Below are positions 1 through 64,000 of a stretch of 64,000 nucleotides of DNA, piece after piece. The notes under the pieces are model-generated. The model did no database searches, had not been told where the DNA came from, and was given only the letters and a program-made list of their open reading frames with translations. Origin of the DNA: an uncultured Flavobacteriales bacterium (lineage in GTDB: Bacteria > Bacteroidota > Bacteroidia > Flavobacteriales > BACL11); NCBI GenBank assembly GCA_943788405.1, contig CALSQD010000002.1:1325701-1389700 (forward strand). The letters run 5' to 3'. The position numbers and the translations under genes are program-made. Positions within the stretch are counted from its first letter, which is position 1. Every line of letters starts with the position of its first letter.

Positions 1-3000
1 TAAATTCATACATCCTATTCCACTCAAACATTTTACTATAAGTAGGTGCTATAGGATAAGTATTTCCATATGAAGATGTTAAACTTCTTAATTGGGTTTC
101 ATTATAATTTCTATCTACATCCGTTCGAAATGAGAATGACTTTGGCATAGTGTTAAAATTAATATCCTTTATTAATCGAAAGTAAGGCGATTTAGGGAAT
201 TTAACTTTGGCAAATGGTTTTATATTTTTTGGTTGCGTATTAAAATTATAAGTTAATGCTCCTCTGTAATTTACAGTACGATTTTCCTCAATATTTATAT
301 TTCGTATAGATGTTTCATTTTTTGAATAGGAAACTGAGAAATTTTCAATATCATATACTTTTGGTTTCTTAGCTACTTGCCCTTTCTTATTAGTCTTTGC
401 CTTTCTTACATTTGTGAAATTAATACTCTTACGCTTCACATAATCCTGAACTATATGTTTTAAAGAATCTTTTTTGGCAGCATTATCAAGTGCCTTTAAT
501 GAAGTAGTCAATAAAATATCTGGGTCAAGTGGGTTATATTGAGGATTCTTAACCGACTCAGAATTCCCTATATACATAGGCACTTTTACGCCATAATCTT
601 CTGGGAAGAATTTACCTAAATCAAAAGAAGATGAAAAATCATATTGGTAAGCATTGTATTTTTGGCGTTCATTTACTTTTTTCTCAATACTACCAAAACC
701 AACAGTACTCATATTACCTGAAAGAGTTACATTTCCAAAATCAGCTAATTTAGCCGTTAACCTACTGTTAGCAGCCCAACCTCCATACTCATCAAAGTCA
801 GTAAGCCTAAGTTCATTTACCCAAATTTGCCCACATTTAGACAAACCATCATCAGCTGAATTTACACTTACTTTTTTAGGGTTTCTTACACCAATCATTA
901 TTGTTTTTACTTGTGCCAGATTAGGGTTCCCAACAACAGTTACCCTACCTCCGCTCGTATGTTTAATATAGGGCAAACTAACCTCTGAACCATTAAAATT
1001 TCTTTCTTGTTTAGACAATTGGAAAATTTCAAAAGCAATATCAATCTCATTTTCAGTTGGCCAAATATCATCTGCTGAACTTGTAAAATGATTAGTTGGC
1101 GTTAAAGAAATTTCATACTCATAATAGTTAGCCGTGAAGTCGGTTCCTAAACGAATAAAGCATGATAAATCTCCTTTATTCAGATCATCTTCCTCTCCCT
1201 CAGTATGCACAAACATTTTTATACGCTTATAGGCTCTAACATCAATATCGGCAGTTTTATAAGCAGCACGAGAATCACCATCTTGTAAATCACATACTTT
1301 TAATACTAATGATTGTTCATTTTTTTGTCTAAGTGATGTAGTTGTATTATCTACTTCTTGCTCAATTCCAGGAGGCAATACATAATTGATTGGTGAACGA
1401 TTTCCATTTTCTTCAATATTTACAGCCGACACATCAAAAGTTGTTTCTCCTTCATCATCCAAAGGAATGTATTCCCCAGGCTCTGCTAATGAAAAGTTAT
1501 ACCTTCTCCATTCTCCTCTTACTAATTCCAATGTAGCAAAACGACAAATAATTGGCTGATGAAAATCAGTAAAGGCTATCCTCATAAAACGAATAGATTT
1601 AAAATCTCGAATACTTCCAATAACATTATCAGGCTGATAAACTGGAACTCTAAATTGGTACCATTTTATATTTCTTGTTTGCCCGTTTTCTGTTTTTACA
1701 GTAGTTTCTAGCACATCAGATATATGACTATCCCCAACATCCATTCCAGGAAATAACCTAACTTTATATTGAAAATAACTTTCTGTCTCACTTAGAGTAT
1801 GATCTCTATTTAGATCCTCAGTGTTTGGTTGAGAGGATGCAGCTGTAGGGTAAGTTTCAGGCGAATTATCGGTAGTAACCGAATTTCCATCTGTATTATT
1901 AAAATTCTTATATCTATCTAAAATTAATTCTGATCTACTATCAAAATCTGAGCCTCTGAAATAATGGAAATCATCTGCTGAAGGATCCTTTACTGCATTT
2001 TTGTATGCAGTAGAATTTGTACCATATGCTAAAGCTAAAGGTTGAATATAAACTAAATCAAAGAATAATTTTTCATCAGTATTTCTTAGTCCATCCATAC
2101 CGACATCCTGGAACTCTCTAGAGGTAGGATCATTATCAAAGGCCTCAACAATAGAAAAATTAGTAGGCACTCTACCCCAAGCTGTTGTATCAACATCTTC
2201 AACAGTGGCTGAAGTTGGCAATCCATTTTCAAAACTTTTATATCCATCTCGCAATACATCTTCCGATATATTTCCTAGGTGTAAATACATATCACCACCT
2301 GAATGATTAACTAAACCATCCTCATCATTAAAAGGATCCATCATCCAGAACTCTACAAACTCAATATTAGCAGCTTCAAAATCATTCGTCTCCAACTTAC
2401 GCATTATCCCTCCCCAATTTTCGGAAGGAGATATTAAAGTTCCATCAGCATTTAATCCGTTAACCGTATAATTATTTGGTCCTCTTTCCTGAGGGTAATA
2501 AGCTAAATCTAGCACTGCTAAATTTGTAATCTGACTCCCTAAGTCTGGATCTTTGTTTGGAAAAACCTCTGTTTCCAACACCTCTCGCGCATAATGATAA
2601 GATTGCTGGGCTATTGAACTTCCATTTGCTAAAGCAATAGTTTTATTTACATTTGGAGGAGTAATAGAAGTGCTTCTAAAAAATAGCGGATCAATAGTAT
2701 ACCATGCTAGTTTAGCTCTTTTATAACCCAACATCAAATCATTATTCAATGCTGAATTCATAAAAATATCTTCTTGTTTTTCTGGTATAGATGCCATACG
2801 CCAGGCTCCCATATTTTTAATATCTATTGATGTTCTGCTCGACTCAAAGTCATCAATATACGAAATACCTTCCTCTCCAACAGCACTATGATGACCAGGT
2901 ATAAGATGTGCAAATTCAGCAGTAGCTATTAAACGAGATTTTGCTTTTGTTTCAATTAAAGGCAACCAATCAACTGCACGAGTTAACCATGGCGCCTCTG

Positions 3001-5260
3001 TTTGATAATTCCCATCCAAACCCCAAATAGTATTAGAAATTGGCTCATCACCAGTATTAATTTTTTGTGTGTATGGGCGTTCAGTTAAATTCAACATAGT
3101 CGCTCCAATCAAGAAATCTTTATTAATTTCATAATCCGCATGTAAGCCAACTAATGTTTTATTCTGTATTCCAAACATAGAATTATTCTCTAAAGAGATT
3201 TTAATTGGCACTCCTGAATTTAAAATTCCTTCATTGATAATAGTAACACGCCCTAACATATAATCAACTGTATAATCCTGATTTTCAGTTAGCTTTTGTG
3301 AACCTGCCGTTACCGTAACTGACCCCTCAGGAACATTCATAGCATTCAGGCGAATTTCAGCACCTGATGATGATTGATAAGTTCCTTTCAATCTGAATCT
3401 ATTCAATTCAGGATATTGTTGCGCAACTGTAAGGGTAGAGTCATACAATGCTTGATACACATATTTTTTTGCAAGTGTTGGGTTGTTAATCTTATTGTAC
3501 AAATGAGAACCAAACGGTTCGCGTACAGGAAAAATGACTCTTCCATTTGAAGCTTTAGCAGTTACCCCTTCTATAAAATCAAATACTCCATCTGACTGAG
3601 TATCCATCTGCTGATTTAACCTATCTAAATTTAATACTTTTATTAATGGAATTCCTTCTAGATTTCCTTCACCAATATAATTAGTTAGTGCCCCTGATTC
3701 TTCAGTATTTTCGTAAACAACATCTAGTACAAAACCATCTTTACTCATTTGGTAGGCACCAAGAGCATAAACATTTTTCATCATCAAATCCCAGTTAGGA
3801 AGTAATGGCGTGAAATTTGTTCCTTTTAATAATTTTACAAATAATGCTTCTGGTGCATTTGGTCCTGTTGAACTAAGTTCTCCTACTTGAAAAGTTTTAC
3901 TCCCTCTAGTATATTGAAAAGCAACTGCTAAGACCTCATCATTATTAAGTGCTTGATTCAAAGAAATATATCCTAACTGATTATTGATAGTAAACTCTGA
4001 TTCAGAAAGCTTTCTTGCACGCTCTAATTTTTCATAATCTTGGGAGGCTGAGAAAAAAGCAGAATAAGGAGAAAATATATTATTTACCTGATTAATATCT
4101 CTAATTCCACTATGCTGATTAGTTAAATTATAGAAAAGGTTATTTGTGGCATTATCAGGTACTTCTTGAAAAGTAAGGGCTCCTGCAAAATTAGAGTTTG
4201 TATTATACACTTCTGTCTCTCCTAAATCTAAAAAAGAAACAATGTTTCTAGTATTTTCAGTAGTTCCCGTTTTATTAGTTACCCAAACCTCTACTTTTGT
4301 AATATTAATTGCTGAATTTACAAAAGGTAAGTTTGCTAAAGCTACATCATAATTATCCTTAAAATAATGTGCTAAAAAGAAATGCTTGTTTGCTTCATAT
4401 TGGTCAGCATATACATCAAATTCTGAAGTTTGCGCACCACCACTCACTTCAATTTCTGAAGTTGTACTTTTTTGTTGAGATAAAATACCTGTAATTGTTG
4501 TACGCCCAAATTGGAGTTGAGTTTTAAAACCAAATAACGATTGACTACCTGTTATCAAAGTTCCATTTAAAGGCAAACTAACATTACCAACCTCTAGCTT
4601 TTTTATGATTTCATCCTCATAACCCGTATATTCTAGCTTCATTTGATTCTCAAAATCAAAAGTACTTTCGGTATTAAAGCTTGTTGTTAATTTTAATTTA
4701 TCACCAATTTTACCAATTACATTCATTTGTATTTTCTCTTGAAAATCAAAAGATGTAGTCTTTCTTTGTTCTTCTGGTAAAGCAGGGTTATCTAACCTAT
4801 TAATTTTTAAACCAAAAATAAGTTCAGCAGAACCTTGAGGTCGAATATCAACAGCATTACCTCCAAAAATTCTATCAAAAGCTTGTCCAGGTATAAATAA
4901 TTTTGGCAAACCTAAAGCGGAAGTCTGATTACCCATTCTCTCTTTAGATCTATCACTCCAGTAATCAGTAATAGATTTATTCATCTTATATTTCTGGTAA
5001 TCTTTAAAACTAAGTGCCCTAGCATTACCTTCATCAAGATTACCAATCTTGTCCTGAATAAAATATTGATTAGTTTTTAAATCATACTGAACCTTATTGC
5101 TAAAATTAGGAGGATTATACATAAATACCCCTCCATTTTGATTTCCGGAAAAAGGATAAGCCAAAGTGGTATCGGTAGTAGATTGCCCCCACAAAGTAGC
5201 ATTTGCAAAAATAAATGCAAATACGAATACGAATAACTTATGGTTTTTATTGCTTTTCAA
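1..5260 (-). CDS. sprA: SprA, T9SS/gliding-motility outer-membrane translocon (partial; the C-terminal part lies beyond the window start)
   Basis: The minus-strand frame is stop-free from 5260 to the window edge (1753 codons). It is absent from the ORF track because no stop lies in the window. My hand translation of the 5' end gives (TTG)KSNKNHKLFVFVFAFIFANATLWGQ as a signal peptide. It continues ...RPQGSAELIFGLKINRLDNPALPEEQRKTTSFDFQEKIQMNVIGKIGDKLKLTTSFNTESTFDFENQMKLEY..., which I recognise as the conserved SprA N-terminal region. An in-frame TAG at 5264-5266 leaves TTG at 5260 as the only start ahead of the signal peptide. Confidence 0.85.
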   Translation of the reverse strand, partial: MKSNKNHKLFVFVFAFIFANATLWGQSTTDTTLAYPFSGNQNGGVFMYNPPNFSNKVQYDLKTNQYFIQDKIGNLDEGNARALSFKDYQKYKMNKSITDYWSDRSKERMGNQTSALGLPKLFIPGQAFDRIFGGNAVDIRPQGSAELIFGLKINRLDNPALPEEQRKTTSFDFQEKIQMNVIGKIGDKLKLTTSFNTESTFDFENQMKLEYTGYEDEIIKKLEVGNVSLPLNGTLITGSQSLFGFKTQLQFGRTTITGILSQQKSTTSEIEVSGGAQTSEFDVYADQYEANKHFFLAHYFKDNYDVALANLPFVNSAINITKVEVWVTNKTGTTENTRNIVSFLDLGETEVYNTNSNFAGALTFQEVPDNATNNLFYNLTNQHSGIRDINQVNNIFSPYSAFFSASQDYEKLERARKLSESEFTINNQLGYISLNQALNNDEVLAVAFQYTRGSKTFQVGELSSTGPNAPEALFVKLLKGTNFTPLLPNWDLMMKNVYALGAYQMSKDGFVLDVVYENTEESGALTNYIGEGNLEGIPLIKVLNLDRLNQQMDTQSDGVFDFIEGVTAKASNGRVIFPVREPFGSHLYNKINNPTLAKKYVYQALYDSTLTVAQQYPELNRFRLKGTYQSSSGAEIRLNAMNVPEGSVTVTAGSQKLTENQDYTVDYMLGRVTIINEGILNSGVPIKISLENNSMFGIQNKTLVGLHADYEINKDFLIGATMLNLTERPYTQKINTGDEPISNTIWGLDGNYQTEAPWLTRAVDWLPLIETKAKSRLIATAEFAHLIPGHHSAVGEEGISYIDDFESSRTSIDIKNMGAWRMASIPEKQEDIFMNSALNNDLMLGYKRAKLAWYTIDPLFFRSTSITPPNVNKTIALANGSSIAQQSYHYAREVLETEVFPNKDPDLGSQITNLAVLDLAYYPQERGPNNYTVNGLNADGTLISPSENWGGIMRKLETNDFEAANIEFVEFWMMDPFNDEDGLVNHSGGDMYLHLGNISEDVLRDGYKSFENGLPTSATVEDVDTTAWGRVPTNFSIVEAFDNDPTSREFQDVGMDGLRNTDEKLFFDLVYIQPLALAYGTNSTAYKNAVKDPSADDFHYFRGSDFDSRSELILDRYKNFNNTDGNSVTTDNSPETYPTAASSQPNTEDLNRDHTLSETESYFQYKVRLFPGMDVGDSHISDVLETTVKTENGQTRNIKWYQFRVPVYQPDNVIGSIRDFKSIRFMRIAFTDFHQPIICRFATLELVRGEWRRYNFSLAEPGEYIPLDDEGETTFDVSAVNIEENGNRSPINYVLPPGIEQEVDNTTTSLRQKNEQSLVLKVCDLQDGDSRAAYKTADIDVRAYKRIKMFVHTEGEEDDLNKGDLSCFIRLGTDFTANYYEYEISLTPTNHFTSSADDIWPTENEIDIAFEIFQLSKQERNFNGSEVSLPYIKHTSGGRVTVVGNPNLAQVKTIMIGVRNPKKVSVNSADDGLSKCGQIWVNELRLTDFDEYGGWAANSRLTAKLADFGNVTLSGNMSTVGFGSIEKKVNERQKYNAYQYDFSSSFDLGKFFPEDYGVKVPMYIGNSESVKNPQYNPLDPDILLTTSLKALDNAAKKDSLKHIVQDYVKRKSINFTNVRKAKTNKKGQVAKKPKVYDIENFSVSYSKNETSIRNINIEENRTVNYRGALTYNFNTQPKNIKPFAKVKFPKSPYFRLIKDINFNTMPKSFSFRTDVDRNYNETQLRSLTSSYGNTYPIAPTYSKMFEWNRMYEF

Positions 5261-5275
5261 TTCCTAATAAAGTAA

Positions 5276-5860
5276 TTACATTTGGCTCAATGCCGTTCTC
5301 ACTAAATCCTCAACACTTACAATTTCAGGGTTTGATTTCAATACTTTATCAATTTTACTCTCTGCTCCCTTTTTAGCAAATCCTAAAGCTAGTAGTGCAG
5401 ATAACGCTTCTTCTTTAATTGTATTGTCTATTGCATCAAACAATAAATCAGAGGTAGGCATCCCTTTTGCTACTTTATCTTTCAGGTCTATGATAATTCT
5501 TTGAGCAGTTTTTGCTCCTATTCCCTTTACGCTTTGTACGGCTTTTACATCAGCAGTAGTAATGTGGTGTATTATTTCCTGAGGAGAATAAGTGGACAAT
5601 ATAACTTGAGCTGTACTAGGGCCAACTCCTGAAACAGAAATTAAATTTCTAAACAAATGACGCTCACTTTCTTCATAAAAACCAAACAAAGTATGAGAAT
5701 CCTCTTTTACTGAAAGATGTGTAAATAACTTACACAACTCCCCATCAATTGCTGAAAAAGTTTGCAATGAAATTTTGATTTTATACCCAATTCCATTACA
5801 ATCTATCACCACATAAGTTGGCGTTTTTTCAACTAGTTTTCCTTGAATATGTGTTATCAT
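5276..5860 (-). CDS. ruvA: Holliday junction branch-migration complex subunit RuvA
   Basis: 194 aa. It has an N-terminal OB-fold pattern (MITHIQGKL...VVIDCNGIGYKIKIS) and HhH motifs (GVGPSTA, GIGAKTAQRI). The start ATG overlaps the maeB stop (ATGA on the minus strand, 5857-5860). Confidence 0.95.
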   Translation of the reverse strand: MITHIQGKLVEKTPTYVVIDCNGIGYKIKISLQTFSAIDGELCKLFTHLSVKEDSHTLFGFYEESERHLFRNLISVSGVGPSTAQVILSTYSPQEIIHHITTADVKAVQSVKGIGAKTAQRIIIDLKDKVAKGMPTSDLLFDAIDNTIKEEALSALLALGFAKKGAESKIDKVLKSNPEIVSVEDLVRTALSQM

Positions 5861-8127
5861 TTTTTAATTTGTGCGTCAACCACTGAAAGGGTTACCATAT
5901 TAATAATTTCACGAACTGTACAGCCTAACTGTAAAATATGAACTGACTTTTTCATTCCCACTAAAACAGGACCAATAGAATCTACCTCAGCAACTTCTTG
6001 AAGTAATTTATAAGCTAAATTCCCTGACTCCAAATTAGGGAAAATTAAAGTATTTGCACTTTCTTCTGCTAATGGTGAAAAAGGAAAAATTCGTTCTGTT
6101 TTTTCAGTATCCAAAGCAAAATCAGCTTGTATCTCCCCATCAACTACTAGGTTAGGGTGTTCTTTTCTAATGATATCAGCAGCTTTTGCCATTTTGGATG
6201 AAGCATTAGTTCTGGTAGATCCAAAATTAGAGAATGACAACAATGCCAATCTTGGTTTTATTCTGAATTGCTTAACTGTTTTTGCAATCATAGCACTCAT
6301 TTCAGCAATTTCTTCTGCAGTAGGGTTAAGGTTGATAGTTGTATCTGCCAAAAACAAAGTTCCTTTTTTTGTTCGCATAATATACATTCCAACAACTTTA
6401 TTTACACCTTCTTCTTTTCCAATTACCTCAAGTGCAGGTTTTATTGTACTTCTGTAATTTCTAGAAATCCCTGATATTAAGGCATCAGCCTCACCAGTTT
6501 CCACCATCATTGAACCAAAATAATTACGCTCACGCATTAATTTTCTTGCTTCAAATTGTGTTAAGCCTTTTCGTTTTCTCTTCTCCCAAAATAAATCACC
6601 AAATTCATGACGCTTTTTTTCTTGAGCAACTTCTTTAGGGTCAATTATACATATATCTTCAAACTCTATAGAAAACTCCTCAATTAATGCTTCAATTTTT
6701 TTTCTTCTACCTAATAAGATTGGCACTGCAATTCCATCATCTTTTACTTGTTGTGCTGCCTTTAATATTTTATAATGTTCTGCTTCAGCAAAAACTACTT
6801 TTTTAGAATTTCTCTTAGCTCGAGCTGTTAAGGTTCTTACTAATTTATTATCCAAGCCTAATCTTTTCTTTAAACTCTCACGATATTTATTCCAATCTGG
6901 AATTTCTTCTTGTGCTACACCCGAACGAACTGCTGCCATTGCAACTGCAGGCGCTACAGCAGTAATCAACCTTGGGTCCAATGGTTTTGGAATAATATAC
7001 TCTGGTCCGAATGCCAATGTATTGTCATCATAAGCCAAGTTAATTTCATCCAAAACTGTTTCTTTGGCTAAATTAGCAATTGCTTTTACAGCAGCCAATT
7101 TCATACTTTCATTAATTTCAGTTGCTCTCACATCCATTGCTCCTCTAAAAATATAAGGGAATCCAAGTACATTATTTACTTGATTAGGATGGTCAGATCT
7201 TCCAGTAGCCATGATAATATCATCACGAGAATTCATAGCTTCTTTATATGCAATTTCAGGGTCAGGATTGGCTAAAGCAAAAACAATTGGGCGTTTTGCC
7301 ATAGATTTAATCATCTCTACTGACACAATATTTCCTTTTGACAACCCTAAAAATACATCTGAATTTTTAATAGCCTCTTCCAAAGTATCTACTCGCCTAT
7401 TGGTAGCGAAAAGCAATTTTTTACCTTGCAATCCTACTCTATTTTGCTTGATAACTCCTTTGCTATCAAGCATTACTAAATTCTCTTTCTTAACTCCTAA
7501 TGCTAAATATAATTTTGAACATGACATAGCGGCTGCTCCTGCTCCATTTACTACAATTTTAACTTTAGTAATATCTTTTTTAGCAATCTCTAATGCATTT
7601 AACAATGCTGCTGAAGATATAATAGCTGTTCCATGCTGATCATCATGCATTACAGGAATGTCTAATTCTTCTTTTAATCTTCTTTCAATCTCAAAACATT
7701 CTGGTGCTTTTATATCTTCCAGATTAATTCCACCGAAAGTAGGAGAAATTGCCTTTACAGTCTCTACAAATTTATCCACCTCAGTAGCATCAACCTCAAT
7801 ATCAAAAACATCAATGTCAGCAAAAATTTTAAAAAGCAATCCTTTTCCTTCCATTACAGGTTTTGATGCTTCAGGACCAATATTACCCAGTCCTAATACA
7901 GCTGTACCATTAGAAATAACAGCAACTAAGTTCCCTTTTGCTGTATATTTATATACATCATTTTTTTTCTTTTCTATCTGTATACAAGGCTCTGCCACTC
8001 CTGGAGAGTAGGCTAAAGACAATTCTCTTTGAGAAGAATGTTGCTTTGTTGGTACAACTTCAATTTTACCCGGCCTTCCCTCAGCATGATATGCTAATGC
8101 TTCCTTCTTACTTACTTTCTTTGCCAT
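5857..8127 (-). CDS. maeB: NADP-dependent malic enzyme (malic enzyme domain fused to a phosphotransacetylase-like domain)
   Basis: 756 aa. It has an N-terminal malic enzyme core ([21 protein letters not shown] Rossmann motif) and a roughly 330-aa PTA-like C-terminal domain, which is the typical MaeB architecture. Confidence 0.95.
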
Positions 8128-8191
8128 AAATTTATTCTATCTATAAGTAGGCAAATTTAATGATTTGATTCTATCTAGCACCATAAAAAAG

Positions 8192-8219
8192 AAAACCCTG
8201 CACATAAGTGCAGGGTTTT
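8192..8219 (-). terminator. Rho-independent terminator downstream of the 8241-8957 gene
   Basis: Perfect hairpin AAAACCCTGCAC-ATAA-GTGCAGGGTTTT. On the minus strand it is followed by a T6 run (A85-A90 on the plus strand). Confidence 0.7.
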
Positions 8220-8240
8220 AAAAATTATATATAGTATTTA

Positions 8241-8957
8241 CTACTTTACAATCAGTTTTTTAATTGAAACAACTTCATCATTTACAAGTAGATTTCCAAA
8301 GTAAATTCCTTTAGTCATATCTGTTAAGTCTAGCTTTTGAATTCCTTCCTCTGAAAGTTCAATGCTCTTCACTTCATTTCCTAAAATATCAATTAACTTA
8401 AGAGTAGCTAAACTTCCTTTAAAGTTGAAATAAACCATTTCACTAGCAGGGTTAGGGTAAAAATCTCCAACTTCATTGAATGCTGCAGTCTCATTAATTG
8501 AAGTAGTTTCACTACAATCATAAGTTATAGTAACACAAGTCTCATCAGTAGGATTATTTTCATCATAAAAACAATACTTAACAGTTGCAATTCCAGCAAC
8601 TCCTCCAGCATTAAAATATCCTGAATGCGCATCTAAATCACTATTGTCATATGAAATAGCCTGCCCAGCATCAATAGTTGCAGCAGAACTAGGATTAGTT
8701 GCGCTTGTAGGATAACAAGTCCCAGCAAAACAATAAGATGATCCTGCCCATGCAGGCATACCTAAGGGTAAAGTAATATTTGTTTTTTGACAAATAACAC
8801 TAATAGAATCTCCTGAAACATTTTTCACATCTAAATGATGTTCAATTTGAATATTAGGATCACCAGTAAACATTGTATCTCCAGTAATCACTATACTTTG
8901 TGCAGCAGCAAATCCAATTTGAGCAATTACTAGTATAAAAAGTAGATTTTTTTTCAT
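8241..8957 (-). CDS. Secreted protein with a T9SS type-A C-terminal sorting domain, function unknown
   Basis: 238 aa. It has a signal peptide (MKKNLLFILVIAQIGFAAAQ), a Cys-rich middle part and a C-terminal FYPNPASEMVYFNF...KGIYFGNLLV...KLIVK sorting-domain pattern. Confidence 0.8.
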   Translation of the reverse strand: MKKNLLFILVIAQIGFAAAQSIVITGDTMFTGDPNIQIEHHLDVKNVSGDSISVICQKTNITLPLGMPAWAGSSYCFAGTCYPTSATNPSSAATIDAGQAISYDNSDLDAHSGYFNAGGVAGIATVKYCFYDENNPTDETCVTITYDCSETTSINETAAFNEVGDFYPNPASEMVYFNFKGSLATLKLIDILGNEVKSIELSEEGIQKLDLTDMTKGIYFGNLLVNDEVVSIKKLIVK

Positions 8958-8971
8958 GCTTTAATTTTTTG

Positions 8972-8979
8972 CAAATGTA
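8972..8979 (-). promoter_or_regulatory. Candidate -7 promoter box (TACATTTG on the minus strand) for the 8241-8957 gene
   Basis: Plus-strand CAAATGTA is the reverse complement of TACATTTG, which matches the Bacteroidota TAnnTTTG motif. It lies 14 nt upstream of the ATG. Confidence 0.4.
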
Positions 8980-9059
8980 TAGTATTTATCTTAAAACTCA
9001 TTTGTTTTTGAACACATAAGACAATTAAAATAAATTCTTTATAACTCTTATATTTTTAG

Positions 9060-9067
9060 TACATTTG
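9060..9067 (+). promoter_or_regulatory. Candidate -7 promoter box (TACATTTG) for the 9101-10723 gene
   Basis: TACATTTG matches TAnnTTTG and lies 33 nt upstream of the ATG. It is the same octamer as the divergent neighbour's box. Confidence 0.4.
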
Positions 9068-9100
9068 CCAAATTATTAAATTAACAAAAAATAAAAAGAA

Positions 9101-10723
9101 ATGAAAAAAATATTACTCATTACAATTGTTGGCTTATTCTCTTTCAACAATACACTAGCACAAATTTTCTCAGAAGATTTTAATGCAGGAATTCCTATTA
9201 CATTTACACTTACTGATGTAGACGGATTAACACCAAATAACACTAATTTTTCAGTTGGCTCATTTTCAGGTGGTAACCTAACAGCTGAAGACTGTGCAAT
9301 AAGTGTTTCATGGTTTAACCCAGTAGGTCAAGCAGATGACTGGATGAGTACTCCTGCAATTACATTACCAAATACAACATCACCTATTAGCTTACAATTT
9401 GATGCGCTTGGATATGAGGCAGCTTACTCAGATGGAGTAGAAGTTTATGTATCAACTACAGGTGCAACACCTAGTGACTTTACCGGAACAGCATTATACA
9501 ATTCTACACCAACTACTCCTGGCCCAAACCCTACAGGAGGTGAAAATGATGTTTGGACAACAAGATCAGTTGATTTAACTTCTTTTGTTGGGCAAACAAT
9601 ATATATTGCATTTCGTAATAACTCTAATGATATGAATATGTTAGGAATTGATAATATTATTGTTAACGAACTATTAGATGATAATGCTGAATTAGTTTCT
9701 GCAAATATTGATGCTGTAATTGCCGGAAATAGAACAGTTGACATTACAATAAAAAATATTGGAGCTACTAACATTACTTCTTTAAACCTTGAATGGGATT
9801 TTAATGGCGGAGTAACAACTCCTGTTAATGTTACAGGGATTAATTTAACAACAGGACAAACTCATACTGAAACAGTAAGTTTAGGAAATCTTGCGATCGG
9901 AGGTCCTTATTCATTCAATTCAATAGTTACACTTGTTAATGGGAATACTGATCCTGAGATGAGCAATAATTCAATCAATACTAACTTTACTATAGTTGAA
10001 ATGATTCCAAACTGGACAATGACTGATTCATATGGAAATTCTATCACATTACATGATGAATTAGCTGCAGGGAAGATGATTGTTCTAGATTTTATGGCAT
10101 CATGGTGTGGCCCTTGTGCAACATCAACTCCTGAATTAAACACTATGTATGTAAACCATACAACTGGAGCGTATGATAATTTAAATGTATTTGGAATTAC
10201 AATAGAATCAACTGATGACGCATCAGTTATAAATAATTTAGGATGGGGAGGTACTTATCCAAAATTCCCATTTAGTGCAACAAATTATGATCAATATAAT
10301 CATTACGAAAATACATTAGGGCTAGGTTCTGGAGGAATCCCTTTCTTTGTTATGATTTGCCCTAACAAAACAGATCCTGGAAATAGTACAATTGTACAAT
10401 CAGACGTAGGATTTTCTAGTGGTTTATTTACCTCCAGCTATGAAACAAAATTTGCAGCTTGCCCTTCAGCTGACAATACAGGAAGTACTGCTGTTAATAA
10501 TATTACTCAAGAATTAAACATCTACCCTAACCCTGCAAAAGATGTATTGAGAATTGAAGGAAATTACACTTCAGCTGCTATATATGATATGTTTGGAAAA
10601 TTAGTTTTATCTACTGATGCGCAAAAAACTATTGATATCTCAACTTTAAGTAATGGCGTTTATTTTGTAAACATTAACAATAATAAAGTTACTACAGTTA
10701 AGAAGATTACTATAACTAAGTAA
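9101..10723 (+). CDS. T9SS-sorted multidomain protein: MAM/choice-of-anchor-J-like domain, Ig-like domain, thioredoxin-fold (WCGPC) domain and C-terminal sorting domain
   Basis: 540 aa with a signal peptide. The N-terminal FSEDFN...DDWMSTPAI...IAFRNNSNDMNMLGIDNIIV pattern is followed by a mid Ig-like repeat. A redoxin-like block (MIVLDFMASWCGPCATSTPELN) comes next. The C-terminus is NIYPNPAKDVLRIEG...GVYFVNINN...KKITITK. Confidence 0.8.
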   Translation: MKKILLITIVGLFSFNNTLAQIFSEDFNAGIPITFTLTDVDGLTPNNTNFSVGSFSGGNLTAEDCAISVSWFNPVGQADDWMSTPAITLPNTTSPISLQFDALGYEAAYSDGVEVYVSTTGATPSDFTGTALYNSTPTTPGPNPTGGENDVWTTRSVDLTSFVGQTIYIAFRNNSNDMNMLGIDNIIVNELLDDNAELVSANIDAVIAGNRTVDITIKNIGATNITSLNLEWDFNGGVTTPVNVTGINLTTGQTHTETVSLGNLAIGGPYSFNSIVTLVNGNTDPEMSNNSINTNFTIVEMIPNWTMTDSYGNSITLHDELAAGKMIVLDFMASWCGPCATSTPELNTMYVNHTTGAYDNLNVFGITIESTDDASVINNLGWGGTYPKFPFSATNYDQYNHYENTLGLGSGGIPFFVMICPNKTDPGNSTIVQSDVGFSSGLFTSSYETKFAACPSADNTGSTAVNNITQELNIYPNPAKDVLRIEGNYTSAAIYDMFGKLVLSTDAQKTIDISTLSNGVYFVNINNNKVTTVKKITITK

Positions 10724-10744
10724 TTTCTAAAAAAAACAACTTAT

Positions 10745-10775
10745 AAAAAACCCTGATAAATAGTCAGGGTTTTTT
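10745..10775 (+). terminator. Rho-independent terminator after the 9101-10723 gene
   Basis: AAAAAACCCTGA-loop-TCAGGGTTTTTT. The stem is CCCTGA/TCAGGG and is followed by a T-run. Confidence 0.7.
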
Positions 10776-10827
10776 ATTGCTTCATAAATCAGATATTATT
10801 AAATTAGCCAAAAAAAACCAAAGAAAA

Positions 10828-11322
10828 ATGAAAAAAATATTTTCAACTATAGTTGCAATTGCAATATTTTCAACCTTAAGCATTGCACAAAACAGAACAC
10901 TACCATCAGTAGATGTAAAGACACTTGAAGGAAGTAATATAAATATCAATACAATTGAGAATGATGGAAACCCTATAGTAATTAGTTTTTGGGCTACTTG
11001 GTGCAAGCCTTGCAAAAAAGAATTAAATAACATTGCTGAAGTATATGAAGATTGGCAAGATGAAACTAATGTGAAATTAGTTGCCATTTCAATAGACAAT
11101 GCTAGGTCAATGGCAAAAGTTGCTCCATATGTAAATGCTTCTGACTGGGATTATGAAGTTTACATTGACCCTAATGGGGATTTAAAAAGAGCCATGGGAG
11201 TATCAACAGTACCGCATACTTTTCTATTAAATAGCAAAAAAGAAATTGTTTGGCAACATAAAGGATATGTTGATGGAGATGAAGAAGAACTTTTGGAACA
11301 AATTGAAAAATTAGCAAAATAA
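10828..11322 (+). CDS. TlpA-family periplasmic thiol:disulfide oxidoreductase
   Basis: It has a thioredoxin fold with the WATWCKPCKKEL motif. I place the start at ATG 10828 (MKKIFSTIVAIAIFSTLSIAQ signal peptide). The TTG at 10777 used by the ORF track lies directly after the upstream terminator T-run. Confidence 0.85.
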   Translation: MKKIFSTIVAIAIFSTLSIAQNRTLPSVDVKTLEGSNININTIENDGNPIVISFWATWCKPCKKELNNIAEVYEDWQDETNVKLVAISIDNARSMAKVAPYVNASDWDYEVYIDPNGDLKRAMGVSTVPHTFLLNSKKEIVWQHKGYVDGDEEELLEQIEKLAK

Positions 11323-11325
11323 TCT

Positions 11326-12990
11326 ATGAAGAAAATTGCAATTCTATTTACAGCATTAAGCTTTTCAATTCTTGGATTTTCACAAGAAAATAATGGTGAA
11401 TTTCATGGAGATTTTGACTTAAGCATGCAAAGTTATCAAGAAGACGCATTAATTGGAGCAGAAGCTGCTGATGAAATCATTCTTAATAACGCATACCTAA
11501 ATATCAATTACACCAAAGGGAACTTTTCTGCAGGATTGCGTTATGAAAGCTACCTAAACGCATTATTAGATTTTGATGATGATTATAAAGGGAATGGGAT
11601 TCCTTTCCGCTATGCTACATATATAATTGATGGGCTAGAAGTAACAGCTGGGAATTATTACGAACAAATAGGGAGTGGATTAATTTTTAGGAGTTATGAA
11701 AACAAAGGTTTGGGAGTGGATAATGCTATGGATGGAATCAGGCTTAAATACAGTCCTGCAAAAGGAGTATACCTCAAAAGTTTTATTGGAAAAAACAGAA
11801 CCTATTTCACCTATGCTGACGGTATTATAAGAGGAGCTGATGCTGAAATAGATCTTAATACAGCTTTAAATTTTGAGTCAAAAACTAAAATTATAATTGG
11901 ACAAGGGTTTGTTAGCAGATTCCAAGCAGACAACAATCCTAAATTTAACTTACCTCAAAATGTAGCAGCTTACGCTAGCCGATTAAATGTTATTAATGGT
12001 AGATGGAGTTATTCTGGAGAATATGCAATTAAATTAAATGACCCTATTGGCTCATTAACTGCTGAAGGAAATAATTATGCTAATGGGTATGCTTTAATGA
12101 GTAGTTTATCTTACTCAAAAAGGGGGTTTGGTATTATTGCTGAAATGCATAGAGTTGATCACATGGAATTCAGATCAGAAAGAGCTCAAGAAAAGCAATA
12201 CATCATTAATTACATCCCAACATTAACAAAACAACATACTTATAGTTTATTAGCCCTATACCCATGTGCTACACAATCAGAGGGTGAATTTGGAACGCAA
12301 ATTGATGTATTTTATAAAATTAAAAAAGGAAGTCTTTTAGGAGGAAAATATGGAACAAAAATTTCATTTAACTTTTCGAGTATTAGAAGCCTTCAAAAAG
12401 GAATAAAATATGATGTTAATGGCAATGAAGTTACAGAAATAAGCAGCTCATTTAAAAATGACTACAATGATTTTACTCCTAAATTCTTTAGTAAAAATGG
12501 AGAATTATTCTTTAATGACATCAATTTAGAAGTTTATAAAAAAATTAACAAAAAAGTAAAAGCTACTGGAGTACTAGCAAAACAATCCTATAACAAGGAT
12601 GTATTGGAAGGAAAAACAAATTATGGAATAGTTAATTCTACCATTGCTATTGCTGATATCAGCTACAAAGTAAAAAAAGGGCATACTGTTCGTGTTGAGC
12701 TTCAAGAATTATTAGCAGATGGCGGAGATGGGAGTTGGAGTATGGGACTAATTGAATACACAGTTTCTCCACATTGGTTTTTTGCTGTACAGGACATGTA
12801 TAATTGGGGAAATCATGATATAGAAAAACAATTACACTATGTAAATATTAACTGTGGATTCCTTAGTGGATCTAATAGGTTCGCCATTGGATATGGTAAA
12901 AAAAGAGCAGGAATATTCTGTGTTGGAGGAGTGTGTAAAGAAGTTCCTTCCTCTAACGGGTTTAGTTTAACAATATCATCAAGTTTTTAA
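11326..12990 (+). CDS. Putative outer-membrane beta-barrel protein (resembles the Bacteroidota DUF6029 family)
   Basis: 554 aa. It has a signal peptide, alternating beta-strand-like composition rich in Y/G/N, and a C-terminal aromatic residue (...LTISSSF). The family name is from memory only. Confidence 0.6.
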   Translation: MKKIAILFTALSFSILGFSQENNGEFHGDFDLSMQSYQEDALIGAEAADEIILNNAYLNINYTKGNFSAGLRYESYLNALLDFDDDYKGNGIPFRYATYIIDGLEVTAGNYYEQIGSGLIFRSYENKGLGVDNAMDGIRLKYSPAKGVYLKSFIGKNRTYFTYADGIIRGADAEIDLNTALNFESKTKIIIGQGFVSRFQADNNPKFNLPQNVAAYASRLNVINGRWSYSGEYAIKLNDPIGSLTAEGNNYANGYALMSSLSYSKRGFGIIAEMHRVDHMEFRSERAQEKQYIINYIPTLTKQHTYSLLALYPCATQSEGEFGTQIDVFYKIKKGSLLGGKYGTKISFNFSSIRSLQKGIKYDVNGNEVTEISSSFKNDYNDFTPKFFSKNGELFFNDINLEVYKKINKKVKATGVLAKQSYNKDVLEGKTNYGIVNSTIAIADISYKVKKGHTVRVELQELLADGGDGSWSMGLIEYTVSPHWFFAVQDMYNWGNHDIEKQLHYVNINCGFLSGSNRFAIGYGKKRAGIFCVGGVCKEVPSSNGFSLTISSSF

Positions 12991-12991
12991 T

Positions 12992-13891
12992 ATGAAAAAT
13001 GTAATCACACTTTTTAGTTTTATCCTATTTATCACATCTTGTGATGTAGTAGAAGGACCTTATTTAATTGACAATGGAGGAATTACTCCAGTAGACACTT
13101 CATCAAACACTTATGTTAAAAAAGTTTTAATTGAGGACTTTACAGGACATACTTGTCCTAATTGCCCAGCTGCAGCAAGAGAGCTTGAAGCAATACATGA
13201 TGTTTATGGTAATCAAATTATTGGAATGGCTTTACATGTTTCAACTGGTTTTGCAGCACCATGGACAGGTGCAGGAAAATATGAATATGATTTCAGAACA
13301 GAATGGGGAACAGAATGGGATGATTTTTTTGACATCTCTAATGCTGGATTGCCAAGAGGGATGGTAAATAGAATCGGCTATCCTAACGAACATAGATTAG
13401 GAAAAAATGAGTGGCTATCTGCTGTAATTACAGAATTAGAAAAAGAAATTGATTTTGGGATTAGTATTACATGTGATATGAATGGGAATGAAGGTACTAT
13501 CACTGTAAATACTGAACTCATAAATGATGTAGTTGGTGATTACAACCTAGTAGTTTGCTTAACTGAAAGCCATATAATTGACTGGCAAAAGGATGGCCAA
13601 ACAGATAATGAATTTTATGAGCACAATCATGTTTTAAGATCTGTATTGAGTGATGAGAGCTTAAGTATATCTTCATCTTACACTTCTGGAGATATTATTG
13701 CAGAACCTATCGCTATAAACTTAACTACTCTAGAACAATACAATATTGACTACTCAGCAAATACAGCAATTAACGGAAATGGTAATTCTGGAGGATGGAA
13801 TATTGAGAACATGTCAGTAATTGCTTATATTTACGACAATACTACAAAAGAGATAGTGCAAGTTGAAGAAGCACATTTAATGAACAAATAA
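12992..13891 (+). CDS. Omp28-related outer-membrane lipoprotein with a CxxC motif
   Basis: 299 aa. It has a lipoprotein signal (LFITSC) and a KKVLIEDFTGHTCPNCPAA block characteristic of Omp28-related thioredoxin-like proteins. Confidence 0.7.
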   Translation: MKNVITLFSFILFITSCDVVEGPYLIDNGGITPVDTSSNTYVKKVLIEDFTGHTCPNCPAAARELEAIHDVYGNQIIGMALHVSTGFAAPWTGAGKYEYDFRTEWGTEWDDFFDISNAGLPRGMVNRIGYPNEHRLGKNEWLSAVITELEKEIDFGISITCDMNGNEGTITVNTELINDVVGDYNLVVCLTESHIIDWQKDGQTDNEFYEHNHVLRSVLSDESLSISSSYTSGDIIAEPIAINLTTLEQYNIDYSANTAINGNGNSGGWNIENMSVIAYIYDNTTKEIVQVEEAHLMNK

Positions 13892-13903
13892 ACCATATCA
13901 ATT

Positions 13904-14884
13904 ATGAAAAAACTATTATTTACCCTTTTATCTGGACTTATTGGATTAAATTCTTTTGCTCAACCTGATCTACCAATTACAAGCATTTTTGCTGATGATA
14001 TTGCACAAGGAGAAAAACTTATTGAAGCATATTTCACTCCAATGGCAGAAAGTTTTGGTGCAGGTTTAAATAGCGGGTGGTACAATACTGCAAAACCTCA
14101 TAGTTTAGGTGGCTTTGATTTGACATTTACTTTAAACACTGTTATTATTCCAAATTCAGCAAAAACATTTAATATTGAAGATGCTGGAGGGACTGTTTTT
14201 ACTTCTTCTACTGAAACTGAGGCTTCTACTATATTTGGCAGCTCTGATGCAACTCCAATGACATATAATACGTCAGACCCAGTAAATATGAATGATCCAT
14301 TGTTTCAGAGTGACTTTAATATGCCAGGGGGATTTAAAACTCCTGCAATGCCACTACCAATGATACAAGCAGGTATTGGATTAATCAAGAATACTGCTAT
14401 TGATATAAGATATATGCCTTTTATGGATATTGGTAATATCGGCAAAGTAAATCTTTTTGGAATTGGACTAAAACATGATTTATTACAATGGATTCCTGTA
14501 GTTGGTGATGCAGTACCTATGAGTTTATCCATTCAAGGAGGGTATACTACACTGAATACTGAGCTGAAAATAGCAGACCAAAAAGTTGCTCTAAAAACTA
14601 AGGCAACTACAATTAATTTAGTTGCTTCAAAAAAACTATTAATGGTAACTGGTTATGCAGGAGTTGGCTATAATTCATCTACTACTACTTTTGCTGCTGA
14701 TGCTAATTTTGAATTAAGTGGGATTAAATTTGATGAAAATGTAGAGATGAAATTTGAAAGTAATAAGAATGTAAGAGCTAATATTGGGTTGAGATTAAAT
14801 ATCACACTAGTAACTATTCAGGCAGATTACACATTTGCAGAATACCCAACAGCTACTTTAGGTCTCGGTGTTAGCTTAAGATAG
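13904..14884 (+). CDS. Hypothetical secreted or outer-membrane protein
   Basis: 326 aa. It has a signal peptide (…LNSFAQ) and beta-rich composition, ending ...TATLGLGVSLR. I do not recognise a catalytic motif. Confidence 0.6.
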   Translation: MKKLLFTLLSGLIGLNSFAQPDLPITSIFADDIAQGEKLIEAYFTPMAESFGAGLNSGWYNTAKPHSLGGFDLTFTLNTVIIPNSAKTFNIEDAGGTVFTSSTETEASTIFGSSDATPMTYNTSDPVNMNDPLFQSDFNMPGGFKTPAMPLPMIQAGIGLIKNTAIDIRYMPFMDIGNIGKVNLFGIGLKHDLLQWIPVVGDAVPMSLSIQGGYTTLNTELKIADQKVALKTKATTINLVASKKLLMVTGYAGVGYNSSTTTFAADANFELSGIKFDENVEMKFESNKNVRANIGLRLNITLVTIQADYTFAEYPTATLGLGVSLR

Positions 14885-14885
14885 C

Positions 14886-15479
14886 ATGAGAATCTTTCTT
14901 TACATTCTTCTTTGTGTTGTTTCTATCAATATTCAAGCACAAAATTTTGGAGGAGGATTAATTTTAGGATTAAGCACTTCACAAGTTTCAGGAGATCATC
15001 TTGGAGGATTTAATAAAGCAGGATTGCTAGTTGGTGGTTTTGTTAATTTACAACTCAGTAATACTCTAAAAGGTCAAATGGAAATGACTTTTATTCAAAA
15101 AGGGAGCAATAACCCTAAAATGAATGAAAATGGAATTACCGATATTAATTTATCCTATGTTGAAGTGCCTTTACTTTTAAAATATCAACAAAGCAGTACA
15201 ATAACTGTTGAAGGAGGGATTGAAACTGCTTTTCTAATTTCCTCTTCTGACAATGATATTTACGGTCAGCTTTCTAGCAATAAAACAAGAGAATTCAACA
15301 CAACAGACATTGGTGTTTTTATAGGTGTTGATTATTCTATTAACCCCCGATTAGTATTAAATAGTCGTATTAGTAATTCTATTTTACCAATAAGATCTCA
15401 TGCATCAGGGAGTACTTTTCAACTTAATAAAGGGCAATACAATTCTGTATTGAGCTTTGCACTTCATTATCATTTATAA
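14886..15479 (+). CDS. Small outer-membrane beta-barrel (porin-family/OmpW-like) protein
   Basis: 197 aa with a signal peptide (…INIQAQ). It shows eight-strand-like amphipathic repeats, an SYVEVPLLLKY motif and a C-terminal aromatic pattern. Confidence 0.65.
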   Translation: MRIFLYILLCVVSINIQAQNFGGGLILGLSTSQVSGDHLGGFNKAGLLVGGFVNLQLSNTLKGQMEMTFIQKGSNNPKMNENGITDINLSYVEVPLLLKYQQSSTITVEGGIETAFLISSSDNDIYGQLSSNKTREFNTTDIGVFIGVDYSINPRLVLNSRISNSILPIRSHASGSTFQLNKGQYNSVLSFALHYHL

Positions 15480-16052
15480 ATGAATAAGAAACACAAAATA
15501 ATAGTTGCTGTAACTGGCGCAAGTGGTGCAATATACGCCAAAGTACTTTTTGATAAACTAGTACAACTACAAGATCAAATAGAAGAAGTTGGCGTGTTGA
15601 TGAGTGATAATGCAAAGTATGTTTGGGAAACAGAATTAGAAAATACTGACTACAATAATTACCCTTTTACCTTTTATGATAAAATGGATTTTATGGCTCC
15701 TTTCGCCAGTGGTTCTGCAAACTTTGGTACTATGATTATTTGCCCTTGCTCTATGGGGACTATGGGCAGAATTGCTGCAGGAATAAGCAATGACTTAACA
15801 ACCAGAGCTGCTGATGTTATCCTAAAAGAAAGAAGAAAATTGATAATTGTTGCAAGAGAAACGCCACTGAGTTTGATTCACATAAATAATATGAAAACAA
15901 TTACTGAGGCGGGAGGAATCATTTGCCCAGCAACTCCATCATTTTACAGCAAACCTCAAAATTTTGAAGCCTTAGCTGCTACTGTAATTGATCGAGTATT
16001 AACACTCGGTGGTATAGAAAACAATTCATATAGTTGGGGTACAAAACAATAA
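15480..16052 (+). CDS. ubiX: Flavin prenyltransferase UbiX
   Basis: 190 aa. It has the KIIVAVTGASGAIYA flavoprotein N-terminus, and the PCSMGTMGRIAAG and RRKLIIVARETPLS motifs. Its ATG directly abuts the stop of the preceding gene. Confidence 0.9.
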   Translation: MNKKHKIIVAVTGASGAIYAKVLFDKLVQLQDQIEEVGVLMSDNAKYVWETELENTDYNNYPFTFYDKMDFMAPFASGSANFGTMIICPCSMGTMGRIAAGISNDLTTRAADVILKERRKLIIVARETPLSLIHINNMKTITEAGGIICPATPSFYSKPQNFEALAATVIDRVLTLGGIENNSYSWGTKQ

Positions 16053-16096
16053 ATTGCTGAACTTTGGGTTATTGTAATTGAAAAGAATAAAAACCT

Positions 16097-16282
16097 ATGT
16101 TAGAATTCAGTAAAAAGATACTTCAAAAAGTAAGTTTTGATCAAAATTTATTCAGAAAAGAATTACAAAAAAGTGCAAGATGGATTGGTAAAAATGAAAT
16201 AATTACCTTAAAAGTTTGGGCACTTACCTCCTTTGCTCAATACAAAGACACAATACTAGAGGTTTTTGATCAAATTTCTTAA
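16097..16282 (+). CDS. Small hypothetical protein
   Basis: A 61-aa helical-looking ORF. It overlaps the ruvB stop convergently by 4 nt. No motif was recognised. Confidence 0.45.
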
Positions 16283-17301
16283 AATAAATTTCCTTGGTCA
16301 GCAGATTTTGTTTTTCCTAAATGTTTAAAAGCTAAATCAGTTGCTTGCCTTCCTCTTGAAGTTCGCATTAAATAACCTTCCATAATAAGGAAAGGTTCAT
16401 ACACTTCTTCAATCGTTCCCGCCTGCTCACCCACTGCAGTAGCAATAGTAGTAAGCCCCACAGGACCTCCTTTAAATTTATCAATAATAGTTGATAATAT
16501 TCTATTATCCATTTCGTCCAAACCATGCTCATCAACATTAAGTGCAGTTAAAGAATATTGGGTAATTTTTTTATCAATATTTCCATCTCCTTTTATCTGA
16601 GCAAAATCACGAACACGCCTCAATAAAGCATTTGCAATCCTTGGTGTACCTCTACTTCTTCCCGCAATTTCAGCTGCCGCATCCTTTGCAATACTTACAT
16701 CCAAAATAGAAGAAGAACGATTTACAATTTTAGAAAGTAAATCTAATTTATAATATTCCAAACGAGCATTAATCCCAAAACGAGCCCTCAATGGTGCAGT
16801 TAATAATCCTGAACGAGTAGTTGCTCCAATTAATGTAAAAGGATTTATTTTAATTTGAACCGAACGCGCATTTGGCCCTGATTCTATCATAATATCAATT
16901 TGATAATCCTCCATTGCAGAATACAAATACTCCTCAACAATAGGATTTAACCTATGGATTTCATCAATAAATAACACATCTCTTTCTTCCAGATTGGTAA
17001 GCAAACCTGCTAAATCGCCTGGTTTATCCAAAACAGGACCAGAAGTAGTTTTGATATTAACACCTAACTCATTGGCAATAATATTGGCTAAAGTAGTTTT
17101 TCCAAGCCCAGGAGGGCCGTGTAACAATACATGATCCAAAGCCTCTTCTCTTTGAGAAGCAGCCTGAATAAATACTTCAAGATTATCTACAATTTTTTCT
17201 TGCCCCTCAAAATCTTCAAATAGTTTAGGACGCAATACTTGCTCTATCGCCAACTCCTGTTCAGAGAAAGCTTCATTATCAGGGTTTAGATTTTCATTCA
17301 T
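16279..17301 (-). CDS. ruvB: Holliday junction DNA helicase RuvB
   Basis: It has the Walker A motif [11 protein letters not shown], the Walker B motif [10 protein letters not shown] and sensor motifs. I place the start at ATG 17301 ([10 protein letters not shown]...). The ORF-track start at 17322 is an upstream alternative codon. Confidence 0.95.
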
Positions 17302-17330
17302 GCTAGCAGCAAATGTAAACAATAATTGAT

Positions 17331-17358
17331 AAAAAAAGGGTCAGCAATGCTGACCCTT
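17331..17358 (-). terminator. Rho-independent terminator ending the act operon
   Basis: AAGGGTCAGC-AAT-GCTGACCCTT forms a perfect 10-bp stem. On the minus strand it is followed by a T7 run. Confidence 0.75.
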
Positions 17359-17384
17359 GAATTTTATATTAACAAACCTAAATC

Positions 17385-18569
17385 TTAGGTATGTAAGTGT
17401 TTACTCTCATCTAAGAAAGGATGATTCTTAGTTTCTAATGGTTCTTTTGTTAAAGCATTTAAAACTAAGTATATTAACAAACCTCCAAATCCTAATCCAA
17501 TTCCAACCTCAGTAAATCCAATATGACCATGTGTACCTAAAGTACCAGGAGTTACCAATAAATAAGAATTTAACCAGTGACCCAATAGAATGATACAACC
17601 TACAAAAATTAATCTTCCATTGTTTCTTTTTGCATCTCTACTCATCAATAGAATAATAGGAGCAATAAAGTTAATAATCATACTGAACCAGAATAAGAAC
17701 TTATAATTTTCAACTTCTAATCTAGCAGTAAAGTAAGTTACTTCCTCAGGGATATTAGCATACCAAATCAACATAAATTGTGAGAACCAAATATATGTCC
17801 ATACCAATGAAAAGGCAAAAATCCATTTTCCTAAATCATGAATATGATTTTCATTCACATCCTGCAAATGTCCTTTCCTTTTTAGATAAAGGGTAAATAA
17901 TAAAACAGTAGTAAAACCAATTGCACACCATTCAGCAAATATATACCATCCAAAAATAGTTGAGAACCAGTGTGTATCAATTGACATAATCCAATCCCAA
18001 GAAGCCATTGCAGAAGTTACCGCAAAAAATACCATAAACCATGCTGAAGTACTTACCCCTCTAAAGTGAATAGCTGTACCTCCTTCTTTATCTTCTAATA
18101 CTGATAAAGCTCTTAATTTCTTAGCAAAATAATTCCATCCTAATAAGTAAATTATTGTTCTGATGATGAAGAAACTTGCATTTAAGTAAGCTTCTTTACC
18201 TGCAATAATTGCATCATAGTCTTTATGACCAACAGTCATAATACCTTCATGTAACCAGTGGTAAATATGATTCCAGTGCATAATACTAGCCACCATGATG
18301 AATAACATAATCAAACTAAATACAGGTAAAGCTGCCATAATTGCTTCTGGCACCCTTTTTAAAACGATTGACCAACCAGCTTCAGCTACATATTGTAGTG
18401 CTACAAAAAATACACCAAAAACTGCAATCCCTATATAAAAATAAGTATTAAATAATAATGCTGGCCAAGCTCCATGAGGATTTGAAACAAATCCAAAAAT
18501 TAATGCAATTAACCCAATAGCCATTAATGCCATTGTAAAATTCTTTGCTTTTTTATCTATTGTAAACAT
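17385..18569 (-). CDS. actF: Alternative Complex III membrane subunit ActF
   Basis: 394-aa polytopic membrane protein. It is the last gene of a contiguous actABCDEF-ordered cluster. Confidence 0.8.
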   Translation of the reverse strand: MFTIDKKAKNFTMALMAIGLIALIFGFVSNPHGAWPALLFNTYFYIGIAVFGVFFVALQYVAEAGWSIVLKRVPEAIMAALPVFSLIMLFIMVASIMHWNHIYHWLHEGIMTVGHKDYDAIIAGKEAYLNASFFIIRTIIYLLGWNYFAKKLRALSVLEDKEGGTAIHFRGVSTSAWFMVFFAVTSAMASWDWIMSIDTHWFSTIFGWYIFAEWCAIGFTTVLLFTLYLKRKGHLQDVNENHIHDLGKWIFAFSLVWTYIWFSQFMLIWYANIPEEVTYFTARLEVENYKFLFWFSMIINFIAPIILLMSRDAKRNNGRLIFVGCIILLGHWLNSYLLVTPGTLGTHGHIGFTEVGIGLGFGGLLIYLVLNALTKEPLETKNHPFLDESKHLHT

Positions 18570-18583
18570 GCTTTATCTATTTT

Positions 18584-19162
18584 TTATTTACCTAAATTCT
18601 GTAATTCTTCTTGTACATAAAGAGTGATTTTCCACCTTTCATCTTCATTAATTTGTGTAGCATGAGGTCCCATAGCATTCAATCCATAAGTAATAGCATG
18701 GAAAATATGCCCTGCTTCTAGCTCATTCATAGGAACTCCTGGTCTTCTATTCAATTTCTCATCATTATAATGAGGCACTGCCGAATAAATTGCATGATTA
18801 ATAGTACCATCTCCTGCACCTGTTGCACCATGACAATGCTCACAGAACATTCCATAAAGCGCCTTACCATCTGCTAAGTTTTTCTCATTATTTTCAATTG
18901 GATTAACAGCAGTATTTCCTGCTGCTAAATATCCCTCTAAAGTTCCGTCATAGTTAAATGTAGAAAGATGTCCTCTTGCTACAGTACCTTCAACAGGCTG
19001 TAAAGCATTCAAACCTGTAATTGTATTTTCACCATAAGTTTCCAATGATGGTGAACGGTACATATTAGGCATAAATTCATATCCAGGATCAGAATCTCCT
19101 CCACAAGAAGATAAAAATATAACTCCTGAAATAAAGGCTAATTTTAAAAGTAATTTATTCAT
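18584..19162 (-). CDS. actE: Alternative Complex III monohaem cytochrome c lipoprotein ActE
   Basis: 192 aa. It has a lipobox (FLSSCGG) and a single CEHCH haem-binding motif. Confidence 0.85.
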   Translation of the reverse strand: MNKLLLKLAFISGVIFLSSCGGDSDPGYEFMPNMYRSPSLETYGENTITGLNALQPVEGTVARGHLSTFNYDGTLEGYLAAGNTAVNPIENNEKNLADGKALYGMFCEHCHGATGAGDGTINHAIYSAVPHYNDEKLNRRPGVPMNELEAGHIFHAITYGLNAMGPHATQINEDERWKITLYVQEELQNLGK

Positions 19163-19164
19163 AA

Positions 19165-19686
19165 TTATGCGTCTTTTTCGTTAATTTCAGTAGCTCCAGT
19201 TTTTGTAAGCATTGCTTTTACATCTGCTACATTTCCTTCCACTTCTATCTCCATTAAAAATTTATCATCTGTAGTTCTTGCATCAGGACTATCTGATTCT
19301 CCACCAGGGTACAATCCATTTCTTATCAAATAAGTAATTGACATAAGGTGAGCTGCAAATAGTACTGTACATTCGAACATAATAGGAATAAATGCTGGCA
19401 TATTATGATAGAAAGTAAAGTTTGGTTTACCACCAATATTCTGTGGCCAATCAATAATCATTATATTATAAATCATTAAAGCAGCTAATGAAAGCCCAAT
19501 GCAACCATAAATAAAAGCAGTAATTGCCATTCTAGTTTCTTTTAAGCCTAAAGCTTTGTCTAAACCGTGTACAGGGAAAGGAGAATAAACTTCCTTTATC
19601 TCAATTTTATTCGCGCGAATTTCTTTTACTGCAGCCAATAAAACTAGCTCACAATCAAAAATTCCGTATAGTGTATTTTTACTCAT
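19165..19686 (-). CDS. actD: Alternative Complex III subunit ActD (DUF3341-type)
   Basis: 173 aa with two central TM helices. Position between actC and actE supports the call. Confidence 0.8.
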   Translation of the reverse strand: MSKNTLYGIFDCELVLLAAVKEIRANKIEIKEVYSPFPVHGLDKALGLKETRMAITAFIYGCIGLSLAALMIYNIMIIDWPQNIGGKPNFTFYHNMPAFIPIMFECTVLFAAHLMSITYLIRNGLYPGGESDSPDARTTDDKFLMEIEVEGNVADVKAMLTKTGATEINEKDA

Positions 19687-21065
19687 TATTTCTTGTTTTT
19701 ATATTCAGATCCTGAAGATTTAACAATTGATTTTAATTCTGCTTGTGCAATTACTGGGAAAGTTCTTGCATATAATAGGAATAGTACAAAGAAGAAACCA
19801 ATCGTTCCTAAATAAATTCCTATATCAATAAAAGATGGTGAGAACATTGTCCATGATGATGGTAAGAAATCTCTATGTAGAGAAGTTACAATAATCACAA
19901 AACGCTCAAACCACATTCCGATATTTACAAAAATAGATAAGATGAATGTTGCTACAAAACTCTTTCTGATTGAACTGAACCAATACAATTGTGGAGTAAG
20001 CACATTACAAGTCATCATAATAGCATAAGCCCACCAGTAAGGACCAGTTGCTCTATTTAAGAAAGCATATTGTTCAAATTCAACACCAGAATACCATGAC
20101 ATGAAAAGCTCAGTAATATAGGCTGTACCTACTAATGAACCTGTAAGTAGAATAATAATATTCATGTACTCAATATGCTTAATAGTAATATAAGCTTCCA
20201 TGTTTACTACTTTTCTCATTATGATAAGTAAAGTTTCAACCATTGCAAAACCTGAGAACAATGCACCTAATACAAAGTAAGGAGGGAAAATTGTAGTATG
20301 CCAACCTGGAATAACAGAAGTAGCAAAATCCATAGATACAATAGAGTGTACCGAGAATACAAGTGGTGTAGCTAAACCAGCTAATACTAAAGAAACTTCT
20401 TCAAATCTTTGCCAGTGTTTTGCTTTACCACTCCACCCAAATGAAAGGAAAGAATATAATTGCTTTTTCATTGGTGCAGTTTTTGCACTCATTCTATCTC
20501 TTAACATTGCGAAGTCAGGAATTAAACCAATGTACCAGAAAACTACCGATACAGAGAAATAAGTAGAAATTGCAAATACATCCCACAATAAAGGAGAATT
20601 AAAGTTTACCCAAAGTGAACCAAACTGATTAGGAATAGGGAATACATAGTAAGCTAACCAAGGACGACCCATGTGAATTAATGGGAAAAGTGCAGCTTGT
20701 GCTACCCCAAAAATTGTCATTGCTTCAGCAGAACGGTTAATTGACATTCTCCATTTTTGACGGAATAATAACAGTACAGCCGAGATTAATGTTCCTGCAT
20801 GCCCAATACCAATCCACCATACAAAGTTGGTAATATCCCATGCCCAGTTAACTGTTTTGTTTAGTCCCCAAGCACCAATACCAGTACCAATTGTGTAGGC
20901 CATACAAAGCACCCCCCAAATAAATAACACCATTGATAATGAAAATAATATCCACCAGTATTTATTAGCCTTACCTTCAACAGGCTTTGAAATATCTTTT
21001 GTTATATCATGGAAAGATTTATTTCCAAGAATTAACGGATCTCTAATTTCTGCTTCTTTTTGCAT
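19686..21065 (-). CDS. actC: Alternative Complex III quinol-interacting NrfD/PsrC-like membrane subunit ActC
   Basis: 459 aa with about 10 TM helices and NrfD-like composition. It is adjacent to actB. Confidence 0.85.
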   Translation of the reverse strand: MQKEAEIRDPLILGNKSFHDITKDISKPVEGKANKYWWILFSLSMVLFIWGVLCMAYTIGTGIGAWGLNKTVNWAWDITNFVWWIGIGHAGTLISAVLLLFRQKWRMSINRSAEAMTIFGVAQAALFPLIHMGRPWLAYYVFPIPNQFGSLWVNFNSPLLWDVFAISTYFSVSVVFWYIGLIPDFAMLRDRMSAKTAPMKKQLYSFLSFGWSGKAKHWQRFEEVSLVLAGLATPLVFSVHSIVSMDFATSVIPGWHTTIFPPYFVLGALFSGFAMVETLLIIMRKVVNMEAYITIKHIEYMNIIILLTGSLVGTAYITELFMSWYSGVEFEQYAFLNRATGPYWWAYAIMMTCNVLTPQLYWFSSIRKSFVATFILSIFVNIGMWFERFVIIVTSLHRDFLPSSWTMFSPSFIDIGIYLGTIGFFFVLFLLYARTFPVIAQAELKSIVKSSGSEYKNKK

Positions 21066-21074
21066 ATCTATATA

Positions 21075-24029
21075 TTAAGCTTTATTTCTAATTTTTGTTT
21101 GATAGAACACTGACGGGTCAGTATTTAAGTGTTCTAATAATGCATATGATCTTGTATCTTTTTTCATAGCTTGTACTTGATGAGTATCATCATTCACATC
21201 ACCAAATACAATTGCATTAGTAGGACAAGCTGATGAACAAGCCGTTTGAGCATCTGCATCAGCTACTCTTGTTCCTGCTTTTTTAGCATCCAATTTAATT
21301 TCTTGAATTTTTTGGATACACATACTACATTTTTCAATAACTCCTCTTGAGCGAACAACAACATCAGGATTCAATACCATTTTACCATGGTCATCATTCA
21401 TGTTGAAATCAAACTTATCATTATCAGAATATTGGAACCAGTTGAAACGCCTTACTTTATAAGGACAGTTATTTGCACAATATCTAGTACCTACACATCT
21501 ATTGTAAGCCATGTGATTTTGTCCTTCAGAACCGTGTGAAGTTGCCGCAACAGGACAAACAGTTTCACAAGGAGCATGATTACAATGTTGGCACATTACT
21601 GGTTGGAAAACAGTTTCAGGGTTTCCTGATGGCTCTTCCATTTCAGCATACATAGTAATAGCAGAAATCTTTTCTTCTGCTGATAATTCCTTAGTCATAT
21701 CAGAAGAGAAATAACGGTCAATACGCAACCAGTGCATATCTCTTGATTTTCTTACTTCTTCTTTACCTACAACAGGAACATTATTTTCAGCATGACAAGA
21801 AATTACACAAGCTGAACAACCAATACAAGAAGTTAAGTCAATTGACATATTCCAGAAGTGTCCAGTTGAATGATCAAATTCATCCCATAAAGTTACCTCA
21901 GAAGCAGGTTTAAATCCATCATGAGTAGCATAAGTTACTTGATGATTTCCAGCATAAGGATCATTAATAAAGTCAGCAAGAGTAGTTTCCTTTACAATAT
22001 CTCTCCCCATCATAGTATGATGCAATTGAGTAGCTGCAAATTCATATTCTCCACCTACAACCTCAAGTGTAGCTGTACCGTTTCCTAATGTAAATGCATT
22101 AAATCCGATTCCATCACCACATTTTCCTGCTGCTGTTCTACCATAACCAACTGCCATAGCAACAGTACCAACTGCTTGCCCTGGCTGAATCATTACAGGA
22201 ACATTATTATAAGTAGTTCCATTTACAGTAATGTTTACCATATTACCATTTAAGGCACCATTAGAAACATTCCAGTTTGTAATTCCTAAATCACGAGCTG
22301 TAGAAGCCGACATAGTTAAGTAATTATCCCAACATGCTCTTGAAAGAGGATCAGGTAATTCTTGTAACCAAGGATTGTTAGATTGAGAACCATCTCCCAT
22401 TGAGATTTTCTCAGTCATTTCAAACTCAATACCATCTGCTTTTCCTAAATCAAAAGAAGGAACAGCAACTGCAAATGAACTTACAGTTGAAGCAGCTTGA
22501 TTTTGTGTAAAGTATCCATCATGTACTGATTTATTCCAGTCAATAGATGAATATGTATTTTGTAAATAAGTATGATAATCAGATTTCCCCATCCAAGCCA
22601 TCATGCTTTCTTGGAATTGACGACCTTTAAACAAAGGAGAAATTGTAGGTTGCATTAAAGTATACACTCCATTAGATGGATTTGCATCCCCCCAACTTTC
22701 TAAGTTATGATTATCAGGACAAGCATACATCATTTTTGCAGCTGACTCATCATTATATAAAGAAGTAGAAATTGTTAAGCCTACTTTTGCTAAACCTGCA
22801 TTATATGCAGCAGCATTTTGCAAAGTATAACTTGGGTTTACATTATAAGTAATTAATGCAGCAATTTTCCCAGCATTCATTTCCTCAAGTAAAGCAGCAA
22901 CCTCAGCATCATTCCCTTGCTTTAAGTAAGAAGGGTTAGACAATGACATTGTGTTTTCATAATTTCCTAATTTGTTGTTAATAGCATTTACTAAAGTTTG
23001 CACCTGAGCATCATTACTATTACAAACAACAATTGATTTACCTGCATTGTTAGCCAAGTCATTCGCCATTTTAGCAATTCTGCTATCAGCAGTACCACCA
23101 TTCAATGCACTATATAAGTTGGATAATAAACCAGCTTGTTCTGATGGCTTAATCTGTACTCTATCATCAGCATTAGAACCTGTAAGACTTAAAGTAGATT
23201 CTACTTGATAATGTTTTGCCATTTTCCCATTTTTAGGATTACGAGCAGTAACATATTGTTTTGCATGATCAGTACTTAACCAGTTTCCTAAAAAGTCAGC
23301 TCCAAAAGAAACGATAACCTCAGCTTTATCAAAACTATAAGTTGGCAATACTCTTACTCCAAATGAAGCTTCATTAGCATCCAACATTCCGCTATAAGAA
23401 ACTGCATCCATTTGTATATGAGATACATTACCGTAAGCAGCAGAAAAATCAGCAATTAATTGTTTTGTAGAAGGACTTAATATTGTAGAAGATAGAATAG
23501 CAATTTTTCCACCATTCTCTTTAATCTCATTTAACTTTGCAATGATTTCAGCATCAGCAGTACTCCAATCCGTATCCACTCCACCTTTCATAGGGTTTTT
23601 TAACCTTGATGAATCATACAATGAAAGAACAGAAGCTTGAATTCTTGCATTAGTTGCTGATTTGTTTGCGTCAATCTTAATAGGACGACCCTCTCTTGTT
23701 TTTACTAAAACAGATGCGTAATCGTGCCCATCATACATAGTAGTTGCATAATAATTAGCAACACCAGGAGTAATTTCTTCTGGCTTTATTACATAAGGAA
23801 TTGCTTTATTAATAGGCGTTTCACAAGCAGCTAAAGTTGCTGCTGCAGTACTAAATCCTAAAAACTTTAAGAAATCTCTTCTTGATGTTGAACTAGCAGG
23901 TAATTCCTTATCTCCTAAAAATTCATCAACAGGAATTTCTTCAACAAATTCATTTTGTTTTAGCTTGTCAACTAACGGATCGTTATTTAGCTCGGCTAAA
24001 CCTTTCCAATATTTTTTTGCTTTTGTCAT
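21075..24029 (-). CDS. actB: Alternative Complex III Fe-S subunit ActB (molybdopterin-oxidoreductase-like domain fused to a 4Fe-4S domain)
   Basis: 984 aa. It has a Tat signal (SRRDFLKFLGFSTAAATLAAC). The C-terminal ferredoxin-like cluster motifs are CIGCSACVISC, CQHCNHAPCETVCP and CVGTRYCANNCP. Confidence 0.9.
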   Translation of the reverse strand: MTKAKKYWKGLAELNNDPLVDKLKQNEFVEEIPVDEFLGDKELPASSTSRRDFLKFLGFSTAAATLAACETPINKAIPYVIKPEEITPGVANYYATTMYDGHDYASVLVKTREGRPIKIDANKSATNARIQASVLSLYDSSRLKNPMKGGVDTDWSTADAEIIAKLNEIKENGGKIAILSSTILSPSTKQLIADFSAAYGNVSHIQMDAVSYSGMLDANEASFGVRVLPTYSFDKAEVIVSFGADFLGNWLSTDHAKQYVTARNPKNGKMAKHYQVESTLSLTGSNADDRVQIKPSEQAGLLSNLYSALNGGTADSRIAKMANDLANNAGKSIVVCNSNDAQVQTLVNAINNKLGNYENTMSLSNPSYLKQGNDAEVAALLEEMNAGKIAALITYNVNPSYTLQNAAAYNAGLAKVGLTISTSLYNDESAAKMMYACPDNHNLESWGDANPSNGVYTLMQPTISPLFKGRQFQESMMAWMGKSDYHTYLQNTYSSIDWNKSVHDGYFTQNQAASTVSSFAVAVPSFDLGKADGIEFEMTEKISMGDGSQSNNPWLQELPDPLSRACWDNYLTMSASTARDLGITNWNVSNGALNGNMVNITVNGTTYNNVPVMIQPGQAVGTVAMAVGYGRTAAGKCGDGIGFNAFTLGNGTATLEVVGGEYEFAATQLHHTMMGRDIVKETTLADFINDPYAGNHQVTYATHDGFKPASEVTLWDEFDHSTGHFWNMSIDLTSCIGCSACVISCHAENNVPVVGKEEVRKSRDMHWLRIDRYFSSDMTKELSAEEKISAITMYAEMEEPSGNPETVFQPVMCQHCNHAPCETVCPVAATSHGSEGQNHMAYNRCVGTRYCANNCPYKVRRFNWFQYSDNDKFDFNMNDDHGKMVLNPDVVVRSRGVIEKCSMCIQKIQEIKLDAKKAGTRVADADAQTACSSACPTNAIVFGDVNDDTHQVQAMKKDTRSYALLEHLNTDPSVFYQTKIRNKA

Positions 24030-24060
24030 TTTATATAGAAATTAAAATCTAAATCTTTTA

Positions 24061-25275
24061 TTAATAATGGCACTTACCACATTCCAAACCACCCATTTTA
24101 TCTACAGTGATTTTTTCACCTGCATACTTTTCCTTCATTTTTTCATGCATCTGAGTGTAGTAATCATTTCCTTCCATCTTTACTTCAGTTTCTCTATGAC
24201 ACTCAATACACCAGCCCATAGTTAATTCTGATTCTTGTTTCACCACATCCATCTCCTCAATAGCACCATGACATTCTTGACATTCCAACTGACCAACAGT
24301 AACGTGTTGAGAGTGATTAAAATAAGCTAAATCAGGCAAGTTATGAATCTTAACCCACTCAATTGGTTTTTGTTCGTAACCCTCAATATAAGTTCTTGTT
24401 TCAGGGTCATAACCAATAGCATCATAAATCTTTTGGATTTCAGTAGTGCCAGTTGTAGTTCCTGAAACAATACTAGCATGACAATTCATGCAAATATTTG
24501 CAGAAGGTATTGCTGAATGTTTTGATGTACGAGCTGATGTATGACAGTAATTACAATCGATACTATTGTCACCAGCATGAATTTTGTGTGAGAAAGCAAT
24601 CGGTTGGACTGGTTGATAGTTGGTAGTTACACCAACTCCCATCATAGCATCAAAAGCAAACTTCAATACGACAATCATAATGAATAAACCAACAAATAAC
24701 TTATTGATATTGTTTGCTAAAAATAATTCAGTTTGATTTTTTAAAGTTTCAGGAACTGTTTCTGTTTCTTGCCCTAAACTTTCTTTTAAGCTATTTTTTA
24801 CTGATGTAAGAATGAATACTAGCGTTAATAAAACTAAGGCAACAATCATCATTTGAGTAGAACCACTCATCCCTTTATCATGTTCTGTTGCGCCAGCAGC
24901 TGAAGCCACTTGCACCTCTTCAACAGGAGGGTTTTCCAAATAAACCAATAATGCAGCCATGTCCTCATCCGAAAAATAAAAATCAGTCATTACTGATTTA
25001 TTGTATTCTTCAAAGATTGCAATTGCATCAGCATCACCAGAAGCAATAAGTTCTGACGAACTATTAATCCATTTTTTTAACCAATCTTTTGTTCTTTTTT
25101 CAGTTATCCCTTGCAAATCAGGACCTACCAATCTACCTCCACCAATCATATGACAAGCTGTACAGTTTGCTTTATAAATTTGCGCACCATCAGGCTGAGC
25201 AGAAGTTTGGAATGAGAAAGTGAATACAACTGCTAGAAGTAAAATGCAGCTTTTAAAGTTATTAATTCGAATCAT
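24061..25275 (-). CDS. actA: Alternative Complex III multihaem cytochrome c ActA (N-terminal class-I cytochrome c domain, TM helix and pentahaem domain)
   Basis: It has six CxxCH motifs: CTACH, CNYCH, CMNCH, CQECH, CIECH and CGKCH. I place the start at ATG 25275 (MIRINNFKSCILLLAVVF...). The 15 extra codons of the ORF-track start (TTG 25320) contain a TAAATTTG -7 promoter box. Confidence 0.85.
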   Translation of the reverse strand: MIRINNFKSCILLLAVVFTFSFQTSAQPDGAQIYKANCTACHMIGGGRLVGPDLQGITEKRTKDWLKKWINSSSELIASGDADAIAIFEEYNKSVMTDFYFSDEDMAALLVYLENPPVEEVQVASAAGATEHDKGMSGSTQMMIVALVLLTLVFILTSVKNSLKESLGQETETVPETLKNQTELFLANNINKLFVGLFIMIVVLKFAFDAMMGVGVTTNYQPVQPIAFSHKIHAGDNSIDCNYCHTSARTSKHSAIPSANICMNCHASIVSGTTTGTTEIQKIYDAIGYDPETRTYIEGYEQKPIEWVKIHNLPDLAYFNHSQHVTVGQLECQECHGAIEEMDVVKQESELTMGWCIECHRETEVKMEGNDYYTQMHEKMKEKYAGEKITVDKMGGLECGKCHY

Positions 25276-25408
25276 GTTAAATATATCTTCAATTTTAGGT
25301 TGCAAATTTATATTTTTCAACCTATAGAAACATGACGAATATCAACTATTCTTTTAATTTATATTTATTCTAAATAAACAATACAATACTAGAGATAAAC
25401 AAAGTAAA

Positions 25409-25663
25409 TTATAAAGATGAGATTTCTACAACCTCTTTTACTTGAGGCACAGCACGCTTTACCACAACCTCAACACCATTTTTAAGGGTCATCATACTAA
25501 TGTTACAACTACTGCACGCACCAACTAATTTTACCTTAACCACCCACTCATCAGTAAGTTCAATAAAATTAATATCCCCACCATCAGCCTCTAAGAATGG
25601 TCTGATTTCTTGCAAAGCAGCTTCAATTTTATCTAGTATCGTTATATCTGTTATTATTCCCAT
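25409..25663 (-). CDS. NifU-like Fe-S cluster assembly domain protein
   Basis: It has the NifU C-terminal-domain pattern IRPFLEADGGDI...GACSSC...TLKNGVE. ATG 25663 is preferred over GTG 25681 because it starts 2 nt after the mrp stop. Confidence 0.85.
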   Translation of the reverse strand: MGIITDITILDKIEAALQEIRPFLEADGGDINFIELTDEWVVKVKLVGACSSCNISMMTLKNGVEVVVKRAVPQVKEVVEISSL

Positions 25664-25665
25664 AA

Positions 25666-26790
25666 TTATTTTGTTGAGCACCCTTTTGAGTTCGTTAATT
25701 CCACCGCTTTTGTTGGTGCTAAAGTAGTATTTCTTTTTTCAATAGCTGTTACTACATTTTTTGCCATATTCAAAAGTTCAATTGCAATAGGCGTAGCCCC
25801 TTGCAATACAGCTGGCCTACCTGCATCAGCTGCCTCACGAACAGACTGAACGATAGGGATTTCAGCCAACAAATCAATTTCCATTTGCTCGGCTAATCCT
25901 TTTGCCCCTTCTTTTCCAAAGATATAATATTTATTATCTGGCAATTCTTCAGGAGTAAAATAGGCCATGTTTTCCACCATCCCCAAAACAGGAACATCAA
26001 TGCTGTCCATACGGAACATATTTACTCCTTTTTTAGCATCAGCCAAAGCGATATTTTGAGGCGTACTTACCACCAAAGCACCCGTTAAGGGAATGGACTG
26101 CACTAAAGATAAGTGAATATCACCTGTACCTGGAGGAAGATCCACCACCAAATAATCCAACTCACCCCAATGAGTATCCCACAATAATTGATTTAATGCT
26201 TTGGAAGCCATAGGCCCTCTCCAAACTACTGCCTGCTGACTTTGCGCAAAAAAGCCAATGGAAAGCAACTTAACTCCATAGCTTTCCAAGGGTTTTATTT
26301 TTGACTTTCCATCTACATTAACAGTACTAGGGGTTGCTCCTTCCAAACCAAACATGATGTGCATTGACGGCCCATAAATATCAGCATCAATAACCCCCAC
26401 TTTATATCCTAAATCAGAAAGACCAACAGCCAAATTAGCTGCAATGGTTGATTTACCAACCCCCCCTTTACCTGAAGAAACTGCTATAATATTTTTAACC
26501 CCTGGAATAGGATTTCCTTTTATTTGAGTTTCTTTAGCAGGAGCATTAACAATAAGGTTTACTTTAACTTTTGATTTTTCATAAGCATGATCGTGTATAG
26601 CTTTCATGCAATCCACCTCCACCTTTTTTTTGTACTGTAAAGTAGGGTTTTTAATCTCAACATCTAGCTCAACATCAGTACCAAATATTTGAATATTTTT
26701 TACTGCACCTAAAGAAATAATATCCTCTTTTTGATCAGGAAAAAAAACATGTTGTAGTGCAGAAATAACTACTTCTTTAGTTAACTTCAT
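25666..26790 (-). CDS. apbC: Mrp/ApbC-family Fe-S cluster carrier ATPase
   Basis: 374 aa. It has an N-terminal DUF59-like domain, a deviant Walker A motif (SGKGGVGKST) and a ParA/MinD fold. Confidence 0.9.
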   Translation of the reverse strand: MKLTKEVVISALQHVFFPDQKEDIISLGAVKNIQIFGTDVELDVEIKNPTLQYKKKVEVDCMKAIHDHAYEKSKVKVNLIVNAPAKETQIKGNPIPGVKNIIAVSSGKGGVGKSTIAANLAVGLSDLGYKVGVIDADIYGPSMHIMFGLEGATPSTVNVDGKSKIKPLESYGVKLLSIGFFAQSQQAVVWRGPMASKALNQLLWDTHWGELDYLVVDLPPGTGDIHLSLVQSIPLTGALVVSTPQNIALADAKKGVNMFRMDSIDVPVLGMVENMAYFTPEELPDNKYYIFGKEGAKGLAEQMEIDLLAEIPIVQSVREAADAGRPAVLQGATPIAIELLNMAKNVVTAIEKRNTTLAPTKAVELTNSKGCSTK

Positions 26791-26870
26791 TTTATAAATT
26801 TAAGAGTGCAAAGATAAGGAGTTAGATTTTAGTATTTAGTATTTAGATGTGAGATTTTGAGATGAGAAAT

Positions 26871-27188
26871 CTAACAATTATCTTTTGGCTCCCACAAGTA
26901 TTTTTCCAAATCAATAATTTGGTTGTTTTTAATAAGCAACCCTTCATTTTCCAATAATTGTTGCATAAGGGTAATTCCCTCAAAATGTATTTTACCAGTC
27001 AGTAGTCCTTTTTGATTTACCACCCTATGGGCTGACACATCACTTGGGCATTTATTTAAAGCCCAACCAACCATTCTTGCTGATTTAGCACTGCCCAAAT
27101 ATTTACCAATTGCACCATAAGTACTTACTTTTCCTTCAGGAATCTGGCGAACAATAGCATATACTTTATGAAAGAAATTGTCCTCCAC
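26871..27188 (-). CDS. MGMT-family DNA-binding protein lacking the acceptor cysteine (alkyltransferase-like, ATL-type)
   Basis: 105 aa. It has the IPEGKVSTYGAIG helix-turn-helix region. The PCHRV active-site position reads SAHRVV, with Ala in place of Cys. The GTG start overlaps the trmB stop by 1 nt. Confidence 0.7.
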   Translation of the reverse strand: MEDNFFHKVYAIVRQIPEGKVSTYGAIGKYLGSAKSARMVGWALNKCPSDVSAHRVVNQKGLLTGKIHFEGITLMQQLLENEGLLIKNNQIIDLEKYLWEPKDNC

Positions 27189-27856
27189 TAACCCCTTAAC
27201 CTAAACCTTAAATAAGTAATTGGCAAACCTCTATCCAAATAAATTTGTTCGTAATGCGTTTTAATTTCCATGTGCTCACGCTTTACTGGGGAAGCATATA
27301 AATCATGGGTGCTATCCTCCAAAATATGATTTTCACCCGTGATAATTCCTAGTGTAAAACCATGTAAAAATTGACTATCTGTTTTTAAATGAATGGGTGC
27401 ATCCTTCTTTAGTATATTACTATATCTTTTCAAAAAATCAGGATGCGTTAAACGCTTAGTTCCTCTTCTTTTTTTCATTTGAGGATCAGGGAAAGTAATC
27501 CATATTTCATCTACTTCATTGGCAGCAAAACAAGCTTCTATCCAATCAATACGGATACGCAAAAAACCTACATTCTTTAAGTTTTTTTCCATAGCATCAG
27601 TTGCTCCTTGCCAAATTCTAGCTCCTTTAATATCAACTCCTAAAAAGTTTTTATTAGGGAATTTTTCAGCCAAACCTACACTATATTCTCCCATACCACA
27701 CCCTAATTCCAACACCAAAGGGTTATCATTCTTAAAAAATTCTTTTTTCCAATTCCCCTTCATTGCATATCCCTTTTCCAACACCTCCAAATCCGGTTGT
27801 TGTACATGAGGGTAATCCTCCATCTGAGCGAACTTTTTTAACTTATTTTTTGCCAA
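27188..27856 (-). CDS. trmB: tRNA (guanine46-N7)-methyltransferase
   Basis: 222 aa. It has the SAM motif VLELGCGMGEY and the conserved ITFPDPQMKKR and HLKTD blocks. Confidence 0.9.
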   Translation of the reverse strand: MAKNKLKKFAQMEDYPHVQQPDLEVLEKGYAMKGNWKKEFFKNDNPLVLELGCGMGEYSVGLAEKFPNKNFLGVDIKGARIWQGATDAMEKNLKNVGFLRIRIDWIEACFAANEVDEIWITFPDPQMKKRRGTKRLTHPDFLKRYSNILKKDAPIHLKTDSQFLHGFTLGIITGENHILEDSTHDLYASPVKREHMEIKTHYEQIYLDRGLPITYLRFRLRG

Positions 27857-27904
27857 AACTTTTATTTTGCTGCAAAAATACTTTGTTTTAAGTATTTTCG
27901 GCCT

Positions 27905-28963
27905 GTGAAAGCAAAAAAACGAATTTTAGTAGCTCCACTAGATTGGGGAATAGGACATGCCACAAGATGTATACCAATAATCAAACAATTGATAGCGCAT
28001 AATTATGAAGTAATTATTGCTGCAGATGGCAGGCCATTGCACCTTTTAAGTACAGAGTTCCCTAACTTGGAAATGGTGCGTTTTGCAGGGTACAATATTA
28101 AATATCCTACCTATTTACCCATGAGCATAAGTATGCTTATGCAAACTCCAAAACTTTTGTGGAGCATAAAAAAAGAAAATACTGCCCTTGCTGAAATAAT
28201 TAACGATTATAATATTGATGGCGTAATTTCTGATAATCGTTTTGGATTATATTCCAAACAAGTGCCGTGTATTTTTATTACCCACCAATTACAAATACAA
28301 AGTCCTTATCTTAAAGAAACTATTCAGGATTTCAACTATAAATACATCAACAAGTATTCTGCTTGCTGGGTAATGGATGATGAAAAAAATAATTTAGCAG
28401 GCAAACTTTCCAAGCCAAATAGCTTGCCCAACAACACTACATATATAGGTGTGCAATCCCGTTTTGAAAAACAAGAAATAGAAAAAAAATATGATTTTCT
28501 AGCTATTGTTTCAGGACCTGAACCCCAAAGAACAATTTTAGAAAAAGGATTGATAAAAGCATTAAAAAACAGGAACGAAAAATCCTTAATTGTACTAGGA
28601 ATGCCAGAGTTAAACACCTCAGAAACTGATGAAAATTTAACGATAAAATCCCACCTAAATGCTAAGGAGCTGAATACTGCTATTGCACAATCCGAACTCA
28701 TTATTTGTAGGCCAGGGTATTCCACAGTTATGGATTTAGCAAAGCTAGAAAAGAAAGCAATTTTTATTCCCACACCAGGACAAACAGAGCAAGAATACTT
28801 AGCCGAGAACTTTAAAAATTCAGGAATTTGCTATGCACAAAAACAAAGTAATTTTAATTTTGAGCTAGCATTAAAAGAAAGTGAAAATTATAAAGGATTT
28901 AGCTTAAATAAGAATCAACCAACTGATTGGAAAAAATTATTTCGCCTTTTTGAGGGTGAATGA
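27905..28963 (+). CDS. GT-B fold glycosyltransferase (MurG/UDP-glycosyltransferase-like)
   Basis: 352 aa. It has the N-terminal LDWGIGHATRCIPI motif and the C-terminal RPGYSTVMDL...IPTPGQTEQEYLA nucleotide-sugar-binding pattern. The start is GTG. Confidence 0.75.
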   Translation: MKAKKRILVAPLDWGIGHATRCIPIIKQLIAHNYEVIIAADGRPLHLLSTEFPNLEMVRFAGYNIKYPTYLPMSISMLMQTPKLLWSIKKENTALAEIINDYNIDGVISDNRFGLYSKQVPCIFITHQLQIQSPYLKETIQDFNYKYINKYSACWVMDDEKNNLAGKLSKPNSLPNNTTYIGVQSRFEKQEIEKKYDFLAIVSGPEPQRTILEKGLIKALKNRNEKSLIVLGMPELNTSETDENLTIKSHLNAKELNTAIAQSELIICRPGYSTVMDLAKLEKKAIFIPTPGQTEQEYLAENFKNSGICYAQKQSNFNFELALKESENYKGFSLNKNQPTDWKKLFRLFEGE

Positions 28964-29923
28964 AAAAGTAGAACCTACCCCAACCGTGCTTCTGATATTT
29001 AAGGTTTGTTTGTGCGATTCTATAATGTGTTTTACAATAGAAAGTCCTAGGCCTGTTCCTCCTTTTTCACGAGAACGGCTACCATCAACCCTATAGAATC
29101 GTTCACATAAACGAGCTAAATGTTGCTGTTCTATTCCAATTCCATCATCCGAAACCTCAACAAGTACGGCATCATCCATATCAAAAAAGCGCACTTTTGT
29201 TAAGCCATTTTCATCACCATATTTTATGGAATTAACCAATAAATTTGTGATTACTTGGTTAATTTTTTGCTCATCAGCAGTAACCAAAATTGACTTATAC
29301 TCCTTATCAAACACTATGCTAATTGCATTCTTTTTTGCCTTGTCCTCTAAGGAATCCATTACAGCACTACAAGTAGCTACAATATCAAATGTTTCAAAAT
29401 TTATTTTTTCCACATTGTTTTCCAAATGGGAAATACGCTCCAAATCTTCCACTATTGAGATCATTCGCTCTACACTTTTTTGAGTACGCAATAAATATTT
29501 TCTGTTGATTTGTTCATCCTCCAAAGCACCCTCCAACAAAGTAAGAATATAGCCCTGAATATTAAAAATTGGGGTTTTTAACTCATGAGAAACATTTCCT
29601 AGAAAATCTCTTCTGAACTGCTCGGTATCTTTAAGGTGCTCCATCTCGGCCTGCCTTTCTCTTAGCCACTTTTTTACATCCTCCTCAGCAGTTTCCAAAT
29701 CAAACTTTTGATGAACATCTAACTTTTGATTTTGGATTGTACGGTACAAAAGCGCTATCCGTTTATGAATGTATTTATTAATTAGCCAATAAGACAAAAA
29801 AGTAATACCGACAAACACTAAAAAAGGATTAACCCAATTTAATTCTGATGAAAAAACCAAAATAAACAAAACAACTAACAGCCCAATAGTTAAGCTTATA
29901 ATATAAGGACTCTTAAACTTCAT
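28937..29923 (-). CDS. Sensor histidine kinase (PhoR-like by context)
   Basis: 328 aa. It has two N-terminal TM helices, the H-box SHELKTPI, and the N and G boxes (NLLVNSIKY, DDGIGI, GGTGLGLSIV). It lies beside an OmpR-type regulator and the pst cluster. Confidence 0.85.
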   Translation of the reverse strand: MKFKSPYIISLTIGLLVVLFILVFSSELNWVNPFLVFVGITFLSYWLINKYIHKRIALLYRTIQNQKLDVHQKFDLETAEEDVKKWLRERQAEMEHLKDTEQFRRDFLGNVSHELKTPIFNIQGYILTLLEGALEDEQINRKYLLRTQKSVERMISIVEDLERISHLENNVEKINFETFDIVATCSAVMDSLEDKAKKNAISIVFDKEYKSILVTADEQKINQVITNLLVNSIKYGDENGLTKVRFFDMDDAVLVEVSDDGIGIEQQHLARLCERFYRVDGSRSREKGGTGLGLSIVKHIIESHKQTLNIRSTVGVGSTFSFTLKKAK

Positions 29924-30594
29924 TATTCGCTTAAGCGGTAACCCACACCTTTAATCGTTTCAATAAAATCGTTTCCTAATTTTTCACGCAATTTTCTAAT
30001 ATGCACATCAATAGTTCTATCTCCAATAAACACATCTGTACCCCAAACTGTATTCATTATTTCATCACGCGTAAATACTTTTCCTATTACTGATGACAAT
30101 AATTGCAAAAGCTCAAATTCCTTTTTAGCACACTTAATTTCAACACCATCCTTAAGCACTTTGTATTTATCTGCATCAATAACAATACCTTTAATAGCCA
30201 CTTTATTTTTTGAAGATGAATCATCTAACCTTCTTAACAATGCATTGACTTTACTTAAAAGAATTTTTGGCTTTACTGGCTTTGTAATATAATCATCAGC
30301 CCCTGCTTCTAACCCAGCAATTTGAGAATAATCCTCAGCCCTTGCCGTTAAAAATGTGATTATTGTTTTACTTAATGCTGGGATTTCTCTAATTTTCTCA
30401 CAAGCCTCAATCCCATCCATATTAGGCATCATAACATCCATTATTATTAAATGAGGATTGTGTTTTTTTGCTTGAGCAATTGCTTGCAAGCCATCTTCAG
30501 CAGTTGTAATTTCAAAACCTTCTTTTTTAAGATTATATCCTACAATCTCTAAAATATCCGGCTCATCATCTACTAATAATATTCTATAACTCAT
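29923..30594 (-). CDS. OmpR/PhoB-family response regulator
   Basis: It has a receiver domain (MSYRILLVDDEPDI...DVMMP) and a winged-helix output domain (TRDEIM...IDVHIRKLREKL...GVGYRL). I place the start at ATG 30594. Confidence 0.9.
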   Translation of the reverse strand: MSYRILLVDDEPDILEIVGYNLKKEGFEITTAEDGLQAIAQAKKHNPHLIIMDVMMPNMDGIEACEKIREIPALSKTIITFLTARAEDYSQIAGLEAGADDYITKPVKPKILLSKVNALLRRLDDSSSKNKVAIKGIVIDADKYKVLKDGVEIKCAKKEFELLQLLSSVIGKVFTRDEIMNTVWGTDVFIGDRTIDVHIRKLREKLGNDFIETIKGVGYRLSE

Positions 30595-30733
30595 GTTGCA
30601 AAAATAAGAACAAAAGAGGAGCAAATTACAGCATACTAATGATTTAACACAAATTTAACATTAAGATAAGTTTTAGCTAAGCTAAAAATCCAAATACTAT
30701 GTTAATATTGCATTATGATTAACAAAACAACTG

Positions 30734-30800
30734 TTTACAATTTCTTAACACTATATTAAAATTAACTTTACGCAACAACCAATAGTTCGTTCTATTTTTG
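30734..30800 (+). promoter_or_regulatory. pstS promoter: four 11-bp-phased Pho-box-like hexamers plus a TATTTTTG -7 box
   Basis: The hexamers are TTTACA (30734), TTAACA (30745), TTAAAA (30756) and TTTACG (30767). TATTTTTG lies at 30793-30800, and the ATG is at 30832. Confidence 0.55.
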
Positions 30801-30831
30801 CCCCATAATTAATCACGAAAATAAAATCAAA

Positions 30832-31779
30832 ATGAAAAAAACAATGAAAACATTATTATTTGCAACTGCTACTATACTATTAGTAAGTTGTGGAGGTAGC
30901 TCAGAAGAAGCAGCTACAACAAACGAACTAAGTGGTTCAATCAAAATTGATGGATCATCAACAGTATATCCAATTACTGAGGCAATAGCTGAGGAGTTCA
31001 GGGCAGTAGAACCAAAAGTAAAAGTAACAGTAGGAGTATCAGGAACAGGTGGTGGTTTTAAAAAGTTCGGAAGAGGAGAAACGGATATTTCAAATGCTTC
31101 AAGACCAATAAAAGAAAAAGAAGCTAAAATTTGTGAAGAAAATAATATTGATTATGTCGGACTAACTGTTGCTTATGATGGATTAGCAGTATTAGTAAAT
31201 CCTGAAAATACTTGGGTAGATTACTTTACAGTAGAAGAATTAAATACAATTTGGAATCCATCAGCACAAAACACTATTATGTACTGGGATCAAGTTCGTG
31301 AAGGATGGCCACATGAAGAACTACACCTTTTCGGACCTGGAACTGCATCTGGAACTTACGATTATTTCTCTGAAGCAGTTTGTGGTAAAAAAGTAGGAAC
31401 CAGAGGAGATTACACTGCATCAGAAGATGACCATGTGTTAGTGCAAGGAATTGCAGGAGATAAGAATGGTTTAGGATTTTTCGGTTTGGCTTACTATGAA
31501 GAAAACAAAGATAAACTTAGATTAGTAGGAGTTGATAACGGAAATGGAGCAATTACGCCAACTATGGAAACAGTTGGTAACGGGACTTACGCACCACTTT
31601 CTAGACCAATATTTATCTATGTAAATAGTAATGCAAAAACAAGAACGGAAGTAAGCACATTCGTTTCTTTCTACTTAGATAATGCTGCTGAACTAGTAAA
31701 AGATGTAGGTTATATTCCAATGCCAACTGCTGAATATGATGCCGAAAAAGCAAAATTCAACAATTTTTTAAATAACTAA
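30832..31779 (+). CDS. pstS: Phosphate ABC transporter substrate-binding lipoprotein PstS
   Basis: 315 aa. It has a lipobox (LLVSCGG) and the PBP-like blocks [19 protein letters not shown] and SNASRPIK. Confidence 0.9.
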
Positions 31780-31895
31780 TGGAGAAAACTCTAGTAATAA
31801 TTATACTAGCAAGCTTTGTGCTATCCGTTTGGTTAATGGTTAAAAAAGATAGAACAGAATATTTTGAATTTTTTAAAAATAGCACATATAATTAG
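31779..31895 (+). CDS. Possible 38-aa single-TM micro-protein (not in the ORF track)
   Basis: The ATG overlaps the pstS stop (TAATG). The sequence is [38 protein letters not shown], and the stop is immediately followed by a 16-bp hairpin. The only support is ORF shape and coupling. Confidence 0.3.
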   Translation: MEKTLVIIILASFVLSVWLMVKKDRTEYFEFFKNSTYN

Positions 31896-31896
31896 A

Positions 31897-31947
31897 AATC
31901 TGAATATTTGTTAGTAGGATAAAGCCCCGAAAACAAATATTCAGATT
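31897..31947 (+). promoter_or_regulatory. Strong intercistronic hairpin between pstS and pstC
   Basis: AATCTGAATATTTGTT (31897-31912) pairs perfectly with AACAAATATTCAGATT (31932-31947). The loop is 19 nt and no T-run follows. Confidence 0.6.
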
Positions 31948-32075
31948 CCTAATTGATAAGATGAGTAGGCCTGGGTTAACACAGGTTCAAAGACAATATA
32001 CTGTTCCGAAAACTTATCACAATTAGTAAAGCCGACTGCACTTGCAGCTCGGATTTTACTTTTAAAAAGATTAAA

Positions 32076-32948
32076 ATGAAAAAAGAAAAAATAATAGAAG
32101 GATTACTCAAATTCTCAGCTCTTGTAACTATACTTACAACAGTTGGGATTTTGTATGTTCTACTTTCTGAAAGCATCTCCTTTTTTAGTGAAGTTTCCAT
32201 TTGGGAATTTATCACTGATAAAGAATGGACTCCCCTTTTTGTAAACAAACATTTTGGAATAATGCCACTAGTGATGGGAACACTCCTCACTACTTTTATT
32301 GCTGTGGCAGTAGCACTTCCTATTGGTATTACAATAGCCATTTATTTAAGTGAATTTGCGCCAAAAAGATTCAAGAAAATTGTAAAACCACTTTTAGAAA
32401 TACTAGCAGCAGTACCAACTGTAGTTTATGGTTTTTTTGCATTAATGGTAGTTACTCCATTTTTACAATCTTTCATTCCTGGAATGTCAGGTTTTAATTC
32501 CCTTTCAGCAGGAATTGTAATGGGAATTATGATTATTCCTTATGTAAGTTCATTAAGTGAAGATGCACTTTCTGCAGTACCTAAATCTTTACGAAATGCA
32601 TCTTATGGAATGGGAGCTACAAGACTACAAACAGCATTTAAAGTAATGGTGCCTGCAGCTTCTTCTGGGATAATTGTATCGGTAATTTTAGCATTTTCTC
32701 GTGCAATTGGGGAGACTATGATTGTAGCTATAGCAGCAGGACAACAACCCAGATTAACTATAAATCCGCTTGTTCCTGTGGAAACAATTACAGCTTATAT
32801 TGTGCAAGTAAGTTTGGGAGATGTTGCTCATGGCACATTGGAATACAAAACAATATTTGCAGCAGGAATTACTTTATTCATCTTTACTTTTATACTTAAC
32901 AATATTAGTTTTTATATCCGTAAAAAATTCAAAGAACAATATGACTAG
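32076..32948 (+). CDS. pstC: Phosphate ABC transporter permease PstC
   Basis: 290 aa with 6 TM helices. It has the EAA-like loop region (SEDALSAVPKSLRNASYGMGATRLQT). Confidence 0.9.
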   Translation: MKKEKIIEGLLKFSALVTILTTVGILYVLLSESISFFSEVSIWEFITDKEWTPLFVNKHFGIMPLVMGTLLTTFIAVAVALPIGITIAIYLSEFAPKRFKKIVKPLLEILAAVPTVVYGFFALMVVTPFLQSFIPGMSGFNSLSAGIVMGIMIIPYVSSLSEDALSAVPKSLRNASYGMGATRLQTAFKVMVPAASSGIIVSVILAFSRAIGETMIVAIAAGQQPRLTINPLVPVETITAYIVQVSLGDVAHGTLEYKTIFAAGITLFIFTFILNNISFYIRKKFKEQYD

Positions 32949-33798
32949 AGGGCAAATAAATAGACTAAAAGATAAAGCATTCGCTTATTTTGGTGTTTTC
33001 TGTACCTTAATTGGTTTAGTAATACTTGCATTTTTTATTGGAAATATATTTTATGATGGTATAACAAGAATTGATTGGGATTTCCTCACAAACTTACCAT
33101 CACGAAAAGCAGAAAAAGCAGGAATACTAACTGCTTGGGCTGGTTCAATATGGATAGTAATCTTTACTTTCCTAATTGTAGTTCCCTTAGGAGTTGCAGC
33201 AGGAATTTACTTGGAAGAATATGGTGAAAAATCAAAACTTTCTGAGCTACTTGAAGTGAATATTTCCAACTTAGCAGGAGTACCATCTGTAATTTATGGG
33301 CTTTTAGGATTAGAAATTTTCGGAAGATTATTTGGAATGGGAAATAGTATTTTAGCAGGAAGCGCAACACTTGCTCTACTTGTATTGCCCATTGTAATTG
33401 TAGCAACTCGTGAAGCACTAAAGGCAGTTCCCCCATCAATCAGAGCTGCATCATATGGCTTAGGAGCTACAAAATGGCAAACTGTTTGGCATCAAGTTTT
33501 ACCTGCATCTTTTGGAGGTATTTTAACAGGAGTAATTTTAGCAATTTCTCGAGCAGTTGGAGAAACTGCCCCACTTATTGTAATTGGTGCTTTGGCTTAT
33601 GTTCCCTTTACCCCAAGTTCACCAATGGATGAATTTACAGTACTTCCAATTCAGATTTTTAATTGGATTTCACGACCACAGCATGAATTTAGCATAAATG
33701 CGGCAGCAGCAATTATAGTATTATTACTCATCACATTTGTGATGAACGGAATAGCGGTTTATTTCAGAAATAAATGGCAGAAAAAAATAAATTGGTAG
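32941..33798 (+). CDS. pstA: Phosphate ABC transporter permease PstA
   Basis: I place the start at ATG 32941 ([12 protein letters not shown]...), which overlaps the pstC stop. It has the EAA loop [26 protein letters not shown]. The ORF-track start at 32821 lies inside pstC. Confidence 0.9.
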
Positions 33799-33799
33799 T

Positions 33800-34555
33800 A
33801 TGGAAAATAAATTAGAAGCAAAAAATGTAAATGTTTTTTATGGCGAATTTCAAGCTTTAAATAACATAAATATGAAATTTAAAGAAAATGCAGTTACTGC
33901 ATTAATAGGACCATCAGGTTGTGGGAAATCAACCTTTTTAAGACTCTTTAATAGAATGAATGATTATGTAGATTCATTCAGAATGGAAGGAGAAATTTTA
34001 GTTGATGGGAATGGTATTTATACCAAAGATGTTTTAGTTGATGAACTCAGAAAAGGAATAGGAATGGTATTTCAAAAACCAAACCCTTTTCCTAAATCTA
34101 TATTTGAAAATGTAGCTTACGGACTTAAAATTCAAGGAATAAAGAACAAAGCTGTTTTAAAAAATAAAGTGCGTAAAGCATTGCAACAAGCAGCACTTTG
34201 GGATGAAGTTAAAAATGACTTAGACAAATCGGCACTTGAACTAAGTGGAGGGCAGCAACAAAGAGTTTGTATTGCAAGAGCTTTGGCAGTAGAACCTTCA
34301 ATAATTTTAATGGATGAACCCACTTCAGCTCTCGACCCAATTGCAACCGCAAAAGTAGAGGAACTCATACATGAATTAAAAAAAGATTATACCATAATCA
34401 TTGTAACTCATAATATGCAACAAGCAAGTAGAATTTCCGATTATACCGCTTTTTTCTATATGGGAGATTTGATTGAACACAATAAAACAGATATTATATT
34501 TACTAACCCAGAACACGAAAGGACTCAGAATTATATTACTGGGCGTTTCGGTTAA
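33800..34555 (+). CDS. pstB: Phosphate ABC transporter ATP-binding protein PstB
   Basis: 251 aa. It has the Walker A motif GPSGCGKST, the signature LSGGQQQR and the Walker B motif [11 protein letters not shown]. Confidence 0.95.
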
Positions 34556-34566
34556 AATCAATAACT

Positions 34567-35229
34567 ATGAATAATTTAGAACAAGAAATTTCAGGGCTTA
34601 AAAGAGAACTTTTAAAGATGTTCGAACTAGTAGAAAAGCAATGGAGAAAAAGCAGCATTGCTATTTTGGAATTTGATCAAGATATTGCTGAGGAAATTTC
34701 CTCTTCCGAAAACAGAGTAAATGCAATGGAAATTGCAATTGATAGAGAATGTGAGAATATTTTAGCTCTTTTATCTCCTGTTGCAATAGATTTACGCTTT
34801 GTACTTTCTGCCTATAAAATAAATCATGCTCTTGAAAGAGTAGCTGATATTGCAAACAGTATCGCAAATTATGTTTCTAACAATCAAACTGCATATCCTT
34901 CAAAAATAATAGCTGAATTAAATTTAGAAGATATGTTAAATCAACTGCTTTCAATGCTTACAGATATTACAGAAGCTTTTGAATATGAAGACACAAAAAT
35001 TGCAAGAAAAATTTTCAAAAAGGATAAAAAACTAAACCAATATAATGCTGATTCTACATCAATAATATTGAATAATATGGATGACTTTGAAAGAGAAAAC
35101 TTAATGTTTTTACTGTCCACAATTCGAAAAATTGAAAGAGCAGGAGATTCAATAAAAAACATTGGAGAAGAAATTATTTTTCATCAAGAAGCAAGAATAG
35201 TAAAACACAAAAATACAGAGAATAAATAA
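34567..35229 (+). CDS. phoU: Phosphate signalling complex protein PhoU
   Basis: 220 aa with two PhoU repeats carrying the E(R)xxD motifs (ALERVADIA, KIERAGDSI). It lies directly after pstB. Confidence 0.9.
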   Translation: MNNLEQEISGLKRELLKMFELVEKQWRKSSIAILEFDQDIAEEISSSENRVNAMEIAIDRECENILALLSPVAIDLRFVLSAYKINHALERVADIANSIANYVSNNQTAYPSKIIAELNLEDMLNQLLSMLTDITEAFEYEDTKIARKIFKKDKKLNQYNADSTSIILNNMDDFERENLMFLLSTIRKIERAGDSIKNIGEEIIFHQEARIVKHKNTENK

Positions 35230-35232
35230 GTC

Positions 35233-35277
35233 TTAACAATTCCTTAACATAGCTATAACATTTAAAATATATTTTTG
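35233..35277 (+). promoter_or_regulatory. Na/Pi symporter promoter: three 11-bp-phased TTAACA-type hexamers plus a TATTTTTG -7 box
   Basis: The hexamers are TTAACA (35233), TTAACA (35244) and ATAACA (35255). TATTTTTG lies at 35270-35277, and the ATG is at 35305. Confidence 0.55.
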
Positions 35278-35304
35278 CCGCAAAATAATTAAATAAGCTA
35301 TAAA

Positions 35305-37014
35305 ATGGAATTTGGAATTTACGAACTATTAAAATTGATTGGAGCACTTGGTTTCTTCATCTATGGGATGAAAGTAATGAGTGATGGAATCCAGAAAGCA
35401 GGAGGAAGTAAGATGCGTCAGATATTAGGAGGAATGACTTCTAACAGATACTTTGGTGTAATGACAGGTTTCTTAATTACTGCAATTGTACAATCATCAT
35501 CAGCAACAACAGTAATGACGGTAAGTTTTGTAAATGCAGGATTACTTACTTTAGTAGAATCGGCAGGGGTAATGATGGGAGCCAATATTGGAACAACTAT
35601 TACTGCTTGGGTTATTTCTATTTTAGGATTTAAAGTAAAAATGTCAGCTATTGCATTACCAATTATTGCTTTTGGTATGCCAATGATGTTTGCCAAAAAA
35701 ACTAAAACAAAGAACTGGGGAGAATTTTTAGTAGGATTTGCACTTTTATTTATTGGTTTATCTGAACTTAAAAATGCAGTACCTGATATAAAGAGCAACC
35801 CTGAAGTATTAAACTTTTTAGCTGGGTTTGCTGATATTTCATTTTTATCAAGATTAATGTTTGTAGGGGTAGGTACTTTACTTACAATTGTAGTACAATC
35901 ATCATCAGCAGCAATGGCTTTAACACTAGTACTTTGTAATACTGGTGTAATTCCTTTTGAGGTTGCAGCAGCAATGGTATTAGGTGAAAATATTGGAACA
36001 ACTATTACTGCTGAATTAGCATCAATGGTAGGAAATGTACATGCAAAGCGTTCAGCAAGAATACACTCTATGTTTAATCTTATTGGTGTAACATGGATGC
36101 TTATTTTAATGCCTTACGCTTTAGATATAGTAGAATATATCTCTATGAATTACTTTGGTTCTATCTCGCCATATACAGCTGTAGATGGATGGGGAGACAG
36201 CATGTCGCCAGTACCAATCGCATTATCTATTTTCCATACAGGATTTAACTTCCTTAATGTACTTATCCTTATTTGGTTTGTTCCTGCAATTGTTCGTTTT
36301 GCTGAAAGAACAGTTAAATCACAAGGAGATATGGATGAAGAATTTCACTTGGAGCATATCGGTACAGGATTAATGCAAACTGCAGAACTTTCAGTACTTG
36401 AAGCAAATAAAGAAGTAGCTAAATTTGGAAACATTACAAGTCGTTTATTTGATATGATTCCTGAATTAATGAAGGAAACTGACACTAAGAAATTTGGAAA
36501 ACAAATGGCTCGTATTAAAAAATATGAGGACATTACTGATAGAATGGAAGTTGAAATTGCTGATTACCTAGCAAAAGCAGCTCAAGGTGAAATGAGTGAT
36601 TCAGCATCAACAAAAGTAAGAAGCATGATTTCAATGATTAATGACATGGAGCGTATTGGAGATATTTGCTACCAACTATCAATAACTGTTGAAAGAAAAA
36701 ACGAGCAAAAAGCTTACTTCACTCCTGAACTTAGAACAAGTTTAGAAGAGATGATTGCAGAAGTACAAAAAGCAATGGAGATTATGAATAATAACCTTAA
36801 CTCTGATTACAAACAAGTATCAATGGCAGGAGCTAATGAAGCTGAAACTATCATTAATAACATGAGAAATAAGTTACGAAAAGAATACTTAACTAAAATT
36901 GAGAAAGGAGAATTTAAAATTCAAACAGGTATGATTTATAACAATATGATACATTCATTAGAAAAAGTTGGTGATCATATTCATAACATAACAGAAGCAA
37001 TAGCAGGAAATTAA
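35305..37014 (+). CDS. Na+/phosphate symporter family protein with a C-terminal PhoU-like domain
   Basis: 569 aa. It has duplicated Na/Pi cotransporter repeats (QSSSATTVMTV and QSSSAAMALTL) and C-terminal PhoU-like helices (MERIGDICY, LEKVGDHIHN). Confidence 0.9.
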   Translation: MEFGIYELLKLIGALGFFIYGMKVMSDGIQKAGGSKMRQILGGMTSNRYFGVMTGFLITAIVQSSSATTVMTVSFVNAGLLTLVESAGVMMGANIGTTITAWVISILGFKVKMSAIALPIIAFGMPMMFAKKTKTKNWGEFLVGFALLFIGLSELKNAVPDIKSNPEVLNFLAGFADISFLSRLMFVGVGTLLTIVVQSSSAAMALTLVLCNTGVIPFEVAAAMVLGENIGTTITAELASMVGNVHAKRSARIHSMFNLIGVTWMLILMPYALDIVEYISMNYFGSISPYTAVDGWGDSMSPVPIALSIFHTGFNFLNVLILIWFVPAIVRFAERTVKSQGDMDEEFHLEHIGTGLMQTAELSVLEANKEVAKFGNITSRLFDMIPELMKETDTKKFGKQMARIKKYEDITDRMEVEIADYLAKAAQGEMSDSASTKVRSMISMINDMERIGDICYQLSITVERKNEQKAYFTPELRTSLEEMIAEVQKAMEIMNNNLNSDYKQVSMAGANEAETIINNMRNKLRKEYLTKIEKGEFKIQTGMIYNNMIHSLEKVGDHIHNITEAIAGN

Positions 37015-37020
37015 TAAAGG

Positions 37021-37056
37021 ATTAACCCTGTGTAACAAAAGTTACACAGGGTTAAT
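37021..37056 (+). terminator. Rho-independent terminator after the Na/Pi symporter gene
   Basis: ATTAACCCTGTGTAAC-AAAA-GTTACACAGGGTTAAT forms a perfect 16-bp stem followed by TTTT. Confidence 0.75.
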
Positions 37057-37083
37057 TTTAAAGTTTATTTATTTGCACCATAA

Positions 37084-37139
37084 TTAACTTTAACTTAACA
37101 CAAACTTAACACTAGCACTTTTAGTTGTTATTATTTTTG
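37084..37139 (+). promoter_or_regulatory. Porin promoter: three 11-bp-phased TTAAC(A/T) hexamers plus a TATTTTTG -7 box
   Basis: The hexamers are TTAACT (37084), TTAACA (37095) and TTAACA (37106). TATTTTTG lies at 37132-37139, and the ATG is at 37171. Confidence 0.55.
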
Positions 37140-37170
37140 CACCATAAATTAAAACTAAAAAAATATTAAA

Positions 37171-38130
37171 ATGAAAAAAACAATTTTAGCACTTAGTGCT
37201 GCACTTTTAACAGTAATCTCTGTTAACGCACAAGAAGGAAAGCCTTCAGTAAAAGTATTCTCAAACTTCAACTATGATTTATCAGCTGAAGAAGGAGAAA
37301 ATGCTTTTAAAGAATTTGAAATTAAAAGATCATACCTTGGTTACTCTTATAAGTTTGATGATACTTTCTCTGCAAAAATAACTTTTGATGTAGGAAGTAA
37401 TGATGGAGGATCTGCTTATACTGCATTCTTAAAAGTTGCTGCTTTAAACTGGAAAGCTTCAGATAATTTATCTATAAACTTTGGACAAACAGGAACTAAG
37501 AACTTTAAGTTCATGGAAAAAGCTTGGGGTAAAAGATATATCAACAAGTCTGCTCAAGATAAATACAAATGGGCTAATTCTGCTGATGTAGGGGTTACTG
37601 CTGATTACAGCTTAAATGAGAGATTAAGTTTAGATGCTCAAATCTTAAATGGTGAAGGATACAAAAAAACTCAATCTACTAATGGTTTATTTAGAGGAGG
37701 ATTAGGTATTACTTATAAAGTTAGCAATAATTTAGCATTAAGATTACACCATGATGTTTCTCCAAGAGCTACTTATGGGGAGAATGATGCTTCACAAGCT
37801 ATTAACTCTTTAGCATTAGTTTATTCTAAAGACAACTTCACAATTGGAGCTGAAAAGAATATGATGAAAAATGCTGGAAATATTTTAAATGAAGAAAGAG
37901 AATTAAATTCTATTTATGGAGACTATTCTATCTCTGATAAATACAGCATTTTTGGTAGATATGATGATGCTACAAAAACTGAAAAAGAAACTTCATACAC
38001 TGTTGTTGGTATAGAAAGACAAATGACTAAAGGAGTTAAGGTTGCTTTAAATGTTCAATCTGATAAAGGAATTGAAGAAGGTGATGAAGCAATGAATACT
38101 TTATACTTAAACTTAGAATATAAATTCTAA
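37171..38130 (+). CDS. Outer-membrane porin (probably phosphate-starvation inducible, by context)
   Basis: 319 aa. It has a signal peptide (…SVNAQ), a beta-barrel composition and a C-terminal ...LNLEYKF. It shares the Pho-box-like promoter architecture with pstS. Confidence 0.65.
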   Translation: MKKTILALSAALLTVISVNAQEGKPSVKVFSNFNYDLSAEEGENAFKEFEIKRSYLGYSYKFDDTFSAKITFDVGSNDGGSAYTAFLKVAALNWKASDNLSINFGQTGTKNFKFMEKAWGKRYINKSAQDKYKWANSADVGVTADYSLNERLSLDAQILNGEGYKKTQSTNGLFRGGLGITYKVSNNLALRLHHDVSPRATYGENDASQAINSLALVYSKDNFTIGAEKNMMKNAGNILNEERELNSIYGDYSISDKYSIFGRYDDATKTEKETSYTVVGIERQMTKGVKVALNVQSDKGIEEGDEAMNTLYLNLEYKF

Positions 38131-38154
38131 ATAATTAACATCAGGTTAATGATA

Positions 38155-38186
38155 AAAGGCGATACCAAAATGGTGTCGCCTTTTTT
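38155..38186 (+). terminator. Rho-independent terminator after the porin gene
   Basis: AAAGGCGATACC-loop-GGTGTCGCC is followed by T6. The stem contains one G-U pair. Confidence 0.7.
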
Positions 38187-38205
38187 AATGCCTTAATTTT
38201 GTAGC

Positions 38206-39186
38206 ATGACAAAAAGCTTAGTAAAGGAAGTGTTTTCAGTTAGCAATGAGGATGAATTTAATGAATTAGCATTATCCATTTTTGATTATCAAATGGAGAA
38301 CAATCCTGTTTATGCACCTTACGCATCATTAATACTAAAAGGAGTTGCACCAGAAAACTATACAGAAATTCCTTTTTTACCTATTGAGTTTTTTAAACAC
38401 GAACAAATTATTTGCAAAGGACAGGGAATTGAAGAAGTGTTTTTAAGTAGCGGAACAACTGGCGAACAAAGTAAGCATTTAGTAAGTGACACTTCAGTTT
38501 ACGAAACTTCATACACCAATACCTTTAAGCAGTTTTATGGTAATATTGAAGACTACTGCATACTTGCGTTATTACCCAATTATCAAGAAAGAGAAGGTTC
38601 TTCACTCATTTATATGGTTGATGATTTAATTGCAAAAAGCAAACATCCTAAAAGCGGATTCTATTTAAACAACTTAAAAGAGCTTGCAGCAACAATTAAG
38701 GAATTAGAAAGTAAAGGGCAAAAAACAATTCTATTTGGAGTAACCTATGCCTTGCTGGATTTAGCAGCCGAATATCCTCAGCACCTAAAACACACCATTA
38801 TTATGGAAACCGGTGGTATGAAAGGAAAACGAAAAGAATTGCTTAAAGAAGAAATTCATCAACTACTACAAGAAGCATTTTTAACAACAAATATCCACTC
38901 AGAATACGGAATGACAGAACTACTTTCCCAAGGATATTCAAAAGGAGAAAATATTTTTAACTCGCCCCCATGGATGAAAATATTGATACGAGATGTAAAT
39001 GACCCATTAAGTACTATTGGAAAAAATAAAACAGGAGGCATAAATGTAATTGATTTGGCCAATATCTATTCTTGTCCGTTTATTGCCACACAAGATTTAG
39101 GGCGAACTTTTGATGATGGCAGTTTCTCAGTTTTAGGAAGATTTAATAATGCTGATATTAGAGGGTGTAATTTGTTAGTGCAATGA
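38206..39186 (+). CDS. LuxE/PaaK-like acyl-adenylate-forming enzyme (annotated as an acyltransferase in Flavobacteria)
   Basis: 326 aa. It has the AMP-binding-type motif FLSSGTTGEQSKH and the METGGMKGKRKE loop. Confidence 0.7.
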   Translation: MTKSLVKEVFSVSNEDEFNELALSIFDYQMENNPVYAPYASLILKGVAPENYTEIPFLPIEFFKHEQIICKGQGIEEVFLSSGTTGEQSKHLVSDTSVYETSYTNTFKQFYGNIEDYCILALLPNYQEREGSSLIYMVDDLIAKSKHPKSGFYLNNLKELAATIKELESKGQKTILFGVTYALLDLAAEYPQHLKHTIIMETGGMKGKRKELLKEEIHQLLQEAFLTTNIHSEYGMTELLSQGYSKGENIFNSPPWMKILIRDVNDPLSTIGKNKTGGINVIDLANIYSCPFIATQDLGRTFDDGSFSVLGRFNNADIRGCNLLVQ

Positions 39187-39683
39187 CAATAAGAAGATCC
39201 CATACAGCAGACCTTGGCAATATAATGCTCATGTACAAATCATGCGTAAAAGGAATGCTAAAAAATGGAATAACCCAATGGGATAACAGCTATCCTAATG
39301 CTGATATAATACTAGCAGATATAAAAGCAAGAACTTATTATGTGGCAGAGAAAAATGGAGTTATTGTTGGCGGGATAAATATTGATGAAAACCAAGACCC
39401 TACTTACTTAGCAATTGATTGGGAAGACAAAAGCAATTCCTTTTTAGTTGTACATAGATTAGCCGTAAAAGAAGAAAACTGGGGAGATGGAATAGGAAAA
39501 AAATTGATGCTTTTTGTTGAAGAAGTAGCAAGAGAAGAAAATTACTCATCAATCCGATTAGATACTTATAGTGGCAACCCAAAAGCTATGGAATTTTACC
39601 TAAAATTAGGCTATTCCGAACTAGGTACTATTGATTTAAAACCTAACAAGAAAGAATATCATTGTTTTGAGAAGCTAGTTTAA
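39183..39683 (+). CDS. GNAT-family N-acetyltransferase
   Basis: 166 aa. It has the acetyl-CoA-binding motif (LAVKEENWGDGIGKKLM). The start overlaps the upstream stop (ATGA). Confidence 0.85.
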   Translation: MTIRRSHTADLGNIMLMYKSCVKGMLKNGITQWDNSYPNADIILADIKARTYYVAEKNGVIVGGINIDENQDPTYLAIDWEDKSNSFLVVHRLAVKEENWGDGIGKKLMLFVEEVAREENYSSIRLDTYSGNPKAMEFYLKLGYSELGTIDLKPNKKEYHCFEKLV

Positions 39684-40454
39684 CTACATCAAACAAAAGC
39701 CCATCACTTCATTGTAAAAGCGTTCAGGATTTTCAGCATGTAACCAATGTCCAGCACCTTCAATTGAACAAATGCTAAAGTCAGCAAAGTGTTTATTAAT
39801 AATCAACTCATCTTCTGATGTTACATAATTAGAATTCCCTCCTCTAATAAAATGAGTAGGGACATCAATTTTTCCATTTATAAAATCAGCTTCTTGGATA
39901 TTGCCTACTTTTTCCAATAATACATCAATATTAAATCGCCAAGCAAATTCTTTTTGTTCATTTCTAAATAAATTCTTGAGTAAAAACAAACGAATTCCTC
40001 TATCAGTAAGAAACATTGATAATGCCTTATCCACCTCCTCTCTTCTAGCAAAATCTTCCAAAGGCAACTTATATAAAGTAGCTAAGAGGTTTTCATGAAA
40101 ATCAGTTTTGTATTTCCTTGGAGCAATATCTGCTACTATTAATTTTTCTAATTTATCAGGATGTGTAAAGGCGAACTTCATAGCCACCTTACCTCCAAGT
40201 GAGTGTCCTAAAATAACAGGATTTACAATTGTATTCTCCTCCATATATTCCAATAAATCCTCACACATTACATCATAATTAAAATCAGTTGAGTGTGGCG
40301 ACCTTCCATGGTTTCTCAAGTCAATTAAGTGTACTTTACAATATTTAGCAAACTGCTTTCCTAAGGTATTCCAATTATCACTCATGCCAAAAAGCCCATG
40401 AATTACAATTAAATCCTGCCCTTTATCACCATATTTTTTTGAATGCAATTTCAT
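39684..40454 (-). CDS. Alpha/beta-fold hydrolase (esterase-like)
   Basis: 256 aa. It has the HGLFG oxyanion motif, the nucleophile elbow GHSLGG and a C-terminal GAGHWLH catalytic His. Confidence 0.85.
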   Translation of the reverse strand: MKLHSKKYGDKGQDLIVIHGLFGMSDNWNTLGKQFAKYCKVHLIDLRNHGRSPHSTDFNYDVMCEDLLEYMEENTIVNPVILGHSLGGKVAMKFAFTHPDKLEKLIVADIAPRKYKTDFHENLLATLYKLPLEDFARREEVDKALSMFLTDRGIRLFLLKNLFRNEQKEFAWRFNIDVLLEKVGNIQEADFINGKIDVPTHFIRGGNSNYVTSEDELIINKHFADFSICSIEGAGHWLHAENPERFYNEVMGFCLM

Positions 40455-41164
40455 TACAATAACTCTTTATATAATTCTATTGTTTTTTCCAAACCAAAAT
40501 AAAGCGCATCACTAATCAATGCATGTCCAATTGACACCTCAGCCAATTCAGGAATTTTTTCAGAAAAATAAGCCAAGTTTTCTAAACTTAAATCGTGCCC
40601 TGCATTTATTCCTAGTCCTAACTCAGTTGCTTTTTTTGCACACAATATATAAGGAGCAATTGCTTTTTCTTTATCACCAATATATTGACTAGCATAGTCC
40701 TCAGTATATAATTCTATTCTATCTGTACCACATAATTTTGCTCCCTCAATCATTTCTAATTTAGGGTCAACAAAAATGGATGTACGAATACCATGCTCTT
40801 TAAATTCTGAAATAATTTCCTTTAAATAATCCTGAAATTTTATTGTATCCCAACCTGCACAAGAAGTTAGTACATCAGGGCCATCAGGAACTAGAGTAAC
40901 CTGTTCTGGCATTATGTCAATTACCATTTTAATAAAGTCTACTGAAGGATAGCCTTCAATATTATACTCAGTATTAATTATTGGTTTTATATCCAGCACA
41001 TCCTTTCTAGTAATATGCCTTTCATCTGGCCTTGGATGAATTGTTATACCATCAGCCCCAAAAGACTGGCACTGTATTGCAGCCTCAACTACTGAGGGCA
41101 ACACACCTCCTCTAGCATTTCGGATAGTTGCAATCTTATTTATATTTACACTGAGTTTTGTCAT
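40454..41164 (-). CDS. pdxJ: Pyridoxine 5'-phosphate synthase
   Basis: 236 aa. It has the PdxJ blocks LSVNINKIATIRNARGG, GITIHPRPDERHI, NAGHDL and EVSIGHALI. Confidence 0.95.
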   Translation of the reverse strand: MTKLSVNINKIATIRNARGGVLPSVVEAAIQCQSFGADGITIHPRPDERHITRKDVLDIKPIINTEYNIEGYPSVDFIKMVIDIMPEQVTLVPDGPDVLTSCAGWDTIKFQDYLKEIISEFKEHGIRTSIFVDPKLEMIEGAKLCGTDRIELYTEDYASQYIGDKEKAIAPYILCAKKATELGLGINAGHDLSLENLAYFSEKIPELAEVSIGHALISDALYFGLEKTIELYKELL

Positions 41165-41198
41165 AGGCTACAAAAGTAAAAAATAGTATGTTTGCCCT

Positions 41199-41861
41199 AT
41201 GCAAGCAAGCAAATTAATTTCATCCTCTCTAGTTAGCCTTCATCCTGATGATGATGGAGATAGAGCTTTATCCTTAATGGATGAATTAAGAGTTAATCAT
41301 CTTGCAGTAGTAAGGAACTCTTTTTACCTAGGGATATTATCCGAAAAAGAAATTTTAAGCTGGAATAATACTGATGAATTTATTGATGAGCATTTAGCTG
41401 AACTTGCCGCACCATCAGTAATTGGGTCCCAACATCTATTTGATATTTTACAAACTGTAGAGCTTAATAACCTAAGCATTATCCCTGTTTTAGACGAAAA
41501 GAAACATTATTTAGGTGCTATCACTAACCGAAAACTACTTTACACAGTTGCAAAAAGCACAGGCGTACAAAGTATTGGTGGTATGATTGTACTTAAGATG
41601 AAAGAAAATGATTATTCCATGAGTGAAATTGCTAGGATTGTGGAAGAAAATGACACAAAGATTTTAAGTTCTTACATTACTTCAATCCCAAATTCACAAG
41701 TCCTAGAACTTACTTTAAAATTAAATAAAGTAGACATCACAGCAATTGTAAAAGATTTTGAACGCTTTGATTATACAATCACAGCATCATACAATAGAGA
41801 TGAAAATGATGATGACTTTCTTGATAGATACGAATCATTAATGCGATTTTTAAATCCATAA
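41199..41861 (+). CDS. CBS-domain pair protein
   Basis: 220 aa. It has two CBS-like modules (…LRVNHLAVV… and …SIIPVLDEKKHYLGAIT…). Confidence 0.75.
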   Translation: MQASKLISSSLVSLHPDDDGDRALSLMDELRVNHLAVVRNSFYLGILSEKEILSWNNTDEFIDEHLAELAAPSVIGSQHLFDILQTVELNNLSIIPVLDEKKHYLGAITNRKLLYTVAKSTGVQSIGGMIVLKMKENDYSMSEIARIVEENDTKILSSYITSIPNSQVLELTLKLNKVDITAIVKDFERFDYTITASYNRDENDDDFLDRYESLMRFLNP

Positions 41862-41862
41862 A

Positions 41863-43236
41863 ATGAGATATACATTACTCTTTTTAGTGCTGTTAGTTTT
41901 TAGCACAAAAGCTCAAGCACAAATTACTGTTTCCTCTATCAACATAAATGGGAATATCAAAACACAAAACGACATTATTTTAAGGGAACTTTCTTTTGAA
42001 GAAAATGAAAAGTATTCCCTAGAAGAATTATCAAAAAAACTTACAGAAAGCAAAGAAAATTTAGTCAATTTAAAACTATTTAATTTTGTAGAGATATCAC
42101 AAGTTGAAAAAGAAAATACAGTAGAAATTACTGTTGATGTTATTGAAAAATGGTACATCTGGCCTTATCCAGTATTCGAAATTTCTGAGCGTAACTTTAA
42201 TACTTGGTGGCAAGAATTCTCTGAAAATAACTATTCTGACTTTTCTCGCTTGAACTATGGAATATTTTTCAATTGGGAGAATTTTAGAGGCCGAAATGAA
42301 CTCCTAAAATTAAAAATAAGAAAGGGATTTAAAGAACATTACCTATTAGCATATGAAGCGCCCTATTTCAACAGAAATAAAACTATAGGAATCAATACAG
42401 AATTACAATTTTTCAGAAGAAAGAAAGTACATTACGCTACCCAAAATAACAATTTGCAATACTTTGAAAATGATGACTACAGCAGTATTGATTATGATTT
42501 AAATACTGAAATAGTTTACAGAAATAATATCCATCAAAAACACAAGTTAAAATTCACCTACCTTAAATCAACTATTAATAATTCCATTGCTATCCTAAAC
42601 CCTAATTACCTAGGAAATAGTAAAACAACTGTTATTGCATTTAATCTTAAATACTCTTTTAATTATGAAAAGCGAGACTATACAGTCTACCCTTTGCATG
42701 GACATGCATTTAATTTTTCAGCTAAAAAATACTTTTCTAGTGATATTAAACACACAGAAATACTTTCAAAAGTTGAAAAGTATATTGAACCTATCAATCG
42801 CTTATTCATTGGCTCAAGCTTTAAAGCAAAATACAGCACTGAAGGAGAGCAACCTTATTTCATGCAAAACGCTTTAGGCTTTCAGGATTATGTAAGAAGC
42901 TATGAATATTATGTTGTAGACGGACAAAGCTATTGGCTATCCAAAACAGCTGTTAAATATGCCTTAATTGAAAAGACAACTTTTGATATTCCTTATGTAA
43001 AAATGAAGCAATTTAACAAATCTCATTACTCCTTATATTTAGGGGTGTTTTCTGATTTAGGGTATGTCAGGAATGAACACGATCAAAAGCAAAACCCACT
43101 TAATAATTCCTTATTATGGGGGAAAGGAATAGCTATTGATTATATTACTTATTACGATAAATTATTAAGAATTGAGTATTCAGTAAACGGATTAGGCGAA
43201 AAAGGAGTATTTTTACATTTCTCAAGTCCATTTTGA
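41863..43236 (+). CDS. BamA/TamA-like outer-membrane protein (single POTRA domain plus surface-antigen barrel)
   Basis: 457 aa. It has a signal peptide, a POTRA-like ININGNIKTQNDIILRELSFEENEKYS segment, a beta-barrel region and a C-terminal ...VFLHFSSPF. Confidence 0.65.
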   Translation: MRYTLLFLVLLVFSTKAQAQITVSSININGNIKTQNDIILRELSFEENEKYSLEELSKKLTESKENLVNLKLFNFVEISQVEKENTVEITVDVIEKWYIWPYPVFEISERNFNTWWQEFSENNYSDFSRLNYGIFFNWENFRGRNELLKLKIRKGFKEHYLLAYEAPYFNRNKTIGINTELQFFRRKKVHYATQNNNLQYFENDDYSSIDYDLNTEIVYRNNIHQKHKLKFTYLKSTINNSIAILNPNYLGNSKTTVIAFNLKYSFNYEKRDYTVYPLHGHAFNFSAKKYFSSDIKHTEILSKVEKYIEPINRLFIGSSFKAKYSTEGEQPYFMQNALGFQDYVRSYEYYVVDGQSYWLSKTAVKYALIEKTTFDIPYVKMKQFNKSHYSLYLGVFSDLGYVRNEHDQKQNPLNNSLLWGKGIAIDYITYYDKLLRIEYSVNGLGEKGVFLHFSSPF

Positions 43237-43250
43237 TAAAAAACTAAATT

Positions 43251-44129
43251 ATGACAATTGCAATTTTTGGAAGTCCGTATCCTGAACATTTCAGCAAATA
43301 TATTCAGCACCTAATTAAAAAATTAGAAACTGAACACATTAACCTTATTGTTGAAGAAGATTTTAGTGTTTTTTTAAAAAATAATATTCGTTTCAATAAA
43401 GAAATTAGCACTTTTAATAGTTATGAAACCTTAAAAAATAAAGCTGATTTTTTATTCAGTATTGGAGGGGATGGAACGCTACTAAAAGCTGTAACTTATG
43501 TGCGAGAAACTGATGTGCCTATTTTAGGAATCAACACAGGAAGACTTGGTTTCATATCTAGTGTTTCAGCTGATCAAATTGATGATGCAATAACGGATAT
43601 CTTAAAAGGAAATTATAAAATAAATGAGCGTACCTTACTTGAATTAAGCACAGATAAGAAATTATTTAAGGACAAAAACTTTGCACTTAATGAGGTTGCT
43701 GTATCTAAAAAAGATACCTCCTCAATGATTCGTATTGATGCCTTTGTTGATGATGAATTCTTGAATACTTATTGGGCAGATGGATTAGTAGTTTCTACTC
43801 CAACAGGCTCAACAGGATATTCGTTAAGTTGTGGAGGTCCAATTATTATGCCAGGAACAAATAATATTATTATTACTCCGAATGCACCACACAATTTAAA
43901 TGTACGCCCAATTGTTATTGATGACAATAGCACTATTAAACTTAAAGTAGAAGATAGAGACCAATTAGCACTTGTATCCTTAGATTCTAGATCAAGAGCT
44001 TTTGATGCTGAAACGGAACTTATAATTAGAAAAGCCGATTTTAAAATAAAACTAGTACAACCTCAAAACAATTCCTTTACAACAACCATAAGGCATAAGC
44101 TAATGTGGGGATTAGATAAAAGAAGCTAA
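43251..44129 (+). CDS. nadK: NAD kinase
   Basis: 292 aa. It has the GGDGT motif (SIGGDGTLL), the NTGRLGF motif and the STPTGSTGYSLSCGGPI motif. Confidence 0.95.
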   Translation: MTIAIFGSPYPEHFSKYIQHLIKKLETEHINLIVEEDFSVFLKNNIRFNKEISTFNSYETLKNKADFLFSIGGDGTLLKAVTYVRETDVPILGINTGRLGFISSVSADQIDDAITDILKGNYKINERTLLELSTDKKLFKDKNFALNEVAVSKKDTSSMIRIDAFVDDEFLNTYWADGLVVSTPTGSTGYSLSCGGPIIMPGTNNIIITPNAPHNLNVRPIVIDDNSTIKLKVEDRDQLALVSLDSRSRAFDAETELIIRKADFKIKLVQPQNNSFTTTIRHKLMWGLDKRS

Positions 44130-44182
44130 GAATCCTACCTTAAACCCTCAGAATAAGTATATTTGCAAATTATTGATAAATC

Positions 44183-45043
44183 ATGATTATGAAAAGCTAT
44201 ATCTCACCAGTTCAAAAGATTAAAACACTTCTTATCCTAGTTGCTTTTATTGGGTTAGGATTTAATGCAAATGCTCAATACAAAGAAAACACTGAAGTTG
44301 GCTTTATGGGAGGGGTTTCTTACTACTTAGGAGATTTGAACACAACACATTTTAACAGCTCAAAAGCAATGGGAGGAATAGTTGTTAGAAAAAATATAGA
44401 TAGACGTTTTTCTTACAAAGCTGAATTAATGTACCTAAATATTGCGGCTGATGACAGAAATAACTCTACTGACACTATTGCCATTAACAGAGGTCTACAT
44501 TTTAAATCCCCCGTCTATGAACTTTCAGGTCAGATTGAATTTAATTTCTTACCCTATGAACCGGGCAATGCACTCTACACCTGGACTCCATTTGTTTATA
44601 CCGGAGTATCTCTTTTTCATTTCAATCCTCAAGCGGAAAATACAACTGGAGAATGGGTAGATTTACAAGAATTAGGAACTGAAGGGCAAGGAACATCACT
44701 TTTCTCAAACAGAAGCAAATACGCTTTAATGCAATTTGCAATACCTATGGGAGGTGGGCTTAAGATTGCCGTAAATCCTTCTTTTAACATTATTTTGGAA
44801 TATGGTATTCGTAAAACATTTACGGATTATTTGGATGATGTAAGCACAACTTTTGTGGGTGGAAATGGAGAACCGTATCCTTTAGAAATGACGAGAGAGG
44901 CTATTGAACTCTCAGATCCTTTAGGCACTCATAAGAAGGCCCAACAAAGAGGTGGCCCTAACAACAAAAATGATTGGTATTCTTTTGCTGGAATTACTTT
45001 ATCTTTCAAACTAAACAACCAAACCAAAGGTTGCGATTACTAA
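44183..45043 (+). CDS. Outer-membrane beta-barrel protein (resembles DUF6089, the conserved neighbour of uppS in Flavobacteriia)
   Basis: 286 aa. It has a signal peptide (…FNANAQ) and beta-barrel-like composition. The family name is from memory only. Confidence 0.6.
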   Translation: MIMKSYISPVQKIKTLLILVAFIGLGFNANAQYKENTEVGFMGGVSYYLGDLNTTHFNSSKAMGGIVVRKNIDRRFSYKAELMYLNIAADDRNNSTDTIAINRGLHFKSPVYELSGQIEFNFLPYEPGNALYTWTPFVYTGVSLFHFNPQAENTTGEWVDLQELGTEGQGTSLFSNRSKYALMQFAIPMGGGLKIAVNPSFNIILEYGIRKTFTDYLDDVSTTFVGGNGEPYPLEMTREAIELSDPLGTHKKAQQRGGPNNKNDWYSFAGITLSFKLNNQTKGCDY

Positions 45044-45064
45044 ATTCTATTTCAGTAAAATTCT

Positions 45065-45787
45065 ATGGAAGAAATAGATAAAGATAACTTACCAAAACAT
45101 ATTGCCATTACCATGGACGGAAATGGTAGATGGGCAAAAACAAAAGGGAAACTAAGAGTTTTTGGACACAAAAATGGTGTAAAAGCAGTACGCGATACTG
45201 TTGAGGGAGCAGCTGAAATTGGCATTAAATACCTTACGCTTTATGCTTTTTCAACTGAAAACTGGAATCGTCCTGAAAAAGAAGTAAATGCTTTAATGAC
45301 CCTTTTAGTTTCAGCAATTAACAAAGAAACTAAAACCTTAATGGATAATAATATCCGATTGAGTGCTATTGGTGATATTGAGAAACTACCTTCAAAAGCT
45401 CAAACAGAGTTACAAGAAGCAATAGAAAAAACAAAGGATAATACACGCATGACTTTGGTGCTAGCATTAAGCTATAGTAGTAGGTGGGAAATCTTAAATG
45501 CAGTACGAAACATCATTAAAGATGGAAAAAAAGCTGAAGAAATAAATGAAACTACTTTTCAGCAATATCTAACTACAAAAAGCGTTCCTGACCCTGAATT
45601 ACTCATAAGAACAAGTGGAGAATATAGAATAAGTAATTTCCTTTTATGGCAAATTGCTTATTCCGAACTCTATTTTACAGATACACTTTGGCCTGATTTT
45701 AGAAGAACTGATCTATACAAAGCAATATTGAATTATCAAAATAGAGAAAGAAGATTTGGAAAAACAACAGAACAATTACAAAAATAG
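45065..45787 (+). CDS. uppS: Isoprenyl transferase (undecaprenyl-diphosphate synthase)
   Basis: 240 aa. It has the motifs [22 protein letters not shown] and [24 protein letters not shown]. Confidence 0.95.
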
Positions 45788-45791
45788 AATT

Positions 45792-48305
45792 TTGAAAAAA
45801 TTTGCACTCATATTATTAAGCTTCCTAAGTATAAATCTTAGCGCACAAACAACTGAAAAAATAGACTATTCTAATCCAAAAAGCTATGAGATTGGAGGAA
45901 TTATGGTAAAAGGTGCTGACAACTTAAATAACAGTACACTAATAACTATCTCAGGGTTAACTGTAGGAGAAAATATTACAATTCCTAGTGACAATATTAG
46001 CCAGGCTATCCTAAAACTATGGAAAGAAGGCTTATTCTCAGATGTAGATATTACAATTGAAAAAATAGTAGAAAACACTGTATTTTTAAACATCAATCTA
46101 GTAGAAAATAGTCGCCTATCTAAGTTTAAGTTTAAAGGAAAAATAAGTAAGTCAGACATTACTACTTTAAAAGAAGATTTAAAGTTAATGAGAGGAAAAA
46201 TCCTTACTCAAAACTTAATAAACAATAGTACTAACCTTATTAAAACCTATTACATCAATAAAGGGTTTTTAAATGTTAATGTAGGTTACATTACTACTAT
46301 TGATTCTGCTACAGCAAATTCTAAAAATCTAATTTTTAACATCAATAAAGGGAAAAAAGTTAAGATAAAAGAAATAAAAATAATTGGAAGAAGTAAAACT
46401 GTAAATACCAATAAAACTTTCCTAAACAGAAAAGATACTATCTATGCCTTAAGCGATAAAAAGGTAAAAAGAAGTATGAAAGAAACCAAAGCAAAAAATT
46501 GGTGGCGTATCTTCAAAGTTTCAAAATTTATTGATGATAATTATACTGATGATAAAGCAAAACTTATCGCAAAATATAATGAGGTAGGATACAGAGATGC
46601 GCGTATCACAAAAGATACAACCTACCTGAATAAGGATAACACCCTAAGTATTGAGATTACGATTAATGAAGGAGAGCCTTATAAATTTGGTAAAATTAAT
46701 TTTGTAGGGAACAAAGTTTATTCTTCCGAAAAACTAAAGCTACAATTAGGAATTAAAGAAGGAGATATTTTTGATCAATCTATTTTAGATGCCCGTTTAT
46801 TTGGAAGTCCTGATGGAAATGACATCAGTTCACTTTATTTGGATGATGGTTATTTATTTTTTAATGCTACACCTGTTGAGGTGGCTGCCAATAACAGAAA
46901 CATTGACCTTGAAATTAGAGTTTATGAAGGGAAACAAGCACGAGTAAATAAAGTAATGATTAAAGGGAATACTAAAACTAATGACCATGTGATTATGCGT
47001 GAGATTCGTACTCGTCCTGGAGATTTATTTAAGCGTTCCGACATTATGCGTTCACAAAGAGAATTATCTCAAATGGCCTTTTTTGACCCAGAAGCATTTG
47101 ATGTAAAAGTAGAGCCAGATCCTGCAAGAAATGAAGTGGATATTACCTATGTACTTGCTGAAAAATCAGCTTCACAAATTCAATTACAAGGAGGTTGGGG
47201 TGCAAACAGAATAGTAGGATCTTTAAATTTAGTATTTGATAATTTCTCAACAAAAAATATCCTTAATGGAAGAAGCTGGAAGCCATTACCATCAGGAGAT
47301 GGGCAAAGACTAGCCTTAACTGCATCTTCTAATGGAGCTTATTATCAAAACTACAATATTTCATTTACTGAACCATGGTTAGGAGGTAAAAAACCAAATG
47401 CTTTAACCGTTTCACTTTATAAATCAGTATCATCTAACGGGCAAGAAGGCGATAACAGAGAGGCAATTGAAATACTTGGACTAACAGTTGGATTAGGGAA
47501 AAGATTAAAATATCCTGATGACTATTTTACAATTTATAACGGAATTAATTTCCAACAATATAAATTAGTTAATTCTCAATCCTTTTTCACTTTTAAAGAT
47601 GGATTTTCTAATAATGTAAATTACAATATCCGTTTAGGAAGAAATTCGGTTGACCAATTAATTTTCCCAAGAAGAGGGTCTAATTTCTCATTGAGTTTGA
47701 AAGTTACACCTCCTTTTTCAATGTTTGACGGAATAGAAGATTACAGCACAGAAAGTGATCAAGAGAAATTCAAATTTATTGAATACTACAAGTGGAAATA
47801 CAAATCATCATGGTATTCAGCTTTCACTGACAAGTTAGTATTAGCCACAAAAATAGAAATGGGATTACTAGGTGCTTACAATAATAATTTAGGTGTAGCT
47901 CCTTTCGAAAGATTCTATGTTGGTGGTGATGGGTTAAGCGGAATGGGAATGGTATATGATGGTAGAGAACTTATCTCGTTAAGAGGATACAGCAATAACT
48001 CTATTTCACCACAAACAGGAGCAACAATTTACAACAAATACACTACTGAACTTAGGTATGCTTTAAGCTTAAATCCAAGCTCAACTATTTATGCTTTAGG
48101 GTTTATGGAGGCTGGAAATGCTTGGGATAATTTTGATAATTTTAATCCTTTTGGGGTTAAGCGTTCAGCAGGATTCGGAGTTAGAATAATGTTACCAATG
48201 ATAGGTATGATGGGACTTGACTATGGATGGGGACTTGATGATATTTCTGGAAAACCAGATGCAAATGGTGGTCAGTTCCATTTCTCAATAGGTCAACAAT
48301 TTTAA
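45792..48305 (+). CDS. bamA: Outer-membrane protein assembly factor BamA
   Basis: It has five POTRA-like repeats and a C-terminal Omp85 barrel (…GQFHFSIGQQF). I favour TTG 45792, giving (M)KKFALILLSFLSINLSAQ as a classic signal peptide just after the uppS stop. The ORF-track start at 45756 overlaps uppS by 32 nt. Confidence 0.9.
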   Translation: MKKFALILLSFLSINLSAQTTEKIDYSNPKSYEIGGIMVKGADNLNNSTLITISGLTVGENITIPSDNISQAILKLWKEGLFSDVDITIEKIVENTVFLNINLVENSRLSKFKFKGKISKSDITTLKEDLKLMRGKILTQNLINNSTNLIKTYYINKGFLNVNVGYITTIDSATANSKNLIFNINKGKKVKIKEIKIIGRSKTVNTNKTFLNRKDTIYALSDKKVKRSMKETKAKNWWRIFKVSKFIDDNYTDDKAKLIAKYNEVGYRDARITKDTTYLNKDNTLSIEITINEGEPYKFGKINFVGNKVYSSEKLKLQLGIKEGDIFDQSILDARLFGSPDGNDISSLYLDDGYLFFNATPVEVAANNRNIDLEIRVYEGKQARVNKVMIKGNTKTNDHVIMREIRTRPGDLFKRSDIMRSQRELSQMAFFDPEAFDVKVEPDPARNEVDITYVLAEKSASQIQLQGGWGANRIVGSLNLVFDNFSTKNILNGRSWKPLPSGDGQRLALTASSNGAYYQNYNISFTEPWLGGKKPNALTVSLYKSVSSNGQEGDNREAIEILGLTVGLGKRLKYPDDYFTIYNGINFQQYKLVNSQSFFTFKDGFSNNVNYNIRLGRNSVDQLIFPRRGSNFSLSLKVTPPFSMFDGIEDYSTESDQEKFKFIEYYKWKYKSSWYSAFTDKLVLATKIEMGLLGAYNNNLGVAPFERFYVGGDGLSGMGMVYDGRELISLRGYSNNSISPQTGATIYNKYTTELRYALSLNPSSTIYALGFMEAGNAWDNFDNFNPFGVKRSAGFGVRIMLPMIGMMGLDYGWGLDDISGKPDANGGQFHFSIGQQF

Positions 48306-48333
48306 TTAGATTTGTAAACTGAAAATTTCAATT

Positions 48334-48840
48334 ATGAAAAAAATACTTTTAATACTAGCCGTTAGTTTTTTGGCAACAACTACACAAGCACAAAAATTTG
48401 CTTATGTGGATACTGATTACATCCTTAATAAAATTCCTGATTTTAAACAAGCACAGGATAAACTTGATGCACTTTCAGCTGATTGGCAAAAAGAAATTGA
48501 AAATAAATATGCTGATGTTGAGCAAATGTATCGTACTTATCAGCAGGAGCAAGTTTTACTTACTGACGAGATGAAAGTAAAAAGAGAAGATGCTATCATT
48601 AAAAAGGAAACAGCTGCTAAAAATTTACAGCAAAAATACTTTGGTCCTGAAGGAGAATTGTACATCAAAAGGCAAGAACTAATAAAGCCTATTCAGGACA
48701 AAATATATGATGCTATTCAGCAGTTAGCTGCTAACAATAAATACGCTATCGTTTTTGATAGCTCAAGTGACTTAATTATGATTTACAAAAACAACAACTT
48801 GGACAAAAGCGACAAGGTGCTTGACCTAATGGGCTACTAA
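48334..48840 (+). CDS. OmpH/Skp-family periplasmic chaperone
   Basis: 168 aa. It has a signal peptide, a coiled-coil-rich body and the KFAYVDTDYIL start typical of OmpH. It follows bamA. Confidence 0.85.
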   Translation: MKKILLILAVSFLATTTQAQKFAYVDTDYILNKIPDFKQAQDKLDALSADWQKEIENKYADVEQMYRTYQQEQVLLTDEMKVKREDAIIKKETAAKNLQQKYFGPEGELYIKRQELIKPIQDKIYDAIQQLAANNKYAIVFDSSSDLIMIYKNNNLDKSDKVLDLMGY

Positions 48841-48882
48841 TAAATACTAACAACAACTAAAACAACAATAACAAACAACAAC

Positions 48883-49380
48883 ATGAAGAAAATTACCTTT
48901 TTAGCACTTTTAAGTGTACTTACTTTAAGCTCAATGGCTCAAAACAAATTTGGACACATTGATTCGCAAGAACTTTTAATATTAATGCCTGAACGCAAAA
49001 CAGCAGAAACTGAAGTGCAAAACTTTGCAAAAAGTTTAGAAGCTCAATTGGGTTCAATGACGGCTGAATACCAACAAAGTGTACAGGAGTACCAAGCTAA
49101 TGAAGCAACCTATACTGATTTAGTAAAACAAGATAAGATTGCTGAAATTACTGGGTTAGAGCAGAGAATTCAAGCATTTCAACAAAATGCACAACAATCT
49201 TTACAAACTAAAGAGCAAGAATTGTTAGAGCCAATATTGGCAAAAGCAAGACAAGCTATTGAAGATGTAGCTACTGAAGGAAATTACACTTATATTTTTG
49301 ACAAAAGCATTGGTTCTATCCTTTATGCTAAGGATAGCGAAAATGTACTTGACTTAGTAAAAAAGAAATTAGGACTTTAA
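48883..49380 (+). CDS. OmpH/Skp-family periplasmic chaperone (second copy)
   Basis: 165 aa. It has a signal peptide, the KFGHIDSQELL start and a Q/E-rich coiled coil. Confidence 0.85.
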   Translation: MKKITFLALLSVLTLSSMAQNKFGHIDSQELLILMPERKTAETEVQNFAKSLEAQLGSMTAEYQQSVQEYQANEATYTDLVKQDKIAEITGLEQRIQAFQQNAQQSLQTKEQELLEPILAKARQAIEDVATEGNYTYIFDKSIGSILYAKDSENVLDLVKKKLGL

Positions 49381-49405
49381 TTTAAACGATTAAATCCATC
49401 ATTTT

Positions 49406-49434
49406 AAAAAGCATCTTTATAAGGTGCTTTTTTT
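49406..49434 (+). terminator. Rho-independent terminator after the second ompH
   Basis: AAAAAGCATC-TTTATAA-GGTGCTTTTT is followed by a T-run. The stem contains one G-U pair. It overlaps the GTG (49424) used by the ORF track for murI. Confidence 0.6.
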
Positions 49435-49447
49435 ATATCTTTATCTC

Positions 49448-50248
49448 ATGAAAAATTCTCCTATTGGAATATTTGATTCTGGCATTGGCGGGCTTACCAT
49501 TGCCCATGCTTTAAAAGGAAAATTACCGAATGAGAATATCATCTATTTTGGAGATACTGAGCATTTGCCTTATGGTGAAAAGTCCAAAACTGCTATTCAG
49601 AATTTCAGCAAGAAAATCACTCAATTCCTATTAGAAAAGGAATGTAAAATCATCATAATTGCTTGTAATAGTGCGTCCTCTGTTGCTTTTAATTGTGTGC
49701 AAGAATTAGCTGGAAATACTCCTGTATTTAATGTAATAAATCCTGTAGTAGCTGAAGTAGTAAAACAATGTGCTGAATATAATATTGGTGTAATTGGCAC
49801 AAAAGCAACTATACAATCTGATATTTATGAAAAAGAGATAAAAGCCCTTTGTAGTTCTGCTGAAGTTTCATCATTAGCTACTCCACTTTTGGCACCTATG
49901 ATTGAGGAAGGCTTCATAAATGAAGATATTAGCCATACCATTATTGCAAATTATTTATCGAACCCAAAACTAGCTGAAATTGACCATTTGATATTGGCTT
50001 GTACGCATTACCCTTTAATTCATCAGGAAATTAAAAATTATTACAAAGGAAAAGTGAATGTAATTGATTCAGCAAATATAGTGGCTGAACACATTGCCAA
50101 ACAGCTCAAAAAAGATAATCTGTTGAATAATAGCAAGGCAACTGAACATCATTTTTATGTTTCCAATTACACGGAATCTTTTGAGAAAAGTGCTAAATTC
50201 TTTTTTCAGGAGGACTTAAAGTTAGAAGAAATTAATCTTTGGGCTTAA
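49448..50248 (+). CDS. murI: Glutamate racemase
   Basis: It has the motifs IGIFDSGIGGLT, ACNSAS and ACTHYP. ATG 49448 is preferred because GTG 49424 lies inside the upstream terminator. Confidence 0.92.
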   Translation: MKNSPIGIFDSGIGGLTIAHALKGKLPNENIIYFGDTEHLPYGEKSKTAIQNFSKKITQFLLEKECKIIIIACNSASSVAFNCVQELAGNTPVFNVINPVVAEVVKQCAEYNIGVIGTKATIQSDIYEKEIKALCSSAEVSSLATPLLAPMIEEGFINEDISHTIIANYLSNPKLAEIDHLILACTHYPLIHQEIKNYYKGKVNVIDSANIVAEHIAKQLKKDNLLNNSKATEHHFYVSNYTESFEKSAKFFFQEDLKLEEINLWA

Positions 50249-50760
50249 CCCTTAAACCAAGAAGAATACATCACATAATTATTGGATATTCCTTCAATTA
50301 AACGGCCAGTTTGTTCGGCATTTAATTCCTTTACTTTTTTAGCTGGAACTCCTGCATAAATTGTTCCTGATTCAATATGAGTTCCTTCTAAGACTACTGC
50401 TCCTGCTGCAATAATAGAATTACTTTCCACCACTACTCTATCCATTACAATTGCGCCCATGCCAACCAACACATTATCATGAATTGTGCAACCGTGAACC
50501 AAAGCATTATGGCCAACTGATACATTATTTCCTAAAATAGTTGCTGCTTTTTGATAAGTACAGTGAATAACAGCACCATCCTGAATATTTACTTTATTTC
50601 CCATCTTTATAGAATTAACATCCCCCCTTACTACTGCTGAAAACCAAATACTACAATCATTACCCATAGTTACTTCACCAACTACTGTAGCATTTTCTGC
50701 TAGATATACATTCTCACCAAAAACAGGACTCTTACCTTTTACACTTTTTATCAATGCCAT
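50245..50760 (-). CDS. Gamma-carbonic-anhydrase-like / hexapeptide-repeat protein (YrdA/PaaY family)
   Basis: It has a left-handed beta-helix hexapeptide pattern (GDVNSIKMGNKVNIQDGAVIH...GHNALVHGCTI). I place the start at ATG 50760 (MALIKSVKGK...). Confidence 0.85.
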   Translation of the reverse strand: MALIKSVKGKSPVFGENVYLAENATVVGEVTMGNDCSIWFSAVVRGDVNSIKMGNKVNIQDGAVIHCTYQKAATILGNNVSVGHNALVHGCTIHDNVLVGMGAIVMDRVVVESNSIIAAGAVVLEGTHIESGTIYAGVPAKKVKELNAEQTGRLIEGISNNYVMYSSWFKG

Positions 50761-50798
50761 AGTATTATTGTTTGTATTTTTGCACAAAAGTAAACATT

Positions 50799-51395
50799 AT
50801 GAATTATAGTATATATGCTGAGAGCACTCCAAATCCTGGAGTGATGAAATTTGTTGCTAACCGAATGTTAGTTGATAAAAGTATTGAAATTACTAAGGCT
50901 GAACAAGCCAAAGATATTTCTATTGCAAAAGCCTTATTTAATTTCCCTTTTGTAAAAAGTTTATACTTAAGTTCTAACTTTATTTCTGTTGCTAAAACTG
51001 AAAATGTGGAATGGGATATGATTGCTATGCAGTTGCGCATATTTATTGCTGATTTTTTAAATGAAGAAGGATTAAAAAATTACACTGAACATATTTCAGA
51101 AGAAGAAATTATAAAGGAAGAAGTAAAAGAAAAAGAAGTTGTAGAGGAAAAAATTAGTTTCACTGAAAAGGAAGAAGCAATAATCGACCTTTTGAATGAA
51201 TACATAAAACCTGCTGTTGAATCAGATGGTGGGGCAATTACTTTCCATTCCTATGTTGGGGATGTAGTAACCGTTAATTTAAAAGGAGCTTGTAGTGGTT
51301 GCCCATCATCTACAAGTACTTTAAAAGGTGGAATTGAAAGTTTACTTAACCAAAAAGTAGACCCAAATATTGTGGTTCGCGCAAATGAACAATAG
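50799..51395 (+). CDS. NifU/Nfu-family Fe-S scaffold protein (Nfu_N domain plus NifU C-terminal domain)
   Basis: It has the N-terminal ESTPNPGVMKF motif and the C-terminal GACSGCPSS motif. I place the start at ATG 50799. A TATTTTTG -7 box lies at 50775-50782. Confidence 0.85.
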   Translation: MNYSIYAESTPNPGVMKFVANRMLVDKSIEITKAEQAKDISIAKALFNFPFVKSLYLSSNFISVAKTENVEWDMIAMQLRIFIADFLNEEGLKNYTEHISEEEIIKEEVKEKEVVEEKISFTEKEEAIIDLLNEYIKPAVESDGGAITFHSYVGDVVTVNLKGACSGCPSSTSTLKGGIESLLNQKVDPNIVVRANEQ

Positions 51396-52092
51396 GATAC
51401 TTTTCCTTCTATTTTTTTGTTTTGCTTTTAGTGCAAAATCTCAAAATAGTAAAACTACATTTGGCCTACAATACAAGCCAATAGTACCTGCTGCATATTT
51501 TAATGCTGCTGATGTTAGTAAAAGTTCAGGGTCGTACAAATTTAATTTAAATCCTAAATACAGCAATTCATTTGGGATGGTTATTAGACACAAAATAAAC
51601 AAAACTTTCTCGGTAGAGTCAGGATTAAATTATACCCAAAGAAATTTTAAATTGGCAATAAGCAATAGCGAAATTGGGTTAGATGATTTCACCAATTTTA
51701 ATATGCGCTCGTATGAATTCCCAATACAAATACTTACCTATGTTCGTGCATCAGAATATTGGTATTTAAATGTTGCCTTTGGAATTTCACACAATGTATT
51801 GGCTTCAGATGTATTCTCATATGGTGAAGGCAGCAGAAGTTTCTTGCAAGAATCATATAGGAAAAATGGAGGATATAGAGCTTTACTTGCTAATATAGGA
51901 ATGGAATACAGAACTGAGGAAAAAGGATATTATTATTTTGGAGCAAGCCTACACAATCCTTGGAGAGTAATAGGGAGAGTTTATCCAAAGTATAAAACCA
52001 ATGCAAATGAATTCAATACGGATGAAGAATTCTATTTTGATATGCTTGGAAATTTTGTTACGATAGACTTCAGGTACTTTTTTGCAGAATAA
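51385..52092 (+). CDS. Hypothetical outer-membrane beta-barrel protein
   Basis: The signal peptide MNNRILFLLFFCFAFSAKSQ begins at ATG 51385. The composition is beta-rich and the C-terminus is ...IDFRYFFAE. Confidence 0.6.
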   Translation: MNNRILFLLFFCFAFSAKSQNSKTTFGLQYKPIVPAAYFNAADVSKSSGSYKFNLNPKYSNSFGMVIRHKINKTFSVESGLNYTQRNFKLAISNSEIGLDDFTNFNMRSYEFPIQILTYVRASEYWYLNVAFGISHNVLASDVFSYGEGSRSFLQESYRKNGGYRALLANIGMEYRTEEKGYYYFGASLHNPWRVIGRVYPKYKTNANEFNTDEEFYFDMLGNFVTIDFRYFFAE

Positions 52093-52121
52093 AAAAAGGG
52101 AAGCAAACGCTTCCCTTTTTT
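52091..52121. terminator. Bidirectional rho-independent terminator between convergent genes
   Basis: A7-GGGAAGC-AAAC-GCTTCCC-T6. It is flanked by U-runs for both strands. Confidence 0.8.
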
Positions 52122-52140
52122 AAAATGAACATCAATTTTA

Positions 52141-52452
52141 TTAAGCGTGTAACATATCTTTTTTAGTCTGTAGTTCTGCTTCAGTCTCTACATTATCTTC
52201 ATCAGGAACACAACAATCAACAGGACAAACAGCAGCACATTGAGGCTCTTCATGAAAGCCAATACATTCTGTACACTTGTCAGTTGCTATATAGAAAAAA
52301 TCATCTGAACCAGCTTCATTTTCAGTATCGTTTGCAACACTAGTTCCGTCAGACATTTTCCACATTTCTTCAGGAGCATAAATTGCATTATTAGGACATT
52401 CTGGCTCGCAAGCCTCACAATTGATACAATCGTCTGTTATTTTAATTGCCAT
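52141..52452 (-). CDS. 2x[4Fe-4S] ferredoxin
   Basis: 103 aa. Its cluster motifs are CINCEACEPECP and CTECIGFHEEPQCAAVCPVDCC. Confidence 0.9.
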   Translation of the reverse strand: MAIKITDDCINCEACEPECPNNAIYAPEEMWKMSDGTSVANDTENEAGSDDFFYIATDKCTECIGFHEEPQCAAVCPVDCCVPDEDNVETEAELQTKKDMLHA

Positions 52453-52629
52453 AATTTTTCTTTTTAATTAATTATCTGATTGCAAAAATATAGCTTTTTT
52501 CAATAGGTATTACATAGCTAGTTAATTTATACTTATTCTAAATGAGGGGAAAATAATCATTTAAATTCCCTTAAATTATACCTAAGGTTTGTACTTTTGC
52601 TATCGTTAATTTTTGGCTAAAAATAAATA

Positions 52630-54471
52630 ATGGATAAAACTACTCAGGTTGTTGATTTAGAAAAAGTTGTCATCAAATTTGCTGGTGACTCAGGAGATGG
52701 AATGCAATTAACTGGGACTCAGTTTACGGATACTTCAGCTCTGCTAGGAAATGATTTAGCTACTTTCCCTGATTATCCTGCTGAAATTAGAGCACCTCAA
52801 GGAACAGTTGCTGGAGTTTCAGGATTCCAAATTCATATTGGGCGTATTGATATTAATACTCCAGGGGATATTGCTGATGTATTAGTTGCCATGAATCCTG
52901 CTGCCCTAAAAGCCAATAAAAATTGGATTAAAAAGGGAGGAACAATTATTGTAAATATTGACACTTTTACAAAACGAGATTTAGAAAAAGCAGGCTATGA
53001 AACTTCTCCTTTGGAAGATAATTCCTTTGAAGGATATAATATTATTCAGGCGCCAATTACCAAATTAACTAGAGAAGCTTTAAAAGATTCAGGCTTAGAC
53101 GGAAAAAGTATTGGAAGGTCAAAAAACATGTTTGCTTTAGGAATTGTGTATTGGATGTTTAACCGACCAATGAAGCAAACAGAAAAATTCTTAGAAAAGA
53201 AATTTGCCAAAAAACCTGAAGTTGTTGCAGCTAACATTAAAGTGATGCATGCAGGTTATAATTTTGCTGATACTATTGAAGCATTACCATCCTCCTACAC
53301 TGTACTTTCTGCAAATTTAGCACCAGGAACCTATAGGAATGTAATGGGAAATCAAGCCATTGCATGGGGGTTTTTAGCTGCAGCTGAACGATCAAACAAA
53401 GAATTATTTTTAGGATCATATCCTATTACACCAGCTTCAGATATTTTACACGAACTGGCAAAACATAAAAATTTAGGGGTTAAAACTTTTCAGGCAGAAG
53501 ATGAAATTGCAGGGATTTGTTCAGCAATTGGAGCAAGTTTTACGGGAAGTTTAGCCATCACTACAACATCAGGTCCTGGACTAGCACTAAAAGGGGAAGG
53601 CTTAGGTTTAGCCATTATGGCTGAATTGCCTTTGGTTGTTGTAAATGTACAAAGAGGAGGGCCTTCAACAGGATTGCCAACTAAAACGGAACAATCGGAT
53701 TTAATGCAAGCGCTTTACGGAAGAAATGGTGAAAGCCCTTCAGTAGTTTTAGCAAGTTCAACTCCTGGAAATTGCTTTGATTGGGCATATATGGCATCAA
53801 AAATAACATTGGAACATAATACCCCTGTCGTTTTACTTTCTGATGGATATTTAGGAAATGGAGCAGAACCTTGGAAGATAAAATCAACTAAGGATATGCC
53901 TGAAATTAACCCAAGTATTGCTGTTGAGGGAGAGGAATATCAACCTTATGCAAGAGATGAAAAAACATTGGCTAGGAAAATAGCATTACCTGGAACAAAA
54001 GGATTAGAACATAGGCTTGGCGGATTAGAAAAAGAAGATGTTACTGGAAATGTTTCTTATGACCCAGACAATCATGAAAAGATGGTGGGCATAAGAGCAG
54101 AAAAAATAAAAAGAATAGCAGATGTAATTCCTGATCAGCAAGTATTTGGGAAAGAAGAAGGAGATTTATTAGTAATTGGTTGGGGAGGAACACATGGTTC
54201 GCTTTATAGTGCAGTTGATAATTTATTGGCTGATGGAGAGGAAATTGCTTTATGCCAGTTTAACTACATAAACCCACTGCCTAACAATATTGAAACGCTA
54301 TTAAGTAAGTACAAAAAAATTGTGGTGTGCGAATTGAACTCAGGGCAGTTTGCTAATTACCTAAGAATGAATTTCCAAGGTACTATTTTTAATCAATACA
54401 ACAAAATACAAGGATTCCCATTTACATCTAGCGAACTAGAATCTCATTTTAAAACTTTATTAGCAAAATAA
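52630..54471 (+). CDS. korA: 2-oxoglutarate:ferredoxin oxidoreductase subunit alpha
   Basis: 613 aa with fused gamma and alpha domains. It has the motifs FAGDSGDGMQLTG and GSYPITPASDILHELA. It is followed by the TPP-binding beta subunit. Confidence 0.9.
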   Translation: MDKTTQVVDLEKVVIKFAGDSGDGMQLTGTQFTDTSALLGNDLATFPDYPAEIRAPQGTVAGVSGFQIHIGRIDINTPGDIADVLVAMNPAALKANKNWIKKGGTIIVNIDTFTKRDLEKAGYETSPLEDNSFEGYNIIQAPITKLTREALKDSGLDGKSIGRSKNMFALGIVYWMFNRPMKQTEKFLEKKFAKKPEVVAANIKVMHAGYNFADTIEALPSSYTVLSANLAPGTYRNVMGNQAIAWGFLAAAERSNKELFLGSYPITPASDILHELAKHKNLGVKTFQAEDEIAGICSAIGASFTGSLAITTTSGPGLALKGEGLGLAIMAELPLVVVNVQRGGPSTGLPTKTEQSDLMQALYGRNGESPSVVLASSTPGNCFDWAYMASKITLEHNTPVVLLSDGYLGNGAEPWKIKSTKDMPEINPSIAVEGEEYQPYARDEKTLARKIALPGTKGLEHRLGGLEKEDVTGNVSYDPDNHEKMVGIRAEKIKRIADVIPDQQVFGKEEGDLLVIGWGGTHGSLYSAVDNLLADGEEIALCQFNYINPLPNNIETLLSKYKKIVVCELNSGQFANYLRMNFQGTIFNQYNKIQGFPFTSSELESHFKTLLAK

Positions 54472-54472
54472 T

Positions 54473-55477
54473 ATGGAACATTTAACAAATAAAGATTTTA
54501 CGAGTGACCAAGAGGTAAAATGGTGTCCGGGCTGTGGGGATTATGCAATTTTAAGAGCCATGCAAAAGGCATTGCCAAATCTTGAAAGAAAGAAAGAAGA
54601 TTTTGTATTTATATCTGGTATTGGTTGTTCTTCTCGTTTTCCGTATTACATGAATACCTATGGATTTCATACGATACACGGTAGAGCCCCTGCTTTTGCT
54701 ACAGGAGTAAAATTGGCTAATCCAAACCTTAGTGTTTGGCAAATTACTGGTGATGGAGATGCACTTGCAATTGGTGGAAACCATTTTATACATGCCTTAA
54801 GAAGAAATATTGATATTAATATTTTACTTTTTAATAATGAGATTTACGGATTAACAAAAGGGCAGTTTTCGCCTACTTCTAAAAAAGGAATAAAAACAAA
54901 ATCAAACCCTCACGGAACTACTGACGAGCCGTTTTCTCCTTCTGATTTAGCAATTGGAGCACAAGGATCATTCTTTGCAAGGGTGGTGGATACCAACCCA
55001 AAATTAATGCAACAAATTTTTGTAGAAGCAGAAAGTCATAGAGGAACTTCTTTAATTGAAATTTTGCAAAACTGTGTTATTTTTAACGATAAAACCTTTG
55101 CTCCTATTACTGCAAAAGAGGTGAAAAAAGATGCTCAGATTGTACTAGAACAGGGTAAGCCTATGTTATTTGGTGCTGAAATGAATAAAGGAATTGTACT
55201 GAACGGATTTAAGCTAGAAGTGGTTACTGTTGGAGAAAATGGTATTACTGAAAAAGATATTTTGGTGCATGATGCGAAAGAACAAGACCCTACTTTACAT
55301 GCTATGTTGGCGCGTATGCGACCACCTGAATTTCCTGCAGCACTAGGAATTATCCGTGCAGTAGATCGTCCAACTTTTGATGAAGGATTATTGGCGCAAC
55401 TAGAGTACGAAAAAGAAAATGCCAAATTCAATACAGTAGATGAATTGCTACAAAGTGGCGATACTTGGGAGATATAG
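54473..55477 (+). CDS. korB: 2-oxoglutarate:ferredoxin oxidoreductase subunit beta
   Basis: 334 aa. It has the motifs WCPGCGDYAIL and GIGCSSRFPYY and the TPP motif GDGDALAIGGNHFIH...NNEIYGLTKGQ. Confidence 0.9.
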   Translation: MEHLTNKDFTSDQEVKWCPGCGDYAILRAMQKALPNLERKKEDFVFISGIGCSSRFPYYMNTYGFHTIHGRAPAFATGVKLANPNLSVWQITGDGDALAIGGNHFIHALRRNIDINILLFNNEIYGLTKGQFSPTSKKGIKTKSNPHGTTDEPFSPSDLAIGAQGSFFARVVDTNPKLMQQIFVEAESHRGTSLIEILQNCVIFNDKTFAPITAKEVKKDAQIVLEQGKPMLFGAEMNKGIVLNGFKLEVVTVGENGITEKDILVHDAKEQDPTLHAMLARMRPPEFPAALGIIRAVDRPTFDEGLLAQLEYEKENAKFNTVDELLQSGDTWEI

Positions 55478-55486
55478 CAAAACAAA

Positions 55487-55589
55487 TTGTCATGCTGAAC
55501 GATAGTTGAATTGTTGTTTAATCAGCAAAGCCAAGCATCTACAGTTTTAAAAGGATTTGTAGATATGTTCGGCAAGCTCAATATGACAA
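55487..55589. repeat. Imperfect 103-bp palindromic intergenic element (REP-like)
   Basis: The termini are TTGTCATGCTGAAC... and ...GCTCAATATGACAA. There is an inner stem CATCTACA/TGTAGAT(A)TG. It resembles the GTCATGCTGAGC...AGCATC-type intergenic repeats common in Bacteroidota genomes. Confidence 0.4.
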
Positions 55590-55594
55590 ATAAT

Positions 55595-55625
55595 AAAAAT
55601 CCCTGCCATATTGGTGGGGATTTTT
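55595..55625. terminator. Bidirectional terminator between korB and the convergent gene remnant
   Basis: AAAAATCCCT-loop-GGGGATTTTT, with U-runs available on both strands. Confidence 0.55.
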
Positions 55626-56418
55626 ATTTTACCTTATAACCATAAGACTTTCGCATAAACTTATAATTATCTAAGTGATAATGTATGCCCTCTACCCTTT
55701 GATCAATCCAAACATCAAAAATAATAAGCTCTGGTGTACGCGATTGCCACTTGTACCACCCTTTTTGCTCCCTAAGTTTTTGCAATGATTTTGCATGTAG
55801 CTTTTTAGTAAGCTCCAAATCATAATTAGTAGTTAAGGATAGCAGAGTAAGTAATATAGCTTTTTGCCGTGCATTCAAGCCTTGTTTGTTATAATAGAAA
55901 TTACGCAAATGCTCTATCTCTTCAAGGGCTAAAGCTGAATCATCAGCATCAATAGCTGTAAGTACTTTTAGCAAACGAATATTAAAATGCCAACCCTCTC
56001 TATCTTTTTTAAGAGAGATAGTTTCTGCTAAATGATGATTTACTGTTGTATAATCCTCCTGAATATAGGCACATACAGCTGAATAATAATGCCACTTAGC
56101 TTGTTGCAATGGTGTTTGTACAGTAAAGCGGTGCTTTATTAACTCTTTGCATAGCATAATTGCCTCTGGCAATCTATCTGCAAAAAATAAAGCTAAGAAC
56201 TTTGTAATATTTAACTGATAGTAATTATAGGTATTTATACCTAAAAATGGTGATGCTATTTCTATATACTTAAATGAATCTTTTGGGTTAGCACTAAATA
56301 CAGCATTGTATGCTAATGTATTATAAATATTTCCTTCTCTACTAGCTTTATATACTAAAGGGGTAGCTTTTATAAGCTCTAATATACATAGTATGGTTTT
56401 TATTGAGCTTAAATACTT
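55624..56418 (-). pseudogene. 5'-truncated or start-less remnant of a helical-repeat (TPR-like) protein gene
   Basis: The frame is stop-free for 265 codons (56418 to 55624). There is no ATG, GTG or TTG in the first 82 codons (KYLSSIKTILCILELIKATPLVYKASREGNIYNTLAYNAVF...). The first usable start is TTG 56172, which the ORF track uses. The frame is closed upstream by TAA TAA. Confidence 0.55.
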
Positions 56419-56537
56419 TTATTACAATTGATTATATTCGGTTATAAACTTTATTTACTTTATAAGTAAATAGTTTCTTAAAAAGAACTTAAAAAATAAA
56501 ATAATATATTTGCCTCGCAATTATTTGATGTAAAAGG

Positions 56538-56559
56538 CTGTTAAAAAAAGTGTTAACAG
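56538..56559 (-). terminator. Weak candidate terminator about 100 nt downstream of the TonB-dependent receptor gene
   Basis: CTGTTAA-N8-TTAACAG forms a 7-bp stem. On the minus strand it is followed by CCTTTT. Confidence 0.3.
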
Positions 56560-56654
56560 AATTAAAAATAGAGGGGGAGATTCGAATCTTTCTACCCACT
56601 CATTTGCGTGGATTTCTTTTGCTAATTTATGAAGAACTAAATTATCATTTGATA

Positions 56655-59060
56655 TTAAAACTCAATTAACAACCCAATGCTAGGAAGGACTGTGCCAGAG
56701 TTATTAATGATCTCATATAGGGGGTAGCTTTCTGAATTTTCTCCCGTACCCTCAACTAAAGGCCCTAAATTTGGATCTATTCCATATTCAGATGGTAATT
56801 GTCTTTTTGCATTTAAAATATTTTCAATATCGATATAAGCATTTAAACTCCAAGATTTAAAGAACCATTTCTTATCAATTCTAATATCAAGTCCATGCTG
56901 GCCTTTCAGGCGTTGGGTGTTTAATAAATTATAATCTAGTACACCTCTTTGATTAATATCCCAAATACTTTTATTACTTGAATTAATTAAATCAGTAGGT
57001 GTGTAGGGTGATCCACCAGAATAACGATACTTAATCCCTAGCTCAATGTTATTCTTAAACTTTTTACCAGCTGTCATATTTAGTATAAATCTATTATCCC
57101 ATTTAGATGAAATCAATTTTCCTTCATTATCTTCAAATCTACTGTAATAATATGTTGCTGATAGTATTCCGTAAATACTTGAACTCATTTTTTGTTGTGC
57201 TAAAAGTTCTATTCCGTAACTATTACCTTTTGATATAGATGATACGTCCTCATTACCAACTACACCAAAATCATCTCCTAAATTTGCCAATGATATAGAA
57301 TCAAGTATTGAGAAGGGGTAATTACTATACCTCTTATAAAATGACTCTAATGAGATTTTGCTATAGCTAGAAGGATTATATTCAATTCCTATCACTGCAT
57401 GGTCACAAGTAATATATGCAACATCTTTGTTAAGGTATTTGCCATTATTCTCAAATCCTAATATAGTATAGGATGGTAATTGATGAAACCTACCAATATT
57501 ACTATTAATACTTGTTTTACTATTAAGGTTGTAAGCTAATGATAGTCTTGGAGAAAAATTATTTGAATTTGCATTGTCAGTAAATGAATTTCCGTCTATT
57601 CGTAAGCCAAATGAAGAAGTTAGTTTATTTTCAATGTATGTTTTGCTTATTTGTGTAAAAGCTCCATATTTTATAAAATGTAAATTAACATTATTAATTC
57701 CCGTAATAATACTATCTCCAATAGTAAATATCTGATTCGTATTGTTTGTATATGTTGCATCTTCTAAATTAGATCCAATTATAATTGAATAACCATTTCT
57801 TTTAAAATTATACTCTAAGCGTGTTTTATTCTCGATCTCTTCTGATTTGTAATCTAGAATTTTTTGTGAATTTTCATCTGCATAATCTAAATACTTTAAA
57901 GCAGTATTATCAAGATGGTTTCTACTCATTACAAAAAAGAGGTTTGAGTTATCAAAAAAATGTCTCCAAGTACCTCCAATTGTGTAATTCCATTGCTTAT
58001 TTATAACTAAATTATTTAGATTATAATTATTTAATGCAATTTGCATCGTATCTTCTTCATCATTGTTAATATCTTTATTAAGAGTGAAATCATCAATTGT
58101 AGCTATTCCAAGAAAGTTAAATTGATTCTTTCTATCTGGTTTAAAAGTATATTTAAACTGCATATCGTTATAGGTTGGTAAAAAAGGTAATTTTAATGCT
58201 TTGAATAAAAATTGTAAGTATGATCTTCTTACCGATAACAATAGAGTAGACTTTTTAGATAGCGGTGTGTTTAGCGTTAGTCCAGCATCGCTAGATCCTA
58301 GAGCAAACGAACCACTTATTTTTTCTTCATTTCCTTCAATCAGCTTTAATTCCATTACAGAGCTAAGTGCATTTCCTCGGTTTGCAGGAAAAGCTCCAGT
58401 GTAAAAATCAACTTCTCTAATAAAATTAACATTTAAAATACCTACTGGACCTCCGGATGACCCTTGAGTAGTAAAATGATTGATAGTTGGTATTTCAACC
58501 CCATCTAAGAAAAATTTATTTTCAGATGGCGAGCCTCCCCTAACAATAATATCGTTTCTAAAACCTGATGATGTAGCCACTCCAGGCAAATTTGCTACTA
58601 CTCTAGAGATATCTCTATTTCCACCAGCACTTTTAGAAATTTCTGAAGCATTAATCGTTCGCAAACTTACAGGGCTAGCTTGTGTTTTATTAAAAGTATT
58701 TCCCCTAACTTTTACTTCCCCCAAAAGCTCTGAATTTTCACTTAGAAAAAAATCAAGTCTGAGACTTTTGTTAGAGCTTACCTTTATTTCTGATTGAATA
58801 TCTGTATTAAATCCAATATAACTACATTTAAAGTTATAAGCACCAGCATTTAAACTCAAAATCTCATAGTTTCCATTAATATCAGATGTAGCGCCAATTG
58901 TTGTCCCTTCAATAATAATGTTTGCAAAAGGTATCGGCTCGTTATTTAAGGTATTACTAATTGAACCGTATACTTTTACACTTTGAGAAGATACAACATT
59001 TGAAAATGCGATAAAGCTAATAAATAGAATCGTATTTTTTATAGAAACTTTTTTATTCAT
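56655..59060 (-). CDS. TonB-dependent outer-membrane receptor with an N-terminal carboxypeptidase-regulatory-like domain
   Basis: 801 aa with a signal peptide. It has a CarboxypepD_reg-like segment (VYGSISN...PIPFANIIIEGTTIGATSDINGNYEI) and a plug region (…DISRVVANLPGVA...IIVRGGSPSENKFFLDGVEI). A long barrel ends ...SIGLLIEF. Confidence 0.85.
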   Translation of the reverse strand: MNKKVSIKNTILFISFIAFSNVVSSQSVKVYGSISNTLNNEPIPFANIIIEGTTIGATSDINGNYEILSLNAGAYNFKCSYIGFNTDIQSEIKVSSNKSLRLDFFLSENSELLGEVKVRGNTFNKTQASPVSLRTINASEISKSAGGNRDISRVVANLPGVATSSGFRNDIIVRGGSPSENKFFLDGVEIPTINHFTTQGSSGGPVGILNVNFIREVDFYTGAFPANRGNALSSVMELKLIEGNEEKISGSFALGSSDAGLTLNTPLSKKSTLLLSVRRSYLQFLFKALKLPFLPTYNDMQFKYTFKPDRKNQFNFLGIATIDDFTLNKDINNDEEDTMQIALNNYNLNNLVINKQWNYTIGGTWRHFFDNSNLFFVMSRNHLDNTALKYLDYADENSQKILDYKSEEIENKTRLEYNFKRNGYSIIIGSNLEDATYTNNTNQIFTIGDSIITGINNVNLHFIKYGAFTQISKTYIENKLTSSFGLRIDGNSFTDNANSNNFSPRLSLAYNLNSKTSINSNIGRFHQLPSYTILGFENNGKYLNKDVAYITCDHAVIGIEYNPSSYSKISLESFYKRYSNYPFSILDSISLANLGDDFGVVGNEDVSSISKGNSYGIELLAQQKMSSSIYGILSATYYYSRFEDNEGKLISSKWDNRFILNMTAGKKFKNNIELGIKYRYSGGSPYTPTDLINSSNKSIWDINQRGVLDYNLLNTQRLKGQHGLDIRIDKKWFFKSWSLNAYIDIENILNAKRQLPSEYGIDPNLGPLVEGTGENSESYPLYEIINNSGTVLPSIGLLIEF

Positions 59061-59069
59061 TCTGTAATT

Positions 59070-60089
59070 TTATGATGTGTGAATTAAGCTTGACCAAAAT
59101 TCGTGAGGTACATGATTACTAAATTTACTGTTAGGAGCAAGAATTACTGATACAGCATCATGTGAATGTAAAGATTCTTGGTGAGAGCAAATTACTCGAA
59201 AATCTTTGACACGTGTATCATTTACTAACTGTTCATATAATAATCTAGCAGCATCTTCAACAAACTTGAGATAAGATCCGTTGAGTTCAGCAAACGCCAT
59301 CTCATCTTCTCTTTTTACTATTACTTGAGTTTCAGTTTTTAAGGCATTTATACACATTTCTTGTAAATCTTCAATCCATACTGTATTTTCAAATTTAATA
59401 GATATTCTTGCTACTGAGCGCTGTGAGTGTGATACAGTTATTTTGTTTCTATATTTTTTAGCATGTTCTGCAAGTTCATAAGAACAAGGACAAGCTGAAG
59501 AGTAAACAAAATCAAAATGTAAAAACTTTATTATATCTCCTTTATTATCGATATTACTTTCTAAAGTGCAGTTATAATATTGATATCCTGAGTTCTTAGA
59601 TCTTAAGGATGATTGTAATATAGGGTAAGAAAAGTGTAATCCAATTCTTGCATCAAACGTCTCTAGATCATCTTTATAGTTAAGTAATATTTTATCTAAC
59701 TTATTATAAACTTTTTCATCTTTATATTTGTAGAAAGATCTCATAATACGAGACATATTAATACCTTTCTTATGAGCAGCTAAAGATACAGTGCCTGTTA
59801 CTTGAGTTTCAAGTTCTATATCCCCTCCTTCTCGTTTATCATACTTAAGAGGTAATCTGAAATTATGAATACCTACTTGTTGTATAGCTACAGGAGCCCC
59901 TTGTATTAAAGAAGAAGGACCATTCTGTAAGTCTGGAAAAGTCTTAATATCATCTTTAGTGGGTTTATAATCAGTATCATAATCTCTATTAGGCTCATAG
60001 TACCTTTCGGAATGTTTGTTGTTAGGAGCTTCTATTGTAGACTCAGCATCTCCAATCCATTCATATTTTTTGTCATTTTTTTTATTCAT
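59070..60089 (-). CDS. folE2: GTP cyclohydrolase I type 2 (FolE2/MptA family, GCYH-IB) with an N-terminal extension of about 50 aa
   Basis: 339 aa. Several blocks align by eye with the FolE2 sequences I know: IQQVGIHNFRLPL, KGINMSRI, SSACPCS...SHSQRS, VKREDEMAFAE...KFVEDAARL and ESLHSHDAV. Confidence 0.85.
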   Translation of the reverse strand: MNKKNDKKYEWIGDAESTIEAPNNKHSERYYEPNRDYDTDYKPTKDDIKTFPDLQNGPSSLIQGAPVAIQQVGIHNFRLPLKYDKREGGDIELETQVTGTVSLAAHKKGINMSRIMRSFYKYKDEKVYNKLDKILLNYKDDLETFDARIGLHFSYPILQSSLRSKNSGYQYYNCTLESNIDNKGDIIKFLHFDFVYSSACPCSYELAEHAKKYRNKITVSHSQRSVARISIKFENTVWIEDLQEMCINALKTETQVIVKREDEMAFAELNGSYLKFVEDAARLLYEQLVNDTRVKDFRVICSHQESLHSHDAVSVILAPNSKFSNHVPHEFWSSLIHTS

Positions 60090-60099
60090 ATTGATCCCA

Positions 60100-60555
60100 T
60101 TATTTTGTTAGAGGCTCATATATTGCTGAATTATTTGTACCGCCTTCATAACATTCAACATTTAAAACTTTAACTCTTCCTTTTGTCTCAATAAATATCA
60201 TTTTGTTTATGTAATTGTAAACATAAGTGGCAAATTTCTCACATCCAACTCCATTTAATACTCTTAGTTGTATTAAATTTTGTTCTGAAAGTTTTTTAAA
60301 TATTGATAATTGAGGATCATCTTCTGCAACTATTGTTGTATGGTCAAACATGTAGCTCATGTGTTCCTTTATTCCATTTCTTTTAAATGAGCCAAAATCA
60401 CAAACCCAGTTTAATTCGCTTAGGCTTCCTGTAAAGGTGACTTTAAACTTCATTGCGTATCCATGAATATATTGACAGTGAGAATGTTTAGCTTTCCATT
60501 GTCTAAATGCTGTGCTATATCCATCAAAAATTTTGGTACTGTTGAATTCGTTCAT
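60100..60555 (-). CDS. QueD/PTPS-fold (T-fold) protein with a non-canonical metal site
   Basis: 151 aa. The region ...YSTAFRQWKAKHSHCQYIHGYAMKF... aligns with the QueD block ...FEAAHRLP...CGRLHGHSF.... The Cys and the middle His are kept. The first His position is Phe, and HGH reads HGY. Confidence 0.7.
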   Translation of the reverse strand: MNEFNSTKIFDGYSTAFRQWKAKHSHCQYIHGYAMKFKVTFTGSLSELNWVCDFGSFKRNGIKEHMSYMFDHTTIVAEDDPQLSIFKKLSEQNLIQLRVLNGVGCEKFATYVYNYINKMIFIETKGRVKVLNVECYEGGTNNSAIYEPLTK

Positions 60556-60556
60556 T

Positions 60557-60652
60557 TTTTTTTTACAAAAATACTTTTTTTTTATTAATGTATAATTATT
60601 TTTATAAAAAGTTATACATATTTAAATTATATATGTATTTTTGTAAAAAAAA
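60557..60652. promoter_or_regulatory. Mirror-symmetric divergent promoter/operator region
   Basis: Perfect 18-bp inverted arms lie at 60557-60574 and 60635-60652, and each carries TATTTTTG. The concentric inner elements are the palindrome TTTTTATAAAAA (60599-60610) and ATGTATAA-N16-TTATACAT (60588-60619). Confidence 0.6.
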
Positions 60653-60825
60653 TGATGAATAAATTTCTAAGTACCTATTATCCAATATTACTTGCTTTTG
60701 CTTGTATGTTGTATTCTATTGGGTTACATATAATAGGAGACCCAGAAGGAGCGCAGTACACAGCACATTGGCCTGGTACAATTTTACTATTTGCTATAGC
60801 AATAAGACAAAGAAGAAAATCATGA
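60652..60825 (+). CDS. 57-aa two-TM membrane peptide (not in the ORF track)
   Basis: Hand translation gives MMNKFLSTYYPILLAFACMLYSIGLHIIGDPEGAQYTAHWPGTILLFAIAIRQRRKS. It has two hydrophobic helices and a basic tail. The TGA stop overlaps the next ATG (ATGA at 60822-60825). Confidence 0.5.
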   Translation: MMNKFLSTYYPILLAFACMLYSIGLHIIGDPEGAQYTAHWPGTILLFAIAIRQRRKS

Positions 60826-60977
60826 ATTTGAGTATGCTTATAGTAGGATTTGTAATTTTTTCTCTTTATATTATTGGACTTATATATATGATTAATGTAA
60901 GTCATAAAGAACAAGAGCAAGATTTATTAAATGATCCAGAGATTCCTAAAAATTTTAAAGACAAATTAACTAAATAG
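60822..60977 (+). CDS. 51-aa single-TM membrane peptide
   Basis: The sequence is MNLSMLIVGFVIFSLYIIGLIYMINVSHKEQEQDLLNDPEIPKNFKDKLTK. This is the hydrophobic, internally consistent part of the 91-aa ORF-track entry 60702-60977. It is translationally coupled to the preceding ORF. Confidence 0.5.
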   Translation: MNLSMLIVGFVIFSLYIIGLIYMINVSHKEQEQDLLNDPEIPKNFKDKLTK

Positions 60978-61027
60978 TTGTGTTTAATTTAAATGATATC
61001 TTATTATTTAAGATAAATAACTGAATT

Positions 61028-61921
61028 ATGAATTTAGGTTACGCTTGCATTAATATGACTTTGGGAGAACATAAACCCAAAATTACTACTAATCGTAGTA
61101 TGATTAAAAAAACTTTTAAAGAAAAAGGTATTACATACGCATCTGAATTGGCTATTCAAAACTGCAGAGATCTAGTTGAGATAATTAAATGGAATAATAA
61201 GAATGGAATTAACTTCTTTAGGTTAACCTCTGATTTGTTTCCTTGGGCATCTGAGTATAATCTCACAGAGTTACCAAATTACAATCTCATTGAAAATATA
61301 TTAGGTCTTGCCGGAGCACTTTCGAATAAGTGTGGGCAACGTATCACAGCACATCCTGGTCCGTTTAACGTGTTAGTATCTCCTAAGGAACACGTAGTAG
61401 AAAATACTATTGCTGATTTAACTTTACATGGTGAAGTCTTTGATATTTTAGGATTGAGTAGAACTCCTTATAACAAAATCAATATACATTGTAATGGTGT
61501 TTATGGTGATAAGATAGCTGCAATGGATAGGTTCTGTAAGAACTTTGAGAGGCTGCCTGAATCAGTTCAAACTCGTTTAACTGTAGAGAATGATGATAAA
61601 GCAAGTATGTACTCTGTAAAAGATTTAATGTACATTCATGAACGTATTGGTATTCCTATTGTATTTGATTACCACCACCATAAATTTTGTACAGGAGATT
61701 TATCAGAAGAAGAAGCGCTAAAACTTGCAGTGTCTACTTGGGGTGATATAAAGCCTGTAGTTCATTATTCAGAATCTAAAGCATTGCATGAGCGGAATGA
61801 TAAGTTAAAACCTCAGGCTCATTCAGATTATATTAAAGAGATTCCTAATACTTATGCATTAGACTTAGATGTTATGGTAGAGGCAAAAGCTAAAGAACTG
61901 TCTATCATTCCATTTTTATAA
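61028..61921 (+). CDS. uvdE: UV damage endonuclease UvdE
   Basis: 297 aa. All the UvdE TIM-barrel blocks I know are present: LGYACIN, FRLTSDLFPW, AHPGPFNVL, INIHCNG, LTVENDD, IVFDYHHH, VVHYSES, AHSDYI and DVMVEAKAKE. Confidence 0.9.
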   Translation: MNLGYACINMTLGEHKPKITTNRSMIKKTFKEKGITYASELAIQNCRDLVEIIKWNNKNGINFFRLTSDLFPWASEYNLTELPNYNLIENILGLAGALSNKCGQRITAHPGPFNVLVSPKEHVVENTIADLTLHGEVFDILGLSRTPYNKINIHCNGVYGDKIAAMDRFCKNFERLPESVQTRLTVENDDKASMYSVKDLMYIHERIGIPIVFDYHHHKFCTGDLSEEEALKLAVSTWGDIKPVVHYSESKALHERNDKLKPQAHSDYIKEIPNTYALDLDVMVEAKAKELSIIPFL

Positions 61922-61945
61922 TGAAGGAATATTAATAGTTATAAA

Positions 61946-63970
61946 ATGATAAAATTTTTGTGGAAGTATAAATACATCTTCCTTTCACTTATTTCAATGT
62001 TATTATTAGTTTCATTAAATAATTTTAGTGGATTAAAAATTTTTTATGAAAGCGAAAGAATAATTGAATTATCAAATGAGAGCCAAGATATAATTGACAA
62101 GTCTCTAGATGACAAGAATTTAATTTTGCTAGCCATTGAATTTCAAGATTCAGTTAAATATCAAGATTTGTTAGATTTATCTAATGTATCACTAAAGATA
62201 TCTAAATATCAAAACACAAAATCTGTCAAAAGTATTTTTAATGAAAGGGTTTTGATAAAATCAAGTGTCATACCGTTTGCAATAAAGATTCTTAATATTG
62301 ATAATTATGATAAATATAAAACTTCACTTTTAAAAATAAAAAAATACGGAAGTAAATTTGCTGATGATGATTTGCACTCTTTTTTATTCATTATAAAATC
62401 TAAAGGTCTTGAAAGTGATGAACAAAAAAGAGACTACCTTAATAAATTAGAAAAAGAATTTTCACAGAATAATACTAAAGTATATATCACAGGTCAAATA
62501 AAGTCAGAAATTTATATGCAGGACAATGTTACTAAAGAATTGCTTTTATTTATTATTTTAAGTGGTTTCTTATGTAGTTTAGTTTTATATTTTTACTTAG
62601 GAAATATTAAACTAGTTTTAATAAATTTTATCTCAGTTTGTATTTCACTAATCTTCTCATTTAGTCTTTCAAATATATTGTTTGGTGGTATTGAGTTAGT
62701 AATGATACTTATACCAGCAATAGTTTTCATTATCACGATATCAGATTTTATGCATTTACTTAATTCTGACAAATTGTATAAAAACAAATTTAGATCATTT
62801 AAAACTCAGTTAGATAAAATAGGTATGCCTGTATTTATTACATCACTAACTACTGCTATTGGGTTTTTAAGTTTTATGTTCTCATCTTTAATTCCTTTGT
62901 TCAGATTTGGCTTTATTACTACTATTACAATTTTTATCTCTTTGTTTGTAATTGTCATATTGTATTCATTAATTATTAACTTTAACATACATAAGAATAT
63001 TAAAAATAATCATTTTTTAGATGATTTAATATTTTCAATTGTTAATCTTAAAAAATCCTATTCATATATATTACTAGCGTCATTTTTAGTTCTGTCTTTT
63101 TTAGCATTTAATAATTTTAAAGTTAATAATTTTTTAACAGATGAAATTAACAAAAATTCTAATTTGTATTCTGATATTAACTTCTTTGATACAGAGTTTG
63201 GGGGAATAAAACCGGTAACTTTTATTGTGAAAAATGAGAACCCATCATTATCTAGTTTGGATTCACTTAAGGAGATCATTATAAAACATAATTTTGCTAT
63301 TGATTTTTCCTTTAATGATTTTTCAAAACCTGACAATAATGATTATCTTATAAAGGCAAGAAGTAAAGATATAGGCTCAAGTAAATCAGCGGTTATTTTT
63401 GATGATATCCTGTTGAAATCAAAAGATCTTTCGTTAGATTTAGAAATTGCTGGGGTAGGGTTTCTATTTGATAAAATTAGTAATAAAATGACTTTTGAAA
63501 TTATATTTGGTTTAATTGCAGCAGTGATAATAATTGGTCTAGTTTTTGTTTTACTAAATAATTTTAATTGGTATTATTTTCCAATTTCATTAATTCCTAA
63601 TTTATTGCCATTAATGAGTACTATAGGATTTTTGTCAATTTTTGGTTTTTATTTTAGTCTTTCTAATACTTTTATTTTAGCTATTGTCTTCGGTTTAATT
63701 GTTGATGATTCAATTCATATTATTAATGCCTATAGTATGTCTAGAAAGAAAGGGTTAAGTATAAAAGAGTCAATTTCTCATTGCCAAGCTTATACTTTCA
63801 AAGCTGTTATTAAAACATCTGTAGTAATTATATTTACCTTATTCCCGCTGTTGTTTTCAGAATTTAAATCCATAAGTCAATTATCAATAATTACTATTAT
63901 AGCTGCAGTTATAGCATTATTATTTGATATTATTTATCTACCTAAAATGCTAATTAAATATATAAATTAA
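61946..63970 (+). CDS. RND-superfamily (MMPL/HpnN-like) inner-membrane transporter
   Basis: 674 aa with two homologous halves. Each half is one TM helix, an extracytoplasmic loop of 130 to 180 aa and five TM helices. The pattern is SSD-like, and the sequence is extremely rich in I, F, L, N and K. Confidence 0.75.
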   Translation: MIKFLWKYKYIFLSLISMLLLVSLNNFSGLKIFYESERIIELSNESQDIIDKSLDDKNLILLAIEFQDSVKYQDLLDLSNVSLKISKYQNTKSVKSIFNERVLIKSSVIPFAIKILNIDNYDKYKTSLLKIKKYGSKFADDDLHSFLFIIKSKGLESDEQKRDYLNKLEKEFSQNNTKVYITGQIKSEIYMQDNVTKELLLFIILSGFLCSLVLYFYLGNIKLVLINFISVCISLIFSFSLSNILFGGIELVMILIPAIVFIITISDFMHLLNSDKLYKNKFRSFKTQLDKIGMPVFITSLTTAIGFLSFMFSSLIPLFRFGFITTITIFISLFVIVILYSLIINFNIHKNIKNNHFLDDLIFSIVNLKKSYSYILLASFLVLSFLAFNNFKVNNFLTDEINKNSNLYSDINFFDTEFGGIKPVTFIVKNENPSLSSLDSLKEIIIKHNFAIDFSFNDFSKPDNNDYLIKARSKDIGSSKSAVIFDDILLKSKDLSLDLEIAGVGFLFDKISNKMTFEIIFGLIAAVIIIGLVFVLLNNFNWYYFPISLIPNLLPLMSTIGFLSIFGFYFSLSNTFILAIVFGLIVDDSIHIINAYSMSRKKGLSIKESISHCQAYTFKAVIKTSVVIIFTLFPLLFSEFKSISQLSIITIIAAVIALLFDIIYLPKMLIKYIN

Positions 63971-64000
63971 TAGGAGGCTAATGTTGGGGTTATTAACAAG

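Follow-up and report, generated by a model that had tools for sequence, protein, structure and literature searches.

A predicted CarH/LitR-type operator shared by divergent QueD-like/FolE2 and UvdE operons in a member of the Bacteroidota

Two divergent strings predicted to be switched by light

We consider it rather probable that the locus described here, from an uncultured marine flavobacterium, comprises two divergent light- and UV-protection operons, including a QueD-like enzymatic step, that have one CarH/LitR-type operator in common. As both operons share the predicted site of a B12-type light-sensing repressor, the pterin/7-deazaguanine enzyme pair and UvdE are probably light-switched together. 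Repression by a CarH/LitR-type protein and light induction of both strings would be in keeping with the composition of the regulon that the operator marks out in relatives.

In the 64-kb window (the whole stretch of DNA that was analysed), seven ORFs form two divergent strings around a 96-nt spacer (60556–60651). The features are:

56655–59060, minus strand: TonB-dependent receptor (TBDR), with CarbopepD_reg_2 and Plug domains
59070–60089, minus strand: FolE2, GTP cyclohydrolase IB (NF010200 equivalog, 267.7 bits versus a cutoff of 215)
60100–60555, minus strand: PTPS/QueD-like T-fold enzyme, CxxxHGY family (PF01242 PTPS, 55 bits)
60566–60573, minus strand: -7 box TATTTTTG of the QueD-like/FolE2/TBDR operon, with the ATG 10 nt on and the operator 16 nt off
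60588–60619, no strand: operator-like palindrome, core GTATAA-N16-TTATAC at 60590–60617, predicted CarH/LitR-type repressor site
60636–60643, plus strand: -7 box TATTTTTG of the sp57-sp51-UvdE(-MMPL) string, with the ATG 8 nt on and the operator 18 nt off
60652–60825, plus strand: 57-aa small membrane protein (sp57), heading the plus-strand string, one hydrophobic segment
60822–60977, plus strand: 51-aa small membrane protein (sp51), one hydrophobic segment
61028–61921, plus strand: UvdE, UV damage endonuclease (TIGR00629, 219 bits versus 124)
61946–63970, plus strand: MMPL/HAE3-type RND transporter (PF03176, 57.7 versus 20.5), 12 hydrophobic segments

Hydrophobic segments of the MMPL, 57-aa and 51-aa proteins are a crude hydropathy count. 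On the minus strand the gaps are 10 nt (QueD-like to FolE2) and 9 nt (FolE2 to TBDR); on the plus strand the two small ORFs overlap via ATGA, and gaps of 50 and 24 nt precede UvdE and MMPL, respectively. The ORFs, coordinates, gaps, spacer and family assignments of the preliminary description are all borne out, and independent gene calling on the same organism’s 1.1-Mb metagenomic contig yields the same seven genes, both small ORFs included. Its statement that 7-deazaguanine and folate genes are missing agrees with what we found: searches with phage seeds (E<1e-3) gave no QueC, QueE, QueF or DpdA homologue in the window, and Pfam annotation covering all but a few ORFs, the one check made for FolB, FolK, FolP and TGT, showed none of these. 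The window has no second FolE or PTPS gene; among almost all of its larger ORFs, the Pfam annotation returned only housekeeping genes and no further fol or que genes.

The operator lies between mirror-image promoters

The 28-bp palindrome core sits midway between two -7 boxes of the Bacteroidota type that face away from each other (TAnnTTTG consensus, position -5 being G; PMC6847099, PMC7641319), 34 nt from either start codon, and it is this mirror symmetry of the spacer that suggests that the operator serves both promoters. The palindrome occurs once in the window, with a PWM score of 35.6; in 20 shuffles no match scored at least 18. Across other lineages the same -7 box is kept upstream of the QueD-like/cyclohydrolase pair, and a GYATAR-N16-YTATRC palindrome followed by a TAnnTTTG box precedes the pair in about 15 of 17 lineages, with both cyclohydrolase types; the pair stands without the operator in the L016–L019 and L032 lineages. 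Within the 50-nt gap before UvdE we found neither a -7 box nor a terminator. Given the short gaps and the lack of promoter and terminator motifs, we assume that UvdE and MMPL are co-transcribed with the small ORFs, which for UvdE is probable.

In relatives the operator is linked to a CarH/LitR-type regulator gene

The palindrome was found at 64 sites in 663 kb, versus 1.3 expected from shuffles. In 21 of 23 loci it lies 27–33 nt ahead of the ATG of a MerR/B12-binding regulator gene, as one would expect if the regulator controlled its own gene. The regulator is a 293-aa MerR_1 + B12-binding_2 protein, and all 15 copies examined have both the Wx9EH and the ExHxxG motifs. LitR/CarH proteins are repressors that are inactivated by light (PMC6739363). 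The regulator gene, its own operator in front, diverges from crtI/crtB. Further sites lie ahead of crtI/crtB, photolyase, DUF2452-SOUL/MsrA, CIA30, Trx-MsrB, a GSHPx operon, a cupredoxin-like gene and rhodopsin. The regulator gene itself is absent from the 64-kb window and was seen in relatives only, e.g. L043, whose TBDR is 90% identical.

UvdE is tied to this regulator elsewhere: an orthologue (64–66% identical) lies downstream of the CarH-type regulator gene in L064 and L067, at a similar distance in both. By its gene order – regulator, 167-aa ORF, UvdE, with gaps of 8 and 12 nt – UvdE is co-operonic with the regulator in L067. Among the readings put forward in the preliminary description, a UV/light-stress module is thus the one favoured, by way of an operator shared with carotenoid, photolyase and rhodopsin genes; whether as chromophore or as screen, a pterin might have a part in it.

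Alternatively, the pair could serve constitutive or otherwise regulated queuosine or folate housekeeping, with the palindrome bound by some other regulator, such as an oxidative-stress sensor, and with UvdE, TBDR and MMPL unrelated to it. The pair’s neighbours are indeed highly variable, several operator-linked genes (MsrA/B, GSHPx, Trx) are antioxidant and not strictly light-related, and the link to light rests on sequence, with the operator missing in two lineages. Against this stand the fixed-distance site before the CarH-type gene, the presence of crtI/crtB, photolyase and rhodopsin in the regulon, the operator common to both promoters in the symmetric spacer and the position of UvdE in the regulator’s operon. 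We therefore regard this alternative as unlikely, while giving it more weight than the two that follow.

Only the enzyme pair is constant among relatives

The arrangement recurs in L020, L041 and L069 (without TBDR) and in L021 (without TBDR and MMPL), which indicates that the locus is real and its conservation only partial. Across about 17 lineages the sole constant is that a GTP cyclohydrolase I gene, either FolE2 or the canonical, zinc-dependent FolE, comes after the QueD-like one (33 of 37 loci). The neighbouring genes differ widely, and most lineages have the pair without either TBDR or MMPL. Judged by gene order, the seven genes of the ‘compact locus’ are neither conserved as a unit nor one dedicated system. 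On the plus strand, the 57-aa gene is kept divergent from the pair in L006–8 (65%), L014/15/20/21 and L069, and the 51-aa protein is conserved in L021 (78%), L031 (69%) and L069.

In L021 and L069 no TBDR follows FolE2, and TBDR orthologues (90% and 83% identity) sit elsewhere in unrelated contexts, not beside FolE2; in relatives without TBDR at the locus the proteins are 83–96% identical. By this distribution, TBDR is a lineage-specific passenger of the minus-strand operon. The MMPL gene (GC 0.24 versus 0.33 for the window) is found in L041, L069 and, in a different arrangement, L031 (49% identical), and is missing in the close relative L021, a pattern that marks it as a variable, lineage-specific passenger after UvdE. 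Neither TBDR nor MMPL would then belong to a pathway.

These distributions bear on a make-export-reimport scheme in which, as in metallophore systems, the two enzymes would make a pterin-derived compound, MMPL export it and the TonB receptor re-import it. The window does place two biosynthetic enzymes next to an exporter-type protein of the inner membrane and a receptor of the outer membrane. However, L021 lacks both transporters, L069 lacks the receptor, the receptor’s 83–90% identical orthologues lie in unrelated contexts and most lineages have the pair with neither transporter, which makes the scheme very improbable.

A zinc-sparing (Zur-type) regulon was a further suggestion: in zinc-limited cells FolE2 would be derepressed along with a QueD paralogue poor in zinc ligands and a TonB receptor that takes up zinc. 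FolE2 is a GTP cyclohydrolase I independent of zinc (PMC9894224), Phe and Tyr occupy two of three zinc-ligand positions in the QueD-like protein, whose best solved relative in a profile search is the low-zinc paralogue QueD2, many FolE-type pairs have a Fur-family gene nearby, and in one MAG a FolE-type pair occurs together with a FolE2-type pair. However, pairs with the zinc-dependent FolE carry the same operator, and the operator is associated with the MerR/B12 regulator, with photolyase and with carotenoid genes rather than with those of the Fur family. Fur-family boxes have a 7-1-7 architecture, which the operator lacks. The TBDR beside FolE2 is not conserved, and we saw neither a COG0523 protein nor any other gene for a zinc paralogue in the window. 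All this leaves zinc control improbable; zinc dependence may still have been lost through adaptation to seawater poor in zinc, with Zur playing no part.

The QueD-like enzyme belongs to a distinct family

Its signature residues (F17, C27, H31, Y33 and D71-H72) place the QueD-like protein in a CxxxHGY family of its own. Against the QueD equivalog it scores only 31.5 bits (cutoff 89.25). Since Phe and Tyr stand in for the canonical zinc ligands at two of the three positions, its chemistry may differ from that of QueD. The predicted structure is a T-fold (pLDDT 88.8), closest to QueD and QueD2, and the best solved relative in a profile search is QueD2 (PDB 7v0f, E 1.9e-14).

The protein also matches PHROG 2389 and is 37–51% identical to phage QueD proteins. 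The phage homologues lie within QueE-QueC-QueD-FolE(-DpdA) clusters in five of the six lineages sampled; four of the five cluster-bearing lineages have the F...CxxxHGY signature and one has CxxxHGH. 7-Deazaguanine DNA is proven by experiment for phages phiST/phi13:1, phiSM and Iggy, and for a sister isolate of Flavobacterium phage immuto. On this cluster context, the CxxxHGY family is the QueD used by phages making 7-deazaguanine DNA. No QueE or QueC was found near any cellular pair, which makes a role in queuosine synthesis no more than possible.

Proposed mechanism

The light-switched reading can be put as follows. A CarH/LitR-type repressor, consisting of a MerR DNA-binding domain and an adenosyl-B12-binding domain, would in the dark sit B12-loaded on the 28-bp palindrome, at about -29 to -56 of both promoters, and block both. 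Light would destroy the B12 adduct, the repressor would leave and both strings would be transcribed. From the minus string, FolE2 would convert GTP to dihydroneopterin triphosphate, which the QueD-like enzyme would turn into what is most likely 6-carboxy-tetrahydropterin, or possibly another reduced pterin. 6-Carboxy-tetrahydropterin is the committed precursor of 7-deazaguanines, e.g. queuosine. The plus string would contribute the two small membrane proteins and UvdE, with TBDR and MMPL riding along in the operons as lineage-specific passengers.

Comparison with known systems

The locus had been thought to match no described system, a claim that we do not uphold, since it matches a light regulon of the LitR/CarH kind. 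As in the regulons of Myxococcus, Thermus, Bacillus megaterium, Streptomyces and Pseudomonas (class II LitR), the regulator combines a MerR-type HTH with a B12-binding domain and has Wx9EH and ExHxxG, its gene lies behind its own operator and diverges from crtI/crtB, and a photolyase is a member. Pseudomonas LitR regulons contain phrB, cryB and folE plus a folM-folE-folX pterin operon, so that a GTP cyclohydrolase I and a pterin-branch enzyme are found in both cases; the half-sites here resemble LitR TGTACA, whereas the arms are spaced as TGTATA-N18-TATACA (7+16+7 geometry) and not as in the characterised TGTACA-N12-TGTACA (PMC9758184). Unlike the known regulons, this one has a Bacteroidota host and -33/-7 type promoters, is here known from sequence alone and adds to its cargo a QueD-type enzyme, UvdE, rhodopsin, MsrA/B, CIA30 and small membrane proteins.

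With QueD (PTPS-I, 6-carboxy-tetrahydropterin synthase) and phage QueD the enzyme shares the T-fold, the catalytic Cys four residues before HG, the Asp-His dyad, conserved Glu residues and a gene directly upstream of GTP cyclohydrolase I; with the QueD of phages whose 7-deazaguanine DNA is proven it shares 37–51% identity. It differs in having CxxxHGY in place of CxxxHGH and Phe at the third zinc-binding His position, in scoring far under the NCBIfam QueD cutoff and in residing in cellular genomes without QueE, QueC, TGT or DpdA nearby. QueD2, the low-zinc paralogue of Acinetobacter baumannii (PDB 7v0f), is likewise a QueD paralogue with altered metal use, but its Cx4HGH, third His and C-terminal extension (PMC9894224) are all missing here. 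Zur-regulated FolE2 loci have FolE2 itself in common with ours, although the Zur-type context is missing. Finally, as in some folate clusters (PTPS-III, FolB bypass), a COG0720 enzyme adjoins GTP cyclohydrolase I; unlike PTPS-III, the enzyme lacks the ExxHGH signature (Q/K/R/S at the E position) and has no folK or folP nearby.

Conservation of the locus across lineages

All seven open reading frames that the preliminary description had assigned to this locus were re-found in the window at their places. On the minus strand, the QueD-like gene (60100–60555), the FolE2 gene (59070–60089) and the TonB-dependent receptor gene (TBDR, 56655–59060) are separated by 10 and 9 nt; on the plus strand, two small ORFs (60652–60825 and 60822–60977) share an ATGA and are followed after 50 nt by the UvdE gene (61028–61921) and, after another 24 nt, by the RND-type transporter gene (MMPL, 61946–63970), the divergent spacer (60556–60651) measuring 96 nt. 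The organism is a marine, uncultured Flavobacteriales bacterium of low GC (0.33); another of its metagenomic contigs, 1.1 Mb long (ERZ10646672 contig_3486), shows the identical arrangement, with both small ORFs called by an independent gene caller, and the genes are also present on a 1.95-Mb contig. FolE2 is a GTP cyclohydrolase IB (NF010200, 267.7 bits against a cutoff of 215; PF02649, 230 bits), and UvdE is equally well assigned by its own models (TIGR00629, 219 bits against 124.45; PF03851, 220 bits). The 801-aa TBDR combines an N-terminal CarboxypepD_reg domain with a Plug domain (PF07715, 39.8 bits), as befits a receptor; the barrel model finds no match in the window protein and is recorded for its orthologue P0353. 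MMPL matches PF03176 in two stretches (57.7 bits) and has 12 hydrophobic segments by a crude count, in keeping with an RND/MMPL transporter, and every MMPL subfamily model scores far under its own cutoff. The transporter gene is a compositional outlier (GC of 0.24 in window positions 62001–64000, as compared to ~0.33 for the window).

We collected 37 loci around QueD-like homologues from metagenomes and GTDB genomes, in part by scanning genomes with a profile built from a 16-sequence alignment, and mapped every window gene onto each (these and the loci fetched later are designated L below). The sole constant feature is a GTP cyclohydrolase I gene immediately after the QueD-like gene (33 of 37 loci); this enzyme is FolE2 in about half of the lineages and the canonical zinc-dependent FolE (PF01227) elsewhere. 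The TBDR–folE2–queD-like string, which the preliminary description had proposed to seek across Bacteroidota, proved to be confined to the window’s own species-level lineage: the TBDR gene is missing both from L021, a locus with 92% identical QueD-like and 96% identical FolE2 proteins, and from L069, where UvdE is 90% identical, and TBDR orthologues of 90% and 83% identity are located in unrelated contexts. Both small ORFs recur divergent to the pair in several lineages, UvdE is found in that position in the closest lineages only, and the MMPL gene is absent from L021 and differently positioned in L031, a patchy presence with which its outlying GC is consistent. Because only the QueD-like and cyclohydrolase genes are constant and TBDR and MMPL are patchy, the seven genes do not, judging from gene neighbourhoods, form one system. 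We regard both the receptor and the exporter as passengers rather than parts of a transport loop, and we reject the suggestion of a metallophore-like make-export-reimport pathway, since neither is a constant neighbour of the pair.

The other genes of the window are of the housekeeping kind (RuvA/B, malic enzyme, alternative complex III, a phosphate transporter, BamA/OmpH and a 2-oxoacid:ferredoxin oxidoreductase), and the window annotation holds no other que, fol, crt or photoreceptor gene and no tRNA. A very large minus-strand ORF (positions 1–5265, at least 1754 aa) extends beyond the window start. Downstream of the TBDR gene, across a 482-nt non-coding gap (56173–56654), lies a minus-strand ORF of 182 aa without a family match (55624–56172), called as 177 aa on the 1.1-Mb contig. 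Two observations concern the pairs of related organisms. The metagenome-assembled genome SI048_bin47, near-identical to the window organism, has both a FolE2-type and a FolE-type pair (L020 and L023; a binning error is possible), each with the operator described below upstream. A Fur-family gene (L009:4248–4688, with homologues in L010–13, L022, L023, L027, L030 and L032) lies 0.2–8 kb from FolE-type pairs and adjoins a MerC-like gene; the promoter of the Fur-family gene showed no copy of the operator.

One predicted operator between two mirror-image −7 boxes

When sequences upstream of the pair were aligned between lineages, a conserved palindrome emerged, TTGTATAAC-N12-14-RTTATACAA with the core GYATAR-N16-YTATRC, followed by a TAnnTTTG box. 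TAnnTTTG is the −7 promoter element of Bacteroidota, with its G at −5 (PMC6847099, PMC7641319). The palindrome stands ahead of FolE2-type and FolE-type pairs alike, in about 15 of 17 lineages. The window contains a single copy in 64 kb, which lies within the divergent spacer between two −7 boxes:

60573–60566, minus strand: TATTTTTG box (−7 element) of the pair operon
60590–60617: operator palindrome, 34 nt from either start codon
60636–60643, plus strand: TATTTTTG box (−7 element) of the small-ORF string, mirror image of the other box

A protein bound at the operator would cover approximately −29 to −56 of both promoters, and for this reason the claim that the two gene strings share one control region is right in the sense of a single operator centred between two mirror-image promoters. 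The −7 boxes stand only 10 nt (60556–60565) and 8 nt (60644–60651) ahead of the start codons. Together with the G at −5, this spacing implies that the mRNAs of both operons would be nearly leaderless, with ~3–5 nt, all A, ahead of the start codon.

Other modes of control were also considered. SOS/LexA regulation, suggested by the repeated occurrence of UvdE, UvrC and UmuDC around the pair, was rejected, as the palindrome matches neither of the published Bacteroidota motifs GGA-N5-TCC and CTAA-N5-TTAG. Control by RNA was sought with Rfam: no family reached its gathering threshold anywhere in the window, preQ1 and cobalamin riboswitches included, and only two chance-level matches appeared at E ≤ 1 in 50–64 kb. 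A sigma-70 scan, the model of which is uninformative for Bacteroidota, returned 54 promoter sites where 58 would be expected, and did not predict any terminator.

The operator probably belongs to a CarH-type regulon

Copies of the operator elsewhere precede a photolyase gene (L045), an operon of DUF2452 and SOUL/MsrA (L043, L051), a CIA30 gene, a Trx–MsrB operon that diverges from a gene for a MazG-like protein, a GSHPx operon and a cupredoxin-like gene, and a variant occupies the divergent intergenic region between crtI and a MerR-family gene. In related loci, the MerR-family protein matches MerR_1 at 49 bits and B12-binding_2 at 22.7 bits, the latter narrowly missing its cutoff of 23. Wx9EH and ExHxxG, which we take to be the adenosyl-B12-binding signatures of CarH, are at fixed positions in all 15 regulator copies examined in these loci. 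We fetched 23 further regulator-containing loci for the operator search. The site is located 27–33 nt before the regulator ATG in 21 of the 23, sometimes with a second site serving crtI, and 663 kb of sequence contain the core motif 64 times, as compared to 1.3 times in shuffles. The carotenoid/regulator layout is crtB-crtI ← operator → regulator-…-SDR/DUF1731-…-lycopene cyclase. UvdE joins the regulator's own string in L067 (operator → regulator → 167-aa ORF → UvdE, with gaps of 8 and 12 nt), and in L064 it lies downstream of the regulator at a similar distance.

The related loci hold what characterises a CarH/LitR regulon, namely a MerR-type, B12-binding regulator, an operator before its gene, and carotenoid and photolyase genes, and the same operator is present at the window promoters (60590–60617). 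Repressors of the LitR/CarH group, which are MerR-type proteins, no longer bind DNA once light has photolysed their adenosyl-B12 (PMC6739363). The idea of a light- or UV-stress module, one of three offered in the preliminary description, finds support at the level of regulon membership, as the window promoters carry a CarH-type operator; that the product might serve as chromophore or screen is a further possibility. We consider the second idea, zinc sparing under Zur, weak: although FolE2 and a depleted zinc site (see below) would suit a zinc-poor ocean, FolE-type pairs and CarH genes have the same operator, which belongs to a B12 photoreceptor, no Zur regulon was recognised, and neither zinc-paralogue nor COG0523 companions were seen in the annotated window.

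In four comparison loci (L005:6111–6976, L025, L026 and L028), a rhodopsin-blh-photolyase/cryptochrome-family cluster is divergent from the pair across a common operator region, and the rhodopsin gene has its own TAtgTTTG box beside the same CarH-type operator. This suggests that in these lineages rhodopsin may be under B12-photoreceptor control; we know of no established mechanism for the light induction of rhodopsin in flavobacteria. A CarH-type operon and its neighbours in L043:13306–18307, L049 and L051 hold conserved genes of no or obscure family: two proteins of ~152–154 aa, SDR/DUF1731, DUF2452 and a SOUL-MsrA fusion, with CIA30 found elsewhere. These obscure neighbours are candidates for new photoprotection functions. 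The operator copy in L024:4147–5290 lies between the gene for a 98-aa MazG-like pyrophosphohydrolase and a Trx-like/MsrB-like operon; in Cellulophaga phage phi13:1, a MazG-like gene adjoins FolE too.

The QueD-like protein departs from described signatures

The QueD signature is CxxxHGH, the two His of which are zinc ligands (PMC5041015, PMC10516641). The window protein instead reads CQYIHGY, and so departs from the QueD/PTPS-I signature; CxxxHGY is found in about 250 of 270 homologues, representatives of 50%-identity clusters included, most exceptions being fragments. It is a PF01242 (PTPS/QueD) protein, yet scores only 31.5 bits against the cutoff of 89.25 of the QueD equivalog TIGR03367. 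Its AlphaFold model, a confidently predicted T-fold (pLDDT 88.8), retrieves the QueD and QueD2 structures 4ntm, 4ntk and 7v0f at a Foldseek probability of 1.00; a single-sequence search of solved structures did not find PTPS, and a family profile was required. When that profile is aligned to E. coli QueD, the last motif His is Tyr. The third zinc-binding His is replaced as well, by Phe17 in the profile alignment to E. coli QueD or by Thr15 in the alignment to QueD2. The catalytic C27 and the Asp-His dyad D71-H72 are invariant in the family, and a near-invariant His immediately before the catalytic Cys might compensate for the lost zinc ligands; the family may thus be metal-free or may have rebuilt its metal site.

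None of the other signatures that we compared, those of PTPS-II, PTPS-III and QueD2, fits either. PTPS-II and PTPS-III carry CxxxxxHGH and ExxHGH, respectively (PMC5041015); in the QueD-like protein the Cys is four, not six, residues ahead of HG, unlike in the biopterin enzyme PTPS-II, and Gln28 stands in place of the Glu of PTPS-III, the folate enzyme that bypasses FolB, at a position that varies between Q, K, R, S, H and N and is Glu in only 2 of 270 sequences. QueD2 combines Cx4HGH with a third His and an extension at either the C- or the N-terminus (PMC9894224), whereas the 151-aa window protein has Cx3HGY, Phe at the third-His position and no extension.

Phage relatives and the likely product

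The family corresponds to PHROG 2389, and QueD proteins from 108 phage genomes share 37–51% identity with it. Six phage lineages were inspected, and in five the homologue lies within a QueE-QueC-QueD-FolE(-DpdA/TGT/QueF) cluster, directly ahead of the cyclohydrolase, and four of the five que-cluster lineages have the F...CxxxHGY signature. In phages phiST and phi13:1, essentially all dG is replaced by 7-deazaguanine; Flavobacterium phage immuto_2-6A has fdPreQ1 in place of essentially all dG, phiSM DNA contains dPreQ1 and mdPreQ1, and Iggy replaces 16.5% of dG by dPreQ0 (PMC10516641, PMC10484667). The homologue match was in immuto_3-5A, a sister isolate of the assayed immuto_2-6A, and neither of these two papers comments on the altered HGY motif. 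Because phage homologues sit in que clusters of phages with 7-deazaguanine DNA, pathway logic makes it most likely that the family is an active 6-carboxy-tetrahydropterin synthase. In cells the product could possibly be a different pterin, since homologues of QueE and QueC are absent from the window and from the 10 kb around each cellular pair, and methyltransferase/radical-SAM contexts occur in other phyla. In L034:6938–10444 and L036:2717–5879, from metagenome-assembled genomes binned as Myxococcota and Proteobacteria, a CxxxHGY homologue (61–65% identical) is encoded after a SAM methyltransferase and a B12-binding radical-SAM enzyme, and no cyclohydrolase gene is close by, an arrangement that may represent a different pterin pathway.

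Other phage links were noted. The distant cyanophage homologue of Synechococcus phage Ssp-JY38 (L074:3986–4423) has CxxxHGH, yet retains Phe at the third-ligand position, so the Tyr of the motif is not universal in distant members. Stenotrophomonas phage Mendera (L073:3956–4621) encodes a 221-aa homologue outside any que cluster. In P0125 (493 aa), a GIY-YIG/NUMOD homing-endonuclease region, typical for phage genomes, is fused or read through to the CxxxHGY domain; this was the only fusion found in a search for functional clues, and it points to phages. A UvdE 83–85% identical to that of the window is encoded at L070:6001–6906 and L071:6001–6900, on contigs of viral look (orphan ORFs in long series on one strand, a ClpP-like head-maturation protease, Cpn10, HSP20 and DUF4494). 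The operator is absent there, and the UvdE gene is immediately preceded by a GC-rich terminator; it seems to have been exchanged between these bacteria and a phage.

Our joint reading is tentative, and we hold it to be possible rather than probable: a B12 photoreceptor would gate synthesis of a 7-deazaguanine precursor or a new reduced pterin in sunlit-ocean Flavobacteriales, through an enzyme of QueD lineage with its canonical zinc site replaced and borrowed by phages for DNA hypermodification. The outcome would be either light-controlled queuosine-tRNA modification or an unrecognised photoprotective or antenna pterin, the latter having photolyases, UvdE and rhodopsin as partners in one regulon. 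If the light-regulon assignment by itself is correct, it gives abundant uncultured Flavobacteriales of the sea a concrete, testable light-sensing regulon together with its operator, spanning the repair of UV damage (UvdE, photolyase), carotenoids, the repair of methionine sulfoxide and, in certain lineages, rhodopsin itself. The analysis also draws attention to a QueD-type family that is distinct in having substitutions at two canonical zinc-ligand positions, which matters for metal economy in a zinc-poor ocean and for 7-deazaguanine enzymology because phages with fully 7-deazaguanine-substituted DNA use this family.

Comparison with known LitR/CarH systems

We found no paper describing such a flavobacterial regulon, nor one linking proteorhodopsin, flavobacteria, PTPS and GTP cyclohydrolase. 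The precedent lies in Pseudomonas: phrB, cryB and folE are among the members of the P. putida LitR regulon, the folM-folE-folX pterin operon of P. mendocina is light-induced with its promoter bound by a LitR homologue, and the LitR half-sites read TGTACA-N12-TGTACA (PMC9758184). The flavobacterial loci differ from these in phylum, in promoter type and in the wider spacing of the operator arms, as well as in their cargo, which has a QueD-type enzyme instead of FolX/FolM and adds UvdE, rhodopsin and MsrA/B. Given this precedent, a pterin operon included, the flavobacterial operons would, on sequence evidence, be a differing form of the known LitR/CarH light regulon.

Follow-up and report, generated by a model that had tools for sequence, protein, structure and literature searches.

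A queD-like–folE2 gene pair and its probably recent junction with a TonB-dependent receptor gene in an uncultured marine Flavobacteriales bacterium

Three closely packed genes on the minus strand of an uncultured marine Flavobacteriales bacterium encode a QueD-like protein, the GTP cyclohydrolase IB FolE2 and a TonB-dependent receptor (Table 1). Does this arrangement represent one regulon in which an outer-membrane channel is coupled to early pterin-pathway enzymes? The preliminary description of the locus had proposed a Zur-type metal-starvation regulon with a ZnuD-like, zinc-importing receptor. Comparing the locus with related bacterial and phage loci (designated by L numbers), we favor, with reasonable but incomplete confidence, a different explanation: a two-gene 7-deazaguanine/pterin unit and an orphan receptor gene that were joined recently by a deletion, and not a conserved regulon.

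Layout of the locus

The window, by which we mean the whole 64,000-nucleotide stretch analysed, is a chromosomal segment of a small-genome bacterium, and genes for BamA, OmpH, KorAB, Nfu, RuvA and alternative complex III are among the nearby housekeeping genes. Only 10 nt (60090-60099) lie between the queD-like gene and folE2, and 9 nt between folE2 and the receptor gene; a hairpin would fit in neither gap. Open reading frames (ORFs), Pfam and NCBIfam agreed with the gene identities and hairpin-free gaps given in the preliminary description. Two overlapping small ORFs of 57 aa (60652-60825) and 51 aa (60822-60977) run divergently from the trio. No Pfam family match was found for either, and they are called as genes in L054, L072, L062 and L063.

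Table 1 Features of the locus (positions in the window)
Feature	Position	Strand	Description
Weak terminator-like hairpin	56538-56559	-	96 nt past the receptor stop
TonB-dependent receptor gene	56655-59060	-	801 aa; CarboxypepD_reg-like domain, plug, barrel
folE2-receptor junction	59061-59069	-	9 nt; site where the sister lineage's 86 nt are missing
folE2, GTP cyclohydrolase IB	59070-60089	-	339 aa; NCBIfam equivalog and motifs
GAATTTTG, candidate internal promoter	59095-59102	-	folE2 3' end, codons E-F-W; 7-of-8 match to -7 box
TAAATTTG	59390-59397	-	Inside folE2; exact match to -7 box
FolE2 N-terminal extension	59937-60089	-	Residues 1-51; distal and proximal motifs
queD-like gene	60100-60555	-	151 aa; phage-type QueD/PTPS, signature FRQW...HCx3HGY
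Putative -7 box TATTTTTG	60566-60573	-	Matches TAnnTTTG; ends 10 nt before queD-like ATG
32-bp imperfect palindrome ATGTATAA-N16-TTATACAT	60588-60619		Centre of ~100-bp symmetric divergent promoter region
Mirror-image TATTTTTG box	60636-60643	+	Precedes the divergent small ORFs
Small membrane-protein ORFs	60652-60977	+	Overlapping pair, from translations; divergent from queD, followed by uvdE
uvdE, UV damage endonuclease	61028-61921	+	Pfam UvdE E = 3.4e-65; TIGR00629 above cut-off

A phage-type QueD and a FolE2 with a conserved extension

The QueD-like protein matches Pfam PTPS (E = 1e-14) and PHROG 2389 'QueD-like' (E = 1.5e-35, 123 bits), and its 31.5 bits on the bacterial QueD model TIGR03367 fall under the cut-off of 89. 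It is 46-51% identical to the QueD proteins of Flavobacterium phage immuto_2-6A and Cellulophaga phages phiST and phiSM, and the FRQW/HGY signature is common to it and the phage QueDs. The best folds for its AF2 model (pLDDT 91) are 3JYG, E. coli QueD (4NTK, PTPS-I) and QueD2 (7V0F), and with E. coli QueD it shares the T-fold of PTPS (TM-score normalised to target length, 0.72-0.77). Like QueD, it has a Cys four residues ahead of H-G, as in Cx3HGH, and it keeps the Asp-His pair (D71, H72) and the C-terminal glutamates. However, the E. coli zinc ligands H16 and H33 align to invariant F17 and Y33. From its sequence, we classify the protein as a phage-type QueD without two of the three canonical zinc-binding histidines, and because these ligands are missing its chemistry is not certain. 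Among solved structures, the best sequence match is QueD2 of Acinetobacter baumannii (7V0F, E = 5.8e-6), and relaxed zinc dependence may be a common theme of the two proteins. QueD2 is defined by Cx4HGH, a length of 190-300 aa and a retained HGH pair (PMC9894224), whereas the window protein has Cx3HGY in 151 aa. Unlike in QueD systems, the queD-like gene adjoins folE2 only, with neither queC nor queE beside it.

The identity of FolE2 is clear from Pfam GCHY-1 (E = 3.6e-68, residues 52-313) and from a score of 267.7 bits on the NCBIfam FolE2 equivalog (cut-off 215). It shares a bimodular T-fold family with the GTP cyclohydrolases IB of N. gonorrhoeae (NGO0387, 3D2O) and Nitrosomonas (NE1163, 2R5R) and with 8G6C (phmmer E-values against the solved structures, 1e-18 to 1e-11). 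All active-site motifs of these enzymes (CPCS, H-x-QRS, KR-DE, ES-H-H) are kept, aligning as CPCS, HSQRS, KREDE and ESLHSH. Unlike the solved FolE2s, the window protein carries nine inserted residues between CPCS and HSQRS, plus a conserved C-terminal tail of ~20 residues, H-x2-WSSLIH-x-S.

The N-terminal extension, which the preliminary description had called unusual, spans M1-F51 ahead of PDLQ and holds 12 acidic residues and five Tyr. It is translated and under purifying selection, with dN/dS of 0.05-0.15 compared with 0.04-0.08 for the FolE2 core, and the remark that no internal Met would allow a shorter product holds, the next being M112. The extension carries a distal motif, KYEW[IV]GD...N.HS, and a proximal one, R.YD..Y.PT..DI..F; Y9, W11, D14, N24, S27, Y30, R35, D38 and P43 do not vary across 48 homologues (73-96% identity). 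The extension is real, but it is not peculiar to this gene. Among 80 viral FolE2 loci kept, 79 were read, and in all 79 the protein is extended by 47-92 aa that include a [YF][ED]W-type motif; in one orthologous FolE2 group it is only 17 aa long. The first aligned position of the window protein lies 43 and 51 residues further from the N-terminus than in 2R5R and 3D2O, respectively, but only ~12 further than in 8G6C, a 303-aa FolE2 with ~48 residues ahead of its core. The extension marks a FolE2 subfamily common to marine Bacteroidota and their phages; as a guess, it could be an oligomer-interface or partner-docking arm.

The conserved unit is the queD-folE2 pair

Across genomes, the conserved unit consists of the queD-like gene and folE2, which recur together in numerous marine Flavobacteriales, where the genes that follow them are unrelated. 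The pair is kept while the downstream gene varies in L002, L004 and L048, and elsewhere it is followed by a convergent gene for a CNNM protein (L055, L056), an E1 dehydrogenase (L062, L063) or a 199-aa protein (L064-L066). The FolE2 clade of the window is also encoded on 196 IMG/VR contigs; the best 80 of these include PTPS in 51, QueC, QueE or QueF in 47 and the receptor gene in none. Phage L057 encodes DnaB, PTPS, QueF, QueC, a radical-SAM protein, FolE2 (89% identical), PolB and GroES/EL, and phage loci L059-L061 encode QueC, PTPS, a radical-SAM protein and FolE2. The uncultured marine phages L057 and L059 thus combine the window's FolE2 subfamily with window-type QueD, QueC, QueE-like and QueF genes, whereas the cultured phages immuto and phiST have canonical FolE.

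The FolE2 and QueD steps are the first two towards preQ0 and queuosine-type 7-deazaguanines. In the window, FolE2 would convert GTP to 7,8-dihydroneopterin triphosphate and the phage-type QueD would convert this to 6-carboxy-tetrahydropterin, and FolE2 probably feeds folate synthesis as well. By analogy, the pair may serve queuosine synthesis and FolE2 may be the sole GTP cyclohydrolase I of the bacterium.

The receptor gene was linked to folE2 recently

The receptor contains the Pfam domains CarbopepD_reg_2 and Plug and is 25% identical over its full length to the receptor of L007, which matches the PF00593 barrel. No SusD partner is present at the locus. The receptor's linkage to folE2 occurs only in the species of the window and one sister lineage, and is absent from L002 (FolE2 96% identical), L003, L004, L055, L062-L064 and the 80 viral loci. 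Receptor orthologues at 83-90% identity lie in three unrelated contexts elsewhere, each with a TAnnTTTG box 33-44 nt upstream of the ATG.

Aligning the window with L001 and L054, the sister lineage, revealed an 86-nt segment between folE2 and the receptor gene that only L054 has. The 5' portion of this segment shares homology with the sequence flanking folE2 on its 3' side in L002 and L003, where a hairpin is followed by a U-run; the segment comprises folE2's terminator-like hairpin and a remnant of the receptor's own leader. The hairpin past folE2 reaches -11.6 kcal/mol in L003 (z = -2.6, then UUUUU) and -6.1 kcal/mol in L054 (z = -1.9); the terminator-like hairpins of L002 and L054 are weak. 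A terminator scan of 56000-61200 in the window found none. A terminator-like hairpin had been described about 100 nt past the receptor stop and is indeed there, with the structure CUGUUAA-N8-UUAACAG followed by CCUUUUAC. It has two G-C pairs only, and we rate it as no more than terminator-like because its region folds no better than shuffled sequences (z = -0.69).

These comparisons suggest the following scenario. The receptor gene would be a separately conserved orphan, standing alone behind its own promoter in other genomes, that landed downstream of folE2 in the ancestor of the window species and its sister lineage. In the window lineage, the 86-nt deletion then took folE2's terminator-like hairpin and the remaining leader, leaving the 9-nt gap. 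Because of this loss, transcripts that start in the queD-folE2 promoter region (near 60566-60620) most likely continue into the receptor gene in the window strain. The co-transcription proposed in the preliminary description is thus likely, judging from the short gap and the 86 nt missing relative to L054, but would be recent.

Promoter elements and the upstream palindrome

TAnnTTTG is the -7 promoter element of Bacteroidota. Since matches to it are not enriched in the window (121 versus 110 +/- 10), the TATTTTTG ahead of the queD-like gene can be taken only as a putative promoter of the pair. Within folE2, -7-box-like TAAATTTG or GAATTTTG could give the receptor a promoter of its own, which would speak against read-through.

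The palindrome noted earlier upstream of the trio is real: 13/16 positions are self-complementary, and it is the sole such site in the 64 kb. It is conserved in L001, L002, L054 and L004; in L004 both arms are changed (TGCATAAC...GTTATGCA), which amounts to one compensatory change. What is conserved of it is a pair of half-sites of 7-8 bp whose centres are separated by ~22 bp. In L062 and L063 the palindrome adjoins the small ORF, 298 nt from queD, and it is absent at queD-folE2 loci without the small ORFs. By this distribution, the palindrome tracks the divergent small-ORF/uvdE genes and not queD-folE2.

Alternative explanations

The possibility that a promoter of its own, located towards the 3' end of folE2, drives most transcription of the receptor gene, its tight spacing having no regulatory meaning, deserves consideration, although we think it improbable. 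GAATTTTG precedes the receptor ATG by 35-42 nt, the distance at which the orthologues carry TAnnTTTG, and an exact match, TAAATTTG, lies further upstream. However, such matches occur at chance frequency in the AT-rich window, and the 9-nt gap holds nothing to stop an upstream transcript. Moreover, GAATTTTG encodes the conserved E-F-W, and since L002 has it too, where the receptor gene does not follow folE2, it did not evolve as a receptor promoter. A zinc-starvation operon of the Zur type, with zinc-independent back-up enzymes, a zinc-importing receptor and the palindrome as operator, is very unlikely. FolE2 and QueD2 do occur in Zur regulons of other phyla, as TonB-dependent receptors often do (PMC6103462; PMC9894224), and the window resembles these in having the same kinds of genes adjoining behind an AT-rich palindrome that overlaps the expected -33 region and has been conserved through the compensatory change. 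The lack of two of the three canonical zinc-binding histidines in the QueD-like protein would also fit, as would a second, unrelated receptor (25% identical) encoded divergently to folE2 in another clade (L006, L007, L044, L051). Yet FolE2 by itself does not imply Zur control, because about one in three sequenced bacteria have it in place of FolE (PMC5699537), and the QueD spacing is Cx3, not the Cx4HGH of QueD2. The half-site spacing is unlike published Zur boxes, which are 7-1-7, 9-1-9 or 23-bp palindromes (PMC6103462), and the palindrome stays with the small-ORF/uvdE side. The receptor has only 7 His in 801 aa, with no His cluster or His-rich loop, and its sequence matches no solved chain, ZnuD included; its linkage is species-specific and arose by deletion. 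No gene for a Fur-family regulator, ZnuABC, COG0523 or a ribosomal paralogue was found among all genes called up to 10 kb from the receptor gene or among ten further ORFs of 165-197 aa elsewhere in the window, the Zur homologue suggested as a check included. Finally, the queD-folE2 pair is present wherever the clade is seen, phages included, as for a housekeeping enzyme. The proposed regulon was therefore not sustained, and the receptor is not ZnuD-like.

Two further alternatives concern the pair itself. It is unlikely to be a domesticated remnant of a phage 7-deazaguanine DNA-modification cluster, outside the host tRNA-queuosine pathway and with another present role or none. Such clusters use the window's QueD type and comprise FolE, QueD, QueE, QueC, QueF, DpdA and DpdN (Cui et al. 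2023, PMC10516641). The preference of the QueD-like protein for PHROG 2389 over TIGR03367, the abundance of the FolE2 clade in viral contigs, with identities up to that of the L057 copy, and the uvdE homologues in those same phages all point in this direction. Unlike those clusters, however, the window is a bacterial chromosome with the first two genes only; its surroundings contain no dpdA, queC, queE or other phage gene, and PADLOC gave no hit. Purifying selection is strong, and synteny of the pair with its small-ORF/uvdE neighbours is kept even between lineages with QueD-like proteins of only 64-68% identity, which fits vertical inheritance. We likewise give little credence to a pterin product, made in a folate bypass of FolB or as biopterin, in place of a 7-deazaguanine precursor. 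The COG0720 family is functionally promiscuous (PMC5041015), and L062 and L063 have a gene for pterin-4a-carbinolamine dehydratase 4 kb away. In Saprospirales L012, the FolE2 clade is instead preceded by and paired with a Cx5HGH (PTPS-II-type) protein, and the pathway therefore varies too. In the window protein, however, the motif C-Q-Y-I-H-G-Y has QueD spacing, not Cx5, and a Gln takes the place of the PTPS-III Glu (ExxHGH). The protein's closest relatives are the sole PTPS in phages making preQ0-derived DNA bases; it shares 51% identity with QueD from phages in whose DNA 7-deazaguanines have been chemically proven.

We thus favor a two-gene unit to which an orphan receptor gene was recently joined. 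The coupling of the receptor to queD-folE2 would then have arisen by chance as the genome was recently compacted, and would not represent a conserved regulon.

The conserved unit and its varying neighbours

The three minus-strand genes lie as the preliminary description had placed them, with gaps of 10 nt and then 9 nt between them, and profile searches gave their identities. We scanned 185,579 species genomes with a FolE2 alignment, which yielded 53 loci, and compared the window proteins with these by tblastn. The receptor gene was found 3' of folE2 in only one of the 53, L001, which belongs to the same species. The queD-like/folE2 pair is also present in L002 (FolE2 96% identical), L004 and L048, with downstream genes that differ from those of the window, and in other loci it is followed by a convergent gene for a CNNM protein (L055/L056), an E1 dehydrogenase (L062/L063) or a 199-aa product (L064-L066). 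The conserved unit is queD-like plus folE2, two genes rather than three.

Features of the queD-like/folE2/receptor locus in the window and of one phage contig used for comparison
Feature	Position	Strand	Remarks
PTPS/QueD-like gene, 151 aa	60100-60555	minus	Pfam PTPS PF01242, E = 1e-14
folE2, 339 aa	59070-60089	minus	PF02649, E = 3.6e-68, residues 52-313; NCBIfam NF010200
TonB-dependent receptor gene, 801 aa	56655-59060	minus	CarboxypepD_reg-like domain and plug
Two small membrane-protein ORFs, 57 aa and 51 aa	60652-60825, 60822-60977	plus	ATGA overlap
Candidate internal -7-like box GAATTTTG	59095-59102	minus	35-42 nt 5' of receptor ATG
Exact TAAATTTG box	59390-59397	minus	Internal to folE2
Weak hairpin	56538-56559		96 nt 3' of receptor stop; two G-C pairs
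182-aa ORF without family match	55624-56172	minus	3' of receptor
AT-rich spacer, 482 nt	56173-56654		Receptor to 182-aa ORF; contains T-arm-like GATTCGAATC
Phage L057 7-deazaguanine/FolE2 cluster	2800-9020 (of L057)		

The window further encodes BamA, OmpH, 2-oxoglutarate:ferredoxin oxidoreductase, Nfu, RuvA and alternative complex III, and the close homologues that have a source name are labelled Flavobacteriales. A protein identical to the receptor is recorded on contigs as long as 1.95 Mb. The window is the chromosome of a small-genome, uncultured marine Flavobacteriales bacterium, neither a phage nor a mobile island. A tRNA remnant or att site within the 480 nt 3' of the receptor, suggested by the T-arm-like GATTCGAATC, was rejected after negative ARAGORN and Rfam searches, and membership in the Dpd defence system was rejected since PADLOC gave no match.

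Relatives of this FolE2 clade have other partners. In L012, a Saprospirales MAG, a PTPS with Cx5HGH (PTPS-II, the biopterin type; 6452-6865) precedes a FolE2 of the same clade (6875-7930). The PTPS type thus differs between the Saprospirales and window lineages, and the PTPS partner of the FolE2 clade is therefore lineage-dependent. The gene after folE2 in L012 is fabD, which also lies 3' of folE2 in L007 (8712-9602), with a 231-aa ORF between. In L053 (7001-7177), an Ulvibacter MAG, an MsrA-like ORF (GCFWC) runs in frame into a FolE2 N-terminal fragment covering residues 24-82 only, which is the remains of a gene or else a fusion.

Origin of the 9-nt junction

The sister lineage L054 has the same gene order, with FolE2 and receptor 96% and 95% identical to those of the window, and 95 nt between the two genes. 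Junction alignment revealed a single 86-nt block in L054 that is missing from the window, L001 and L072. The first half of this block is homologous to the DNA 3' of folE2 in L002 and L003, neither of which has a receptor there, and the last ~20 nt 5' of the receptor ATG are similar to the leader of a free-standing orthologue, L067. In the homologous flank, folE2 is followed by a hairpin and then a U-run. This hairpin is strongest in L003 (-11.6 kcal/mol, z = -2.6, then UUUUU), less stable in L054 (-6.1 kcal/mol, z = -1.9) and weak in L002; its stem sequences vary by locus, with pairing preserved.

The simplest account of the 9-nt gap would be a two-step history. The receptor gene would have arrived behind the folE2 terminator in the common ancestor of the window and L054 lineages, and a deletion in the window lineage would then have taken out the terminator-like hairpin and the remaining receptor promoter. 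With both of these deleted, receptor mRNA in the window strain would most likely come from read-through from an upstream promoter. Because the deletion is lineage-specific, we judge the coupling of the receptor to queD-folE2 to be young and accidental. The co-transcription suggested in the preliminary description is thus likely in this strain, by way of the deletion, and does not represent a conserved coupling.

The receptor could instead have its own promoter, for which the candidate -7-like box GAATTTTG, inside folE2 and close to the receptor ATG, and the exact TAAATTTG farther into folE2 would be suitable elements. However, -7-type motifs occur in the window at chance frequency (121 versus 110 +/- 10 expected), and GAATTTTG is also found in L002, which has no receptor there, simply encoding E-F-W. 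A sigma-70 promoter scan of the window showed no enrichment, the sigma-70 model being uninformative for Bacteroidota. Read-through across the shortened junction is the reading we prefer. Beyond the receptor, the first terminator-like hairpin was indeed found at roughly the 100 nt past the receptor stop given earlier, and is weak: the region folds no better than shuffled sequences, and a terminator scan of 56000-61200 returned no terminators.

The receptor

TonB-dependent receptors combine a plug with a 22-strand barrel. Pfam detected the plug domain in the window receptor (E = 7.3e-10). We infer the barrel because the protein is 25% identical over its full length to the L007 receptor, itself a PF00593 match, and because a close homologue, P0323, has PF00593. 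The match to SusC/RagA is partial and N-terminal only. Orthologues with 83-90% identity occur in three unrelated neighbourhoods: with carotenoid genes, after an HmuY operon, and flanked by genes for a secreted peptidase and an OYE reductase. Each of the three has ~200 nt of its own upstream DNA and, 33-44 nt 5' of the ATG, a TAnnTTTG box, the Bacteroidota -7-type promoter consensus. In L067 (8425-14406) the orthologue adjoins a carotenoid cluster (crtB, crtI, lycopene cyclase) and a 293-aa MerR-family regulator, and in L069 it lies between the HmuY operon and a photolyase gene; these differing settings indicate that the receptor gene often changes neighbours.

Another clade (L006, L007, L044, L051) also has a receptor gene beside folE2. 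It is oriented divergently, its product is only 25% identical, and it has a DUF4249 partner. The folE2 genes of this clade have their own TATATTTG box and do not share the palindrome found upstream of queD in the window. We judged the adjacency a coincidence in receptor-rich genomes, involving a different receptor family.

The zinc-regulon proposal and the divergent intergenic region

The preliminary description proposed that a receptor and pterin enzymes belong to one zinc-starvation regulon in this member of the Bacteroidota. This would be a useful regulatory discovery if true, but the evidence lends it no support. The linkage is not conserved across relatives, and there are no zinc genes within 10 kb: Fur-family, ZnuABC, COG0523 and ribosomal-paralogue genes were found neither there nor among ten further ORFs of 165-197 aa in the window. 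The receptor contains only 7 His in 801 aa, with at most 2 per 20-aa window and no cluster, and matched no solved chain in sequence at E <= 0.01. ZnuD-type zinc receptors resemble ZnuD and carry extracellular loops rich in His and Asp, features not seen in the window receptor. Roughly one in three sequenced bacteria has FolE2 instead of FolE (PMC5699537), and its presence alone is therefore no sign of a zinc back-up. Taken as a whole, these findings do not support the Zur-regulon reading.

Intergenic positions 60556-60655 form a single long, imperfect inverted repeat with arms of 48-50 nt. Each end carries TATTTTTG, then an A-run, then an ATG; the two ATGs are those of queD and of the 57-aa ORF, which overlaps the 51-aa ORF and has uvdE on its 3' side. 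At the centre is the palindrome ATGTATAA-N16-TTATACAT, which is single-copy in the window, with no further copies above chance. It is conserved in L001, L002 and L054, and in L004 it becomes TGCATAAC-N14-GTTATGCA, with both arms changed and a variable centre. In L062 and L063 the palindrome lies directly 5' of the small ORF, inside a longer perfect 16-bp inverted repeat, and queD is 298 nt away; it is missing from queD-folE2 loci without small ORFs (L048, L055, L064). The palindrome is therefore probably a real operator, but one that goes with the small-ORF/uvdE unit no less than with queD. The conserved half-sites are 14-16 variable bp apart, an arrangement that differs from Zur boxes as published, which are 7-1-7, 9-1-9 or 23-bp palindromes and may not be the host's motif.

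The perfect repeat of L063 (1330-1400), also present in L062, encloses the palindrome between AATAAAATGTACTTTG and CAAAGTACATTTTATT. Several lineages keep the two small ORFs between queD and uvdE, the palindrome going with them, and neither ORF matched a Pfam or PHROG family. With half-sites of 7-8 bp, ~22 bp apart centre to centre, the palindrome was also compared with other operators. The neighbouring uvdE suggested an SOS box, and the architecture is unlike two Bacteroidota SOS motifs. BirA-type operators have the form TGTWAAC-N14-GTTWACA; here the half-site differs and a biotin gene is absent. Light regulation of folE2, PTPS and uvdE found no support in flavobacteria in a literature search. 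Rfam returned no riboswitch or leader RNA 5' of queD at gathering thresholds (whole window), nor a credible RNA family over 60480-60720 when relaxed to E <= 5.

An extended FolE2 subfamily

The window protein is a predicted GTP cyclohydrolase IB: it scores 267.7 bits against the NF010200 equivalog (cut-off 215), and the CPCS Cys, H-x-QRS His, KR-DE Glu and ES-H-H are invariant relative to 2R5R, 3D2O, 8G6C and 48 homologues. The N-terminal extension reported earlier is real. Its 51 residues are acidic and Tyr-rich, and no Met between M1 and M112 would permit a shorter product, as had been claimed. Across the 48 homologues (73-96% identity), Y9, W11, D14, N24, S27, Y30, R35, D38 and P43 are invariant, and dN/dS against six relatives is 0.05-0.15 for the extension versus 0.04-0.08 for the core, indicating selection.

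The extension is not, however, confined to this gene. A proximal part of ~17 residues (R-x-Y-D-x2-[YF]-x-[PV]-T-x2-[DY]-I-x2-[FL]) is in every FolE2 group read, and the distal part is lineage-specific. Marine Flavobacteriales and phages share KYEW[IV]GD...N-x-HS, giving 48-55 aa in total; Chitinophagales/Saprospirales have a different distal sequence (62-68 aa in total); and in a Crocinitomicaceae-like group the distal part is absent (17 aa in total). Extensions in Chloroflexota are Asn/Gly/His-rich and mostly 46-110 aa long, and would reach up to 196 aa with translation starting at the first in-frame Met. Among the best 80 of 196 viral loci, 79 were read, and every one has an extension of 47-92 aa that includes a [YF][ED]W-type motif. 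In solved FolE2 structures the core starts nearer the N-terminus, by 43-51 residues in 2R5R and 3D2O and by ~12 in 8G6C. This spread and the structural comparison make the extension a trait of the subfamily rather than a quirk of the window gene. Five Chloroflexota proteins (L025, L029, L031, L032, L034) carry Asn-Gly-His repeat tails, for example NGHNGHNGHNGHNG, that look metal-binding.

The AF2 model of FolE2 has a mean pLDDT of 59, falling below 50 for residues 1-75, and the extension is not placeable. Searching 1.84 billion representatives with the extension alone gave 25 matches. Two of the six sequences read are N-terminal pieces with the extension, one leading into a FolE2 core and one into an unrelated C-terminus, and four are large repeat proteins; the remaining matches are mostly shorter than 135 aa. 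In the large surface proteins P0367 and P0383, tandem Cys-rich repeats (H-T-F-E-W-V-T-D-K-E-P-T-C-x3-G-S-K-H-E-E-C) resemble extension residues 5-28 minus the cysteines, a likeness that is probably chance amplified by repetition.

The subfamily is further marked by a 9-residue insertion, KKYRNKITV (residues 209-217), between CPCS and HSQRS, and by a C-terminal tail, H-x2-WSSLIH-x-S (residues 318-339; 59070-59135, minus strand), past the end of the solved FolE2 structures, in which H329, W332 and SSLIH337 are invariant. At both termini the tails carry His, Tyr and acidic residues that are invariant or nearly so. These tails deserve biochemical attention.

A QueD variant lacking the canonical zinc triad

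The best superpositions of the AF2 model of the QueD-like protein (pLDDT 91.4) are with 3JYG, E. coli QueD and A. baumannii QueD2, and Foldseek matched it to E. coli QueD with E about 5e-8 and probability 1.0, indicating the PTPS T-fold. It scores 123 bits against PHROG 2389, 'QueD-like', and 31.5 bits against TIGR03367, under the cut-off of 89.25. Published signatures are Cx3HGH for QueD, Cx4HGH for QueD2, Cx5HGH for PTPS-II and ExxHGH for PTPS-III (PMC5041015, PMC9894224). The family to which the window protein belongs, phage members included, has an invariant F-R-Q-W and H-C-x3-H-G-Y: the Cx3 spacing and first His are kept (C27, H31) and the second His is an invariant Tyr33, giving Cx3HGY. 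At 151 aa it differs from QueD2 (Cx4HGH, 190-300 aa), and it has Gln28 at the Glu position of PTPS-III (ExxHGH).

In a profile alignment, the E. coli QueD zinc ligands H16 and H33 align to the invariant F17 and Y33, and H31 alone is retained. H31 and H72 are invariant in the family, and H26 is invariant among 16 aligned sequences and kept by at least 90% of a set of 37. A rewired metal site is possible, because three conserved His remain and the QueD2 equivalent of H72 binds zinc (PMC9894224). The altered ligands are the only feature of the locus that bears on the zinc theme of the preliminary description. If the protein spares zinc at all, it would do so constitutively and in common with phages, not as a Zur-controlled paralogue. 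A QueD without the canonical zinc triad is a variant that deserves biochemical attention.

The HCx3HGY/FRQW pattern spans the whole phage-type QueD family (PHROG 2389), from the window gene to L073:8998-9459, L074:3962-4456, L057:2806-3264 and L059:5757-6230. Among the members of this family are QueD proteins from phages whose DNA is proven to contain 7-deazaguanine.

Sharing with phages and the role of the pair

Both genes recur in phages. L057 (104 kb, the same as IMG/VR L075), a phage-like contig, encodes a FolE2 89% identical to that of the window, together with DnaB, PTPS, formyltransferase, QueF, QueC, a radical-SAM protein, a phosphoribosyltransferase, dCTP deaminase, PolB and GroES/EL. 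The FolE2 of L059-L061, uncultured marine phage contigs, is 75% identical, the exact protein being on record on 165 contigs, and is accompanied by RNR, QueC, PTPS, a radical-SAM protein, a MazG-like protein and PolB. Scanning IMG/VR revealed 196 viral contigs encoding this FolE2 clade; among the best 80 of these, PTPS is present in 51, QueC, QueE or QueF in 47, and the receptor in none. Host-phage sharing of the queD-like and folE2 genes is clear. In L057 and L059-L061 the extended FolE2 replaces the canonical FolE of the cultured phages immuto and phiST, and it is embedded in QueC/QueD/QueE(/QueF/formyltransferase) clusters.

In the bacterium the queD-like gene adjoins folE2, and its ~50%-identical phage homologues lie beside QueC, QueE-like, QueF and FolE/FolE2 genes. 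Phages related by QueD have DNA chemically shown to contain preQ1-derived or 7-deazaguanine bases, and two of these are listed with one QueD each (PMC10516641). On the strength of the phage Que clusters, the PHROG 2389 score, the phage DNA chemistry and the AF2 folds, we infer that the pair provides the entry to preQ0 and queuosine. FolE2 would convert GTP to H2NTP, which QueD would convert to 6-carboxy-tetrahydropterin; FolE2 probably feeds folate synthesis as well.

Implications

The locus is made of known kinds of parts, a queD-folE2 operon and an orphan TonB-dependent receptor, and what remains after the zinc framing is concrete, if modest. A streamlined marine genome here offers a clear case of operon growth, through loss of a spacer that held a terminator and a promoter, and the sister lineage that still holds the spacer is a natural control for operon extension. 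We consider improbable a broader scheme in which marine Flavobacteriales and their phages would run a constitutively zinc-sparing pathway entry, with FolE2 in place of zinc-dependent FolE, the QueD metal site rewired or absent, the FolE2 tails serving metal acquisition or enzyme docking, and the receptor fusion as a first step towards coupling metal or precursor uptake. The FolE2 subfamily and the QueD variant, with up to 89% identity between abundant marine Flavobacteriales and their phages, bear on how phages acquire DNA-modification genes and on the possible zinc dependence of these enzymes in the zinc-poor surface ocean.

Follow-up and report, generated by a model that had tools for sequence, protein, structure and literature searches.

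Enzymes of the QueD/PTPS type are described as Zn-dependent, the metal holding the side-chain oxygens of the substrate. The locus analysed here, within a 64-kb stretch of DNA from an uncultured Flavobacteriales bacterium (the window), raises the question of what a member of this superfamily does when two of its three expected Zn-ligand histidines are missing and its partner is FolE2. An earlier note, made from the sequence alone, had proposed that the two proteins form a metal-independent or alternative-metal route from GTP to a pterin, or that the first of them has a changed, aldolase-like chemistry. Our analysis suggests, with a probability of about one half, that the locus encodes a QueD-like module without the canonical Zn site, placed under a predicted light-switched repressor of the CarH/LitR type.

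Fold and superfamily of the protein

The open reading frame at 60100–60555 (minus strand) is present as described earlier and encodes a protein of 151 aa, the translation of which contains YSTAFRQWKAKHSHCQYIHGY. It matches the Pfam profile PF01242 (PTPS) with 55 bits (cut-off 22.4, E 1e-14) and the 'QueD-like' profile phrog_2389 with 123 bits (E 1.5e-35, 145 of 158 profile positions covered), but falls far short of the NCBIfam cut-off for the QueD equivalog, TIGR03367 (31.5 bits, cut-off 89.25). Searching the PDB sequences with the single protein sequence gave no useful match. The AlphaFold model (pLDDT 88.4) has PTPS/QueD T-folds as its top PDB matches, namely 3jyg (TM 0.80), QueD (4ntk) and QueD2 (7v0f), with a Foldseek probability of 1.0 against QueD, PTPS and QueD2 structures. 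The profile match above the curated cut-off, together with the T-fold of the model, places the protein in PF01242/COG0720. The best structural match, 3jyg, is the uncharacterised protein WS1659 of Wolinella succinogenes, which shares the longer architecture and a DH...DDP segment. Unlike the window protein, WS1659 keeps HGH (CRHLHGH), and the two are 18% identical.

Replacement of the Zn ligands

HMMER was used to align a 19-sequence family profile with E. coli QueD (4ntm), a PDB match which taken alone is weak (E 0.14). In this alignment F17 corresponds to His16, C27 to Cys27, H31 to His31 and Y33 to His33. Two of the three canonical Zn-ligand histidines are replaced (by F17 and Y33) and H31 is the sole ligand histidine left. 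In the AlphaFold model residue 17 is the last of the first β-strand, residues 25–28 form a short helix and residue 31 is the first of the second β-strand. Profile alignment and model secondary structure agree, and therefore the histidines are replaced and not shifted; the shifted alignment, which the earlier note had considered as a possible error of its by-eye reading, is excluded. That reading, in which the Cys and the middle His are kept and the other two ligands lost, is confirmed by both the alignment and the model.

The replacements are not peculiar to this protein. Conservation was counted over the 150 best family representatives, 142 of which cover both replaced sites. The combination F/H/Y occupies the three ligand positions in 132 of these 142 and H/H/H in none, and therefore F/H/Y is a signature of the family, neither a chance event nor a sequencing error. 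The rest of the QueD active site is retained as C27, the D71-H72 pair, E106 and the pterin-anchoring E137, the equivalences of E137 and E106 being read by eye off the C-terminal strand and helix. Conservation is 141/142 for C27, 143/144 for H31, 148/149 for D71, 147/149 for the triad His72 and 123/126 for E137. The family comprises 1468 clusters (50% identity) at E≤1e-3 and 131 at E≤1e-30.

Because H26, immediately before Cys27, is conserved in 132 of 142 representatives, and His72 as noted above, a remodelled metal site is conceivable. The enzyme may be metal-free, may use another metal, or may have its site rebuilt from H26, H31, H72 and Y33. No assay of a member of the HGY subfamily was found in the literature searched, where the CxxxHGY motif is mentioned only in passing.

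Relation to known PTPS/QueD subfamilies

With E. coli QueD/PTPS-I (4ntk/4ntm) the window protein shares the T-fold, a Cys four residues before the conserved His, the Cys/Asp/His catalytic residues, the pterin-anchoring Glu and an Arg after the first ligand position. It differs in having Phe for His16 and Tyr for His33, so that one of three Zn ligands is left and C-x3-H-G-H reads C-x3-H-G-Y. It is about 30 residues longer, only ~16% identical, and has further conserved residues of its own (Q19, W20, H26, W50, D53 and D80-P81).

QueD2 of Acinetobacter baumannii (7v0f), a low-zinc paralogue, is likewise a QueD variant whose metal site is altered: there the triad His of a neighbouring subunit can ligate the metal, and Fe(II) can substitute. 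Unlike the window protein, QueD2 has retained its upstream His along with HGH (as Cx4HGH). It also possesses a C-terminal extension and a second Zn site that involves Cys18, a position invariantly Cys or His, and its regulation is often by Zur. The spacing of x3 rather than x4, HGY in place of HGH and the length of 151 aa exclude identity with QueD2. PTPS-II (6-pyruvoyltetrahydropterin synthase, C-x5-H-G-H) is likewise excluded by the spacing and by the Tyr at the last His, and PTPS-III (a FolB bypass, E-x2-H-G-H) by Gln28 three residues before His31 and the lack of HGH (PMC5041015). The FGPAQ signature of PTPS-IV (PMC5445326) is absent from the window protein, which excludes this assignment as well. 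PTPS-IV is also a COG0720 member with a FolE2 neighbour, but it has RibD_C as a second neighbour and falls in a different sequence cluster. Motif definitions for PTPS-V and PTPS-VI are said to have been given by Phillips et al. in 2012, and the HGY subfamily could be what was called PTPS-V.

Relatives in phages and bacteria

Homologues at 42–51% identity are present in 108 phage genomes. They include the 'QueD'-annotated proteins of the Cellulophaga phages phiST (CGPG_00071) and phiSM (CEPG_00050) and of the Flavobacterium phage immuto (gp216), which are 46–51% identical to the window protein, have the same FRQW...HC-x3-HGY pattern and carry the same F/Y replacements. Their genes adjoin QueE, FolE, QueC and DpdA in DNA-modification clusters of the order FolE-QueD-QueE(-QueC-DpdA), so that a GTP cyclohydrolase I is part of the cluster, as in the window. 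DNA of these phages contains dDG, dPreQ1 or fdPreQ1, and the dG peak is gone in phiST and immuto DNA (PMC10516641). In contrast to the phage genes, the window gene is chromosomal, is paired only with FolE2 and has a light-type operator (see below); in its product the loop ahead of the DH motif is shorter, and EGGT takes the place of EH behind the strand.

Bacterial members of the subfamily show the same association. QueE-like or QueC-like genes adjoin them in six assemblies (L081, L082, L085, L088, L091 and L072), and members lie in DpdA clusters at three loci (L048, L064 and L065). In Cysteiniphilum the QueC-like and QueE-like neighbours do not reach the NCBIfam cut-offs and look like the phage versions, and these neighbourhoods may therefore be islands rather than housekeeping operons. 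Linkage to queE/queC is thus found for many other members of the subfamily and for phages, but is absent in the window and, within 10 kb, in the Flavobacteriales clade: phmmer with phage queries detected no QueE, QueC, QueF or DpdA within 10 kb at ~25 loci of the clade, and a panel search of the 64-kb window found no QueE, QueC, QueF, DpdA, FolE or LitR homologue. No active-site position tells the QueE-linked members apart from the Flavobacteriales clade; the differences lie at A16, K36, C52, F57, N60 and G138 and in a 1-aa insertion.

Operon organisation and the divergent promoter

The gene for FolE2 (GTP cyclohydrolase IB, 339 aa) is located at 59070–60089 on the same minus strand, 10 nt downstream of the T-fold gene, which bears out the partnership proposed in the earlier note. 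FolE2 scores 267.7 bits against the NF010200 equivalog (cut-off 215) and 230 bits against PF02649, and has an N-terminal extension of ~50 aa ahead of the Pfam match. The pair is conserved at related loci (L001–L009, L013, L014, L017–L019, L021, L024 and L025). Within the same Flavobacteriales clade the partner alternates between FolE2 and a FolE-IA with Zn ligands (CSHHH...CVSC), and the phage homologues likewise cluster with FolE-IA. The FolE of the sister operons is 61% identical to that of phage immuto, so that the T-fold gene and this FolE look like one shared module. A gene for an 801-aa outer-membrane receptor-like protein (CarboxypepD_reg and Plug; 56655–59060, minus strand) starts 9 nt past the FolE2 stop and is possibly co-transcribed; it is found only in the closest relatives.

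On the other side lies a divergent unit (60652–61921, plus strand) of two predicted small membrane ORFs (57 aa, 60652–60825, and 51 aa, 60822–60977) followed by UvdE, a UV damage endonuclease (61028–61921; TIGR00629, 219 bits). The 96 nt between the two units (60556–60651) form an imperfect palindrome with arms of 48–50 nt. Exactly midway between the divergent start codons of the T-fold and UvdE operons is a perfect palindrome, TGTATA-N18-TATACA (60589–60618). Identical TATTTTTG boxes are located at 60566–60573 (minus strand) and 60636–60643 (plus strand), which we take to be the −7-like element TAnnTTTG of the Bacteroidetes promoter consensus.

The perfect palindrome occurs once in the window, and shuffled sequences give 0.48 sites. 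A relaxed search allowing one mismatch per half-site gave 17 hits in the window against 24 in shuffles, so only the perfect site counts. Fifteen related loci have the same palindrome in this place, and they include FolE2-paired as well as FolE-paired operons. This central palindrome between the T-fold and UvdE operons, recurring in related Bacteroidota, is new here. Scanning for sigma-70 promoters and terminators was uninformative, with fewer sites than in shuffles, and no riboswitch (preQ1, THF or other) was detected with Rfam in the surroundings of the operon.

A candidate light regulon

In relatives the palindrome is also present beside photolyase, UvdE, proteorhodopsin and MsrB genes. It precedes an SDR-flavin reductase-UvdE operon at two loci (L007 and L008), a weak thioredoxin-like ORF followed by MsrB at another (L017), and a cupredoxin gene at a fourth (L020). 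At L059 and L061 it lies ahead of a cluster consisting of an ORF, the T-fold gene, a GNAT gene and a photolyase gene. The same two loci have an array of operators between crtI and a regulator gene, upstream of the latter, and this regulator contains MerR_1 and B12-binding_2 domains. A homologue of it is encoded directly upstream of the T-fold operon at L060 and L063, with a weak match to CarH (31.6 bits, cut-off 400). The two ORFs before the T-fold gene in L059 and L060 are mutually unrelated and have no Pfam match. The window itself contains no CarH/LitR gene within its 64 kb.

Footprinted LitR sites of Pseudomonas have the form T(G/A)TACA-N12-TGTA(C/T)A, and the regulon there includes a light-induced folM-folE-folX operon (PMC9758184). 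The half-sites TGTATA/TATACA resemble these sites, and the element is, as in the Pseudomonas class II LitR/CarH regulon, a palindrome with TGTA(C/T)A-type half-sites that overlaps the promoter. That regulon combines photolyase, SDR, GTP cyclohydrolase I and a T-fold pterin enzyme, as does the regulon predicted here. The spacing differs, however (N18, not N12); the T-fold partner is of the PTPS family and not FolX; and the regulators, seen in related genomes only, carry a B12-binding domain (class I-like) unlike the class II LitR of Pseudomonas. Taken together, the T-fold/FolE2 operon is probably light-induced. Its transcription would start from the symmetric divergent promoter, with the central palindrome as the predicted target of a B12-dependent CarH/LitR-type repressor. 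Light would then turn on the module along with UvdE.

Proposed function and alternatives

The gene would encode a QueD-type enzyme of a distinct, widespread subfamily (F-R-Q-W ... [S/T]-H-C-x3-H-G-Y) in which the pterin pocket (E137/E106) and the Cys27/Asp71/His72 catalytic apparatus of the CPH4 synthase are kept and the canonical three-His Zn site is cut to one His. With the co-transcribed FolE2 it would make up a module of two steps. FolE2 would convert GTP to 7,8-dihydroneopterin triphosphate. The T-fold enzyme, lacking the canonical Zn triad, would then eliminate the triphosphate and shorten the side chain. The most likely product is 6-carboxytetrahydropterin (CPH4), from which 7-deazaguanines are made (preQ0/queuosine). 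Tyr33, Arg18 and Gln19 may polarise the side-chain oxygens of the substrate instead of Zn; alternatively, a rebuilt site (H26, H31, H72' and Y33) may hold a different metal. QueD-like activity is judged most likely because the phage homologues adjoin QueE and FolE and the phage DNA has 7-deazaguanines. Since the large family includes phage 'QueD' proteins in FolE-QueD-QueE clusters, QueD-like chemistry is also a simpler reading than the aldolase-like one offered in the earlier note. The phage data do not prove activity, because phage hosts may supply their own QueD, and COG0720 enzymes are notoriously promiscuous, with single residues able to change the product (PMC5041015). The full description, an FRQW/HGY synthase of CPH4 or a related pterin, lacking the canonical Zn site and encoded in a CarH/LitR-switched operon with GTP cyclohydrolase I in proteorhodopsin-bearing marine Flavobacteriales, is put forward tentatively.

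A product unconnected with deazaguanines is conceivable though doubtful: GTP cyclohydrolase I, the T-fold enzyme and the SDR (with the flavin reductase) belonging to the same predicted regulon might make a biopterin- or monapterin-type reduced pterin upon illumination, possibly for use as a cofactor, an antioxidant, a UV screen or a chromophore. Such a pathway would be analogous to FolE-PTPS-sepiapterin reductase, and the LitR-controlled folM-folE-folX operon of Pseudomonas is a precedent for the same combination of GTP cyclohydrolase I, T-fold enzyme and SDR (PMC9758184). It would fit the lack of que genes within 10 kb in the Flavobacteriales clade, the palindrome ahead of the SDR-flavin reductase-UvdE operon, and the SDR and photolyase genes near the T-fold gene at L060 and L063. 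In an earlier network study (PMC5445326) the CxxxHGY clusters bear the label 'PTPS-II-like' and have FolE as a neighbour, and the clade has substitutions of its own beside the pterin-anchoring Glu (G138 and the T140 insertion). However, the Cys spacing of x3 is QueD-like and not the x5 of PTPS-II, the light-linked members L059–L063 agree with the QueE-linked group at the positions that discriminate, and the SDR matches are generic, with no SDR adjacent in most loci.

The idea of a zinc-sparing pair, in which scarce zinc in surface seawater would have selected for FolE2 together with a Zn-free T-fold enzyme, is unlikely. It would account for the loss of two of three Zn ligands across the family; FolE2 is a non-Zn isozyme (PMC5699537), and other bacteria have QueD2 and FolE2 as low-zinc paralogues (PMC9894224). 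A changed metal requirement, as the earlier note suggested, is reasonable with two ligands gone and the pterin and acid-base residues kept. The coupling to FolE2 as a Zn-free pair does not generalise: sister lineages and phages combine the same gene with the Zn-ligand-bearing FolE-IA, and the zinc-sparing reading is supported only in part. Moreover, the conserved upstream element resembles a CarH/LitR light operator, with no Zn-related signal recognised in it, and many of the habitats in which the family is found are not poor in Zn (e.g. Pseudomonas, Rhizobium and Xanthomonas phages).

FolB and FolX are metal-free T-folds, which would suit a role in the folate branch, either as a FolB bypass like PTPS-III/VI or as an aldolase-like T-fold making 6-hydroxymethyl-dihydropterin. 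Cells exposed to light would in this way renew their photolabile folate and provide photolyase with its MTHF antenna. The associated photolyase genes, the dedicated GTP cyclohydrolase I and a known case of light-regulated folE (PMC9758184) are in line with such a role. It is nevertheless very unlikely, as the PTPS-III signature ExxHGH is missing (the residue is Gln28, and Cys27 is kept), Foldseek matches the model only weakly to FolB (E 0.02, TM 0.29) but strongly to QueD/PTPS, and neither folK nor folP was seen among the neighbours with an annotation. A degenerate, non-catalytic pterin- or purine-binding protein, to which the loss of two metal ligands might point, is hardly credible when Cys27, Asp71, His72, Glu106 and Glu137 are near-invariant over hundreds of divergent clusters and the gene is kept in phage biosynthetic clusters.

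Implications

The large, conserved one-ligand clade includes the 'QueD' of phages with 7-deazaguanine DNA, in two of which guanine is fully replaced. If the clade is active with one of three ligands, it must work either with a metal site built anew or with no metal at all. Either result would add to the knowledge of the T-fold superfamily, and annotation rules that rely on CxxxHGH would need correcting. Through the conserved operator, a GTP-to-pterin module of abundant marine Flavobacteriales is linked to a predicted B12/light regulon, and the operator is a candidate light switch for photolyase, UvdE and proteorhodopsin genes in uncultured members of this order. If this is true, sunlight would control the entry into deazapurine or pterin synthesis along with photolyase, UvdE and possibly proteorhodopsin.

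Zinc-ligand positions of the T-fold protein

The T-fold gene (60100-60555, minus strand) encodes a protein of 151 aa (MNEFNSTKIFDGYSTAFRQWKAKHSHCQYIHGY...) that matches the Pfam PTPS family PF01242 with 55 bits (cut-off 22.4) and scores 31.5 bits, under the cut-off of 89.25, against the QueD equivalog TIGR03367. An HMMER alignment to E. coli QueD (4ntm), made with a profile of 19 homologues, pairs F17 with His16, C27 with Cys27, H31 with His31 and Y33 with His33. Taken alone, the PDB match is weak (E 0.14), and membership in the PTPS family therefore rests on the Pfam match. In the AlphaFold model (pLDDT 88.4, pTM 0.86) strand beta1 ends at residue 17, a short helix spans residues 25-28 and beta2 starts at residue 31, which we take to be the layout of QueD. 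Foldseek gave probability 1.0 for PTPS/QueD T-folds only, including WS1659 3jyg (TM 0.80), QueD 4ntk/4ntm, QueD2 7v0f and rat, human and Plasmodium PTPS. Profile alignment, model secondary structure and fold matches together bear out the by-eye claim of an earlier note that two of the three canonical zinc ligands are replaced, with the cysteine and the middle histidine kept. The window has a G+C content of 32.5%. Its nearest relatives among genomes are MAGs of uncultured marine Flavobacteriales (96% and 92% identity), and contigs as long as 1.95 Mb encode an identical T-fold protein.

The replacement is more general than the earlier note had it. A word-indexed search returned 1199 family clusters at 90% identity, and an exhaustive profile search 1468 clusters at 50% identity with E<=1e-3, 131 of them with E<=1e-30. 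Of the 150 top-ranking representatives, 142 extend over the ligand positions (those of His16/His31/His33), which read F/H/Y in 132, H/H/Y in three, F/H/H in one and H/H/H in none. In the same set C27 (141/142), H31 (143/144), D71 (148/149), H72 (147/149), D80 (149/149), E106 (143/145) and E137 (123/126) are conserved, as is H26, just N-terminal to Cys27 (132/142). By eye, with the shared C-terminal NSAxY/AGCIY strand as reference, the counterpart of E137 in E. coli QueD is Glu110, which anchors the pterin, and that of E106 is Glu86. The near-invariance of C27, D71, H72, E106 and E137 therefore indicates that the family keeps the pterin pocket and the acid/base apparatus; the zinc triad is not kept.

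Some members depart from this pattern. A sub-branch of three loci (L080, L083, L090; Bacteriovoracaceae/Halobacteriovoraceae MAGs, that of L080 unclassified) reads PCTHRQW...C-x3-HGY, keeping the first ligand histidine with tyrosine as the last, possibly an intermediate form of the metal site. N-terminal regions of other kinds are fused to representatives P0126, P0123, P0136, P0213 and P0245. By eye, that of P0126 is GIY-YIG-like, and those of P0213 and P0245 are long, of low complexity and eukaryote-like; that of P0213, which keeps His at the first ligand position, looks SAM-domain-like.

The T-fold protein belongs to PF01242 and to a phage 'QueD-like' PHROG, and fits none of the named families compared. 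It lacks the HGH and zinc triad of PTPS-I, the defining Cx5HGH of PTPS-II, the ExxHGH of PTPS-III, the FGPAQ of PTPS-IV and the Cx4HGH of QueD2. It may be the PTPS-V ('function still unclear') of Phillips et al. 2012. In the searchable literature CxxxHGY has a single mention, for a 'PTPS-II-like' cluster with a FolE neighbour. The protein probably works like QueD and is best not classed among the canonical QueD enzymes.

Phage and que-linked relatives

The protein matches phrog_2389 ('QueD-like 6-pyruvoyl-tetrahydropterin synthase') with E 1.5e-35, and by tblastn 108 phage genomes encode homologues with 42-51% identity. Those of phages phiST (FSTTFRQWKAEGTHCKFLHGY), immuto (YSTVFRQWRAEGTHCSFLHGY) and phiSM (...FRQFRAESHCRLLHGY) adjoin genes for QueE, FolE, QueC, DpdA and QueF. 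By mass spectrometry, phiST DNA has 302,000 dDG and immuto DNA 345,000 fdPreQ1 per 10^6 nt, with the dG peak gone in both; phiSM DNA carries dPreQ1, and QueD is counted among the phiST and phiSM genes (PMC10516641).

In a scan with each GTDB species represented by one genome, 193 relatives were confirmed and 80 loci kept. A phmmer panel revealed that many adjoin QueE-like or QueC-like genes (Cysteiniphilum L085/88/91, Caedibacter L081, L082, L072), that others lie inside DpdA clusters (L048, L064, L065) and that others adjoin FolE. The QueC-like and QueE-like neighbours in Cysteiniphilum have QueC and QueE as best match, score under the NCBIfam cut-offs and resemble the phage versions. In the window's clade, phmmer with phage queries detected no que genes within 10 kb of the T-fold gene. 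This clade differs from the QueE-linked members at A16, K36, C52, F57, N60, I62, I116, L131, G138 and the one-residue insertion T140, and at no catalytic or pterin-binding position. The most economical reading would be a single QueD-like activity throughout the family, from dihydroneopterin triphosphate (H2NTP) to 6-carboxytetrahydropterin (CPH4).

Light-linked neighbourhood and predicted operator

In relatives, the T-fold and GTP cyclohydrolase I pair adjoins proteorhodopsin and blh, photolyase/cryptochrome-family genes including short FAD_binding_7-only proteins, UvdE, SDR, flavin reductase, DUF2805, CIA30 and, in one arrangement, UmuCD. More distant Bacteroidota have an ORF, the T-fold gene, GNAT and photolyase in a row (L059/61), or a regulator divergent from an ORF, the T-fold gene, MsrA and Fpg, with SDR and photolyase upstream (L060/63). 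Each genome carries about three photolyase-family genes (PMC5932025), and by rough estimate one of them would lie within 10 kb of a random gene in a few per cent of cases; chance is an unlikely source of four independent arrangements. Photolyase-family proteins of about 355 aa with the FAD_binding_7 half only and no N-terminal antenna-binding domain recur in these light islands (L005 3176-4258, L006 2151-3215, L008 4225-5301). Unrelated to the T-fold finding, the window also encodes a two-subunit 2-oxoacid:ferredoxin oxidoreductase (52630-55477, plus strand; POR/POR_N and TPP_enzyme_C), close to which lie a ferredoxin gene and a NifU-like gene.

Regions upstream of the T-fold gene in related loci share the palindrome G[TC]ATAA-N16-TTAT[AG]C. 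In the window, TGTATA-N18-TATACA occurs just once in 64 kb, at 60589-60618 (shuffled sequence would give 0.48 sites), and occupies the exact centre of a 96-nt intergenic region, itself an imperfect palindrome with arms of 48-50 nt. Two identical TATTTTTG boxes in this region (60566-60573, minus; 60636-60643, plus) presumably fit the Bacteroidetes -7 consensus TAnnTTTG. The minus-strand direction leads to the T-fold gene and FolE2, perhaps also to a CarboxypepD_reg and Plug outer-membrane receptor-like gene (56655-59060, minus; 801 aa) that starts 9 nt past the FolE2 stop, may share its transcript and is seen in the closest relatives only. In the plus-strand direction lie two small predicted membrane ORFs without a family match (60652-60825, 57 aa; 60822-60977, 51 aa) and UvdE (61028-61921). 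The small ORFs are called as genes in 4/4 closest contigs (both in L001-L003, the 57-aa one in L004).

In 15 related loci the strict palindrome occupies the same position, in FolE2- and FolE-paired operons alike. It also precedes SDR-flavin reductase-UvdE (L007/8), a weak thioredoxin-like ORF that scores under the Pfam cut-off and has MsrB after it (L017), a cupredoxin gene (L020) and the L059/61 photolyase operon. In L059/61 an array of TGTATA/TATACA occupies the divergent region between a crtI-like gene and a gene for a 291-aa MerR_1 and B12-binding protein, a homologue of which, with a weak CarH match, is encoded immediately ahead of the T-fold operon in L060/63. The classic CarH/LitR regulon has carotenoid genes and an autoregulated regulator gene. 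Footprinted Pseudomonas LitR sites read T(G/A)TACA-N12-TGTA(C/T)A, whereas the spacing in the window is N18; the Pseudomonas light regulon comprises phrB, SDR and a folM-folE-folX operon (PMC9758184). The 64-kb window contains no MerR/B12-type regulator gene, and an Rfam scan around the operon found no riboswitch. From the shared operator, the linkage to a MerR/B12 regulator and the Pseudomonas LitR precedent, we predict that a CarH/LitR-type regulator represses the window operon in the dark and that light induces it. The same regulon, with its SDR, leaves some room for a light-induced reduced pterin made as in the BH4 or monapterin pathways, which we consider possible and clearly less probable than CPH4 synthesis.

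The palindrome also lies in a short divergent region between proteorhodopsin-blh and T-fold-FolE2 (L005 6854-6976, L018 9910-10001, L019, L021, L007/L008), and on account of this position may also be the light switch of proteorhodopsin in these Flavobacteriales.

GTP cyclohydrolase partner

FolE2 (59070-60089, minus strand; 339 aa) lies 10 nt downstream of the T-fold gene and scores 230 bits against PF02649 and 267.7 against NF010200 (cut-off 215). Its residues 1-51 form an extension of about 50 aa ahead of the Pfam/NCBIfam match; homologues in related loci are likewise 339-362 aa. In the window's clade a GTP cyclohydrolase I gene always directly follows the T-fold gene, and its type is variable: FolE2 in L001-L009, L013, L014, L017-19, L021, L024 and L025, FolE-IA in L015, L016, L020, L022, L023 and L026. 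On a neighbour-joining tree the T-fold proteins of both kinds are interleaved. The FolE-IA partner shares 61% identity with the FolE of Flavobacterium phage immuto, and its zinc-ligand motifs CSHHH and CVSC are intact; the T-fold and FolE-IA module looks shared between phages and hosts. The scores of this FolE-IA under the housekeeping FolE equivalog cut-offs suggest a dedicated isozyme. One MAG, SI048_bin47, has a FolE2 pair and a FolE-IA pair on separate contigs.

Since the partner type varies, the pairing is of a T-fold protein with any GTP cyclohydrolase I, not of two zinc-free enzymes. The earlier note is partly right in its interpretation, as altered metal use by the T-fold protein is likely. 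Its zinc-sparing pair is not supported: sister operons employ a FolE-IA with zinc-ligand motifs, and no recognisable zinc-related signal was found at the operon; we consider this reading rather unlikely.

Proposed mechanism

The reading we prefer, with a probability of about one half, is a QueD-like CPH4 synthase without the zinc triad, paired with FolE2 in a light-switched operon. Light would relieve repression at the central palindrome, FolE2 would make H2NTP, and E137 and E106 would hold the pterin in the T-fold hexamer. Cys27 and the Asp71-His72 pair of the neighbouring subunit would then eliminate the triphosphate and cleave the side chain to give CPH4. Zinc could be replaced by Tyr33, Arg18 and Gln19 as hydrogen-bond donors, or by a rebuilt metal site for which H26, H31, H72' and Y33 are available. 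In QueD2, the triad histidine of the opposite subunit can ligate metal, and Fe(II) can serve (PMC9894224).

The aldolase-like chemistry raised in the earlier note is not supported, FolB-type aldolases reaching just E 0.02 and TM 0.29 at best in Foldseek, and a folate-branch bypass of FolB appears improbable. A non-catalytic binder, set beside the conserved acid/base apparatus, is very improbable indeed.

The finding merits follow-up as a very widespread, uncharacterised QueD-like clade without the zinc triad, for which a B12/light-controlled operon is predicted in marine Flavobacteriales.
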